This document shows positions 1 to 64,000 of a stretch of DNA of 64,000 nt, one piece after another. The stretch is taken from the NCBI GenBank assembly GCA_963737655.1, contig CAVTTN010000002.1, positions 6,496,001-6,560,000 of the forward strand, given 5' to 3'. Below the pieces are notes generated by a model that was given only the letters and a program-made list of their open reading frames with translations, did no database searches and was not told where the DNA came from. The translations under genes were made by a program, and so were the position numbers. Position 1 is the stretch's first letter, and each line of letters opens with the position of its first letter. Source of the stretch: an uncultured Planctomycetota bacterium (GTDB lineage: Bacteria > Planctomycetota > Planctomycetia > Isosphaerales > Isosphaeraceae).

Positions 1-4
1 CGCG

Positions 5-370
5 ATGGCCGTCGGGGGACTCTCGGGGGTCTTCATCGGATTCTCGGTCTTCGCCGAGGTCTCGGATCGGCTCGACCCGGTCGCGAGCTCAACGATGGGG
101 GCGACGGGGGCCTTCGTGGGATGGCTCGGAGGGTGCGTAGGGGCCTGGCGCGGAGTTGGGCGTGCCCGCCGAGGGTCGGTGCCTTCCCGGGTCCGCTTTA
201 CCTCGCTTCAGGTCATGGAGTACGTGGCCATCCTCGCGGTCCATCTGGCGGCCTATTTGGCTCAGGACCGATCGTTGCGTCAGGTCGAGTGGGTGTCCCC
301 CTCGACCCCTCGTCCGCCGGCCGGTGGAACTCCAATGATTCGGGTTGACGGTCCCCGGATTGCCCGATAA
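5..370 (+). CDS. Hypothetical membrane protein, possibly 5'-truncated by the window edge
   Basis: ORF with 2-3 hydrophobic, Gly-rich segments; no family recognised. Confidence 0.4.
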   Translation: MAVGGLSGVFIGFSVFAEVSDRLDPVASSTMGATGAFVGWLGGCVGAWRGVGRARRGSVPSRVRFTSLQVMEYVAILAVHLAAYLAQDRSLRQVEWVSPSTPRPPAGGTPMIRVDGPRIAR

Positions 371-867
371 AGTGCCGCCACTTCGGGCCGGTCCCGTCAA
401 GGTTGATGGGATTCGGGCCCACCGCTCGGGGGGACGTCGGCGACGTCCGAGACGCCCCTCGAACCGGGAGACCTCGGACCTGGGAATGGATTCCGGCGAT
501 GGCTTCTTGCCCGATTTCGGGCCACTCCCCCGACGCTCACCCTCGTTTGGCCGTCCCGATCGATCGTCCCTGGTTCGGCGTCCCCTCGCCGTTCCGAGGC
601 GGAAGGCGCGTCTTCGGACGCCCGGCCGCCGCCTCCGCCCGGAGGAGATGTGTTGACAGGTTAGGTAGGTCCGTCCGAAAGGTTCGCCTTGTCTCGTCGG
701 AGTGCTTCGGCCGTCCGCAGCGGTCAGCCCGAGGCAAGGCCCGTCAAGTCGATCGGAGCCGAACGACCCGCCGCGATCAGGACGACGCTCGCCTTGCGCA
801 GGAGGCGCCTGGCGTGACCTCTATTTCGTCCCACGTCGCCCGTCGCGGCCGGCTTCAAGGAGTTCCC

Positions 868-1581
868 ATGCACCGGATGCGCCGCTTCATCGCCCTGACC
901 GGCCTGGTGGTCTCGACCTGGACCGTCGGGGCGTCGTCGGCCTCGGCCGACCTGCTCCACCCCTCGACCGACCCGCAGACGTATCCCGACATCATCGCCA
1001 ACCTGGGCAAGGGTGTCAGCTACACCTACGACCCGGGCAGCCAGCAGGGCGTGTTCCACCTGAAGAACACCGCCTACGTGCTCGTCACGGGCAACGACGC
1101 CAGCAGCGAGTACGACATCGACCCCGCGGCCGACGGCTCGCGCTACCAGGTCCTCAATGTGACCCTGGACAAGAACGGCAACTACGTCGATGACCCGGGC
1201 AACCTGTACCAGGTCTACGGCAGCATCACGGCCAACGGCAAGACCTACAGCGGCCTGTTGCTCGAAGGCAAGCCGATCGACTTCGCCACGAGCAACGCCG
1301 GCGGCGTCACGCAGTTCCAGGCCGACCTGAAGCTGGACACGGCCGGGGCCCTGTCCTCGCTGTTCGGGCCGAACTCGTACATCCACCTGATCGCCGAGAC
1401 CGGCAACGGCTTCACCGGCTCGTGGCAGCAGGACTTCACCATCTCCAAGGTCTCGACCAACACCCACGGCCCGGACGTCGCCGGCCAGCCCTTCCCCGTG
1501 CCCGAACCCACCGCGATGGTCCTGCTGGCCGTCAGCGGGGTGGGCCTGGTCTATCGCCGCCGCCGCCAGCGGCTGGCGTGA
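868..1581 (+). CDS. PEP-CTERM sorting-domain surface protein
   Basis: AAGGAG RBS at 857-862 before ATG 868; signal peptide ending ASA; C-terminal VPEP, hydrophobic TM and RRRRQR. Confidence 0.9.
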   Translation: MHRMRRFIALTGLVVSTWTVGASSASADLLHPSTDPQTYPDIIANLGKGVSYTYDPGSQQGVFHLKNTAYVLVTGNDASSEYDIDPAADGSRYQVLNVTLDKNGNYVDDPGNLYQVYGSITANGKTYSGLLLEGKPIDFATSNAGGVTQFQADLKLDTAGALSSLFGPNSYIHLIAETGNGFTGSWQQDFTISKVSTNTHGPDVAGQPFPVPEPTAMVLLAVSGVGLVYRRRRQRLA

Positions 1582-1687
1582 GCGAAGTTGTCAGTTGGCG
1601 AAGTTGTCAGTTGTTAGCAAGAGACGCAAGCGGCGGCACGGTCCCTGGGATCGCGCCGCCGCTCCGTGTCACGGACAACTGACAACT
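1582..1687. terminator. Bidirectional terminator/short repeat between convergent genes
   Basis: GCGAAGTTGTCAGTTG twice in tandem (1582-1613); GC hairpin 1629-1663; inverted ACAACTGACAACT at 1675-1687. Confidence 0.55.
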
Positions 1688-2522
1688 AATCCGCCAGGAA
1701 CGTGGCCGAGAGCTTGCCGAGGGCCTCGTTCTCGATCTGTCGGACCCGTTCGCGGGTGAGGCCCAGGGATTCCCCGATCTCCTTGAGGGTCTTGGGTTGC
1801 TCGTCGTTGAGGCCGAACCGCATCCTCAGGACGGTGGCCTCGCGCTTGTCCATCTCCTCCAGGCGGTGGAGGACCAGCTTGAGGTCGTCGGCCTCGACCA
1901 TCTCGACGTCCGGGGCGCGGGTCCGTTCGTCCATCAGCATCTCGCCCAGACTCCAGCCGTTCTCGGGCTGGTCGGTCTGGGGGACGAGGTTGTACACCTT
2001 GATGGCCTTCTTGACGATCGCCAGCTTCTTCTTGGGGAGCTCCAGGACCCGGGCGATCTCCTCGACCGTCGCGGGCCGGCCGAGCTGGTCCTGCAAGTCG
2101 GCGGCGGCCCTCCGCCACTTGCAGAGCAGCTCCATCATGTAGGCGGGGATGCGGATCGGCTTGGCCGTGTTCACCAGCGCCCGCTTGATCGATTGCTTGA
2201 TCCAGTAGCTGGCGTACGTGCTGAAGCGGGTGCCGACCTCCGGGTCGAACCCCTCGACGGCGCGGAGCAGGCCGAGGTTCCCCTCCTCGATCAGGTCCTG
2301 AAGGGCCAGGCCCTTGCCCACGTAGCCCCTCGCGATGTTGACCACCAGGCGGAGATTGGCGCGGACCATGCGATCTCGGGCCGCGTTGTCCCCCTGCTCG
2401 ATCCGGTAGGCCAGCATCTTTTCCTCGTCGGCCGTCAGCAGGGCCATCTCGTTGATCTCGCGGAGGTACGTCTCCAGGGGGCTCTGGACGGTGTCCCGGC
2501 GGTGTCGGCGGATTCGAGCCAT
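1686..2522 (-). CDS. RNA polymerase sigma-70 factor, RpoD/RpoS-like, lacking region 1.1
   Basis: YLREI, ANLRLVV, DLIEEGNLGL, RFSTYASYWIKQ, TLKEIG..LGLTRERVRQIE motifs; start ATG 2522 or upstream TTG 2567. Confidence 0.92.
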   Translation of the reverse strand: MARIRRHRRDTVQSPLETYLREINEMALLTADEEKMLAYRIEQGDNAARDRMVRANLRLVVNIARGYVGKGLALQDLIEEGNLGLLRAVEGFDPEVGTRFSTYASYWIKQSIKRALVNTAKPIRIPAYMMELLCKWRRAAADLQDQLGRPATVEEIARVLELPKKKLAIVKKAIKVYNLVPQTDQPENGWSLGEMLMDERTRAPDVEMVEADDLKLVLHRLEEMDKREATVLRMRFGLNDEQPKTLKEIGESLGLTRERVRQIENEALGKLSATFLAD

Positions 2523-2935
2523 TCGGGTCCTCGTCGTCTCGTCGGGTCGCGTCGGGGTCCGCAACAACGGATGGATCGCATCTGGGTCGGCCGGGACGGG
2601 CCCGAGGTCGCCCCGGGCGACCCGTCGCGGCCCCTGTCCCGCAGTCTTTATCGGGCTGTCAAGGCTGAGAATTTAGGTAGCTCTGTCGATTTGGCAAACC
2701 TGGGGGAATTGCGGGGAGAATGATCTGTAACGAATTGTGGAGTTCGCCGGATTCTGTGGCCGATACCTGGACGTGAGGCGCTTTGGCGCAGTGGATGAGG
2801 GCACACTGCCCTCGGCGGGCGCCCCTGGGCGAGCCGGTCACGGATGGCCGGTCGAGCCGAGACGCCGGGCCGCCGCCCCGATGTCCGACCCCCCCCCTTC
2901 GACGGGCTTCGGACGGCCCGAAGGAGACCTGGCTC

Positions 2936-3190
2936 ATGCTCTTCGCGTACTTCGGACCCGAGACGGTCCTGCCGCTGGCTTCGGTCGTGGCGACGGCCGT
3001 GGGCGTGGTCCTGATGTTCGGCCGGATGACGTTCCGCCTGGCCCTGGCCCCGTTCAAGTGGGTCGGGCGATCCCGCCGCGATTCGGGCCGGAACTCCGCC
3101 GTCGCCGGCCCCGCCGCGTGGCGGTCGCGGCCCTCGATGGCCGACGCCGGGCCGGACTCCGAGCCCAACGCCTCGGGACGGGGGGCCTGA
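2936..3190 (+). CDS. Small single-TM protein with N-terminal AYFGP motif
   Basis: AAGGAG RBS at 2921-2926, ATG 2936; MLFAYFGPETVLPLASVVATAVGVVLMFGR followed by a basic tail. Confidence 0.7.
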   Translation: MLFAYFGPETVLPLASVVATAVGVVLMFGRMTFRLALAPFKWVGRSRRDSGRNSAVAGPAAWRSRPSMADAGPDSEPNASGRGA

Positions 3191-3193
3191 GCC

Positions 3194-5046
3194 ATTTCCG
3201 CCATCACCAAGGTCCTCGTCGTCGGCCTCGACGGCCTGGAGCCCTCGCTCGTCGATCGCGGGATCGCCGAGGGGCGGCTCCCGAACCTGGCGAGGCTCCG
3301 GGCCCGGGGCGGCTCCTCCACGGTCGCCACCTCGGCCCCCGCGCAGACCCCGGTGGCCTGGTCCTCGTTCGCCACCGGGAGGAACCCGGGCGGCCACGGC
3401 GTGTTCGACTTCCTCCGCCGCGACCCGGCGACCTACTTGCCGGACCTCGCCCTCTGCAGGCACGAGCAGAAGAACGCCTTCTCCCCGCCGAAGGCCGTGA
3501 ACCTCCGCAAGGGGACGACGATCTGGGAGCACCTCTCCGCTTCCGGCGTCGCCTCGACCGTCCTCCGCTGCCCGTGCTCCTACCCGCCCGAGTCGATCAA
3601 GGGCCGGGTCCTCTCCGGGATGGGCGTGCCGGACCTCCGCGGCGGCCTCGGCACCGCCACCTTCTTCACCTCGGCCCAGGATGAACGGCCCGGCGAGGCC
3701 GAGCAAATCGTGAAGGTTTCCCCGGCCCTCGACGGCTCCGTGACCACCGCCCTGATCGGCCCGAGGAACCCCCGCGATCGTTCGGAGACCCGGTTCGAGA
3801 TCGCCGTCACCCCCCTGCCCGACTCCAACCGGGCCCGGCTCCGCTCCTCGGGTTCGCCCCGGGAGCTGGTCCTGGAAGTCGGCCGGTGGAGCGACTGGCT
3901 CAAGGTCGCCTTCAAGGTCGGGATGTTCGGCTCGGCGAAGGGGATGGTCCGGTTCTTCCTCGACCGGATCGGGCCGAGTTCGCGCTCTATGCCTCGCCCG
4001 TGAACTTCGACCCCGACGCCCCCCCCTTCCCGATCAGTTCGCCGGGCGACTACGCCTCGGACCTCGCCTCGGAGATCGGCCACTTCTTCACCACGGGGAT
4101 GGTCGAGGACCACTCCGGGCTGAGCAACGGCCGGATCGGCGAGGAAGCCTTCCTCCACCAGTGCGACCTCGCCTGGGAGGACCGCGAGGCCATGTTCAGG
4201 CGAGAGCTGTCGCGGTTCGACTCCGGGTTCCTCTTCTGCCTGTTCGACACGCCCGACCGCGTCCAGCACATGCTCTGGAGGCACACCGAGCCCGACCACC
4301 CGGCCAACCGCCATTCGCCCGCGCGTCCCGAGATGGCCCGCGAGCTGGAAAAGCAGTACGAGAGGGCCGATTCCGTGGTCGGCGAGGCCCTCGCGGCGGC
4401 CGACGACCGCACCCTGGTGATCGCCATGAGCGACCACGGCTTCGGGGGGTTCCGCCGATGTGTCGACCTGAACAAATGGCTTCATGACGAGGGTTTGCTC
4501 GCCCTCCGAGACGGCCTGAGGCCCGGCGACGGGGCCGGCGACCTCCTCCGGGGCGTCGATTGGTCGAAGACGAAGGCGTTCGCCGTCGGCCTCGGCGGGA
4601 TCTACCTGAACCTGGAAGGCCGGGAGGCGCAGGGGATCGTCAAGGAGGCCGAGGCCGAGGATTTGAAGGCCCGGATCGCCGAAAAGTTGAGCGGCCTGGA
4701 CGATCCCGGCCGGGGCGAGGCCGTGAAGTCGGTCCGCACCCGCGAATCGCTCTATCGGGGGCCTCACGTGGCCGACTCGCCCGACCTCCTCGTCGGCTTC
4801 GCCCGGGGGTATCGGGCGTCGTGGGCGTCGTCGATGGGCGGGATCTCGGCCGATTTGATCGAGGATAACGTGAAGCCGTGGGCCGGCGATCACATCGTCG
4901 ATCCGTCGCTCGTCCCCGGCATCCTGTTCATGAACCGTCCGTTCCGCGGAGAGGGGGCGAGGCTCGTGGACCTCGCCCCGACGATCTCGACGGCCCTGGG
5001 CGTCGCGCCCGGGCCTCTCATGGAAGGGGAGGCGCTGCTCGCATGA
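3194..5046 (+). CDS. Alkaline-phosphatase superfamily, nucleotide pyrophosphatase/phosphodiesterase type (frameshift ~3975; start uncertain)
   Basis: KVLVVGLDG, QTPVAWSSFATG.NPG.HG, DRVQH, MSDHG, GDH motifs; joins ORFs 3353-4003 and 3886-5046. Confidence 0.85.
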
Positions 5047-6503
5047 AGATCCTCGTCATGGGCCTCGACTGCGCCGACCCGGAGCTCCTCCTCGGGATGG
5101 ACGACCTGCCGAACGTCCGCCGTTTGATGGAGGCGGGGTGCTTCGGCAAGCTCGAAAGCGTGGTCCCGCCGATCACCGTCCCGGCCTGGATGTGCATGGC
5201 CACGAGCCAGGACCCCGGCTCCCTGGGCGTCTACGGCTTCCGCAACCGGGTCGATCACTCGTATAACGGACTCGGCATCGTCAACGCGCGCTCGATCACC
5301 GAGGTGGCGATCTGGGACCAGGTGGCCCGCGAGGGCGGACGCTCCGTCCTGATCGGGGTCCCGCCCGGGTTCCCGCCGAGGAAGGTCAACGGCATCACCG
5401 TCGGCTGCTTCCTCACGCCCGACACGACGAAGGACGTCTTCACGCACCCTCCCCAGATCAGTGATGAGATCCGCGCGCTCGTCGGCCATTATCCGGTCGA
5501 CGTGAAGGGCTTCCGCACCGGCGACAAGGGATGGTTGCGCGACGAAATCCTCGACATGAGCCGCAAGCATTTCGAGGTCGTCCGCCACTACCTCAAGAAC
5601 GCCGAATGGGACTACTTCCAGTTCGTCGAGATCGGCCTGGACCGCGTCCACCACGGCTTCTGGAGCCATCACGACCCCCTGCACGTCCAGCACGACCCGG
5701 ATTCGCCGTTCAAGGAGGTCGTGCGCGACTATTATCGCTATCTCGACGGGGAGATCGGCTCGATCCTCGAGCTCCTGGCCGAGGACACGGTGGTCTTGAT
5801 CGTCTCCGACCACGGCGCCCGGCGGCTCGACGGCGGGTTCTGCGTGAACGAGTGGCTCGTCCGCGAGGGGCTGCTCGTCCTGAATTCCTATCCCGAGACG
5901 GTCACGCCCTTCTCGAAGCTGGACGTGGACTGGTCGAAGACGAAGGTCTGGAGCGAGGGCGGCTACTACGCCCGGGTCTTCTTCAACGTGAAGGGCCGGG
6001 AGCCGTCCGGGACCATCGAACCGGCCGATTACGAGGCGTTCCGCGACGAGATCAAGGCCCGGTTCGAGGCCACGACCGGCCCCGACGGCCAGCCCCTGGG
6101 GACGCTGGTGTTCAAGCCCGAAGACGTGTACAAAAAAATCAAGAACGTCGCGCCCGATCTGATCGTCCACTTCGGGGCGCTGGCCTGGAGGTCGATCGGC
6201 GGCGTGGGGTATCCGTCGCTGCACATCCAGGAAAACGACACGGGCCCGGACGACTGCAACCACGCCCAGCACGGCGCGTTCGTCCTGGCGTCGTCGAACA
6301 ATCCGGTGAGGGGGGAAGTCGAGGGCGCCCACCTGCTGGACATCGCCCCGACCCTGCTGGAGCTCGGCGGCTACGACGTCCCCGAGACGATGCAGGGCCG
6401 ATCGCTGGCCTCCGGCGCGCTCGCGGCGGTCGGAGCCGAGGGGTATTCGGAGAGCGAGGAAGACATCGTCCGAAGCCGCCTGAGCGGGCTGGGTTACATC
6501 TAG
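5043..6503 (+). CDS. Alkaline-phosphatase superfamily, nucleotide pyrophosphatase/phosphodiesterase type
   Basis: ATGA overlap with upstream stop; KILVMGLD, PPITVPAW, DRVHH, VSDHG, DCNH; C-terminal RLSGLGYI. Confidence 0.9.
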   Translation: MKILVMGLDCADPELLLGMDDLPNVRRLMEAGCFGKLESVVPPITVPAWMCMATSQDPGSLGVYGFRNRVDHSYNGLGIVNARSITEVAIWDQVAREGGRSVLIGVPPGFPPRKVNGITVGCFLTPDTTKDVFTHPPQISDEIRALVGHYPVDVKGFRTGDKGWLRDEILDMSRKHFEVVRHYLKNAEWDYFQFVEIGLDRVHHGFWSHHDPLHVQHDPDSPFKEVVRDYYRYLDGEIGSILELLAEDTVVLIVSDHGARRLDGGFCVNEWLVREGLLVLNSYPETVTPFSKLDVDWSKTKVWSEGGYYARVFFNVKGREPSGTIEPADYEAFRDEIKARFEATTGPDGQPLGTLVFKPEDVYKKIKNVAPDLIVHFGALAWRSIGGVGYPSLHIQENDTGPDDCNHAQHGAFVLASSNNPVRGEVEGAHLLDIAPTLLELGGYDVPETMQGRSLASGALAAVGAEGYSESEEDIVRSRLSGLGYI

Positions 6504-6506
6504 TCC

Positions 6507-6781
6507 CGTAGGGTGCATGAAAGGCACCGTCATGTCGGGTGCATGAAATGCACCAACCACGCGGCGGCCACCCGGCCGCCCACCGTTTCCCCTCGGGACG
6601 ACCGATGATCCGATCGGAATCCGACGGAAATCGGAATCCGACGGAAATCGGAATCCGACAGACCTCGGAATCCGACAGACCTCGGAATCCGACGGGAAGA
6701 CGCGGAAGGCGGCCCTCGGGCCGCCGCGTGGTTGGTGCATTTCATGCACCCTACATGACGGTGCATTTCATGCACCCTACG
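6507..6781. repeat. REPIN-like element: 63-bp inverted arms of doubled GTAG-type REPs enclosing a 17-bp tandem array
   Basis: Arms carry GTAGGGTGCATGAAATGCACC-like units twice each, with 2 mismatches between arms; five TCGGAATCCGAC units at 6614, 6631, 6648, 6665, 6682. Confidence 0.85.
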
Positions 6782-6941
6782 AGGGCCCTTCGCTGGCGGA
6801 GCCGCCGAAAAGTGCGCTCGTAATCCTTCGCGAGATCGCTTAGATACTCGTCCGTCGCGGCCTTCTGGAATCGGCCTCTCCTGGGATCACATCTAGTCGC
6901 GCGTCCCCCCCTCGCCCGCGATTTGGAGACGTGGTTCGATG

Positions 6942-8876
6942 ATGGAAGCTGGTCAGGAAGACGCGCCCCCGGGCCGCGATGGGCCTTCGCCCGGGTCGCC
7001 CTGGCTCTCGGGGCTGTGGTTCGGGCTGCTCGCCGGGGGCGTCGAGCTCGCCGTGGACGCCGCCTACTGGGCGATCCGGCCGAGAGTGACCGTCGCCTCG
7101 ATCCGAACCAATCGCCATCATCTCTGGATGGTGCCCACGTCCGACCTGGTCGTGGTGGGCGCGGCGGGCCTGCTGTTCACCCTCGGGGCCAGGCTCTCGC
7201 CGAAGCTGGTGGCAAGAATCGGCCCGACCGTCCTGGCGGCCCTGGCCGCCCTGACGGTGATCTGGTCGGTCGATCGGCTCCACCCGAATTCGGGGATCAT
7301 CCTGGCCTGCGGGCTCGGCGCCTCGGCGGGCCGGGCGATCGCGCGATGGCCCGAAGGATTCCGCCGGCTGGTCCGGCGGACCCTGCCGGTCGGCCTGGTC
7401 GTCCTCCTCGCCTGGACCGCCTATCAGGCCAGCCGGGTGATCGGCGCCGAGGGCCGCGCCCTGGCCGGGCTCCCGGCCGCTCGTCCCGGGTCGCCGAACG
7501 TCCTCCTGCTCGTCATGGACAACGTCCGGGCCGACGCCCTAAGCCTCTACGGCGCCCCTCGCGACACCTCGCCCAACCTCGCGAGGATCGCGAGCCGAGG
7601 GCTGAAGTTCAACGAGGCGAGGTCCGCCGCGTCGTGGACCCTGCCCTCTCACGCCAGCCTCCTGACGGGTCGGTGGCCTCACGAGCTGTCCGTGACCGTG
7701 GATTCGCCCCTGGACGACGCCCGCCCCACCCTGGCCGAGACCCTGGCCGCTCGCGGCTACGTCACGGCCGGGTTCGTCGGCAACACGTACTATTGCAACG
7801 GCTGGTACGGCCTCGATCGCGGCTTCTCTCGCTACGAGGACTTCGCCGCGAACGTGGAGGTCTCCCCGGTCGAGACGATCCGCGCCGGCTCCCTCGGCGA
7901 GTGGATCGTCGGCCGGTTCCACATCATGGCCAAGGAGTGGCCCGGCGACCCCCGGACCCGGAAGACGGCCGATGACATCAACACGAGCTTCCTCTCCTGG
8001 CTCGACGCCCGAAACGGCCGCCCGTTCTTCGCGTTCCTGAACTACTACGACGCCCACGAGCCGTTCCAGCCCCCTCCGGGCGACCCCCGCCAGTTCGGCC
8101 TCAGCCGCCTGCCCGAGGCCGACCGCGCCGCCATCCTCAAGGCGTATGCCCACCTCGCGAAGAAGAAGCCCGGCGAGCCCCGGCCGAACGAGGCCGAGGT
8201 CGTCGCGAAGGCCGCCGAGCTGCTCCGCGACTCGTACAGCGACTGCATCGCCTCGCTCGATCGCCGGATCGGCTCCCTGATCGACGAGCTGGAGAGGCGG
8301 GGTGTCCTGGATGACACCCTGGTGGTGATCACCTCGGACCACGGCGAGGAGTTCGGCGAGCGGTCGCTGTTCGGCCACGGCGTGAGCGTGTATCGGCCCG
8401 AGGTCCACGTCCCCCTGATCGTCCTGGAGCCGGGTCGATCGCGGCGAACCGGCGAGGTCTCCCGCCCGGTCAGCCTCCGCGACTTCCCGGCGACGGTGGC
8501 CGGGGCGGTCGGGCTGGGGGAAGCGTCCCCCTTCCCCGGCGATTCCCTGGCCACGGCCCGGAACGACGACCGGCCCTCGCCGATCCTCTCCGAGGTCGAG
8601 CATCAGACGAAGTTCTCGCCGTCGCCGTCGATCCCCGCGTCGCTCGGGCCGATCACCTCGATCGCCGACGGCCCGATGGTCTACATCCGCAACGCCGACG
8701 GCCGCGAGGAGCTGTTCGACCGCCGGACCGACCCGGCCGAAGTCCGCGACGTGGCCGGCGCCTCCGGCTCGACCACGACGCTCGCCCGGTTCCGAGACGC
8801 CCTCGGAGCGATCCAGGGACAGGCCCGAGAACCGCAAACGGCCGGACGGGCCGCCGAGGGGAGGGTCGTCCGATGA
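6942..8876 (+). CDS. Membrane-anchored sulfatase-like hydrolase/transferase
   Basis: About 5 N-terminal TM segments, then PNVLLLVMDNVRAD, SWTLPSHASLLTG, DAHEP, TSDHGEEFGE..GHG. Confidence 0.9.
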   Translation: MEAGQEDAPPGRDGPSPGSPWLSGLWFGLLAGGVELAVDAAYWAIRPRVTVASIRTNRHHLWMVPTSDLVVVGAAGLLFTLGARLSPKLVARIGPTVLAALAALTVIWSVDRLHPNSGIILACGLGASAGRAIARWPEGFRRLVRRTLPVGLVVLLAWTAYQASRVIGAEGRALAGLPAARPGSPNVLLLVMDNVRADALSLYGAPRDTSPNLARIASRGLKFNEARSAASWTLPSHASLLTGRWPHELSVTVDSPLDDARPTLAETLAARGYVTAGFVGNTYYCNGWYGLDRGFSRYEDFAANVEVSPVETIRAGSLGEWIVGRFHIMAKEWPGDPRTRKTADDINTSFLSWLDARNGRPFFAFLNYYDAHEPFQPPPGDPRQFGLSRLPEADRAAILKAYAHLAKKKPGEPRPNEAEVVAKAAELLRDSYSDCIASLDRRIGSLIDELERRGVLDDTLVVITSDHGEEFGERSLFGHGVSVYRPEVHVPLIVLEPGRSRRTGEVSRPVSLRDFPATVAGAVGLGEASPFPGDSLATARNDDRPSPILSEVEHQTKFSPSPSIPASLGPITSIADGPMVYIRNADGREELFDRRTDPAEVRDVAGASGSTTTLARFRDALGAIQGQAREPQTAGRAAEGRVVR

Positions 8877-10811
8877 GCATCCCGGTGGATTCGAATCTTT
8901 CGCTGGAGCCGGTGCCGGAGCCGAAGGGCCTGGGCCCGATCGGGCTGGAGGCGGCGGCGGTGGGCGTCGGCCTGGTGGCGGGCCTGGCCGAGCTCGGCTG
9001 GGTCGTCCTCCGCCCGGCCCTGGGCCTGCCCGTGGCGATCGACGCCCTGAGGATCAACCGCTTCGTGGCGTGGATGGCCCCCCTCTCCGACGCCGTCCTG
9101 TTCGGGATCGCCGGCCTGGTCCCCGCCCTGATCGCCCTGAGGTGGCCGAAGCTCGGGCGGAAGGTCGCGGCCGTGATGCTCGGCGGCCTGTTCGCCTGGG
9201 CGTTGATCGAGCGGGTCCCGGCCACCCTCCACTGGGCGGCCCGGCTCGCCCTGGTCGCGGGCCTGGGCACGCAGCTCGCCCGGCTCGCGGGGAAGCACCC
9301 GATGGCGACCGCCCGGGCCGTCCGGTTCGGCGTCCCGGCCCTGGTCGCCGCGATGGCCGTCCTCGGCCCGATCGTCCATTTCCGCGAGGTCGGCCGAGAG
9401 GCCCGGTCGCTGGCGGCCCTGCCCCCGGCCGATCCCTCGTCGCCCGACGTCTACCTGATCGTCCTGGACACCGTCCGGGCCGATCACCTGAGCGCCTTCG
9501 GCTACGACCGCGACACCTCGCCGAACCTGGCGAGATGGGCGGATCGGGGCGTCCGGTTCGAGAATGCCAGCTCCACCGCCCCGTGGACCTTGCCCTCCCA
9601 CGCCAGCCTGTTCACCGGGATGTGGCCCCACGAGCTCGGCGCCGACGAGTTCCACGCGATGGGCCCGTCGCCCCGGACCCTCGCCGAGGTCCTGGCCTCG
9701 CGAGGCTACGTCACGGCCGGGTTCGCGGCGAACTCGTACTACTGCAACGCGGCGTACGGCGTCGCCCGCGGGTTCGCTCACTACGAAGACTGTTATGAAA
9801 ATGCGACGATTTCGCCGGGCGAGGTGCTCCGCGCCTCGATCCTCGGCCGGAAGGTCGCGTCGGTCGCCTCGCGATGGACCGGCTGCCCTCCTCCCGAGGC
9901 GTCGGAGGACAAGAACGCGTCGAGGCTGACCGACGACGTGTTGAGCTGGGTCGACCACCGAGGCGGCCGGCCGGCGTTCGTGTTCGCGAACTATTTCGAC
10001 GCCCACGCGCCGTACTTGATCCCCGAGGGCGTCTCCGCCCGCAAGTTCGGCCTCGTCCCGGCCTCGCCCGACGAGGTGAAGCTGCTCCGCCGGTGGCACC
10101 AGGGGGACAAGCGGAACATCACGCCGAGGCAGGCGGAGCTCGTCCGCGACAGCTACGACGAGTGCCTCGCGTTCCTCGACTCGCAGCTCGGCCGGCTCCT
10201 GGACGAGCTGGAGAAGCGGGGGCGGCTCCATCGGTCGATCGTGATCGTGACGTCCGACCACGGCGAGGAATTCGGCGAGCACGGGCTGTACGGCCACGGC
10301 CGGAGCCTCTACCGGCCCGACTCCACGTCCCCCTGGTCGTCGTCGGCCCCTCGGTGCCGAAGGGCGCGAGGATCGGCGACCCGGTCAGCCTCCGCGACTT
10401 GCCGGCCACGATCCTGGACCTCCTCAAGGCGCCGGACCGGCCGAATTCCCCGGGCGGTCGCTGGCGGCGGCGTGGTCGGGAGGCGGATTGGGGCCGGCCC
10501 CGATCCTGGCCGAGGTGGCCCACAAGCCGAAGTCGAAGAAGATCAGGAACCGGCCCCCGGCGTGGCTCGGGCCGATGTGGTCGGTGCAGACCGGGGCGAT
10601 CAAGTACATCCGCAACGCCGACGGCCGCGAGGAGATGTACGACCTCGCCGCCGACCTCGGCGAGACCCGGAACCTCGCCGGGACCGGCCCCCGCCCGACG
10701 GTCCTGGAGGGCCTCCGCCTGACCCTGGATCGGCTCCGAACCGGGACCGACCTCCCGGCCGAGGCGAGCGTGGCCTCCGGCGAGGGGAACGCGGACATCC
10801 TCCGGCGATGA
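8873..10811 (+). CDS. Membrane-anchored sulfatase-like hydrolase/transferase, paralog of upstream gene (frameshifts ~10320 and ~10455)
   Basis: TM domain, LDTVRADH, PWTLPSHAS, SDHGEEFGEHG; C-terminus continues in ORF 10488-10811 (KYIRNADGREEMYDL). Confidence 0.85.
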
Positions 10812-10906
10812 GATGAGAAGACGTCGGCCTCATGCCAGGCACCCCCGGCCCTTCTCGGATGAAGAGAAGCGCCGGGGATGCCGGACATGAGGCCGACGAA
10901 CCGGCG

Positions 10907-12750
10907 TCAGGCGTCCTCGCCTTCGGCCTCGTCTTCGGCTTCGTCTTCGGCCTCGGCGTCCGCTTCGGGTTCGGGCGCGGGTTCGGCCGGCTCGGCGGTC
11001 CCGCCGAGGCTGAACAGCGGGCCTCCCCCGCCGAGTCCGCCCTTGAGCTCCTTCGAGGGCGGGGTGGTCGTCGAGGCCGCGGCCTCGCCGTCCTCGCCCT
11101 CGATCTCCTCGCCGTCGGGCCCGGACTTCTTCCGGGAGAGGCCGATCTTCCGCTCTCCGCGATCGACCCGGAGGATCTTGACCTCGATCTCGTCGCCGAC
11201 GTTGACGACCTCCTCCGGGCTATCGACCTTGTGGTCGGCCAGCTCGGAGATGTGCAGCAAGCCTTCCAGGCCCGGCTCCAGCTCGACGAACACGCCGAAG
11301 TTGGTGAGCTTGGTGACCTTGCCCGTGACGACGTCGTTGGGCTTGTAGCGGTCGGGGATGTCCGTCTCCCACGGGTCCTGCTTCAGCTGCTTCAGGCCCA
11401 GGGCGATCCGCTTGCGCTCCTGGTCGACGTTGAGGACCTGGCAGACCACGCGCTGGCCCTTCTCCAGCAGCTCGTTGGGGTGGCCGATCTTGCGGGTCCA
11501 GCTCATGTCGCTGATGTGCAGGAGGCCGTCGATCCCTTCCTCGATCTCGATGAAGGCGCCGTAGTTGGTCAGGTTGCGGACGGTGCCCTCGATCATCGTG
11601 CCGGGCGGGTACTTCTGGGCGACCTGGTCCCACGGGTTGGCCTGGGTCTGCTTCATCCCCAGCGAGATTTCCTGCTTCTCGCGGTTGATGCCCAGGACGA
11701 CGACCTCGATCTTGTCGCCGATGTTGACCAGCTCGCTCGGATGGTTGATCCGCTTCGTCCAGGACATCTCGGAGATGTGAACGAGCCCCTCGATGCCTTC
11801 TTCCAGCTTCACGAAGGCGCCGTAGGACATCACGTTGACGACCTCGCCCAGGACGCGGGTGCCGACCGGGTACTTGTCGGCGACGTTCTCCCACGGGCTG
11901 GCGCGTCTTCTGCTTCAGGCCCAGGGCGATCTTCTCGCGGTCCTTGTCCACGTGGAGGACCATGACCTCGATCTGGTCGTCGATCCGCACCATGTCGCTC
12001 GGGTGGTTGATCCGGCCCCAGGACATGTCGGTGATGTGCAGCAGGCCGTCGATCCCGCCGAGGTCGACGAACGCGCCGAAGTCGGCGATGTTCTTGACCG
12101 TCCCCCTGCGGACCTGCCCGACCTCGATCTCGCCCAGGAGGTTCTTCTTGAGCTGCTCGCGGGTGATCTCGATCAGCTTGCGGCGGGAGACGACGATGTT
12201 GCGCCGGCCCTCGTCGATCTTGAGGATCATGCACTCGATGGTCTGGCCGATGTAGTCGCCGATGTCGCTGGGGCGGCGGATATCGACCTGGCTGGCGGGC
12301 AGGAAGACGTTCACGCCGATGTCGACGAGCAGGCCGCCCTTGATCTTCTTGGTCACGAGCCCGGCGACGACGTCGCCCTCGTGATACTTGGAGATCACCA
12401 TCTCCCAGGCGCGCATCCGGACGGCCTTGCGCGCGAGACAGGACGATCTCGCCGGTGTCGTCGTCCATGCCCTCCAGGAGGACGTCGACGCTGTCGCCGT
12501 GCTGGGGGGGCGCCTCGCCCTCGTCCCACTCGTTCAGGGGGACCAGGCCCTCGGACTTGTAGCCGATATCGACGACGACCTGGTCGCCGACGGTCTCGAT
12601 GACCTTGCCCGAGACGATCCCGCCGATCTCGAAGCCCTGGCCCCCGCCGAGGGCGTGCTCCATGGCGTCGATGTCGCCGTCGGTGGCGACGGCCAGGGCC
12701 ATCTCGTCGTCGCTGATGTCGAATTCGCGGAGGAGATTGCGATCAACCAT
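10907..12750 (-). CDS. rpsA: 30S ribosomal protein S1 (apparent frameshifts ~12430 and ~11903)
   Basis: Six S1 repeats (DIGYKSEG, FLPASQV, DGLLHITDMSW, EGLVHISEMSW etc.) spread over three overlapping ORFs. Confidence 0.95.
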
Positions 12751-12954
12751 GAAAAGGTTCGATTCCACCCGATCGAGGGCCGTCCCCAGCCGCGGCGCGG
12801 GCGGTCCGGGAGTCGTCGGCCCCGTCGGCACGAGGGCAAGACAGAGAACGGGCCGATCCCCCGCGCCCGGGGACGGCCACGACCGATTGCGACGCAATTC
12901 CTCATTGTAACGCCGCCGGACGGCCGGGCCCAGGGCAACTGGCGTTTTCCGAGA

Positions 12955-13054
12955 GGCCCGGATGGCATGCTAACGTCCGCGTGAGCATGTCTTCCGATCG
13001 AGCGAAGTCGGGCTGGAGACATGCTCACGCGGACGTCAGCATGCCACCCGGGCC
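12955..13054. repeat. Second REP/REPIN-like family: 38-bp inverted repeat pair
   Basis: 12955-12992 versus 13017-13054, 2 mismatches; each arm is internally palindromic (GCATGCTNACG-TCCG-CGTGAGCATG). Confidence 0.75.
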
Positions 13055-13689
13055 CGACCGTCGTCGTCGGGCGACCGCGAAGGATGGGCAAATCGGGCCG
13101 ATCACGCCGACTCTGACCTTGAACGAGAAAATCATCAAATCTGTTAGGAAATTCATGTATAAGGACCGTAAATTCCCTGAAATTGACCGTCGCGAGGAAG
13201 TTGACTACACTTTTTGTCGAAAAAACGCGAAAAGGGCGGAAATCCTAGGGGATTCGCGGCGCAACGGGGCGTGCGCGGGCAGGTCGGCTCATGTCCGAAC
13301 GTCTCGATAAAAAAGTCGCAAAGCCCATCGAATCCCGGGGATGCGGCGGACCGCCTCGCGACCCATTTGGCCCCAATCTCGCACTTTGGCCTGCACGACT
13401 CTGGGCGCGAGTTCGATCCACGATTTCACAATCGATCGCATGATAGCGTGGTGAATCGGATCATGAATCATCCGCGGCCGACGGATTCGGTGATCGCCGG
13501 GCGGCCGGCTTTCGATGATCCGGGATGAGCGGCCGGCGTGGCCGGGCGACCCCCGTCTCGGGGCGAAGCCTCCTCGCCGATCGCGGAACGCCTCGCTCAC
13601 GAAAAGTTCATTCGACGGCCGGCGCGATCGCGGCCAAGATCGAGAGGAGTTCCCGATCGCCCCGCCTCCTTTCGGATGAGACTCGCGCC

Positions 13690-14670
13690 ATGACGAAGAC
13701 TCGCCCCGTCTCGATCGGCTCGCTGGCCCTGGCCCTGGCCTTTTTCGGCGGGACGGGGCGCGCCTCGGCCCAGGCGGCCCCCCGGCTCTACGTGCCCCCG
13801 CCCGACGCCGAATGGACGGCCGATGCCGAGGTCGCCGAGCCCCGGCCCGTGACCGGGGATGGCCTCGGCGCCGCCCAGGGGATCGCGGTCCGCGACGGCA
13901 AGGTCTACGCCTATGGCGACGTCCGGTTCCCTCCGCCCCGCGTCGGCGTGATCCGCGAATATGACCTCGACCTGAAGCCCACCGGCCGCGCGGTGTGGCT
14001 CCGCAAGGACGGCAAGCCCCTCCTGCTCCATCCCACCGGCCTGACCTGGGACGACCATTTCGGCACGTTCCTGGGCGACACCGTGGACAAGAAAGCGGTG
14101 ATCTACCGGCTCGACTGGGACAAAGCCTGGGCCGAGGGGAACCTGGACCACGCGGTCCTGGACGTGGTCGAGGACGACGCGGCGGTCAACGGCTGCCGGC
14201 CGGCGCTGGTCACGGTCAACGGCCGAACCCTGTTAGCCACCGCCGATTACGGCGACGTCCGGCCCGAGCTTCGGCTCTACGACCCGGACCTCCTGCTCAA
14301 GGCGAAGAGGTCCAGCGCCCCGGGGGTCGTGGCGGCCCGGGTCCTGGCCGGTCCGTGGAACCAGAACCTCCACTGGGACGCCCAGACCCGCCGCCTGACC
14401 TGCGTTCAGAACGTGATCGAGGGCCGAGGCTGGCGGCTCGACGTCCTGGATCTCGACAAGGCGCTGGCCGACGGCCGGGCCTCGGGGCCGGGCGTCCGGG
14501 TGGCCGTCGAGACGTTCCCCCCTCACGACGAGCTCGAAGGCTACTGGCCGCTGGATCGCCGAAGGTCGCTGCTGATCACCTCCAGCCCGACCCACAATAT
14601 CCTGATCGGCGAGATCCGGGCGACGCCCCCGAGGCCATCCCCTCCGCCTCCGCCGGCCGCGGGGCGATGA
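13690..14670 (+). CDS. Secreted hypothetical protein, possibly beta-propeller-like
   Basis: Signal peptide ending ASA-Q; beta-rich repeats such as AQGIAVRDGKVY, HPTGLTWD, WNQNLHWD, ELEG. Confidence 0.7.
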   Translation: MTKTRPVSIGSLALALAFFGGTGRASAQAAPRLYVPPPDAEWTADAEVAEPRPVTGDGLGAAQGIAVRDGKVYAYGDVRFPPPRVGVIREYDLDLKPTGRAVWLRKDGKPLLLHPTGLTWDDHFGTFLGDTVDKKAVIYRLDWDKAWAEGNLDHAVLDVVEDDAAVNGCRPALVTVNGRTLLATADYGDVRPELRLYDPDLLLKAKRSSAPGVVAARVLAGPWNQNLHWDAQTRRLTCVQNVIEGRGWRLDVLDLDKALADGRASGPGVRVAVETFPPHDELEGYWPLDRRRSLLITSSPTHNILIGEIRATPPRPSPPPPPAAGR

Positions 14671-14831
14671 GCCGGCGAGGCCGACACCGGGCCGTCTCCT
14701 GTTCGCGTCGGTCGGGATCACGAGGACTGGCCCCGGGTGAACCCGCCCGGCGCCGCTCTTGACCGAACGGCCGAACCGGATTAGCCTCCCGGCCCGTCCC
14801 GGATCGGGCGGGCCGAAGGAGGCGGGCCATC

Positions 14832-15050
14832 ATGTCGCGACGGATCGCTCTGGGCTTGGTGGGTCTGGCGCTGATGGCCTCGGCCGGAGGCTGCCAGACG
14901 ATGCAGACGCCCTGGAATCGCGACCCGGTGCCTCGGGAGGAACCCGAAGACCCGGCGGTGATCGCCCGTCGCGAGCGGATGAAGACGGCCGGGATGCTGC
15001 CGGGGCTGTCCCGGGGCGGGTTCGCGGCCGAGTCGCCCGTCTCGCCCTGA
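14832..15050 (+). CDS. Small putative lipoprotein
   Basis: AAGGAGG RBS; MSRRIALGLVGLALMASAGG-C lipobox-like signal. Confidence 0.6.
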   Translation: MSRRIALGLVGLALMASAGGCQTMQTPWNRDPVPREEPEDPAVIARRERMKTAGMLPGLSRGGFAAESPVSP

Positions 15051-15619
15051 CCCCGGCCCGCCCGCGCGACCTCGAACGCGAAGAAAAGCCGAGCGCGGCC
15101 CGCGGGGCCTCTCCGTCCGTGGAGAGGGGTCCCGCGGGCCGTGCGGCCTTCCCGCGAGGGTCCGCGGCCGGGCCCAGGGCCCGGACGCCGTCCCTCGGAA
15201 ATGAGTGCGATCCCGGCGCGCGCGTCCTGCCGGCTCGGCATCGACCCATCTTATTTTTCCAGCAATACGATCTCGGCCAGGCCCGGCGGCGGTGCCGGGG
15301 CGAAGGGAGGGGCCGGGAGGTCTCGGGACGGGTGGGGGACCAGGCTCGCGGCCAGCGTCGGGGCCGCGTTCCCATGTCGGTGGCCAACATACGACCGGCC
15401 CCCGGCCTCGTCAACCCTGAGCCGTCGGAGTTTTTCCGACGGCCGGGGCGGGGCCGTCGCTGGCGGAATACCGACAAGGCTTTACGGATCGGCAAGATTT
15501 TCCGTTTCGCCGACTTTGGCCCGATCACCCCCCGGCCCGACCAGTGGCGGAGGGCCGGGACCCGCGATAGACTGCCTTCTGGGAACGCCTTCGGGGACGA
15601 CCAGCGGAGCGGAGACAGG

Positions 15620-16306
15620 ATGAGGAACGTGGTCACGATCGACGGCCCGGCCGGGGCGGGCAAGAGCACCGTGGCCAGGCTCCTGGCCGATCGGCTCGGA
15701 TGGCGGCTCCTGGACACCGGCGCCATGTACCGCGCCGTGACCCTGGCGGCCCTCCGCGCCGCCGTGGACCTGGCGAGCGACGAGGCCCTGGGCACGCTGA
15801 CCGCCCGGGTCGAGGTCCGCCTGCCTCCCGGCCAGGTCCTCCTGGACGGCGAGGACGTGACCGGCCTGATCCGCTCGGTCGAGGTCACCCGGGCCTCGCG
15901 ATACCTGGCCGACAGCCCGAGCGTCCGGGGGCAGATGGTCCGGCTCCAACGGGCCTTCGCCGCCGAGAACCCGGTGGTGGCCGAGGGCCGCGACCAGGGC
16001 ACCGTCGTCTTCCCCGACGCCTTCCGCAAGTTCTTTCTCACGGCGACCCTGGAAGAACGGGCCCGCCGTCGCCTGGCCGAGTTCCTCGCCCGGGGCGAGA
16101 CGATCGACGCCGCCTCCGTCGCCGCCGACCTCCGCGACCGCGACAGCCGGGACGAGGCCCGGGCCATCGCCCCGATGAAGCCCGCCGCCGACGCCCGGCT
16201 CGTCGATACCACCGGGATGGACCTCGTCGCCGTGATCGACCTGCTCGAAGGAGAGGTTCGAGCCGCCCGAACCGGGTCCCCGACCCCGGAGCCCTCTCGG
16301 CCATGA
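15620..16306 (+). CDS. cmk: Cytidylate kinase
   Basis: VVTIDGPAGAGKST, LDTGAMYR, EGRDQGTVVFPDA. Confidence 0.95.
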   Translation: MRNVVTIDGPAGAGKSTVARLLADRLGWRLLDTGAMYRAVTLAALRAAVDLASDEALGTLTARVEVRLPPGQVLLDGEDVTGLIRSVEVTRASRYLADSPSVRGQMVRLQRAFAAENPVVAEGRDQGTVVFPDAFRKFFLTATLEERARRRLAEFLARGETIDAASVAADLRDRDSRDEARAIAPMKPAADARLVDTTGMDLVAVIDLLEGEVRAARTGSPTPEPSRP

Positions 16307-17007
16307 CCACCGCCGAGGCCCCACCCGCCCGCCCCGGGGCCGTCGCCCCCTCTCGCGACCGCTCCCTCGTCAAGATCCTCTGGTATCGGCTGATCCAGCA
16401 GGTCGTCACCCAGGTGGTCTCGGTCTCCGGCGGAATCCGCGCCACCGGCCGGGGGGATTTCCCCGCAAGTGGCGGCGTGATCTTGCTTTCGAACCATTTG
16501 AGCCATCTGGACGTCTTCGTCCTCGGCCTGCTCTTGCCCCGCCCCCTGAACTACGTGGCCCGATCGACCCTGTTCGTCCCCGGCCTCGGCTTCCTGATCC
16601 GATCGGTCGGCGGGTTCGCGATCCAGAGGGACGGTCGGGGGTCGGAGGGGTTCAAGGAGACCCTCCGCCGGGTCCGCGCCGGGGGGATCGTGACCTTCTT
16701 CCCCGAGGGCACCCGGTCCCCCGACGGCGATCTGAAGGCCCTGAAACCCGGGATCGTAGCCCTCGCCGGACGCGCCGGGGTGCCGATCATCCCGGCCGCG
16801 ATTGCCGGGACGTTCGAATCCTGGCCAAAGTCCCGGGCCTTCCCCCGTCCCCACCCCATCCGGGTCCACTACGGAAAGCCCATCTTCCCGGCCGATCTCA
16901 AGGGCCTCGACCCCGACTCCATCGTCAAACTCCTCCAGGACCGAATCCTCGAAAGCCAATCCATCGCCCGGGAGGGACTTCGCGGCGACCTGGGGGCATT
17001 CGGGTAA
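16303..17007 (+). CDS. plsC: 1-acyl-sn-glycerol-3-phosphate acyltransferase
   Basis: NHLSHLD (HxxxxD) and FPEGTRS motifs; ATGA-coupled to cmk. Confidence 0.9.
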   Translation: MTTAEAPPARPGAVAPSRDRSLVKILWYRLIQQVVTQVVSVSGGIRATGRGDFPASGGVILLSNHLSHLDVFVLGLLLPRPLNYVARSTLFVPGLGFLIRSVGGFAIQRDGRGSEGFKETLRRVRAGGIVTFFPEGTRSPDGDLKALKPGIVALAGRAGVPIIPAAIAGTFESWPKSRAFPRPHPIRVHYGKPIFPADLKGLDPDSIVKLLQDRILESQSIAREGLRGDLGAFG

Positions 17008-17322
17008 GTACAGGACATGCGTGGACCCCGTGAATCGTCCCGAATCGCCCGCAAAACTCCCCCGGAATCGCGAGCTTTCTCCCCCATCCCAATCCTCCAC
17101 GAAATTGCGGTTGGCGGATTTTGGGGGGTCGGGTAAAGTCCCGACGATTCGCGGCCGACCGGACCCGGCGGCGTGCTCCCAGAGTCTCCCGGCTCGGCAC
17201 CACGGACGGGCCGGGTCGAAGGTCGGTCCCGGCGGCGGTCTTCTCTCGGGCCGAGGGATCGACTCGCCTGCCTTCCCCATCGAGGAGGCGGCGCGAAGGT
17301 CGCTCGGCGAAGGAGCTTCTCG

Positions 17323-17730
17323 ATGCGACAGGCCCAGCAAACGCGGATCGCCGCCCTGATCGCCCTGGCCGGGCTGACCTGGGGGAGCGGATGCATCCAC
17401 AACCACTATTACGGCTATCCCGCCGGCCAGGCCGTCTCGGCCTGCGACCCGCAAGTCGGCACGATCACCGCCTCGATCCCGGCCGTCGGCACGGTCTGCG
17501 AGGTCTCGCCCGGCTCCTCCGGGGCGATGGTGGCCCAAAATACCCCGATCTCGGGCCGGGCCACCCCGATCCTGAGCAACGCCAGTCGCTCGCCGGGCCG
17601 GGTGATCGTCAGCCAGCCCCTGGGCGGGAACCTGGCGGGCCGGAACGTCGCGTGGAAGCGCCGCGACCCCGAAAGCCTGGCCACCACCCGCACGGAAGGG
17701 GCCTATGAGGACGGGACGGAAGTCCGCTAG
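17323..17730 (+). CDS. Putative lipoprotein
   Basis: AAGGAG RBS; hydrophobic signal ending WGSG-C. Confidence 0.65.
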   Translation: MRQAQQTRIAALIALAGLTWGSGCIHNHYYGYPAGQAVSACDPQVGTITASIPAVGTVCEVSPGSSGAMVAQNTPISGRATPILSNASRSPGRVIVSQPLGGNLAGRNVAWKRRDPESLATTRTEGAYEDGTEVR

Positions 17731-17781
17731 ACCCCGCCGATCCCCCATCTCCCGAATCCGCCCCGGAATGCCGGAGCCACC

Positions 17782-18654
17782 ATGCCCCGCCTGGATTTCC
17801 GAGACGCCCGCTGCCTGGTCACGGGGGCCTCGACGGGCCTGGGCCGGGCCCTGGCCGCCGAGCTCGTCCGCCGAGGGGCCCGGGTCGCGCTCGTGGCCCG
17901 GAACGAGGCCCGCCTGGACCAGGCCCGAGCGGCCCTGATCGCCTCGGGGGCACCGGCCGCCGCCGTCCTCCCCATCGTCGCCGACATCACCTCCTCCGAC
18001 GACCGTTCCCGCCTTTTTGAAACGATTGACCACCATTTCGGAACCGCGCTGGACCTGGCGATCAACAACGCGGGCCTCGGCGCCTACGGCCGGTTCGAGA
18101 GCCACGACGAATCGGTCGCCCGCCGCCTCTTCGAAACCAATGTCTTCGGCCTGATGGAGATCGCGCGGGCCGCCCTGCCCCGCCTCCGCCGAGGACGGCC
18201 GGGCCGGACCCTGGTGAACATCGGCTCGATCGTCGCAAGGCGAGGGCTGCCAGGACGTTCCGAATACTCGGCCAGCAAGTTCGCCGTGACCGGCTTCACC
18301 GAGGCCATCCGGGCCGAATGGGCCCGGGACGACATCCGGGTGACCCTGATCAACCCCGGCTTCACCGCCACCGAGTTCGAGAAGAACCTCGTGGTGGACA
18401 CCGCCGTGTACAAAACCCAACAACGCCGAACGATGACGGCCGAAGCGGTGGCAAGAGCCACGCTCAAGGCCATCGAACGCGGCAAGAACGAGGTCACGCT
18501 CTCGCCCGGCGGCCGGCTGATGGTCCTGACCAACCGCCTCCTGCCCCGATTCGTGGACTGGGGCCTCTCGCGATGGACCAAACGCCTCTACAACGAGGCC
18601 GAAGCCGCCGAATCCCGACCCGAGCCAATTGCCGGGGCCCCAACCCACCCTTAG
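17782..18654 (+). CDS. Short-chain dehydrogenase/reductase
   Basis: TGASTGLG, NNAG, YSASK catalytic motif. Confidence 0.93.
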   Translation: MPRLDFRDARCLVTGASTGLGRALAAELVRRGARVALVARNEARLDQARAALIASGAPAAAVLPIVADITSSDDRSRLFETIDHHFGTALDLAINNAGLGAYGRFESHDESVARRLFETNVFGLMEIARAALPRLRRGRPGRTLVNIGSIVARRGLPGRSEYSASKFAVTGFTEAIRAEWARDDIRVTLINPGFTATEFEKNLVVDTAVYKTQQRRTMTAEAVARATLKAIERGKNEVTLSPGGRLMVLTNRLLPRFVDWGLSRWTKRLYNEAEAAESRPEPIAGAPTHP

Positions 18655-18667
18655 AATAAGCCGCCCG

Positions 18668-18739
18668 GGGCGATTAGCTCAGTCGGTAGAGCCCTGCTTT
18701 ACACGCAGGATGTCACAGGTTCGAGTCCTGTATCGCCCA
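18668..18739 (+). tRNA. tRNA-Val (TAC)
   Basis: Cloverleaf GGGCGAT/ATCGCCC, D arm GCTC/GAGC, CCTGC-TTTACAC-GCAGG, GGTTCGAGTCC; nucleotide 26 appears missing, likely a sequencing deletion; no encoded CCA. Confidence 0.93.
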
Positions 18740-18809
18740 CTGGAAGTCTTTATTTAACAAGGGTTTGCAATTATTTCGGCGAGTTCTAGTCCGCATGCCT
18801 TTTCCGCAG

Positions 18810-18990
18810 GATGATGCGACCGCGGCGCGGACCTTGTCCAGGCCCATGGCTCCGATCAAGGTTACCGACTCCCTTGACGGCGCTGCTGACGACGCGACCC
18901 GTTCCCCTCGCGGGTCTCGGCCTCCAGGCGTCATGGCCGATGTGACCCCGGTCTCGTCCACGAAAAGAAGCCCTGACGGGACATCGAAGC
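18810..18990 (-). mobile_element. IS630-family transposase remnant
   Basis: LLFVDETGVTSAMT..GRDPRGERV....SVTLIGAMGLDKV resembles the first DDE region of IS630 transposases; truncated on both sides. Confidence 0.7.
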
Positions 18991-19286
18991 CGATCGAGGC
19001 CTTCCTGATCGAGGATCGAAGCGGTCCCTCCAGGTCAAGGGTCAGCCGAATCGGTCGGGGCCCGGAGTTCGAGTGGCCGGTGATCGTCAGGACGTTGAAA
19101 AGGAACCGGACGGCGAGTTTCGGTCGAGAGACCTCACGGTGATCGCCATCACATCCGAGAGGCGGCAGTCAGAGGCCCCCCTCTTTCGCAGGGTGCTCCG
19201 CAACGGAACCGAACAACAATGAGGGGCCGGAACGCTCGATAGGAAGCGTCCCGGCCCTTGCGATAAGTCCGGCACGTCGCGAGATT

Positions 19287-22200
19287 CTACCTCGCGATGG
19301 GGCGTGGTCCGTGTGCTCGATGGTTATTGGTTTTCGACACCGGAAGGACCCCTTGGGGCGTGGCGGCCCGCGCGACGACCCGGACCGCGGCGGCATGGGC
19401 GGCCTTGAGGGCGCTCTTGTGCGGGACCACGACGGTGTGCTTCTTGCCTGCGTTCGGGGTTCCGAGCGGGTGCTTGGGCGACGCGTCGCCGTTCGGGGCC
19501 TGCCACGTCGTGAAGACCTTCTGTTGGGACCCTTGGAGCCCGATGACGAAGTCGCCGCCCGGTTTGTTGTTGCCCGAGCCAAAATACCCGTAGAACTCGC
19601 CGTCGAGGGCGTTGCCCGCGACGTCACGCAGGCCGTTGCCGGACAGCGTGCCTGCCCCGTCCGCGGAGTCGATGGTCAGGAGGAAACGGCCGCTGCCGAG
19701 AGCCGTGCCGTTGTCGATCGCGATCGTCAAGGTCTGCCGGTCGGTCGGCAGAGACGCGGGGGTCGCCGACAGCGAGGTCATGGGGTAAGGCGACTTGGTT
19801 GTCGGGTGCCCCGGTGCATACGCGCCAAAATGGTAGTTCGCCTTGTCGACCAGGGCGGTCTGGTCAAGCCCGGAGCGGTCGTCGGCCGCGGTCACGATGA
19901 TTCGTCCCTGCTTCCGGTTGAACTGAAGGCTCAGGACCTTCGGCCCCACCGTGTCGATGACGAGCTGCTGCGGCACGTAGGCGACGGCCACCGTCTGGCC
20001 GGAGGCGTCCGTGGCGGTGACGCCGATCGTGTAGACGCCGTCCGCCAGCGGCGAGTTGATCGGCACCGTGAACCGGCCGTCGGCACCGGTGGTGGCATGA
20101 CCCACCGGCGTGCTCCCCGAGGCCGAGATCGCGAACAGTTGGATCGTCGAGCCGGGCTCGGACCCGCCGAAGAAGCTGGGCGTGTTGTCGTTGGTGATGC
20201 CGTCGGAGTTCGACACCCCGTGGTCGTCCGCCGGGTTGAGGATCACGGAGACGTTGATGGGGACATCCGCCACCGCCGCGGTTCCGGCGAGGGCCAGCCC
20301 CTGGCCGCCGTCGTCCTTGACCGTGACGCTGATCGGGAACATGCCCGTGCCGTTGGCGTGGGCATCCGCATAGGTGTGGCTGCCGGTGATGACGAAGGCG
20401 GTCCCGACACCCCCCGGCTGGCTGATGCCGCCGAGGCTGGTGGTGCCGTCGCCCCACGAAATCGTGGCGGTGAAGTCGCCGACCGAACTGGAGGGGTTGG
20501 TGTCGTGGAACGAGCCGACCAGGACGTTCGAGAGCGGGAGCCGTTCGGTCGCCGAGAGGTTCGGCGTCGCGACCGGGACGAGGGAGGCGTCGGAGACGAG
20601 CGCGACGTTCGCCGTCATGGCTCCCCCGGACGGGTTGTCCAGGTCGCTGATCGCAACGTGGACGACGTAGCTGCCTGGTTCGGCATACGTATGCGACGGG
20701 GCGAGCACGCTGTAGCCCGTGGCACCAGACCGGATGCTGCCTTCGACGGCCGGCGAGCTATCGCCCCAGTTGATCGTCGCCGCGAAGTTGCCGATCGGGG
20801 CCAGGTTGTCGCCGTGATCGAAGGTCGCGATGACCTGGCCGGCGACGGTGGCGAGCCCTTCCGTCGTCGAGATCGGCAAGGCCGTGGCGGCCGTGATCCG
20901 CGAGGCCAGGACCGTCGCCTGGGAAGTGATCGTCGTGCCCGCCCCGCCCGAATCATTGACGGTGACGGTCGCGGTGAACGTGCCCGCCCCGGCGTAGGTG
21001 TGGTTGCCGAAGACGCTAAAGCGCGCTCCGGCGCCGAGCCGCCGACCAGGACCACGTTGCCGGTCGAGGGGGCTGTGTCGTCGCCCCAGTCGATGGTGGC
21101 CAGGAAGTCGGCGGCTGACGCCGCCCGGTTGCCGTCGACGAAACTTCCGAGCGGCACGTTGACCAGCGGCGCGGCTTCGGCCGTCGTCACGGCGACGCCC
21201 GACGCACCGGAGAGGGGCGCGTCGAGGACGATGGCCAACGTATTCGTCTGGTCACGGTTGCCATCCGTGTCGACGACCGAGGTCCGGATGACGAACGATC
21301 CCTCCTCGGCATAAGTGTGGCTCCCCTGGACCACGAAGTTGCCCGAACCGTTGCCGGGCACGATGGTGCCGACGGACGGCAGGGTGTCGTCACCCCAATC
21401 GATCGTGGCGACGAAACCCGAGGTCGTCGCGCCCGGCGAGCTATCGGTGAACGTGGCGACGATCGCGCCGGTGAACCGCGTCCCTTCGATCGTATCGATC
21501 CGCGATCCCGGACTGAGCACCGGCAGGATGGGCGCGGCCGGCTTGACCGCCACGAGGTTGCCGCCGATCGCCGAGGACGGCGATTCGCTGATGGTCAGCT
21601 TCAACGCGTAGCTGCCCGGGTCGGCGTAGGTGTGGCCGACGCTGGAGGAGACACGGAAGCTCGTGCCACCCAGGGAGATGATCTCGACGGACTTATCGAC
21701 GGGCGACCCGTCTCCCCAATCGATGCTCGCCGAGTACTGGCCGACCGTATCGACCCCCAGGGCGTCGCTGAACGTCCCGATCACCGTCTCGGCGGGGATT
21801 GCGGTCCCTGCGGTCGCCGTCTGGGGCAGCACGGCCACGCTCAGGGTGGACTGGGCGACCGTCACGTTGGTCGATTCCGGGGCGATCGTCAGCGACTGTC
21901 CCCCGATGTCGTTGACCAGGACCATCGTCGCGAAGCTGCCCGGCGATTCGTACGTGTGCGAGCCGTACACCGCGAAGATCGCCCCGGCGGCGGTCCCGCC
22001 GATCCGCACGACCTGCATGTTGGTGTCGATGCCCGAGACATCGCCCCAGTCGATCGCCGCGACGAAGTCGGCCTCGGTCGCATTCGGGTTGGCGTCGACG
22101 AACGTCGCGACCGGGACCGAATACAGGGGCACGTGCTCGGCCGCAGAGACCGGGAGCGACTTGCCGGTCGTCAACGGCGCATCGAGGACCGAAGGGACCC

Positions 22201-25200
22201 GGGAAGTGGCGATGGACGTATTGTTATAGGCGTCGGTGACTCGGACGGTGATGGTGTAACCGTTCGGGCCCGCGTGGGCGTAGGTGTGGCCGCCACTGAC
22301 GATGAAGTCGGTGCCGACGCCGTCGGGCTGGGTGATTGTGCCGACGGTCGAGGGCGTGCCGTCGCCCCAGTCGATCACGGCGGCGAAATCACTAGCGCTA
22401 GCGGTGGGATCGCCGGAGGTGAAGCTGGCGACCTGAGTTGCCACCGGGATTGGCTGCCCCTCGGTCGCGCCGATCGCGCCGGCGGTGGAAGCCGTCAGCG
22501 AGGCGGCGGTCACCACCGCCGAGCCGTTTCCGATGCCGAAGATTGCGAAGGTGTCGGCGACATAAACCGTGATGGGATAAATCCCGGGCTTGGCGTAGGT
22601 GTGCGTGGGCGCGGAGATGGAGTACATGCCATCCGTCATAAACATTGGGTCGATTGTAGCCGGCGTGGATTGGCCGTCGCCCCAGTCGACAAAGGCTTGA
22701 TAGTTCTCCACGGGATCGGCTCCGCCCGCGTCGAAGAAGACGCCGACGGTCTGGTCGGGGGTCGGCGTGGCGGCGACGGCGCTGATCGAGAGGACCGAGA
22801 CCGACAACGGAGTCAGCGTGATCGACGCGGTCGTGTCGATCGTCGTGGTCTCGCCGCCCGAATCGGTCACGGTGATGGTCACCATGTAATGCAAGTCAGT
22901 CACCGACGTGTAGACGTGCGAGCCGCTGACGGCGAACTTCGCGTTGCTCGCCGTGCCCCCGACCAGGGTGGCGAAGCCGGTATCGGCGGGCGTCCCGTCG
23001 CCCCAGTCGATCGAAACGGTGAAGTCGGCGGCCGTGGCGAGCGGGTTGCCGTCGAGGAAGGTGCCGAGCGGGATGTTGGAGAGCTGCTGGCCCTCGGCCG
23101 CCTGGAAGGGGAAGGCGGTCGGGCTGCTCAATGGCGCGTCGGCGACCGAGGTGATCTGGGTCGTCGCGACGGACGCGTTGTTGAAGGCGTCGGTCACCCT
23201 CACAGTCACCGTGTAGCCGCCCGCCGTCTCGTGGGCGTAGGTGTGACCGCCGTCGACGAGGAATGCGGTGCCGACGCCGCCGGGCTGGGTGATGGTGCCG
23301 ATGGTCGAGGGCGTGCCGTCGCCCCAGTCGATCACGGCGCTGAAGCCGGCGACGGCGGCGGTCGGGTCACCCGAGAGGAATCTGGCGACCTGGGTTGAGC
23401 CAGGCAGCGGCTGTCCTTCGACTGCGCCAGTGATCGGGTTGCCGTCGAAGACCGTCAGCGAGGCGGCGGCGACCACAGCCAGACCATTTCCGCTGCCCGA
23501 AGTCGTGCCGGAGTCATCGACGGTGACCGTGGTGGGATAGAGTCCCGGCCTGGCATAAGTGTGCGCCGGCGCGTTGACGTTGAACAGGCCCGGTTGACCG
23601 GGGACGGCCGTGATCGTGACCGCCTCGGACGTGTCGTCGCTGGTGCCATCGCCCCAGTGGACGGTTGCCGAATAGTTCCCCACGGGATCGGCACCACCGG
23701 CGTCGAAGAAGGTGGCGATGACCTGACTGGCGGTCGGGGTGGCGGCGACGGCGTTGATCGAGAGGACCGAGACCGAAAGCGGTGTCTGCGTGACCGTCGC
23801 GGCCGTGTTGATGGTCGTGGTCGCGCCTCCCGAATCCGTCACCGAGACGGTGACCGCGTACGGCGAGCCCGCCGCCGAGGCATAGACGTGCGAGCCGCCG
23901 ACGGCGAACTTGGCGTTGCTCGCCGAGCCGCCCACCAGGGTGGCGAAGCCGGGATCGCTGGTGGTGCCGTCGCCCCAGTTGATCGACACGGCGAAATCGG
24001 CGGCCGAGGCCAGCGGGTTGCCATCGAGGAAGGTGCCGAGCGCGATGTTCGAGAGCTGCTGACCTTCACCCGCCCAGATCGGGAACCCCGTCGGGCCGCT
24101 CAGCGCCGCGTCGGTGACCGTGATGGAGGTGGTATGCGCGGCCGTCGAGCCGTTGAGATCGGCCACGTCGACGCTGAGGGTGTAAGGGGTGCCGCTGGTG
24201 TGTTCGGGGTAGGTATGGATGCCGCTCACGGTGTAGGTGGCACCGCTCTTGACGATCGTGCCGAGGCTCGAAGGACTGCCGTCGCCCCACGAAATCGTGG
24301 CGGTAAATTCGGCGGCGGTGGAATTGGGGTTGCCGTCGGTGAAGGTCATCAGTGCGATGGCACCGGTGAAGTTCACCCGGGCCCCCTCGGTGACCGACGC
24401 CGACGCGATCCCGCCGGTGGTCGTCAGAGGGGCGTCGGCAACGGTCGCGATATTGCCGCCAAGTCCGGTGGACGTCCCGTTGACGACGGTGAGCTTCAGA
24501 GCGTAGGTGCCGGGCGTGGCGTAGGTGTGCCCGTTTCCGGTATCGACCCGGAAGGCCGAACCGCCCAGGGCGGTGATGACGACGGACGTGTCGGGGGCCG
24601 ATCCGTCACCCCAATCGAGCGAGGCCGAGTAGTTGCCTACCGGATCGGCTCCGGCGAGGTCGAGGAAGGTCCCGACGGCCGTTCCCGAGAGGATGGCGGT
24701 CGCCTCGGTCGCCGTCTGAGGCAACGCGGTCACGCTCAGGGCTGACTGCATGACGTTCGCGTTCTCCGAGCCCGGCGTGATGGTGAGGGTCGAGCCGTCC
24801 TGATCCGCCACGTTGACGACGATCGAGTAGGAACCCGCCGCGTCGTAGGTGTGCGTCCCATAGACCGCGAAAATCGTCCCCGAGCCACCGCCGCCGACGA
24901 GGACCACCTCGGCGTTGGAATCGATGCCTGAATCATCCCCCCATTCGATCGTGGCGGTGAAGTCGGTCGCGGTCGCAAACGGGTTGGTGTCGACGAACGT
25001 CCCGACCGGGATGGACACCAGCGGCTGATGCACGACCGACGAGACCGGCAGCGGCGTGCCCGTGGTCAGCGGGGCGTCGGCGACCGAGGTGACCGGGGTG
25101 ATGGCGACGGACGAGTTGTTGAAGGCGTCGGTCACCCGCACGGTGACGGAGTAGCCGCCTTCGGCCCCGCGCAAGTAAGTGTGGCCGCCGCTGACGAGGA

Positions 25201-27813
25201 ACGTCGTGCCGACGCCGCCGGGCTGGGTGATGGTGCCGATCGTCGAGGGCGTGCCGTCCCCCCAGTCGATCACGGCGCTGAAACCGGTGATGGCGGCGGT
25301 CGGGTCACCCGAGAGGAAGCTGGCGACCTGGGTCTGGGGGGCGAGCGGCTGCCCTTCGACTGCGTCAGCAATCGGGATTCCGTCGGAGGCCGTCAGCGAG
25401 GCGGCAGCGACCAGGGCGAACCCATTGCCGCTGCCCGACGTCGTGCCCGAGTCAACGACAGACACGCTGATGGGATAGAGCCCGGGCGTGGCGTAGGTAT
25501 GTGCCGGAACGGTGACGGTGAACAGGCCCGGCTGCCCGGAGACGGCGGAGATCGAGACATCCGGGAGCGTGTTGCTGGTGCCGTCGCCCCAGCTCACGAA
25601 CGCGGAGTAGTTGCCCACCGGATCATTACCGCCGGCGTCGAAGAAGGTGGCGATGACCTGGCTGGAGGTCGGGGTGGCGGCGACGGCGTTGATCGGCCTG
25701 GCGTAGACCGAAAGCGGCGTCTGCGTGACCGTCGCGGCCGTGTTGATGGTCGTGGTCGCGCCTCCCGAATCGGTCACCGAGACCGTCACCGCGTACGGCG
25801 AGCCCGCCGCCGAGGCATAGACGTGCGAGCCGCTCACGGCGAACTTGGCGTTGCTCGCCGAGCCCCCGACCAGGGTGGCGAAGCCGGGATCGCTGGTGGT
25901 GCCGTCGCCCCAGTTGATCGACACGGCGAAATCGGCGGCCGTGGCGAGCGGGTTGCCGTCGAGGAAGGTGCCGAGCGGGATGTTGGAGAGCTGCTGGCCC
26001 TCGGCCGCCTGGAAGGGGAAGGCGGTCGGGCCGCTGAGTGCCGCGTCGGTCACCGTGATGGCCGATGTGTGCGTGGCCGTCGAGCCCGCGAGGCTGGTCA
26101 CGGTCACGCGGAGGGTGTAGGGCGTGCCGGTGGTGTGCTCGGGGTAGGTGTGGATGCCGCTCACGGTGTAGGTGGCACCGCTCTTGACGATGGTGCCGAG
26201 AGTCGCCGGCGAGCCGTCTCCCCAGGAGACCGAGGCAGTAAATCCGGCGGCGGTGGAATTCGGATCGCTATCGGTGTAAGTCATCAGGGCGATGGCGCCG
26301 GTGAAGTTCACCCGGGCCCCTCGGTGACCGACGCCGACGCGATCCCTCCGGTGGTCGTCAGAGTGGAGGCGGCGGCTCCGGAGACGAGTGCGAGGCCGTT
26401 TCCGATGCCCGAGGTCGGGTCAGAGTCATTGACCGAGACCGTGAGCGGATAGAGCCCGGACGCGGCATACGTGTGCGCCGGCGCGTTGACGTTGAACAGG
26501 CCCGGTTGCCCGGAGACGGCGGTGATCGTGACGGCTCCGGTCGTGTCGTCGCTCGTGCCGTCGCCCCAGAGAACGTTGGCGGAGTAGTTGCCCACCGGAT
26601 CGGCGCCACCGGCGTCGAAGAAGGTGGCGATGACCTGGCTGGAGGTCGGGGTGGCGGCGACGGCGTTCATGGAGAGGACCGAGACCGAAAGCGGCGTCTG
26701 CGTGACCGTCGCGGCCGAGTTGATGGTCGTGGTCGCGCCTCCCGAATCCGTCACCGAGACCGTCACCGCGTACGGCGAGCCCGCCGCCGAGGCATAGACG
26801 TGCGAGCCGCTCACGGCGAACTTGGCGTTGCTCGCCGAGCCGCCCACCAGGGTGGCGAAGCCGGGATCGCTGGTGGTGCCGTCGCCCCAGTTGATCGACA
26901 CGGCGAAATCGGCGGCCGTGGCGAGTGGGTTGCCGTCGAGGAAGGTGCCGAGCGGGATGTTGGAGAGCTGCTGGCCCTCGGCCGCCTGGAAGGGGAAGGC
27001 GGTCGGGCCGCTGAGTGCCGCGTCGGTCACCGTGATGGCCGATGTGTGCGTGGCCGTCGAGCCTCCGAGGTCAGTCACGGTCACGCGGAGGGTGTAGGGC
27101 GTGCCGGTGGTGTGCTCGGGGTAGGTATGGATGCCGCTCACGGTGTAGGTGGCACCGCTCTTGACGATCGTGCCGAGACTACTGGGGCTGCCATCGCCCC
27201 AGGAGATCGAGGCGCCGAATTCGGCGGCGGTCGAGTTAGGGTTGCCGTCGGTGAAGGTCATCAGGGCGATGGCGCCGGTGAAGTTCACCCGGGCCCCCTC
27301 GGTGACCGACGCCGACGCGATCCCGCCGGTGGTCGTCAGAGGGGCGTCCTCGACCACTGTGCTGCTGGTGATGAGGCCGTTGGTGGAGTCGGATTCGTCG
27401 GAGACCGTCACCGTGATCGGCTGGGAGCTGCTGCCGGTCTCCTCGGGAAAGGTGGTTCCACCCGTGACGCTGTACTGGGGCACGGCCCCCACGTTCGGCA
27501 CGAAGACGCTGCCGATCAGATTGATCGTGCCGACGGACGAAGTCGGCGTGGCCGTCGGCCCCCAGTTGATCGTCGCCGACAGGCCGCCGAGGGCGGAAGA
27601 GCTGGCGAACGTCCCGACCACCGCGCCGGCGAACGCCGTCCCTTCGACCGGGCTGGGCGCCATGATCACCCCGATCGGGTTGTCAATGGTCAGCAAGCAG
27701 CGATCTTCCAGTCGCTCGAGGAGGAACCGTCCACGACACTTCGTCGGATGACCGACCGAATTCCTCGTCGTCCGACCCTTCGCCTTCTGTGACTTGCCTT
27801 GACCCTGCGTCAT
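19287..27813 (-). CDS. Giant (~2,840 aa) PKD/Ig-like repeat surface adhesin with LExRxLL N-terminal motif (frameshifts ~26318 and ~21035)
   Basis: ERLEDRCLLT near the N-terminus; many 'A.I.WGDG...HTY...G.Y...V.V.D' repeats; Big-like NDNTPSF domain; C-terminal LRDVAGNALDGEF. Confidence 0.88.
23699..27348 (-). repeat. Three near-identical ~730-bp intragenic repeats in the adhesin
   Basis: Copies at about 23699-24436, 25634-26362 and 26611-27348, with long identical DNA stretches. Confidence 0.85.
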
Positions 27814-28276
27814 CGCCGTGACTCCCTGGAGATCCGCCAGCCTGGAACCGCAAATCCTCGCGAACCGCGCGACGAACCACCCGGAGCGAGCGAAGCTCGT
27901 TCGTCGAGAAAGTGGTATTGCGTCCGACGCGCAGAGGCTCAGACGATCAACCGATTGGCAGGTGTAGCCCCTGGGCCACGCGCTCGGTGTTTCGGGGCCG
28001 ACTCTGTTCGGTTCGCGGGCACTTAGGGGGAATCTAGAACAAGGATTGTCACGGGCCAGCTAATTAATTAATAGCGGATATGAATGCATGTTTTGTGCAA
28101 CTTCTTCGATAAATACCCTCAAGCTTCCCTGAACTCCGACATCCAAGAGAGGCAGAGAATGGCAGGGTTACGGTCTAGCGCCTTCGGAATTGGCGAGGAA
28201 ATCTGGAATTCCTGCAAACCATCAAACACGCAACGCGATTTTCTAAAGCATTGTGTCAAAGAAAGTTGTGTCACGC

Positions 28277-28340
28277 GGGCGAGCAATCCTCCGCCTGCTT
28301 CACACGCAGGATGTCGGGGGTTCGAGTCCCTCATCGCTCA
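28277..28340 (+). pseudogene. tRNA-Val(CAC)-like remnant lacking the D arm (att-like)
   Basis: CCTGC-TTCACAC-GCAGG-ATGTC-GGGGG-TTCGAGT-CCCTC-ATCGCTC-A; 5' GGGCGA can pair; D arm replaced by a short linker. Confidence 0.75.
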
Positions 28341-28721
28341 TCGCAACCCTTGATTTGACAAGGATTTGCCGCCGTTCGTCGGCCGCCAGGGCACCTGCTC
28401 TCAGGCCAATCGGCTGGCCCGTAGAGGAGGGCCCTCGCCGATTGGGGCGCGAGAGGTGCGATCGACCTAGCGTGGTCGTTGCCAATTACCGGTCGGTCCG
28501 CACGCGGCTCAGGCGTGACACCGATCGATCCGACGTTCAAACTCTTGGCCAAATGTTGATATTACGAATGTGTCCCGATGCGACGCACGATCGCCGCAAG
28601 TTGCCCCGCCTCGGCGCTCATCGCTGTGACCACAGGTCGCGGCATGGTTACAATCGCTGCCGGCGACGGGTGGCGATCTACGTTGGACTACCCCCGATGC
28701 GCCACGATCTCGGAGTCAACC

Positions 28722-29117
28722 ATGAAGGCGATCCTCTCGATGGCGTTGGTCCTCGGGGCATCCGGCCTGGCGGGCGCGACGGACGACAAGGTGGCCGATC
28801 CGGTCGGGACGTGGAAGTGCAGTTATGAGATCGGCGATCAGAAGCGGACGTCCACCCTGACGCTCAAGAAGGAGGGGGACGCGATCGTCGGCACCATGAC
28901 CTGGCCGGACCAGAAGGACGAGAAGCTCAAGGACCCGAAATTCAAGGACGGGAAGCTGACGTTCTCCGCGGTGAGGAAGTTCATGGAGAACGAGATCCCC
29001 ATCGACTACACCCTGACGATCGACGGGGACAAGCTCAAGGGGAAGGGGGAGGCGGAGTTCGGGGGCCAGAAGCAGGAGTTCGACATCGAGGGCGAGCGCG
29101 AGAAGAAGGACAAGTAA
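28722..29117 (+). CDS. Secreted hypothetical protein (small beta-rich domain, 'DPVGTW' type)
   Basis: GGAG RBS; signal peptide; K/E-rich beta-strand domain. Confidence 0.8.
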   Translation: MKAILSMALVLGASGLAGATDDKVADPVGTWKCSYEIGDQKRTSTLTLKKEGDAIVGTMTWPDQKDEKLKDPKFKDGKLTFSAVRKFMENEIPIDYTLTIDGDKLKGKGEAEFGGQKQEFDIEGEREKKDK

Positions 29118-29375
29118 GCGTCGCGGAGTCCAAAGGGTTCCGAGGGCGGATGGACGAAGCGGGCCGAGCTTCGGTACCCCGATGCGGGGTCCCCTTTGCC
29201 CGCTTCGGTGTCGTCGCCCGAAGTGGCTTCCGATCCAGCGGTTTCGGCCCGTCGGGCCGAACCGAGCGAGCCGAGGTCAGCTGGCGCGCCGCTTCCCCGC
29301 TCGTCCCGGAACGACGATGGGCGGGGACGCCGCCTCGCTCGTCGATCCGGGCTTCGTGCGGTCGGCCCGGCCCGC

Positions 29376-30950
29376 TCAGGGCGAGGCCAGGGCGTCCAGG
29401 ACGGCATCGAAGGCGGGCTTGGGCTTGAGGGCCCGGTCCCAGAGCAGCGGGTGATTGGTGCGGCCGGCGACCGGCCAGGAGTTCAGCCAGGATGCGCCGT
29501 CGTGAGGGCCCCAGAAGGTCACTCGCGTGACCACGCCGGGGTGCTTCCGGACCGCCCGGAACAGACGCCCGTAGAAGCGGGCCTGGGCCTCGGCCACCTC
29601 CGGCGGTAGGCCGTCCCGATACGGGTTGGCCCCGCCCTGCTCGCGGGCCGCGACGTCGGCGCCGCCGTCGCGACGCGGTAAGACATCCACATCCAGCTCG
29701 GTGATCATGACCTTCACGCCCTCGGCCGCGTAGGCCGCGATCGCGCGGTCGAGCCGATCGGGGGCGTCGGCGTCGGCGAGCTTCATGTGGCACTGGAGCC
29801 CGACCCCGTCGAGGCGCACGCCCCGGGCCTTCAGCTCGCGGATCAGGCGGATCGTCTTCTCGAGCTTCTCGGGCTGCTCGTTGCTGTAGTCGTTGTAATA
29901 CAGCTCGGCGTCGGGGTCGGCCGCGTGCGCGAGCTCGAATGCCTTGACGATGTAGTCGTCGCCGATCGCGCGGCGAGCCGGCGTGTTGCGGAGGTATTCG
30001 CCCTTCGCGTCGCCGATCGCCTCATTGACCACGTCCCAGCCGATCACCTTGCCCTTGAAGTGGCCCATGACGGCGTCGATGTGGTCCTTGAGATTCTTCA
30101 GGGCCTCGTCGCGTGGCAGCGGCTTGCCGTCCGGGCCTCGGAACAGGAAGGCGGGCGACTGGCTGTGCCAGCAGAGGGTGTGGCCGACGACCTTCATGCG
30201 ATGGCGTTGGGCGAAGTCGACGATCTTGTCTGCCGGGGTGAAACGGAACTCGCCCGGCCGCGGGTGCAGGGAGATCGGCTTGAACTCGTTCTCGGCGGTG
30301 AGGCAGTCGAACTGTTCGGCGATCAGCGCCGCCAGGGGCGGGTTGTCCAGCTGCCGCGACGAGACCGCCGTGCCGACGAGGAATCGGCCCTTCGCGGCCT
30401 CTCGCAGGGACCGCGGCGCCGCGTCGTCCCCCGCCGTGGCGCGGACCTCCTCGCAGGCGAGGTAGCCGCCCGGAGGCGCTCCCGAGAAGCGGACGCAGGC
30501 GATGGCCGACGCCTTCACGGCCATCTCGAAGCTGGGGATCGGCTGCTCCGGCCCGGTCCGCTCCGGCACCCTGTCCCGGGATGCCCGGTCCAGGAGCTTC
30601 CCGTCGGCGTCGAACGCCTCGACGACCGCCTGGCTGCCGATCGAGCCCCAGAGCACGAGGGTGACGGCCGTCACCGGCTTCGGGAAGCGGACATCGACCG
30701 GGATCGACTCGTCCGCCATCGCGTTGAGGAGGCCCTTCCTCGGCGTCTTCAGGTGGGGGAAGAACATCACCTTCCCGGCGGCGCGGTTCCTGGTCGGCGG
30801 GCGCGACGGGGCGAACACGACGCCCTGCTCCTCGTAGCTCGGCATCGGCTTGCCGGCCTGGGCAGCGTCGAAGGTGATGAGAGTCGGGCCGTCGGCGGGC
30901 GCCCCGAGGCTGCCGAGGACTACCAGGGCGATCGAGAGGGCGTGCGTCAT
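29376..30950 (-). CDS. GH10 endo-1,4-beta-xylanase with an extra ~170 aa N-terminal domain
   Basis: TAENEFK, GHTLCWHSQ, WDVVNE (acid/base), YYNDY, GLQCH, ITELD (nucleophile). Confidence 0.92.
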   Translation of the reverse strand: MTHALSIALVVLGSLGAPADGPTLITFDAAQAGKPMPSYEEQGVVFAPSRPPTRNRAAGKVMFFPHLKTPRKGLLNAMADESIPVDVRFPKPVTAVTLVLWGSIGSQAVVEAFDADGKLLDRASRDRVPERTGPEQPIPSFEMAVKASAIACVRFSGAPPGGYLACEEVRATAGDDAAPRSLREAAKGRFLVGTAVSSRQLDNPPLAALIAEQFDCLTAENEFKPISLHPRPGEFRFTPADKIVDFAQRHRMKVVGHTLCWHSQSPAFLFRGPDGKPLPRDEALKNLKDHIDAVMGHFKGKVIGWDVVNEAIGDAKGEYLRNTPARRAIGDDYIVKAFELAHAADPDAELYYNDYSNEQPEKLEKTIRLIRELKARGVRLDGVGLQCHMKLADADAPDRLDRAIAAYAAEGVKVMITELDVDVLPRRDGGADVAAREQGGANPYRDGLPPEVAEAQARFYGRLFRAVRKHPGVVTRVTFWGPHDGASWLNSWPVAGRTNHPLLWDRALKPKPAFDAVLDALASP

Positions 30951-30953
30951 GGC

Positions 30954-32282
30954 TCAGGCCACCTCCAGGCCGGTCATCGTGCTTGTCGAGGGGCCGAAGC
31001 CGGCTTCCTCGATCCCCATCCTCCGGAGCATGGAGACGAACAGGTTCGGCAGCGGGTAGTTGCGTCCGCGGTCGAAGGCCAGGTGCTGGCCGTGGCGGAA
31101 GCCGCCGCCGGCGATCAGGGTCGGCAGGTTCGTCGTCGAGTGCGCGTTCGCGTCGCCGAGATTGGAGCCGTAGAGGACCATCGTGCGGTCGAGCAGCGCC
31201 TCGCCGTCTTCCCGGGCGGACTTCAGGCCCTTGAACAGGTCGGCGAGCAGCTTCATGTGCCATTCGTCGATGGTCTTGAGCTGCGTCAGCTTCTCCTCGG
31301 CCATCCCGTGGTGCGAGAGGTTGTGATAGCTGTCGGTGATCGTCGCGCCGGGGATCTGCACGACGGGCGTGCCGACGCTGTTGAGCATCAGCGTGATCGC
31401 GCGGGTCGAATCGGTCTCGAAGGCGAGGCGCGCGAGGTCGTACATGACCTGCACCCTGGCCATGTACTGGGCCGGGCTGGCCGGGTCGGTCGGCGGGCTG
31501 GCCTTGACCTTCGGCTTGGGCTTCTCGGCCCAGCCTCGCGACTCCTGGAGCCGGTGCTCCAGGTCGCGGACCCCCGAATAATACTGGTCGAGCCGGGCCC
31601 GATCGCGGGCGCCCACGCCCCGCCGAAGGTCCCTGGCCTGCTCGGCGACCGCGTCCAGGATGCTCCGCCCCGCGTCGATCTCGCGGATCTGCCGCTCGAT
31701 CTCGGCGGGCGTCCCTTGCAGGAAGAGCTGCTTGAACACCCCGGACGCCTGGCCCTCCGGCGGGATCGCGACGCCCGTCCGCGTCCACGACAGGCCGCGG
31801 CCGCCGTTGACCGCCAGGGTGAGCGACGGGAACCTCGTCAGCGTGCCGATCCTTTCGGCCACGAGCTGGTCGAGCGAGATCGAGTTCCGGAACGAGCTGC
31901 TGGCCGGGTGAGGGGCCGCGGTGAGGAAGCAGATGTCCGACGGATGGCCGCCGTCCACGAACGGGTGGGACACGCCGCTGAGCACGGTGAAGTCCGCGCG
32001 ATGCTCTTCGAGGTGCTTCAGATACGGCGAGAGCGTGTAATCGCGGCCGGCGTCCTCGGGGAAGAACGGCCTCGGCAAGACGCCGAGATTGTTGCAGATG
32101 CAGAACATCCGCCGGGGCACCGGGCGGGGGCCGTCGGCCGCTCTCACGGACGGGGCGCGCATCGACTCGAGCGAGGGCAGCGCCATCGCCACGGCCGAAC
32201 CGCGGAGGAAGCGTCGCCGAGAGATCGGCCTCCGCCTCGTCGCGAACGGCGGCCTGGACTCGGACCCGGTTTGCGGGCACAT
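30954..32282 (-). CDS. DUF1552-family protein with Tat-like signal
   Basis: ISRRRFLRG...[42 protein letters not shown]. Confidence 0.85.
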
Positions 32283-32294
32283 GGCCGGTCCCCC

Positions 32295-35065
32295 CTACTT
32301 GTTGCGGAACAGGTCGCTCTGGATGATCGCGTGGACGAGGCTGCTCACGCCGTAGTGGCCGTCCTTCGTCGCGTCGAGGATGGCCTCGATCGCCGCCCCG
32401 TCGGAGAACCGCGCCGGGGCGCCGGTGGCGAAGACGGTCAACTGCCGGGCCAGGTTCCTCGCGATCGGCCGCTCGTCCCGGACGAGGAGCCGCTTCAGCT
32501 CGCGCACGTCCTTGAACGGCCGGCCGTCGGGCAGCGCGCCGGCCGAATCGACGGGCAGGGCGAAATGGAACGCGAACGCCTGCCCGTTCATGCCGAACCC
32601 CTGGACCGCGGGGACCTTCTCGGACGCCGCGCGGTATCGCTCGCGGTAGCCGCCCATCACGTCGAAGCTCTCCAGAGCGAAGCCCGGCGGGTCCATCTTG
32701 CTGTGACAGGAGGCGCAGCTGAGGTTGGTGCGATGCTTCTCCAACTGCTGGCGGATCGTCACCGCGCCGCGGATGTCCGGCTCGACGGCCTCGACCGTCG
32801 GCGGCGGGGGCGGCGTCTCCAGCCCCAGGATCCGCTCGGTGATCCAGTGGCCGCGGAGCACGGGCGAGGTCGTCGTGCCGTTGGCCGTGACCTTCAGGAC
32901 GCTGGCCTGCGTCATGAACCCGCCCCGGAGGCCGTCTTCCGGCAGCTTCACCTTGCGGAAATGGACGCCCGAGACGCCGCCGATCCCGTAGTGATCGGCC
33001 AGCCGCTCGTTCAGGAAGGTGAAGTCGGAATCGACGATGTTCCTCGACGGCAAGTCGGCTCTCAGCAGTTCGGCGAAGAACAGCCGGGTCTCCTCCAGCG
33101 AGGCCAATTTCAGGGGGTCGTCGAGCTCGTAGTCGTTGTAGAGCGTGGCGGACGGCGCGGTGTCGTCGATCTTCCGCAGGTCGAGCCAGTAGTCGGTGAA
33201 CGCCTCGACGAACCGGCGTGATCTGGGATCGCCGAGCATCCGCTCGGCCTGGGCGCGCAGGACCTCGGGCTTGCTCAGCTCGCCGGAGTCGGCCAAGGCC
33301 CGCAAGGTGTCGTCGGGGATCGAGTTCCACAGGAACAGGGCGAGCCTCGTGGCCAGGGCGCGGTCGTCGAGCCGGCCCGGTTCCTCCTCGACGAACACGA
33401 AGCCCGGCGACGCCAGGACGGCCGTGTAGGCCGAGAGCAGGGATCGCCCGAATCCGGCCCCCTTTCCGGCCTGGTCCTCGAACAGCGCCAGGAACCGCTT
33501 GACCTCGTCCTCGGCGACCGGCCGGCGATAGGCCCGCTTCAGGAACGATCGCAGGAGCCGCTCCGCATCGTCCCTCGGCGCCGCGGATTCGACTTCATAG
33601 AGGGCCTCGCGGACGGCGCCCCGCCCGGGTCCGCCGGCTCCGGCCCGCGCCTCGCGCCGGGGCCCGCGGATGGGCCGGGGCCACCCGGGCCGATCTCGAG
33701 CGACACCCCGGGCCGCGGCGGCTCGGAAGGCACGAGTTGCAACTTGTCGAACAATCGTTCATACCCCGCGTCGGCGGTCGCGTCGTCGTGAAACGGCCCC
33801 TCGACCTCGATCCACTGGAGGGCGTAGCCCGGCATGCCGTCCTCGGTGGCCAGGGGATTGACGTATTGCTCGTCCGTACCGTTGACTCGGGCGCGGAAGA
33901 GCCGGGAGCCGTCGGTCCGCACGACCTCGTTGGCCAGGAGGTCGACGTCGATCTCGCGCACCTCGGGCCTCGGGGTCAAGTCGATGGCGCCGATCGGCCG
34001 GGTCTGGCCGCCCCCCTGCGCGTACACGCCGATCGGCTCGTCCCTCCGGCCGGGGTAGACCTCGTCCAGGTTCGGGCGGTGCCACAGGAGCGTGTGATAC
34101 ACGGGTGCCTTCGCGGCCCCCTGGCCCTCGTAGAACCATCGCGCCACGCCGCCGCCGGCGACCCAGATCGTGTACCCGGAGATCCGCAGCTTGTAGCGCG
34201 CGGCGACCGGCGCCCTCCAGCCGTTCCAGCTGTAGCCGCCCGCGTCGCTGAAGATGCTGGACACCCGGCCGACCGCCTCGCGATCGCGCGTCTCCGGTCG
34301 GGTCGCCGGGGCGCGGCCGGCGCGGACGTCCGGCTGGGCATGCGAGTCGAGCACGGGGAACGAGAGGCGGTCGGGCAGGGTCCCGTTCTCGCGGGGCCAC
34401 CAGTTCCGCAGGCTCGGCTCGTCGCGGGCATACAGCCGGCGAGTGGCCTTCGCCGGCCTCGCGAGGTGCCTCGCCATCGCCTGCCTCATGGCGTAGTCGG
34501 CCGAATCCATGAACCGCGCGATCTGGAGGTAGGAGACGTCCAGCGCCTCGCCGCTCTTGTTGAAGTGATATGCCTCGCCATCCTCGGGCAGGCGACGGGC
34601 GACCTGGGCCCAGGGGACGCCGAGCAGGTCGCGCAGGGCGTTCTGGTATTCGTCGCGATTGAGCCGGCGTCGGATCGCCCGGCCCTCGCCGGCCAGCTCC
34701 GCCCGCTCCGCGGAGATGATCGACCTCGCCAGGTCCTCGACGAAGGCGGCCTGCCGGCCGGCGTCGGGCCGGGCCTCGCCCCGGGGCGGCATCTCGCCCG
34801 CCTTCACGCGATCGTGCACCTTGATCCAGACGGCCCGGTTGGCGGGATCGCTCGGGGCGAACGCCAGGCCGGTCAGGTCGAGCCGGCCCTTCTTGCTCAC
34901 GTCATTGTGGCAGCTCGCGCAATGATCGCTGACGAACGCGTCGTCGGGGTCGGCGAGCTCGACCGCGACGGCCGACCGGCCCCCGAGCAGGACCAGCGCC
35001 GCGAGCCCGAGAATTCGGAGGCGGGACCTACCAAGGCCATCCCCGAGGGATCGGTGTCGCATCAT
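32295..35065 (-). CDS. Planctomycete cytochrome c plus DUF1587/1595/1592/1588/1585 protein (frameshifts ~33600 and ~33440)
   Basis: CASCH at both ends, [61 protein letters not shown]. Confidence 0.85.
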
Positions 35066-35118
35066 CGCTGGTTCCTGGTCGAGTGGCGTTGGCGGACCTG
35101 CGAGGGCCGGGGGCCCGC

Positions 35119-36307
35119 CTAATCCTGGAACACGAGGGCGCGAACTGGTAGAGGCTCCGCCGCCAGGTCTGCCACTCGTGGGCCGTGTTCGGGGATTCAT
35201 AGTATGTGTTCTTGATGCCCAGCTTTTCCAGCGCCTCGTGGTTCGCCTTCGCGGCGGCGGTGTTCTCCTTGCTGCCGTAGCTCACGAACAGCACTCGGAC
35301 CTTCTCCTTGAAGGCCGACGGGTCGGCCAGCGCCGGGTCATTCGCCGCGATGCTGCCGCCGCTGAAGAGCCCGATGCCCGAGAACTTGTCGAGGTTCGCG
35401 AGGGTGATCTGCTTGGTCTGCCCGCCGCCCATCGACAGCCCCGCCATGGCCCGATGCGGCTGGTCGGCGATCGTGCGGAAGTTCGCATCGATGAACGGGA
35501 TCAACTCCTCGATCATGATCTTCGCGAAGCCGGAGACGTCGAACCTCGGGCGAGGGGCGCACCGGCGCCGGCGGCGGCAGGTGCGGGGGGACGTCGCGGC
35601 CCGCCGCCGAAGTTGTTGCCGCCGTTGTCCATCACGATGAGGAACGGCTTCGATTTTCCTGCCGCGATCAGGTTGTCCATGATCAGGTTGGCACGCCCCT
35701 GGTTGCCCCACCCGGTCTCGTCCTCGAATGCGCCGTGCTGGAGATACAGCACAGGATACCGCTTGCTCGGGTCCTTGTCATAGTCGGGCGGCGTGTAGAC
35801 GAAGCAGCGGCGGGTGGCGTTGGTGCTCTTCGAGAAGTACATGGCCTGGCGGAGCTGGCCGTGAGGGACGTCCTTGACGGCGTAGAATTCCTCGTCCTGG
35901 GCCGGGATCTCGATGGCGCTGCCCATGCGGCCGGCGCCGAAGAAGAACTTGCTGCCGGGGTCCGGGACGTCGGCGCCGTCGATGTTGATCCGGTAGTAAT
36001 GGAACCCCTCATCGATGGGACGCGACGTGCCGACCCAGGCGCCGTCCTCGCCTTTGGTCAGGGTGATCCCGCCCCACTCGGGCACCTTCACGCTCTGGGC
36101 CTGGGGCGCGACGACTCGGAAGCGGGCGCGGCGCTCGGAGTTGACCTGGGGATACTCCTTGCCGCCCTGGTTGGACGACGCCGGCTTGAAATCTTCGACG
36201 ACCGTCGCGGGCTGGGCCGGCGCGGTCTGGGGAGGCGTGGCCTGCGCCAATGCGACCTGGCCGGCCAGCAGGGGCAGGAATACGAAGCCCATCGTCGCGG
36301 CCCTCAT
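35119..36307 (-). CDS. CE1-like esterase with N-terminal CBM48/E-set-like domain (frameshifts ~35555 and ~35135)
   Basis: [41 protein letters not shown]; signal peptide; start could be GTG 36352. Confidence 0.85.
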
Positions 36308-36374
36308 GACGCTGCTCCTCGGTCTTGAAGCGAAGTTCCGGCCCACGGACACAAGATCAGGGGTCGCCGTCCCG

Positions 36375-37826
<1,452 letters not shown>

Positions 37827-37879
37827 GTTCCACCCCCTTTGTGACCGGCCCTTGACCGAGGTGAGTCGTCCAGTTCTTC

Positions 37880-44336
<6,457 letters not shown>

Positions 44337-44591
44337 CGTTCGGATTCCCTCGCGATGCGAGCCGGCCGGCGGAGTCTCGGACGGACGCCCGCCCCTCGCC
44401 GGCGAAATCTGCGCAAAGCAAACCGGAGGATTCCCCAATCCCGGTTTGACGGCCTCTCCAGGGATTTCCGGCCGGGCGCCGCCTCTGGGTGCGGTCTCGT
44501 CCGAGACCCGGACGGCCCACACCACGACCTCGGAGACGCGCGGCCTCTGGATAGTCTGTTGGGAAATCCGCCGCGAAAGTTACAGCGTCCG

Positions 44592-47500
44592 TCAGAAGTT
44601 TCGGTCGGGCCCGGACCGGCGGGTCGCCGGGACCGGGTTCGCCGAGCGGACCGCCTGGACGCCGTCCCAGAACTCGCGGAGGGAACGCCGCTCCGCTTCG
44701 GGGAGCGTCGAGAGGGCGGGCTCCTCGCGGATGGACGCCAGGGCCGGATCCACCTGCCAGCGGCTGAGCCGTCGGGCGACGCCCGCTCGCTGCGAGGACG
44801 TGCCCGAATCCACGATGGCCGTCGACGCCGCGAGGTCGGCGCGGAGCCACTCGACCGCCTGGCGACGCCACTTCGCCCGCGACTCGGCCCCCGATCCGGC
44901 GAGATCCCGACCGCCCTCGGCCCCGGAACGGGCCGCGGCGCGCGCGGCCTGGAAGCGATTCATGGCCACCAAATCCGCCGCGAGCTCGGGAGAGGCCTCG
45001 AACGCCCCGGTCCAGAGGCGGGCCGCCGCCTCCGCCCGGTCTCTCGCGAAGGCCAGGCGAGCGAACGACGCGGCCTCCTCGGCGTTCGCCGGCGCCTCGC
45101 ACCCCTCCATCACGGCGGGAAGTCGCGGTTCGAGGGCGATGAGCTGCTCCGCTCGAGACACCAACATCTCGGACGTGAGGAACGGGTCCGGCGGCGGACC
45201 CGGCCCGATCCGGGCCAGCGCCTCGAGTGCCTCGCGCGGCTCGCCCGCCTCGATCAGCGCCCGGCCGAGGAAGAGATGCGACGCGGAGATTCGGGGATCG
45301 AGTCGCACGGCCTCGCGGAATTCGGCCACCGCCTCGCCCAGCCGACCGGCCGATTGCAGGGCGTGGGCGAGCGCCTTGTGCGCCACGCCCATCGCGGGGA
45401 AAAGGCGGACGGCCTCGCCCTGCTCCCGGATGGCGGCGTCCCAGTCGCCGCGATCGGAGAAGGCCAGCGCGACCTGATCCCGGACCATCCAGTCCATCGG
45501 CTTCAACCGTTTCGCCTCCGAGAATTCGGCGCGGGCCTCGGACGACGCCCCCAGCGCGAGCAGCGCCGAACCGAGCGCGACGTGCGAGAGCGGGTCGTCG
45601 GGCCGGAGCCGGGTCCACTGGCGGAACAGCTCGGCGGCCTCGCCGGGTTGTCCGCTCAGCAGGATCGCCCGACCCAGGCCGCCCAGGGCCAGGGGGCTCT
45701 GGGGCCTCACGCCCGCGGCGACGGCGTAGAAGCGGATCGCCTCCTCGGGACGATTCGAGGCCAGGAACTCGCGACCCAGGTCGGCGTTCACCCAGAAGTC
45801 GTCGCGATGCGCCGCCTGCGCCCGCCGGAGCAGGGCGATCGCCGTGTCGCGCCTCCCGAAGATCGCCAGAGAGGTCGCCAGCCGGGTGACGCTCGTGACC
45901 GGGAGATGCTCCACGTCCGCGGTGGCCGCGAGCCGCTCCAGCACTTCGAGGCGACGGGCCGGGCCGCCTTGCATGCGGCCGACCGTGTCGCGCAGGCGGT
46001 CCCTCCACGAGTCGGGATCGGCGGCCCTGGCCACCGCGACGAGGCGATCGGCACCCGCCGGGTCGTGCAGGACACGACTCCGGCGCAAGATCGCCCACTG
46101 ATCGAGGGCGCTCGCAAGCTCCGGGGCGACCGGGCTCGTCGTCAGCAGACGGCCGGCGGCCGGGGGATCGAGCGAATCGACGTCGACGCCGTAGGCGCGG
46201 AACGCGGCCGCGTAGTCGGCGTTGGCCTTCCGCTCGTCGCCGTGGACGCCGAAGTCGTTGAGGACCGCCGCCAATCGCTCGACGATCCGGCGGTCCTTTT
46301 CGACGTCCTCGATCGCCTCGCGTTCTCGCGTGAGTTCGTCGAGGAACCGGCGGACCCGCTGCGTCTGTTCGAGGGTCGCGTCGCTGCCGGTGAGGAGCGT
46401 CTCCGCGCGCCTCGCCGCCTCGATCGCCTCGACCCAGAGGATCGGGTCGCCCCCCGCGGCGATCGCCTTCTCGCGCTTCTTCGCGGAATCGGCGAGGGCG
46501 GCGTTGACTGCGACCTCCACGGCCCCGAGGCGCCGGCGTCGTTCGCGGCCCATCCACCCCCAGCCGGCCGCGCCGATCAGGCCCGTGATCAGCACCGACG
46601 CCACGAGGGCAAGCGTCAACTGACGACGACGACGCTCGCCCGCGGCCCGCGCCTCGGCCCTGACCGTCGCCAGCTCGGCATCCCGCAAGCGGCCTTCCAC
46701 GCCGCGGAGGTACGCGGTCAGTCCCAGGACGACCACGCTCGCGTCGCGGGGTCGATGTTTCGGCACGGCCGCCAGGCACGTCCGGGCCAGCGCCACGAGC
46801 TCGGCATCGGCCCCGCAGGCGTCGAGTCGCCGGAAAGCCTCCGAGAGATCGGCCCTCTCGGCCTTGCGGTAAACCTCGGAGGAAGCCTCGCCCACGAACG
46901 CCGGCTGGCCGGTCAGGATCTCGCACAGGATGGAGCCGAGGGCGAAGACGTCGGCCCGCTCGTCGAGCGTGTCCATCGCCCCGCGAGCCTGCTCCGGGGC
47001 CATGTACGAGGGGGTGCCGAGGACGGAGCCGGGCCGCGATTCCATCATCTCCGAGCCGTCCCGCCAGGTCCGAATGACCGACGCGTCATCGCCGGCGGAG
47101 CTGGGCCGATCGCCGTCCGCCTGGCCGCACAGGTCGAGCACCTTCGCGAGGCCCCAATCCATCACCTGGACCTCGCCGAAGCTGCCCACCATCACGTTCG
47201 ACGGCTTGAGGTCGCGATGGATCACGCCCTTCGAATGGGCGTAGGCCACGGTCTGGCCGACCTGCTCGAAGACGGCGAGAAATCGGGTGCGTTCGTCGTC
47301 GGGGCCCCGTCGCGCCGCCAGCAAGGCCGCCAGGGTTCGGCCCCTCACCAGCTTCATCGCGATGAACATCCGGCCGTCGGGCAGGCGGCCCAGCTCGTGA
47401 ACCGGGACGATCCCCGGATGCTGGAGCTGCCCGCCGATCTGCGCCTCCTCGACGAACCGCCGGACCATCTCGGGATGCTCGCGGTGCTCCTCGCGCATCA

Positions 47501-47913
47501 CCTTGACGGCCAGGTCGCGGCCGAGGTAGAGGTCGCGGCCCTGGAAGATGGCCCCCATCCCCCCGCGCCAGCTCGCCCAGGAGCTGATATCGGGTGGATG
47601 GGTCGGGATGCGCGTGACCTTCCGCCGAAGTCGGTCGGATCAGCGGGGCGTCATCGGACGATTCGCGAAGGTGGACACGCACCTTCGTCGAGTCGAAGGG
47701 AGGAGCCCCCTCCTCGGGCGATCCGTGGGCCTCCGGATCGAACGAGATCGCGGCCCCGAGGCGGAGAAGGCACCGGGGACAGAGCCCGGCCGGGGAGTTG
47801 CTCGGCGGGCGTTCTCCGCAGTCGGGACACGTCTCGGCTCCGCTCATCGCACCCGCCCCGTTCCGGTTCCCGTTCCCGTTCGCGTCCGACACCGAAAGCC
47901 ACCTCGTCTTCAT
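44592..47913 (-). CDS. Hanks-type Ser/Thr kinase with N-terminal CxxC..CxxC, TM segment and TPR repeats (frameshift ~47560)
   Basis: AVK, HRDLKPSN, DWG, GTPSYMAPE, DVFALG; CPDC...CPRC; C-terminal TPRs. Confidence 0.9.
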
Positions 47914-47950
47914 TGGGGAAATGGTCGCGAGCGTTACACCCCGAGCGGGC

Positions 47951-48691
47951 TCAGCCCTCCAGGGCGGCGAAGAGGGCCTGGATCTCGTCATCGACCTGGT
48001 CGGCGTCGCCGACGGTCGCCGCGATCGCCTCACGCAAGAGGAGGCCGTAGCGGCGCCGGAGGCGGTGGACCGCGACGCGGACGTTTCCTTCGGTGGTCCC
48101 CAGCCTCCGAGCGATCTCCGCGTAGGGGTCCGACTCGGGGTCCCGCGTCAGGACGGCGATCAGCTCGTCGAACCTGGCCGACCGACCCGCATCGTCGTAC
48201 TCGCCGCGGAGCCGTTCGACGACGCGGCCGAGCAGGGTCAGGGCCCAGGTCCTGTCGAAGATCCGCTCCGCGGTCATCTCGTGGGCGGGTTCGAGGGCGT
48301 AGCGGCGCTCGGCATCGAGGGGGTCGATGGCGAGCTGCGGACGGCCCCCGCCCCGCTTGGCCGCGTTCTCCCGGTCGCGGTCGCCCGCCAGGTGCCGGGC
48401 GCACACGGTGCGCAGGAAGGCGCGGAAGCGGCCCCGGGCCGGGTCGGCTCTGGCGATCAAGTCGTGCTCCAGGACGTAGGCGAAGAAGTCCTGGGTCCGG
48501 TCCTGGGCCTGCTCGGGCGAGAACCCGCGGTGGCGGACGAAGGCGTAAATGGGGTACCAGTACGCCTGGCAGAGCATCGACAGGGCCTCCCGGGCCTCCC
48601 CGTCGTCGCAGCGGGCCGCCGTGGCCACTCGGCTCCATTGCGTGGTGGGGAAGCGTCCCGGGGCGTGACCCTCGGGTTGGAGAAGCGGCAT
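47951..48691 (-). CDS. ECF sigma factor of the kinase-associated type
   Basis: FPTTQWS, YWYPIYAFVR, AQDRTQDFF, GRFRAFL, YAEIARRLG...VRVAVHRLRRR. Confidence 0.9.
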   Translation of the reverse strand: MPLLQPEGHAPGRFPTTQWSRVATAARCDDGEAREALSMLCQAYWYPIYAFVRHRGFSPEQAQDRTQDFFAYVLEHDLIARADPARGRFRAFLRTVCARHLAGDRDRENAAKRGGGRPQLAIDPLDAERRYALEPAHEMTAERIFDRTWALTLLGRVVERLRGEYDDAGRSARFDELIAVLTRDPESDPYAEIARRLGTTEGNVRVAVHRLRRRYGLLLREAIAATVGDADQVDDEIQALFAALEG

Positions 48692-49086
48692 GATCGCCCC
48701 CTGGAGCCGGACGCGTGAGACGGGACCTGCGGGAAGGCTCCGACCGATTATCGCGTCGGGACGCCGCGGTGACGAGGGCCCCGAAGTCCACCGAGGGAGC
48801 CCTCCAAGCGGGAGGCCACGCCGAGACCGCGTCCCGGAAGGCTCCGAGGGCCGACCTCTCCGCTTCGGTCTCGGCGACCGAATCCATGGTTCCGAGGGGC
48901 GTTGCATCGAAGCCGGCGCGTCTTCTTGCGCGGGGGGCGGGGCTTGTGCGGGCCGGGCCGCGTCGTGGTTGATCGTCATCTCGGCTGGACCCTTTGCCCG
49001 GCCCGGGGCGCGTGCTATCGTGTCGATCTCCCGACGGGGAGACTCCTTCCATCACGATGCACGCGGGCCTTGCGGGGGACGATGCG

Positions 49087-50250
49087 ATGAGCGGTTCGAG
49101 GAAGATGAGGACGGGCATGGTCGGCGGCGGAGGGCCCGCGAACTTCTTTGGCGCCCCCCATCGCCGGGCCATCCTGATGGACAACTCCGCCGAACTCACC
49201 GCCGGGGCGTTGCGGAGCGACTCCGAAGGCTCGATCGCCTCGGCCCGGGAGCTCTTCTTCGCGAGGGGGTACGGCGACTGGAAGACGATGATCGAGGCCG
49301 AGGCGGCGCTGCCGGAGTCCGAGAGGATCGATTACGTGACGATCGTCACGCCCAACGACGCCCACTTCGGACCGGCCGAGGCCGCCTGTTCGGCCGGGAT
49401 CGGCGTGATGTGCGAGAAGCCCCTGACGACCACCTTGGACGAGGCCCGCAAACTCGGCCAGGCCGCCTCCGCCCACAAGTCCCCGTTCGGGGTCGCCTAC
49501 ACCTACACCGGCTTCCCGATGGTCATGCTGGCGAAGGAGATGGTCCGCGACGGCAAGATCGGCAAGGTCAGGAAGGTGGAGGCGTGGTATCCCCAGGGCT
49601 GGCTCGCCACCAAGCTGGAGACCGAGGGGCAGAAGCAGGCGAGCTGGCGGGTCGATCCCAAGAAGTCGGGCGCCTCGGGGTGCGGCGGGGACATCGGCAC
49701 CCACGCCTATGAGTTCGTCCGGTTCGTGACCGGGCTGAAGGCCACGAAGTTGTCGGCGAGGCTCAAGGCGTTCGTCGAGGGCCGGGCCCTGGACGATGAT
49801 TTCACCGTCCTTTGCGAGCTGACCGAGGGCGCGATCGCCACCGTGGCGGCCAGTCAGATCACCATCGGGGCCCAGAATGACAACGGGTTCCGCGTGAGCG
49901 GGACTTCGGGCACCCTGGAATGGTCGATCACCGAGCACAACGTCCTGAAGCACTACCAGGGCGGCCAGCCCGTGAACCTGTATCGGCTCGGGGCCGAATA
50001 CGGCTACTTCCCCGCGTCGATCAAGCCGTACATCCGCGTCCCGTCGGGCCACCCGGAGGGGTTCCACGAGGCCCTGGCGAACCTCCACCGGACGCTCGAA
50101 TGGCAGATCCGGGGGTCTCGCGGCGAGGCCTGCCCGAAGCCGTTCGATCACCCCGGGATCGGCGACGGCGTGGCCGGCATGGCGTTCATCGACGCCGCCG
50201 TGACGAGCTCGAAGGACGGGGGCGCGTGGGTCGAGGTGACCGATCAGTGA
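49087..50250 (+). CDS. Gfo/Idh/MocA oxidoreductase (cytoplasmic)
   Basis: GMVGGG, TPNDAH, CEKPL, GDIGTHA, PSGHPEG. Confidence 0.9.
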   Translation: MSGSRKMRTGMVGGGGPANFFGAPHRRAILMDNSAELTAGALRSDSEGSIASARELFFARGYGDWKTMIEAEAALPESERIDYVTIVTPNDAHFGPAEAACSAGIGVMCEKPLTTTLDEARKLGQAASAHKSPFGVAYTYTGFPMVMLAKEMVRDGKIGKVRKVEAWYPQGWLATKLETEGQKQASWRVDPKKSGASGCGGDIGTHAYEFVRFVTGLKATKLSARLKAFVEGRALDDDFTVLCELTEGAIATVAASQITIGAQNDNGFRVSGTSGTLEWSITEHNVLKHYQGGQPVNLYRLGAEYGYFPASIKPYIRVPSGHPEGFHEALANLHRTLEWQIRGSRGEACPKPFDHPGIGDGVAGMAFIDAAVTSSKDGGAWVEVTDQ

Positions 50251-50271
50251 GGCGCGAGTCTCTTGATGTCC

Positions 50272-50308
50272 GATGGCATGCCCACGAAGGCGGCGACGTG
50301 GGCATGCC
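50272..50308. repeat. Single REP-like palindrome (same family as 12955-13054), between convergent genes
   Basis: GATGGCATGCCCACG-N10-CGTGGGCATGCC. Confidence 0.6.
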
Positions 50309-50316
50309 TCCCGGGC

Positions 50317-50774
50317 TTACTTCTTCTCGTCGGTCATCCGCGTGAAGACCAGGGTGTTGGGCTTCTCGTCGTCGTTGGAATCGGCCTTCTTCTCGATGAA
50401 CTCGCTGGGCAGCGCGCCTTCGGGAGGGCCCCGGCGACCTTCAGCGTCTTGTCGCCGTCGGAGAGCTGGTAGATCGCCTTGTTATCGGGGAGGACGCGGT
50501 CGTCGATCTTCATCTCGGTCCAGGTCATGGTCGGGTACGGCTTGGCCGTCTCGTCGATCTTGAACTTGCCGGCGATCTTCTTCTCGTCCCCCATCGGGGT
50601 GGTGAAGGAGATCTCGACGGTCTGCTTGGCCTTGTCGAAAGCCAGGGTCAGCGGGACGTTGCTGCTGGGTCCGGCCTTGGCCGTCCACTTGCCGTCGAGC
50701 TTGTCCTTGTCGTCGGCGAGGGCGGCCGAGGCGGCGAAGGCGATCAGGGCCAGGGCGGTCGGGAGCCTCTTCAT
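50317..50774 (-). CDS. TIGR03067-like planctomycete secreted protein (frameshift ~50420)
   Basis: Signal peptide, KLDGKW, KIDETAKP, AIYQL.GD.TLKV. Confidence 0.7.
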
Positions 50775-50857
50775 CGTCCGATCCTTCGGGTCGGGGCGGG
50801 ATGGGTTGGTCCGAGGGGGGAGATCGAGGCGATCCCCGCGTCCTTCGGCCGGCGATT

Positions 50858-51361
50858 CTAACGAGAGGAGGAGGTGGACGCCATCGAGGACTTCTCGACG
50901 TGCTCGTCGGCCTTGGGCGCGGCGGACTTGGGCCGGGTGAAGGTCACGACGTCGGCCAGGACCCCGTCGCCCGCCTTGAATTCCTTGGGCCGGGGGTTGT
51001 TCGGGCCTCCGGTGGCCATCTTGAGCTTGTCGCCGTCGATCTCGTAGATGCCGAGGACCTCGGGCAGGTCCTGGCCGTCGGTGGAGGTGAAGCCGGACCA
51101 GTCGATGGTCTTGGGCTTGGCCTTCTCGTCGATCTTGAGCGTGCCCTCGGCGTGGACCTTCAGGCCCAGGGGGGTCGAGACGTCGACGGTGACCGCCCGG
51201 CCCCGGACCTCGATGGTCACCGGGATGTCGCGCTCGGGCCCGGCGGTGGTGGTCCACTTGCCCTGGAGCTTGGCGGCGTCACCGGAGGGGGCCTCGTCGG
51301 CCCGGGATGCGGAGAAGACCAGGGAAATCAAGGCGATCGTCGCCGGGATGGACGTCTTCAT
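50858..51361 (-). CDS. TIGR03067-like planctomycete secreted protein
   Basis: Signal peptide, KLQGKW, KIDEKAKPKTID, LGIYEIDGDKLK, RPKEF. Confidence 0.8.
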   Translation of the reverse strand: MKTSIPATIALISLVFSASRADEAPSGDAAKLQGKWTTTAGPERDIPVTIEVRGRAVTVDVSTPLGLKVHAEGTLKIDEKAKPKTIDWSGFTSTDGQDLPEVLGIYEIDGDKLKMATGGPNNPRPKEFKAGDGVLADVVTFTRPKSAAPKADEHVEKSSMASTSSSR

Positions 51362-51378
51362 CGGTCGGGCCCTCGTCG

Positions 51379-52703
51379 TCAGGGTTGGATCTCGGTGGCC
51401 AGCCAGGTCTTGAGCTCCTCGGCCAGTCTCCGCGAGGCCTCCGGCCTCTGGGCCGCGAGGTTGCGCCTCTCGGCCGGATCGGTGCGGATGTCGAACAATT
51501 CCGGCTTCGCGCCCTGGGTGATGACCAGCTTCAGGTCGCCGTGCAGGGCCGCGAGCTGATTGTAGCCCTCGCTCCGCCACTCCCAGAACAGGGTTCGCTC
51601 GGGGACCCGGCCGCGGTGGGTCCAGGCGGGCAGGAGGTCCACGCCGTCGAGGTCCGACGGCCGGTCCTTCGCCTCGGCGCCGGCGGCCGCCAGGATCGTC
51701 GGGAACAGGTCGATGGTCATCATGTTTTCATCAGAAGACGATCCCGCCGCGATGTGGCCCGGCCAGCGGACGGCCGCGGGCACGCGGACTCCGCCCTCCC
51801 AGACCGTCCTCTTGCCCCCTCGGAACGGGAAGTTGCTGTCGAGGGCGGCACTGGCCCCCTGGTTGCCGGCCTCGAAGGTGGCCCCGTGGTCGCTGGAGAA
51901 GATCACGAGGGTCTCCTTCGCCAGGTCGAGGCGATCGAGGGCCTCCAGGACCCGGCCGACCTCGGCGTCGAACCGGGTGACCATCGCCGCGTAGGTCGCG
52001 TTGATCGGCCGGTCGGGGTCGATCTCGGGGAACTTCCCCCGGTGTTTGGCCACCTCGTCGGCCGGGGCCTGGATGTTGAAGTGGGCCGAGATCAGGGGCA
52101 GGTAGAGGAAGAACGGATCGGCCCGATGGCGTTCGAGGAAGCTCAGGGCGTGATCGATGAACAGGTCGTCGGCGTAGCCCTGGACCGGCACCTTCCGCCG
52201 GCCGTCCCAGAGCTCGCTGGGGAACTTCTCCCAGGCGTGGGTGGCGTCGGTGAAGCCGAAGAACTCGTCAAACCCCTGGTCCATGGGATGGGTGTAAGAC
52301 CCGCCCTGCCCTTTCGCCCGAGGCGCCCCGTGGTGCCACTTGCCGAACAGGGCCGTCTGGTAGCCGCGAGCCTTCAGCGCCTCGGCGATCGTCGTCTGGC
52401 CGCTGGGCAGGTCGTCGTTGTTCCGGCTGACTCCGCAGTGGATCGGGTTCTTGCCGGTCAGCAGGGCGCCTCGGCTCGGCGCGCAAACGACGGCCGCGGT
52501 GTAGAACCGGTGGAGCGTCATCCCCTCGCGGGCCAGGCGGTCCAGGTGGGGCGTGGCCCATTCCTTCCGGCCGTTAAACCCCACGTCGGCATGACCGAGG
52601 TCATCGGCGTAGATGAGGACGATGTTCGGCCCCCGGTCGGCCGCGAGAGTCGACCCGCGCCCACCGCCATCAGCAGTCCCGCTCCCAGGACGATCGGTCG
52701 CAT
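51379..52703 (-). CDS. Formylglycine-dependent arylsulfatase (frameshift ~52650)
   Basis: PNIVLIYADD, CAPSRGALLTG, FGKWH, SSDHG, EGGVRVP; signal peptide in ORF 52518-52703. Confidence 0.9.
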
Positions 52704-53148
52704 GGCCTCGACCTCCGAGAAGACTCGCGTCCCCGCCGCTGTTCCCGAAGATCGGAGGATCTTCGTCTCTATTCTACCCTATGCCGACCGAAATGGTTGA
52801 GATGGCCGATTCGAAACGCGCGACCGGACCGAAGGTTCCCGAATCCGAGGCGCGGGGCGGCCCGGGGCGGCCTCGTCCGCCCGGTCGATCCGGCTCGTGG
52901 GAATCCCAGAAGCTCCTGCCTTCACCATCGATTCGGGACCGCTCCGCGGGCCACTTCCGGGCCGTTCCTCCTCGACCGACTCCCCCTCGGGGCCGTTGTC
53001 GAGACCATCGTCGCGAGAGCTTACGCCCGATGGCGATCGGCCACAAGGGGTTTACCCGCGGCGATCGATCCCGGAGGCCCGTTTCGGCGCCTCGTTCGGC
53101 GGCGTTTCGTGCGGTTTTGGGTGATTTTCCCGCCCGGCTCCCCGAGTC

Positions 53149-53718
53149 TCAGTTCGCCCGGCCGAGGTATTCGCCGGTCCGGGTGTCGACACGGACGACG
53201 ACGCCCTGGTCGAGGTGCTCGGGCACCTGGACGATGGCCCCGGTGGAGAGGGTGGCGGGCTTGGTCCGGCCGGTGGCCGAATTCCCTCGGACTCCCGGGG
53301 CGGTCTCGGTGATCGCGAGCTCGACGGTGTCGGGGATCTCGATGCCGATGACCTCGTCGTTGACCACCAGGGACTCGACGTCCGGCATGTTCTCGATCAT
53401 GAACGGGGCCTGGTCTTCCATGTCCTCATTGGAGAGTGAGAACTGGTTGAAGTCGGCCGAGTCCATGAAATGGAAGCCGTCGGAGTCTCGGTAGAGGAAC
53501 TGGACGGGCCGTCGCTCGAAGCTGGACTCGGCGAGGCTGTCGGTGCCCTTGTAGCTCTTCTCGACGCGGTTGCGGGTCTTGAGGTTCCGCGCCTTGACCT
53601 TGTAGAGCGTGGCCGCCCCCCGGGCCGAGGGGGTCTGGACCTGGATATGTTCGATCATGTGAGGAGAGCCGTCGATCTCGACGACCATCCGCCTCTTGAA
53701 GTCTTTGGCGGGGACCAC
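53149..53718 (-). CDS. yeiP: Elongation factor P-like protein (EfpL/YeiP type)
   Basis: EF-P fold (QFLY, FMD, KPATLSTG..VQVP, VDTRTGEY) with loop TPSARG instead of PGKG. Confidence 0.85.
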   Translation of the reverse strand: MVPAKDFKRRMVVEIDGSPHMIEHIQVQTPSARGAATLYKVKARNLKTRNRVEKSYKGTDSLAESSFERRPVQFLYRDSDGFHFMDSADFNQFSLSNEDMEDQAPFMIENMPDVESLVVNDEVIGIEIPDTVELAITETAPGVRGNSATGRTKPATLSTGAIVQVPEHLDQGVVVRVDTRTGEYLGRAN

Positions 53719-53952
53719 GTTCGCGACCCTTCGGGCCTCGTCGGACGATGAGGAACTCGGAGGGCTCATGGTACATCGCGAGCCCGCGTCGGGTCAAATC
53801 CGGAGACGAGGCCGGGCGCGAACGGATCGCAGGGTGCTTGCAAGATCCCGGGCCGTCGCCTAGATTCCGGCTCGAACGATTCCCGAGGCCCCCGCCGGGC
53901 CGGCGACGACGCATTGCAACCCAGGATGGACACCCGACGAAGGGATTCGCCG

Positions 53953-56900
53953 ATGCAACCCGTTCCCCCGCCGTCCGAGGCGATTCGTCCGATCACCCCG
54001 AGCCTGCCTGCCGTCGGCGGAACGGCTGGAAGGCCGGCGGTTGCTGTCCCTGAGCCCCGTGAAGGACGTGAACCGGACGGATTTCTATCCGGCGACGATC
54101 CGCAACGCCGGGGATGTCGTCACGTTCGTGGGGCCGGCGCCCAATGGAGTCCCCGAGCTCTGGAAGAGCGACGGCACGCCCGGAGGGACCGTGCCGGTGA
54201 GCCTCCTGCCCAGCTCCACGAGCGTCACGCTCGGCGATTCGGCGGTCAACGACGGTGAGCTTTACGTCCTCAACGGCGCCGATGTCGATCGCTACGACCT
54301 TTCGACCGGAGGCCGGACGGTCCTGACGAGCTTTGGCTACGTCGTCGGGCCTCAGCTTGTCCGGACCGATCAGATCGTGGCCTCGGGAGGCGAGGTTGTC
54401 ATTTCCGGGAGCGACGGGGCCACCGGCGTCTTCGCGATCCGCAACGACGAGACGGCCTTCCACGACGCCTACTAGCCGATCGGCCCCTCGGGCACGACCG
54501 TTGGCGACCTCACGGCGATGGGGGACTCGGCCTACTTCTTCGGGTCGAGCGATTTTGGGGCGGGGGTCTACTCGTCCGACGGGGCTCAAGTCCTCAGTGT
54601 GACGACATGCGGGCCCATCGGCCCGATCGTCGCCGGGTCTGATCGGCTGTTCATCGAGACCTCGCCCGGCTCGTGGGAGGGTTCCTCGCTGTATGTGTCC
54701 GACGGCACCGCTGCGGGCACTCAGCTCGTCATCGGCGGCCTGACGATCGTGGGCCAGCCGGTGGCGGCCGGGGATCGGCTGTTCTTCCTGTCGCAGGACG
54801 GGGGCGTCACTTCGTTGTGGACGAGCGACGGGACGGCCTCGGGGACCGGCCCGGTCGCCGATCTCGACGGCGTGGCGGACCTGACCGCGGCGGGCCCGGA
54901 CGTCTTCTTCACCGCGAACGATGGTCCGACCGGGACCGCGCTTTATGAGTCGGACGGGATGGCCTCGGGGACTCGTCGGCTGGCCACGATCGACCTCGGC
55001 CCCCCTCCTGCCCCGGCCATACCCTGGCTATTGAGCCCCTCCCGAGTCCCGGCTCGTGGCGACCGGCGAGGGCGTGTTCTTTGCGGGGTACGACGCCTCC
55101 CGAGGGCTGGAGCCCTGGCACAGCGACGGGACCAGCGAAGGCACCGGGCCCGTCGCGGACCTGGACCCCGGGCCCGACGGCTCCGACCCGGAGCAGATCA
55201 CGGCGATCGGCGACCGGGTGGTGTTCGCCGCCCACGACGGGACGACCTCCAATGAGATGTGGATCCGCGACGGGACGGCCCAGGGGACGAAGCTCGTCGC
55301 CTCCTTCCCCGCTCCCGTCCCGACGAACACCCTGGACACCTCTCTCGAAGCGAGCCTCACGACCGATCCGGTCACGGTCGGGCCGCTCGCCTTCTTCGTG
55401 GCCGACGACGGCGAGCATGGGTCCGAGCTCTGGGTCACCGACGGCTCCAACGGGGCACTCACATGGTCGCGGACATCCGGCCGGGCCCTCAGGGATCGTT
55501 CCCCGAGGACCTCTCCGCGTTCGGATCGCGCCTGGTGTTCACGGCCGATGACGGAACCCACGGGCGAGAGCGGTGGATCACCGACGGAACGGCCTCGGGG
55601 ACGATCCTCCTGGCCGACATCCAACCCGGCCCGGCCTCCGGCGAGCTTCCGGAGCCGACCCGGATTTCCTCTTGGCCCAGGAATTGACCGTCGGGGTCCT
55701 CCACGGCCTCCTCTATTTCGGGGCCTTCGGAGAGGCGGGCGACCCGGAGCTCTGGACGTCCGACGGGACGCCGCAAGGGGCCCGAGAGGTCGCCTCGATC
55801 GGCACCACACCGCCCTCCTCGCCCTCGGTCGCGCCGTTCCCGTTGAACCATTTCACGGCCCTCGGCGACGCCATCTACGTCTTCGGCTACGATCCCGACC
55901 TCGGCTGCCAGGTCTGGAGGAGCGACGGCACGGCCGAGGGGACGTCCCGGGTCACCTCGGTGCAATTCTCTTACCACGGGTTCCCATCGTTTCCGGGGCA
56001 GATCGTCGCCTCAGGTTCGCAGCTGTACTTCGCCCTGACCGGGCCGGATGACGGGGACCGACTCTGGGTGACCGACGGCGGCCCGGGGGACGAGCGTCTC
56101 GTGTTCGATCCGGCCACGATCGACTCCTCGGCCGAGTCGGGACTCGACGTCCTGACGGGCCTCTCGGCGATCGGGTCGGAGGTCTGCTTCGAGACGCACC
56201 TGAGATCCGCCCGCACGGTGCCGTACTTCAGCGACGGGACGAACGAGGGGACCGTGCCCATCCCGACACGCGGGGGAGATCCGATCTCGAAGAATTATGT
56301 GACCACCTTCGATGGTCGCGCGTTCTTCGAGGTGGGGGACCAGAACGGTGCCGCTCGCCGGTGGGCGACCGACGGCACCGAGGCGGGAGCAGCCTACCTG
56401 ACGGGGACGCCGTCCGGGCCGGCGTGGTCATTGGGGGCGGCCCCGGCCGAGGTGGTTGGCGGCGATCTCTACCTGAACCTCACCGCGGATGACGGGAATG
56501 AGGTCTACCGCGTCGGGCCTGGCTCGACCACGGCGGATTTCGTGGGTCAAACCGCCGACGATCTGTGGGCCGTCCCTCTCCTGGAGTTGCCCGGGGGAAA
56601 CCTGGAGGTCCTGGGGGACGACGGCCGGCACGGAGTCCAGCCGTTGGCGCTCAGCCCGGGGCCGCCGGACCCGACATTCGGGCCCCTCCGTAACGCGACC
56701 GTCGCACCTGGGGGAATCCTGGTCCTCGGTCTCTCCGACTCCACGTACTATCGATCAGCAGCCCGTTCGTCGTGGACGTGGAGACCGACGGCGGGACGTC
56801 CATCGGCCCTCCCCTCCAACCCTTCCCTCGGCTCCAACTGCCGGCCGGGGAGGTCTCCACGTTCTCGGCCGTCCCCGATTCCACGGTCGATCCGGCCCCG

Positions 56901-57731
56901 CCCTTCCTGTACAGCATTCAATGGAGCGCCCCGGAGGTCCACGCCTCGATCGACGCGACCACCGGCATGATCTCCTACGCGCCCGATGCGGATTTCCGGG
57001 GGGCGGTGTCGGTCTTCCTTTGGGTCCGGAGCGCCCGTCATCCCTCGTTCGAGACGTCCGAGTCGTTCGCGGCCGACGTGATCGACCCGCCCCCTCCGCC
57101 TGCCCCGACCGATTCAACGAAGTCGCCTCCGACGGAGTCGCCGGCCCCGAGCCCGACGCCTCCCGCGATCCCCGCGGATCCCTCGCCGATCTTGCGGCCC
57201 CAGCCAGCGACCCTGTCTCCTCCGACGATGGCCCCTGATCCTCCGGCGACGAGCCCGGCGGGACCGTCGGCCGCTCCCGTCCAGCCGGCCCCTCCGGTCG
57301 TCTCGCCCCCGGGGCCGGTCACCATCGCGACGGCGGAGGAGGTCCGCGTCGGGCGTCATCGTCGGGCCGAATTCTCGGTCCAGTTTTCGGGTTTCGTGAC
57401 CGACCTCTCGGCGAGCCGGGCGAGGAACTACCGGGTGATCGCCGAGTGGAGGGTCGGCAAGAGGACGGTCCGCGATCGGGTGGCCCTCCGATCGGCGAGA
57501 TTCGATCCGACGACGTTTGCCGTGACCCTGAAGGCGGTCCGGTTGCCTGCCCGTGCCCGGTTCTTCGAAGTCCGCGTCCTGGGCAATCGGGTCTGCGATT
57601 CGGAGGGGACGCCGATCGACGGCGACCGCGACGGCCGGGCCGGGAGGACCTCCAACCTGGTGATCGAGAAATCGGCCTATCCGAAAGGCCCCATCCGGCG
57701 CTCGATTGACAGGCACGGGAGGCGGCGATAG
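53953..57731 (+). pseudogene. ELWxxDGT-repeat surface protein with LExRxLL N-terminus and Pro-rich linker; disrupted in this sequence
   Basis: ERLEGRRLLS at ~54020-54050; repeated ELWKSDGT/ELWVTDG/ELWTSDGT; in-frame TAG 54473-54475 plus about 5 frameshifts. Confidence 0.75.
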
Positions 57732-57734
57732 CCT
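57706..57734 (+). promoter_or_regulatory. Sigma-70-like promoter for rnc
   Basis: TTGACA-17 bp-TAGCCT, about 50 bp upstream of the rnc ATG. Confidence 0.55.
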
Positions 57735-57783
57735 CGGGGAAGCCTTGCCACCTCCTCCTCCCCTTCCCTAGCGCAGCCCGATT

Positions 57784-58509
57784 ATGGCCGAACTTTCCCC
57801 GGACGACGAAGAGGACCTCTTCGAGCACTGCGAGTCCGTCCTGGGCTACCGCTTCCGCGACCTGGACCACCTCAAGGAGGCGCTAACCCACGCCTCGGGG
57901 GCCAATCACCGCCTCGCCTCGAACGAGAGGCTGGAATTCCTGGGGGATGCGATCCTCGGCGCGGTGGTCTGCGAGGCCCTGTATCGCGAGTATCCGGACT
58001 TCCTCGAAGGGGACATGACGCGGATCAAGTCCGTGGTCGTCTCGCGGCGGACCTGCGCCAAGATCTCCAAGGAGCTGGGGTTCGACGAATTCCTGATCGT
58101 CGGCAAGGGGATGGGCTCGGCCGACAAGACGCCGGAGTCGATCCTCGCCGACGTGTACGAGAGCCTGGTGGGCGCGATCTATCTCGACGGCGGGATGGAC
58201 GCCGCCAAGCGGTTCATCCTCCGGTACATGGGCCCGGAGATCGAGGACGCGGTCTCGGGGCAGTCCGGAGTGAACTTCAAGAGCACCCTCCAGCAGCAGG
58301 CCCAGAGGCTCTTCGGGGCCACGCCGTCGTATATCCTCCTGGACGAGAAGGGGCCCGACCACTCGAAGTGCTTCAAGCTGGCCGCCTTCATCGCCGGGAG
58401 GCGGTTCGCCGCGGCGTGGGGCCCGAACAAGAAGGACGCCGAACAACGGGCGGCGAGGAACGCCCTGGCGCAGATCGAGGGCCAACCCCCGCCGTTCGAG
58501 GCCGACTGA
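57784..58509 (+). CDS. rnc: Ribonuclease III
   Basis: ALTHAS, NERLEFLGDAILG, ADVYESLVGAIYLD, dsRBD (NFKSTLQ, GPDH, KKDAEQRAA). Confidence 0.97.
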   Translation: MAELSPDDEEDLFEHCESVLGYRFRDLDHLKEALTHASGANHRLASNERLEFLGDAILGAVVCEALYREYPDFLEGDMTRIKSVVVSRRTCAKISKELGFDEFLIVGKGMGSADKTPESILADVYESLVGAIYLDGGMDAAKRFILRYMGPEIEDAVSGQSGVNFKSTLQQQAQRLFGATPSYILLDEKGPDHSKCFKLAAFIAGRRFAAAWGPNKKDAEQRAARNALAQIEGQPPPFEAD

Positions 58510-58634
58510 TTCGGACCCGGCGATCCGCCCTTGCGGGAGGTTCTCCGCTCGTCGTAAGATGCGGGCCGATTCTCCCTGGTTGCCTGGTTCCTCCCCCTGC
58601 CGCCTTTCCCCCAGCCCGCCGGAGGGAGGCCGCC

Positions 58635-59915
58635 GTGATCGGTTCTCCCGCCGCCGACCTCGGGCTCGGGCCGGAAGTCTGGATCTTCCTGACTCTCCTG
58701 TCCTGCCTGACCCTGTTCTTCAAGTTCAGCCGCTTCTGGAGCGTCCGCAACCTGGACCTGGTCCTGCTCTTCGCGCCGGCCCCGGGGTTGATCCGCCTGG
58801 TGGGAGGCTCGGGACTGGCCCAGCCGTGGTGGGCGTTCCTCTGGTTGTTCCTGGGCTCGGGGCTCTGGCTGGTCCGGTGCCTGGTGGACCTGGGGTTGGC
58901 CCGCCGTCCGCAACTGGAGCCCAACCTCAATTTCGCGGGGCTGGCGTGTCTGGCGGCGGGGGTCCTGGGCCTCCTCCTGATCGAGACGGCGAACCTCCCG
59001 GTGGATCAGGGTGCGGCCAGGAATCCCGCCGACCCGCGATCGAAGCCCGGCGAGGGGGCTCCCCCTGCACCCGAGGCCGCCACGCCCGAGACGGTCCAGA
59101 AGGTCCTGGACCGCACGCTGCCCCGATCTCTGAGGAGGAACCCGCCTCACGTGATCCTGGCCCGGAGCGTCGCCGGGCTGGCCAATCTGGGCCTGGTGGC
59201 GGGCTTGCTGGCCGTCGGCTGGAGGCATTTTGAGAGGCCGATCGCGGGGATGGCGGTGGCCGCCTGTTACCTCGTGTTGCCTTATACGAGGATCGCGGTG
59301 GTGGATGGCGGCCAGCTTGTGCCGTCGGCGTTGATCGTCTGGGCCCTGGCCAGTTACGGCCGTCCGGCGGTCGCCGGCGCGTTGATCGGGCTGGCCTCGG
59401 GCTGGATGCCGGCGACGGTCGGCCTGCTCCCCTTGTGGGCCGGCTTCTACCGAGGCCGAGGGATGGGCCGCTTCCTCGTCGCGGCCGTCCTGACCCTGGG
59501 ACTCTGCGCCGCGGTGGTCTCGGCGGTGCCGGCCCTGGCCGATTGGGGCCAGGCTCTGGGGGCGAGGAACCTTCGACAGGTCGGGCTGCTTCCTGGGATC
59601 GAGGCGCCGTCGGCCGGGAGCTTCTGGACCCGGATCGAGCCCGTCTATCGCCTGCCGGTCCTGATCGCCTACGGTGCGTTCGTCCTGGCCACGGCGATCG
59701 TCCCCTCGGAGAAGAACCTGGGAGAGCTGATCGCCCTGTCGGCCGCCCTGCTCGTGGCCTGCCAGTTCTGGTACTTGGACGAGGGCGGGACGCTCGTCCT
59801 GATGTATCTTCCCTTGGTCCTGCTGATGATGTTCCGCCCGAACCTGACGACCAAGAGGCCGCCCGCCCCGAAGCCCCAAGGCTCTCGACAGTCGGCCCTC
59901 CATCCGGTCCGCTGA
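58635..59915 (+). CDS. Polytopic membrane protein, possibly GT-C/GT87-like
   Basis: GGAGG RBS plus GTG; about 10 TM segments; family assignment is inference only. Confidence 0.7.
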   Translation: MIGSPAADLGLGPEVWIFLTLLSCLTLFFKFSRFWSVRNLDLVLLFAPAPGLIRLVGGSGLAQPWWAFLWLFLGSGLWLVRCLVDLGLARRPQLEPNLNFAGLACLAAGVLGLLLIETANLPVDQGAARNPADPRSKPGEGAPPAPEAATPETVQKVLDRTLPRSLRRNPPHVILARSVAGLANLGLVAGLLAVGWRHFERPIAGMAVAACYLVLPYTRIAVVDGGQLVPSALIVWALASYGRPAVAGALIGLASGWMPATVGLLPLWAGFYRGRGMGRFLVAAVLTLGLCAAVVSAVPALADWGQALGARNLRQVGLLPGIEAPSAGSFWTRIEPVYRLPVLIAYGAFVLATAIVPSEKNLGELIALSAALLVACQFWYLDEGGTLVLMYLPLVLLMMFRPNLTTKRPPAPKPQGSRQSALHPVR

Positions 59916-60003
59916 GGCCGGCGATCTTGTCCGAACGGCGGCCTCCGGTCACAATCGACCCCAGCCGTTGCTCCGACCCCCCTTCCCGTCCCGAGACCCG
60001 CCG

Positions 60004-60738
60004 ATGCAGTTGACCTATGACTTCCTGGCCAAGAGGATCGATCACTCGCTCCTGGGTCCGACCCTGACCGACGCCGAGCTCGAAGACGGTTGCCGTCTGG
60101 CCGCGAAATACAAGGTCGCGAGCGTCTGTATCAAGCCCCATGCCGTCGCGCTGGCGAAGAGGCTCCTGGAAGGCAGCGGGGTGGCCGTCGGCACCACGAT
60201 CGGGTTTCCCCACGGCGGCCACACTCAGGCGATGAAGATCCGCGAGGCGGAGCTCGCCCTGGATGACGGCGCGACCGAGCTCGACATGGTCATCAACATC
60301 GGCAAGGCGCTCGGCGGCGACTGGGCGGCGGTCCAGGAAGAGATCGGCGCGATCGTCCGGCTCGCTCATTCTCGGGGAGCGATCGTCAAGGTGATCTTCG
60401 AGAACTGCTATCTGTCGCCGGCCCAGATTTCTCGCCTCTGCAAGATCTGCGGCGAGGAGAACGCGGATTTCGTGAAGACCTCGACCGGCTATGGGACTTC
60501 GGGCGCGACCGACGAGGACTTGAAGTTGATGAGGGAACTTTCCCCTCCCCACGTCCGGCTCAAGGCGGCCGGAGGAATTCGCACGCTCGACGCCGCGCTG
60601 AACGCGGCGAAGCTCGGCTGCGACCGGATTGGCGCGAGCCGGACGGCCGAGATCCTCGACGAGCTGAACGACCGTCTCGCCGGCAAGGCTACCGCGAAGG
60701 ACGACGGGGTTTCACGTGAAACGCCCGGCGGCTATTGA
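60004..60738 (+). CDS. deoC: Deoxyribose-phosphate aldolase
   Basis: IDHSLL.P, IGFPHG, ELDMVIN, KVIFE, FVKTSTGY, KAAGGIR, RIGAS. Confidence 0.96.
   Translation: MQLTYDFLAKRIDHSLLGPTLTDAELEDGCRLAAKYKVASVCIKPHAVALAKRLLEGSGVAVGTTIGFPHGGHTQAMKIREAELALDDGATELDMVINIGKALGGDWAAVQEEIGAIVRLAHSRGAIVKVIFENCYLSPAQISRLCKICGEENADFVKTSTGYGTSGATDEDLKLMRELSPPHVRLKAAGGIRTLDAALNAAKLGCDRIGASRTAEILDELNDRLAGKATAKDDGVSRETPGGY
60708..60723. promoter_or_regulatory. parS centromere-like site inside the deoC 3' end
   Basis: GGTTTCACGTGAAACG, 14/16 match to consensus TGTTTCACGTGAAACA with a perfect 14-bp palindrome; 1.2 kb from parB. Confidence 0.8.
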
Positions 60739-60863
60739 ATCCCCATCGAACGGGGACTGGCAACTCGGCCCCGAGGTGCCGGTTCCCCCATCCTGTCCGG
60801 GATTCGAGGGCCCTGGGTCGAGGGTTGGCGATGTTTCGGGGATTGGCCGGAGGGCCGGTCCCA

Positions 60864-60938
60864 TCGGGGCGACCAGATTCGAACTGGTGACCTCCTGCTC
60901 CCAAGGCAGGCGCGCTAACCAGGCTGCGCTACGCCCCG
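60864..60938 (-). tRNA. tRNA-Pro (TGG)
   Basis: CGGGGCGTAGCGCAGCCTGGTTAGCGCG-CCTGC-CTTGGGA-GCAGG-AGGTCACCAGTTCGAATCTGGTCGCCCCGA. Confidence 0.95.
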
Positions 60939-60954
60939 AGGCGTGTGAAAGAGC

Positions 60955-60984
60955 ATGGTAGAGGGGCCCGGGGGATGCGGTCAA
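60955..60984 (-). promoter_or_regulatory. Sigma-70-like promoter for tRNA-Pro
   Basis: TTGACC-18 bp-TACCAT on the minus strand, just upstream of the tRNA. Confidence 0.5.
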
Positions 60985-61712
60985 GGCCGGACGGCCAGTT
61001 CGGCGGGGTCTCGCGGAGGTCCATCGAGGTCCGCCCCGGCCACCGGCCATTCCATCCGCAGGTCCAGGCCGGGCCGGGGCCGACGCTTGAGCGTTCCGCC
61101 GTGGGCGCCGACGACCCTGGCCAGGACGGCCATCGGCAAGACGCCTCCCCCGCACTTCCCGGCGGGGACCGTCTCGCCCCCCCCGCTCTCTCGCCATTCC
61201 AGGTGGTTCGTCCCGCTCAGGCTCCAGGCCCTCAGGGCGATCCGCGACTTCGGCGCCATCCGGGCCGCTCGCCACTCGGCCAGGGCGTCGAGGGCCTGGG
61301 TCCAGCGGGTTGGATCGAGCCGGCCGGGAACCGGCGGGCCGATCAGATCGAGCTTCAGGGTCACCTCTCGCCCTTCGAACCGGGGTGCCCACCGCGAGAC
61401 GAACTCCTTCAGGAGGAGATCCAGGCTGAGAGTGATCGGCTTCAGGTCCATCGGTCGACAAACGGTCTGGAACTGATCGACGACCCGCTCGGCCTCGCGA
61501 TAGAGCCGGTCCGGTTCGTCCCACCGCGACGGATCGGGCGCCGAGTCCCCCCTCCGAGCGAGGTAGAGACTCATCTGGAGTCCGTTCAGACGGTTCCGAA
61601 TCGTGTGGAAGAACTCGCCGAAGACGTCGTGGAGCGCGACGACCTGGTCGGGCTCGGAAGCGAGCCTCAGGAGCGCTTCCAGGGAGGCGGAACTCGGATC
61701 TTCCTGATTCAT
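60981..61712 (-). CDS. Sensor-less histidine-kinase-like protein with degenerate ATPase domain
   Basis: H-box FFHTIRNRLNGL; N box lost (RWTQALDAL), G1 WRESGGG, terminal ARVVGAHGGTL. Confidence 0.7.
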   Translation of the reverse strand: MNQEDPSSASLEALLRLASEPDQVVALHDVFGEFFHTIRNRLNGLQMSLYLARRGDSAPDPSRWDEPDRLYREAERVVDQFQTVCRPMDLKPITLSLDLLLKEFVSRWAPRFEGREVTLKLDLIGPPVPGRLDPTRWTQALDALAEWRAARMAPKSRIALRAWSLSGTNHLEWRESGGGETVPAGKCGGGVLPMAVLARVVGAHGGTLKRRPRPGLDLRMEWPVAGADLDGPPRDPAELAVRP

Positions 61713-61944
61713 GGTCGCCTCTTCATCGACGAGGGGCGAGGTCGGGCGTCCTTTCGCCGGAGATGCATCGCGGACCTGACCTGACATGGCAATCGGGATG
61801 CCGATCCTCGCGAAATCGGTCCCCGGCGCCGCAACCCTCGCCACGGTCCGCCCGAGGCGTTCCAGACCTCGGGCGAGCCGCTTCGGAAGGTTCTCGTTTT
61901 CCCGATCCGCCGCCGGAAAATGGGAAGTCGAGTAGGTCCGCCAG

Positions 61945-62841
61945 CTAGCTTCCGCGGATGAGTCCCGTGATCCTCTCGAACTCTTCCTGGCTGTTGAAGT
62001 CGATGACGATTTGCCCGCGGTCTCGGGCCTTGACCCGGATCAGTACGGGCGTCCCGAACCGTTCCCGGAGGTTCCCTTCGAGCTCCAGGACGTGGGGCGC
62101 CTTCCCGCCCGAGGGGGTGGAGCCCGGCTCGGCGGCGTCCTTGCGGATGCGGGTCTTCGCGGCCGTCGGCTCGCCGGTTTGCACGAGCGCCTCGGTCTGG
62201 CGGACCGAAAGGTTCTCGGCAATGATCCGTGAACATGCCGCGATCTGCGAGGCCGCGTCCGGCAGGCCGAGCAAGGCGCGGGCGTGGCCCTGGGTGATCT
62301 TCTTGTTGCGGACCGCTTCCTGGACCTCGGCAGGCAGGTCGAGGAGCCGGAGGAGGTTGGAGACGGTGGAGCGGTCCACGCCGAGGCGGCCGGCGAGTTC
62401 CTCCTGGGTGCCTCCGTAGCTGTCCAGGTAGCTGCGGAAGGCGGTGGCCTTGTCCAGCGCGTTGAGGTCTTCTCGCTGGAGGTTCTCGACCATCGCGAGT
62501 TCGGAGATCCGCTGGTCGTCCAGCTCCATCACTCGGGCGGGAACGTCGTGGAGCCGGGCCTCGATGGCGGCCCTCAGCCGGCGTTCTCCGGCGATCAATT
62601 GAAAGCGGCTGCCGCGGGTTCGGACCAGGATCGGCTGGAGCATCCCGTGCTGGCGGAGGCTGTCGGCCAGGGAGGCGATGTCGGCCGGGTCGAACTGGCG
62701 GCGGGGCTGGAACGGGTTAGGATCGACCTGATCGACGGCCACGTGGATCAGTTCGGCGGCTTCGAGCGCCGAGGGCTCCAGCCCCCCTTCCTCGGTGCCG
62801 AGCAACGAGGCCAATCCGCGGCCGAGACGCTTCTTATTCAC
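61945..62841 (-). CDS. parB: Chromosome partitioning protein ParB
   Basis: LGRGL, NPFQPR, LQPILVR, IAGERRLRA, ENLQREDLN, HTH, GHARALL. Confidence 0.96.
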   Translation of the reverse strand: MNKKRLGRGLASLLGTEEGGLEPSALEAAELIHVAVDQVDPNPFQPRRQFDPADIASLADSLRQHGMLQPILVRTRGSRFQLIAGERRLRAAIEARLHDVPARVMELDDQRISELAMVENLQREDLNALDKATAFRSYLDSYGGTQEELAGRLGVDRSTVSNLLRLLDLPAEVQEAVRNKKITQGHARALLGLPDAASQIAACSRIIAENLSVRQTEALVQTGEPTAAKTRIRKDAAEPGSTPSGGKAPHVLELEGNLRERFGTPVLIRVKARDRGQIVIDFNSQEEFERITGLIRGS

Positions 62842-63580
62842 GGTCGAGGACCTCCATGACCAGTTCGGCATAGGCCCGGGCCCCTCGGGCCCGGGGGGCG
62901 TAATCCAGGACGCTCCGGCCGTGGCTCGGCGACTCGCTGATCGCGACGTCTCGAGGAACCATCGTCTCGAAGACCGCCCCGTCGAAGTACTCGCGGACCT
63001 CGTTGGCCACCTCATTAGCCAGCTCCAGCGCCGGGTCGAACATCGTCAGGACGATCCCGCCGATCTCCAGCCGGTTGTTGTCGCGGGCCTTGGTGTGGCG
63101 GGCCAGCTCGATGATCTGAGACAGCCCCTCCATCGCGAAGTATTCGCACTGGATCGGGATATAGATCTCGGCCGACGCCCCGAGGGCCGCCCGGGTCAAC
63201 TGGCCGAGCGAGGGCGGGCAATCCAGGAATACGAAATCGAAGTGGGCGAGTTCTTCGTGGAGCTGTTGACGCAGGGCCGAGGCCCGTTGCCGGTTCGTGG
63301 CCGAGAGGGCGTCGGCATCGGCTAGGCTCTGCGATCCGGGGAGGACCGCGAGCCTCGGCTGCGACGTTTCGGCCACGGACTCGACCAGGGGTTTCCCGGC
63401 GAGCAAGGGGTGCCTCGGCGGCGGCTCGACGCCCAGCCCACTTGTAGCGTTGCACTGGGGATCGATGTCCACGACCAGCGCAGTCCGACCGGCCTTGGCC
63501 AGTCCGGCGGCGAGGTTGATGGCGGTCGTGGTTTTGCCCACTCCGCCCTTCTGATTGGCCACGCTGATGATCTTGGCCAC
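62834..63580 (-). CDS. parA: Chromosome partitioning ATPase ParA/Soj
   Basis: NQKGGVGKTTT, DIDPQCNAT, DCPPSLG, QCEYFAMEGL, ESPSHG. Confidence 0.96.
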   Translation of the reverse strand: MAKIISVANQKGGVGKTTTAINLAAGLAKAGRTALVVDIDPQCNATSGLGVEPPPRHPLLAGKPLVESVAETSQPRLAVLPGSQSLADADALSATNRQRASALRQQLHEELAHFDFVFLDCPPSLGQLTRAALGASAEIYIPIQCEYFAMEGLSQIIELARHTKARDNNRLEIGGIVLTMFDPALELANEVANEVREYFDGAVFETMVPRDVAISESPSHGRSVLDYAPRARGARAYAELVMEVLDRE

Positions 63581-63715
63581 GTCCGTGCGGCCTCCGATTC
63601 AGAAAGGCGATCGGTCCGGGCGGGGATGGTACTCGGAGGGTCCGGGGGTGTAAAGCTCAAGACGGAGGGAGCGTGGGAGCGGCGAACGCAGTTGCGAGCT
63701 TCGTCTTCGCGGTTG

Positions 63716-63737
63716 GGTGAATTGCATGCACCCTACG
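63716..63737 (-). repeat. Solitary GTAG-type REP (same family as 6507-6781)
   Basis: GGTGAATTGCATGCACCCTACG versus GGTGCATTTCATGCACCCTACG, 2 mismatches. Confidence 0.6.
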
Positions 63738-64000
63738 GGGGCGATTCGGACGAAAGGCCGAGTCTTGCGGCCTCGGTTTCGAGGGCCTCGCTGTACGAGA
63801 TGGGATACGCTCCCGAGGCGTCCGGTCCTCGGAGGTCCTCGGGGATGGCGGCTCGCTGGGTCCGGCAATGCTCGCGGATCTCTTCGAGGGAGGGGAGCCC
63901 GAGGAGTTCTCCCCCGACGACTACCGGCGTCAACAACGGCTCGCCGTCGGCCGTCTCGTCGGAGCGCGTGACGTGGTCTCCAGCGAACCTCCCCTGCCCG
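63733..64000 (-). CDS. pncB: Nicotinate phosphoribosyltransferase, C-terminal fragment running off the window
   Basis: GDHVTRSDE...EPLL..V...G....PSLEEIREHC..Q...IP..LR.....YPISYS.AL resembles the NAPRTase C-terminus. Confidence 0.7.
   Translation of the reverse strand, partial: GQGRFAGDHVTRSDETADGEPLLTPVVVGGELLGLPSLEEIREHCRTQRAAIPEDLRGPDASGAYPISYSEALETEAARLGLSSESPP

Follow-up and report, generated by a model that had tools for sequence, protein, structure and literature searches.

Sites of the dif/Xer type consist of two 11-bp arms around a 6-bp spacer (11-6-11), and lambda-type attachment (att) sites are laid out as a core, an IHF site and arm-type sites. The systems that come closest to the locus described below are compared with it here. 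Attachment sites centred on the anticodon form a known class (PMC4383910), and the anticodon islands of the Islander collection resemble our cassettes in having a rebuilt tRNA gene, a displaced 3' fragment and a crossover in the anticodon loop; 4 tandems of three or more are counted there among 3,919 islands, and since Islander demands an integrase gene for each island, these cassettes would be filtered out (PMC4383910). Cis-mobilizable elements (CIMEs) and tandem accretions at the ends of tRNA or tmRNA genes (reviewed in PMC5704250; ssrA islands of Dehalococcoides, PMC3146451) are, like our cassettes, free of an integrase, keep attL and attR, stand in tandem at one target gene and have related autonomous elements alongside. 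CIMEs, however, figure there as products of decay that move in cis, whereas the integrase-free cassettes form the majority of the units seen and have a left-arm layout of their own. The tycheposons of Prochlorococcus (bioRxiv 10.1101/2020.12.28.424599) likewise bring small cargo to several tRNA genes, have integrase subtypes for individual tRNAs and let newcomers displace older units inward, but they are defined by an integrase of their own, and the cassettes are without one. Lambda-type att arms such as those of KplE1 (PMC2951348) share with the cassettes a core, a site for a bending protein and repeated arm words at both ends; in the cassettes, in contrast, the bending site is symmetric, and integrase and excisionase are not cassette-encoded. 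Finally, in E. coli IHF (PMC8421141; bioRxiv 10.1101/2024.06.24.600358) an alpha and a beta subunit form a heterodimer, and its site is one-sided; the site described here is a dyad, and of the two subunits only a beta-like one was found. Common to both are the CAR-N4-TTR element, kinks 9 bp apart, four beta-subunit residues, and occurrence at att sites, CRISPR leaders and sigma-54 promoters.

Results

An integrase-free block at tRNA-Val

The window, by which we mean the whole 64-kb stretch of DNA analysed, contains an intact tRNA-Val(TAC) gene (18668-18740, plus strand), which forms the left junction (attL) of a 9.6-kb block. The original prediction had this block bounded by tRNA-Val(TAC) and a diverged Val(CAC)-like copy. 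The left bound stands, but the distal copy, which forms the right junction (attR; 28292-28340, plus strand), is a 3' half of the host's Val(TAC) gene as judged by its match to relatives (97.8% identity to their Val(TAC) 3' half over 46 nt; two substitutions, the second near the end). It is dissimilar to the genuine Val(CAC) of the genome, has neither a 5' half nor a D-arm, and reaches 28.6 bits against an Rfam cut-off of 29. The 3' half of the intact attL gene has the T-stem ACAGG/CCTGT, which 2 of the relatives' 26 Val(TAC) genes share, 21 having GGGGG/CCCTC instead; both relatives with ACAGG/CCTGT have a displaced host-type 3' half downstream as well. Because this T-stem is foreign to most relatives, we infer that the 3' half was brought by the incoming cassette. 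The tRNA fragments of relatives start at tRNA positions 27-31, and on this basis the anticodon loop TTTACAC of the left junction (18698-18704, plus strand) is the putative 7-bp strand-exchange region; the attR loop, TTCACAC (28299-28305), is unlike it at one base, position 28301. As read from the sequence, integration at the anticodon loop is likely to have displaced the 3' half of the host tRNA-Val(TAC), and the island boundary falls in the anticodon stem-loop, ~45 bp ahead of the palindrome.

The block thus has what marks an anticodon-centred island, namely an intact tRNA gene and downstream of it a same-strand 3' fragment that begins at the anticodon arm, except for an integrase of its own: as originally stated, no tyrosine integrase was found in the 64-kb window. 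It also bears one mark of a CIME, both attL and attR being retained while integration and transfer genes are absent. In cumulative GC skew, the 9.6-kb locus sits at the minimum, the origin-side switch.

The cargo is one long, adhesin-like gene of PKD/Ig-like repeats (19287-27813, minus strand; PKD, Big_13 and Big_6 domains, with weak NCBIfam matches to adhesin repeats). It is read as three overlapping frames (26308-27813, 20615-26311 and 19287-20879), being broken near 26310 and near 20700-20880, and has paralogues of 30-44% identity at other places in the genome. An adhesin-like gene beside a tRNA-Val of the congener G002 was considered and not counted as synteny, since its identity (29-37%) is at the level of a paralogue and no tRNA fragment lies within 40 kb of it.

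Further cargo had been suspected at 28.7-48.7 kb. Comparison with two congeners delimits a glycoside hydrolase/esterase/cytochrome block at 29304-48679, which is 70-85% identical to G002:C10 and G001:C6, both at other places, with flanking core genes at 45-69% protein identity; its counterpart in G002:C10 begins ~330 bp past a tRNA-Leu(CAG). The earlier claim is borne out to this extent, but the right end of the block was not found, and neither window nor genome yielded a further tRNA-Val fragment or arm. On sequence comparison the block is possibly the cargo of an older downstream element, and is best called a candidate cassette.

Three palindromes of 10-5-10 geometry

The two 27-mers on which the original prediction was built are indeed 21/27 identical in alignment and equally distant from the tRNA end; a third copy, stronger than site 2, had been overlooked. 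Scored with a matrix trained on relatives only and scanned over the 7.6-Mb genome, palindrome 1 (18743-18767, cassette left arm) has 23.5 bits and chromosome rank 5, palindrome 2 (28344-28368, left arm of the older downstream element) 14.0 bits and rank 118, and palindrome 3 (28244-28268, right arm) 21.1 bits, each being a likely IHF site. Palindrome 3 starts 55 nt ahead of tRNA position 31, as do the sites at 16 of 19 scoring junctions. The proposed 11-6-11 architecture gives way to 10-5-10. Above 15 bits the genome has 93 matches at spacer 5 against 27 at spacer 6, and 23-38 across spacers 3, 4, 6, 7 and 8; site 1 falls from 23.5 bits at spacer 5 to 12.9 at spacer 6, and site 2, with 14.0 versus 12.9, is ambiguous by itself. 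A model-free symmetry test at spacer 5 gave a weak signal (5.03 vs 4.66 +/- 0.18) comparable to those at spacers 3 and 7. We discarded a matrix that had a 6-bp spacer and the two window sites as its input, as it showed no spacer preference (61 matches vs 53 at spacer 5) and placed no tRNA-end match in its top 25 beyond its own training site; a strict palindrome pattern gave 0 matches.

The motif is enriched at tRNA ends, in line with the original prediction: a site lies within 8 nt of the gene end at 8 of 42 tRNA/tmRNA genes, compared with 0.6% of matched background windows, and six of the nine tRNA-fragment junctions of the genome have a site above 10 bits. Similarity past the tRNA end, which had been taken as unusual, is shared by 15 of 34 tRNA-Val genes of relatives, by a pattern derived from these same sequences. 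Among the 70 top genome matches, 62 have neither a tRNA gene nor a Pfam integrase match nearby.

A right arm shared by tandem cassettes of relatives

The right arm (28149-28296, plus strand) aligns nearly without gaps to 20 arms from relatives and has a single copy in the genome. It is a rigid element of 150 bp with phased A-tracts, a constant distance to the core and the arm-type integrase words GGCAGAGAA at 28151 and GGCAGGGTT at 28161, which are direct and degenerate in the window and form an inverted pair in most relatives. Of 121 related genomes, 49 have the arm, with 132 matches in all (21 of which served as the training set); it precedes halves of several tRNAs (Val, Ala, Pro and Lys), often in tandem, and the stacked modules of tRNA tail plus palindrome that had been proposed are observed in relatives. 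Integrase-free cassettes occupy at least six tRNA types, with up to five in a row.

No tyrosine recombinase homologue was found in any of the 35 fully seen cassettes; Pfam and PHROG searches concur on this and do pick up divergent integrases in control islands. A cassette was counted if it fitted within the stretch of sequence retrieved, a design that leaves long elements out, and the median of 4.4 kb is accordingly that of a sample biased to short units; another 18 arm matches were left out for want of a fragment or a left end. Left arms of cassettes have a full palindrome, often with a second one ~100 bp further, in contrast to those of autonomous elements, which have a half site, arm repeats and the start of the integrase gene. 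One cassette of 4,227 bp is 99.8% identical between two genera from junction to junction, an identity that could in principle be a binning error, since several assemblies are incomplete. The proteins common to different cassettes are kinases, sigma factors and repeat proteins only. When 185,579 species genomes were scanned for a pair of arm words, a single match came up, from a phylum that is not related. No sequencing run was listed for the region, which speaks neither for nor against the reading given here. No account of these cassettes or of a symmetric planctomycete IHF site was found in the main text of the mostly open-access literature covered.

A candidate helper integrase

The recombinase from elsewhere that the original prediction called for has a candidate on elements of 50-110 kb. 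The tyrosine integrase family of L082:9172-10065 lies directly past a tRNA in 22 of 27 readable loci. In six genomes a member shares its tRNA type with an arm plus fragment found 50-110 kb off; these six elements, known from their ends, have the same arm word at both of them. The family is likely to be the helper that moves the cassettes in trans. A close helper integrase was found neither in this genome, which has no adjacent autonomous element, nor by querying the array-rich assemblies G070, G071, G077 and G049 (60-95% complete). Two Val(TAC)-specific integrase genes were found, both interrupted near the start; intact members of the candidate family include those for Pro and Ala in L271-L274. 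Integrases in or beside some arrays were rejected as helpers, being IS91-type passengers or belonging to other arm classes. Of five islands of the genome that appear integrase-free by Pfam, four carry divergent or broken integrases; as Pfam alone misses such genes, PHROG and tblastn checks were added. The integrase is kept at 7 of the 8 island-bearing tRNA loci here and in the other Val(TAC) element classes. The genome has XerC- and XerD-like genes, and a scan of it for dif-like sites returned one weak candidate (C2:4306606). A third Xer-like gene reads, by its motifs, as an integron integrase and was dropped as a helper.

The palindrome as a likely symmetric IHF site

The matrix gives the palindrome consensus TAAGTCGTTG-N5-CAAGGATTTA, which resembles the published IHF consensus WATCARNNNNTTR (PMC8421141) taken on both strands: CAR-N4-TTR fits each strand, the WAT in the spacer is unconserved, and conservation is strongest in the outer TTR element of either side. 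With a 5-bp spacer the distance between the inner TT and AA steps is 9 bp, equal to that between the two kinks of IHF (PMC8421141; bioRxiv 10.1101/2024.06.24.600358). Symmetry is also present in unselected columns of the 21 right arms (AA in 21/21 and 19/21, TT in 21/21 and 20/21).

The positions of the motif are those of an IHF site, fixed in att arms, CRISPR leaders and sigma-54 promoters. In 24 CRISPR leaders there are 21 spacer-5 matches, of which 19 have their centre at a distance of 23-27 or 115-120 bp to the first repeat, and the second-best site of the genome lies 24 bp from a CRISPR array, with scoring leader sites at one of its three arrays only. Of 20 sigma-54-like sites, three have a palindrome 41-55 bp upstream and 17 do not. 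The motif also occurs beside integrase-bearing islands. Since most top matches lie away from tRNA genes and integrases, and given the CRISPR-leader and sigma-54 settings, the binder is likely to be a host protein.

The host does encode an IHF-type protein with the specificity residues, in the region G000:C2:2909589-2909855: in alignment Arg41, Glu43, Arg45 and Val69 of the candidate correspond to Arg42, Glu44, Arg46 and Val70 of IHF-beta, and the Arg, Glu and Arg of IHF-beta 42, 44 and 46 are kept in 28 of 30 proteins of the family. This beta-like protein scores below every NCBIfam equivalog cut-off, and no clear alpha subunit was found in the family. A second HU-like protein, present in nearly all 41 genomes searched, is without the Arg-x-Glu-x-Arg strand. 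The palindromes are likely to be docking and bending sites of IHF that would fold the arms onto the crossover. Whether a lone IHF-beta homodimerizes and binds specific DNA "remains to be seen", according to what a 2025 preprint says of Acidobacteria.

Discussion

We consider it probable, on balance, that a tyrosine integrase acting in trans, supplied by a larger element, put the 9.6-kb block into the anticodon loop as a cassette without an integrase of its own, and that IHF bends the arms at the 10-5-10 palindromes. The junctions, the swapped 3' halves, the three palindromes, the 150-bp arm and the absence of a recombinase can be read directly from the DNA, and comparison places the same arm on stacked integrase-free cassettes and on integrase elements of 50-110 kb. 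In the mechanism that we propose, the helper integrase would bind the arm words, a homodimer of the IHF-beta-like protein would bind and bend the palindrome, and strands would be exchanged within the 7-bp loop, such that each new cassette would land on the intact tRNA gene and older ones would be pushed outward. The window copy may by now be immobile, given the single-base difference between its loops and a genome in which a close helper integrase was not detected.

Beyond this one locus, we tentatively envisage, at rather less confidence, a dedicated pool of small integrase-free cassettes that would borrow the integrase of the 50-110 kb elements, stack at tRNAs and cross genera intact, comparable perhaps to integron arrays but on tRNA anticodon loops; a beta-type IHF homodimer on a symmetric site would in that case provide, for the first time, a worked-out case of a lone IHF-beta and the DNA motif that it reads. 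The left-arm layout peculiar to the cassettes, their occurrence at six or more tRNA types and five in a row, and the near-identity of one of them in two genera would point to movement in trans. The most serious competitor, which we regard as unlikely though by no means negligible, is that the cassettes are decayed remnants of autonomous elements that lost their integrase after landing, with no integrase-free family travelling at all. Decay followed by accretion is a published route to tandem islands (PMC5704250), and Dehalococcoides islands comprise 15 module-less versus 16 module-bearing ones (PMC3146451); the window copy moreover looks old, with its loop mismatch, degenerate arm and broken reading frame, and the sample of cassettes favours short units. 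Decay is harder to reconcile with the lack of a detectable integrase piece in all 35 cassettes, with the integrases retained at nearly all island-bearing tRNA loci here and in the other Val(TAC) classes, with left arms that differ in build from those of autonomous elements, and with the cassette that is almost identical across two genera.

The remaining alternatives concern the palindrome. That it is bound by another dimer, either a directionality factor encoded by the element or an HU-family heterodimer, seems improbable to us: the wide distribution of the second HU-like protein and the unconserved WAT of the E. coli consensus would fit such a binder, but that protein lacks the strand with the specificity residues, the outer TTR elements are the best conserved on both sides, the motif recurs in CRISPR leaders and near sigma-54 sites, which are established IHF settings, and most top matches are remote from tRNA genes and Pfam integrase matches. 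The dif-like crossover cores of the original prediction, with XerC/D of the host or an orphan Xer as the recombinase, are very improbable. The palindromes do share with dif/Xer sites the form of an imperfect inverted repeat of ~28 bp, site 2, taken by itself, accommodates spacers of 5 and 6 bp equally well, and the Xer-like genes are there; yet spacer 5 prevails in genome and leaders alike, arm letters agree at 3-4 of 13 positions of a dif core, spacers of adjacent sites vary freely where crossover spacers must match, and neither a boundary in the anticodon stem-loop nor a chromosomal position at the skew minimum suits a dif site. We give next to no credence to the view that an old duplication copied a hairpin serving termination or tRNA processing, which the position 1-4 nt past the tRNA end might suggest, as folding is no better than in shuffles (z +0.49, -1.18, +0.50), no U-tract follows as an intrinsic terminator would have it, a copy of the same quality is found ahead of the fragment, and the 3' halves at the two junctions derive from different tRNA alleles.

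If cassettes bent by IHF and moved in trans are indeed what these arrays are made of, several consequences may follow. The arm model allows a census of the cassettes, and the symmetric site together with the candidate protein turns the question of the lone IHF-beta into a binding experiment and supplies an IHF motif that can be applied to promoters, CRISPR leaders and att sites of planctomycetes. An integrase family with arms for several anticodon cores may, furthermore, serve genome engineering in a group that is poor in tools. Since island finders that require an integrase miss the cassettes, exchange by this route of kinases, sigma factors, surface proteins and metabolic blocks would have gone uncounted in this large-genome bacterial family.

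A displaced tRNA half bounds the cassette

The 9.6-kb adhesin-like cassette starts at an intact tRNA-Val(TAC) gene (18668-18740, ARAGORN) and ends at a second, partial copy (28292-28340), and the 27-mers that follow the two tRNA ends are, as the original prediction stated, 21/27 identical and equally distant from the tRNA end. That prediction also took the second copy to be Val(CAC)-like, which was not borne out: the genome's real Val(CAC) differs, one substituted base in the fragment's loop accounts for the CAC anticodon, and the copy is instead a displaced host half, in which the D-arm is absent, the Rfam score falls below the cut-off and identity to the intact gene begins only from the anticodon stem. 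The fragment carries the T-stem GGGGG/CCCTC found in 21 of 26 Val(TAC) genes of relatives; the intact gene has ACAGG/CCTGT, found in 2 of these 26 and in 3 of 8 Val(GAC) genes, and in both Val(TAC) relatives with this stem a host-type fragment follows, 2.5 and 28.6 kb downstream. Entry of an element into the anticodon loop, bringing a new 3' half, is a known pattern (PMC4383910), and by sequence the window tRNA and fragment match it. The intact gene has one base fewer before the anticodon stem (18692) than most relatives, and a XerD-like gene elsewhere in the genome under study, G000 (G000:C2:7000169-7002160), appears frameshifted; both are possibly single-base indel errors of the assembly.

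A family of integrase-free cassettes

The 150 bp before the fragment, the right arm, align almost gap-free with relatives' junctions, and an upstream motif scores at 19 of 33 distinct Val(TAC) junctions, at exactly equal distance in 16 of those 19. Across 121 genomes of the family, a sequence model built on 21 arms picks out 132 places, its training rows among them, spread over 49 genomes; in 114 genomes from other families it picks out just 2, both weak. The arm stands ahead of 3' halves from Val(TAC), Val(GAC), Ala(TGC), Ala(CGC), Pro(CGG) and Lys(CTT). Both ends are in view for 35 cassettes from 17 genomes (32 regions), a sample whose design excludes long units and leaves out 18 further arm matches (10 lacking a T-loop fragment and 8 lacking a left end); their median size is 4.4 kb, and none of the 35 contains a tyrosine recombinase homologue. 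Likewise, Pfam models of tyrosine, small serine and large serine recombinases, together with phrog_1, which recovered 5/5 divergent integrases as a control, found none within Val arrays in the tested genomes. Tandem stacking, also predicted, is realized as five cassettes in a row at one tRNA-Ala. Cargo varies (kinases, ECF sigma factors, WD40 and TPR proteins, a fermentation block). Two genera, both represented by incomplete assemblies, share a 4,227-bp cassette whose copies are 99.8% identical from one junction to the other. A 28.6-kb member (L112-L113, G066:C4) has genes for glycolysis, pyruvate:ferredoxin oxidoreductase, NiFe hydrogenase and RND proteins, several of them fragmented. An inverted repeat in left arms L148, L149 and L154, and weakly at window 28385-28410, reproduces the tRNA-Val anticodon stem with another 7-bp sequence at its centre, ~45-55 bp past the tRNA end, and is possibly a decoy or accessory core site.

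The palindrome as a probable symmetric IHF site

The palindromes (site 1, 18743-18767; site 2, 28344-28368) had been described as 11-6-11 dif/Xer cores, a description that failed on both counts. With a symmetric pattern derived from the same 34 tRNA-Val genes of relatives, at least 9/12 positions agree after 15 genes at spacer 5, 8 at spacer 6 and 9 at spacer 4, and a model-free symmetry test is weak; a matrix from the 15 relatives' sites gives 93 G000 matches above 15 bits at spacer 5 versus 23-38 at five other spacers. The geometry is 10-5-10. Site 1 ranks 5th in G000, site 2 ranks 118th and is by itself compatible with either spacer, 5 or 6, and a third matrix site lies at 28244-28268. Only 3-4 of 13 positions match the dif core as we assume it to be, and the locus lies at the chromosome's cumulative GC-skew minimum (window ~18960; G000:C2:6514960), near which tRNA strand bias switches, so that a replication origin may be close. 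A terminator reading was rejected, as the sites show no terminator-like folding. The predicted enrichment at tRNA ends does hold (8/42 ends versus 0.6% background); since 62 of the top 70 matches lie >400 bp from any tRNA gene and >2 kb from any Pfam integrase match, the motif is a general host motif.

The published IHF consensus is WATCARNNNNTTR, with two kinks 9 bp apart (PMC8421141). Each strand of the motif reads CAR-N4-TTR, and at spacer 5 the distance between its inner TT and AA steps is 9 bp. One kink, we presume, falls at the AA step. The palindrome reads as a predicted symmetric IHF site, with which three independent settings agree at the sequence level. Among 29 Cas2 loci of other genomes of the class, 24 with an array, 19 of 21 spacer-5 matches in CRISPR leaders are centred at 23-27 or 115-120 bp from the first repeat; several IHF sites per leader are reported for types I-C and I-F (bioRxiv 10.1101/2023.05.26.542337). 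The motif also lies 41-55 bp upstream of 3/20 sigma-54-like sites and exceeds 10 bits on the island side at 6/9 tRNA-fragment junctions of G000, with an integrase match at 7/8 of these loci. With no selection by score, the outer AA/TT columns are kept in 21, 19, 21 and 20 of 21 right arms and in 16, 13, 19 and 19 of 21 CRISPR leaders. G000 encodes two HU/IHF proteins: one aligns best with IHF and keeps the four residues listed as IHF-beta-specific in bioRxiv 10.1101/2024.06.24.600358, with Arg, Glu and Arg kept in 28/30 of its top family matches, and the other is without the Arg, Glu, Arg strand. If the first protein forms a beta-type homodimer, it would recognise TTR in each half of the site.

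In leaders L329-L357, a TTCGCG word is conserved ~50 nt before the first repeat, directly upstream of the proximal IHF-like site. A G000 CRISPR array lies between two opposed cas1/cas2 pairs (G000:C2:5965580-5972433) at the far end of a 67-kb tRNA-Gly(CCC) island, and a tRNA-Gly fragment sits between it and the second pair.

A candidate helper integrase

At Val(TAC), two further element classes bring integrases of their own and differ in their arm words (arm-type repeats). A third integrase family (query L082:9172-10065) has matches in 62 of 121 genomes and none in G000 at E 1e-12, where the closest gene is 26% identical. In 22 of 27 loci read it directly follows a tRNA, preceded by a half motif and two arm words in direct orientation. 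Six genomes (G022, G127, G130, G060, G136, G080) contain, 50-110 kb from the integrase, a fragment of the same tRNA type preceded by a family arm, and that distant arm repeats the arm word of the integrase end; these pairings compare the two ends of each stretch. Val(TAC) members are present in G089 and G097, each with an interruption close to its start, and the GGCAGAG word is present in the window arm. This family is likely the helper that would act in trans.

Further integrase genes were noted: a distant relative of the helper family away from tRNAs (G000:C2:6702890-6703995), preceded by a sigma-54-like site and an IHF-like motif; two divergent tyrosine integrases beside tRNA-Arg(ACG) and tRNA-Gln(CTG) (L180:476-2266, L182:3048-4379), missed by Pfam and detected with PHROGs; a tyrosine integrase gene adjoining a 13-tRNA-gene array (L316, G066:C5 ~949600-951400); and an integron-integrase-like gene (G000:C2:6777126-6778106), so named by motifs that we take to be diagnostic.

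Mechanism, rival and placement

We propose that the helper's N-terminal domain would contact the arm words and its catalytic domain the anticodon stems, that IHF would bend each arm, and that strands would be exchanged within the 7-bp loop. A circle landing on an intact tRNA would then rebuild it and push away the old half, along with the left arm of the earlier element. Each of the two window palindromes would thus be the first site of a left arm, which would account for their equal spacing after a tRNA end. The window copy is probably stuck.

The main rival, less probable but still plausible, holds that the cassettes arose by plain decay of autonomous elements, which is the published route to CIMEs (cis-mobilizable elements) and tandem islands (PMC5704250 and PMC3146451). 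Integrase remnants are absent from the 35 cassettes, their left arms are distinct, and one cassette is shared across genera, all of which argue against decay as the whole story. The downstream locus had been proposed as further cargo: window 29304-48679 shares 70-85% identity with a block in the congener G002 that starts ~330 bp after tRNA-Leu(CAG), is partly matched by one in the congener G001 and is probably acquired DNA, and site 2 marks a left arm ahead of it; no right end was found in the window or the genome.

No publication on a symmetric planctomycete IHF site or on such cassettes was found in a search that had most subscription journals and supplements outside its scope. The window corresponds to G000:C2:6496001-6560000 and encodes planctomycete-type domains, the family name Isosphaeraceae being that of the original prediction. 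The cassettes resemble CIMEs in being integrase-free units at tRNAs and differ from them in their family-wide scale and symmetric IHF-type site. Taken together, the comparisons suggest that the idea of cassettes moved by a recombinase acting in trans is largely borne out.
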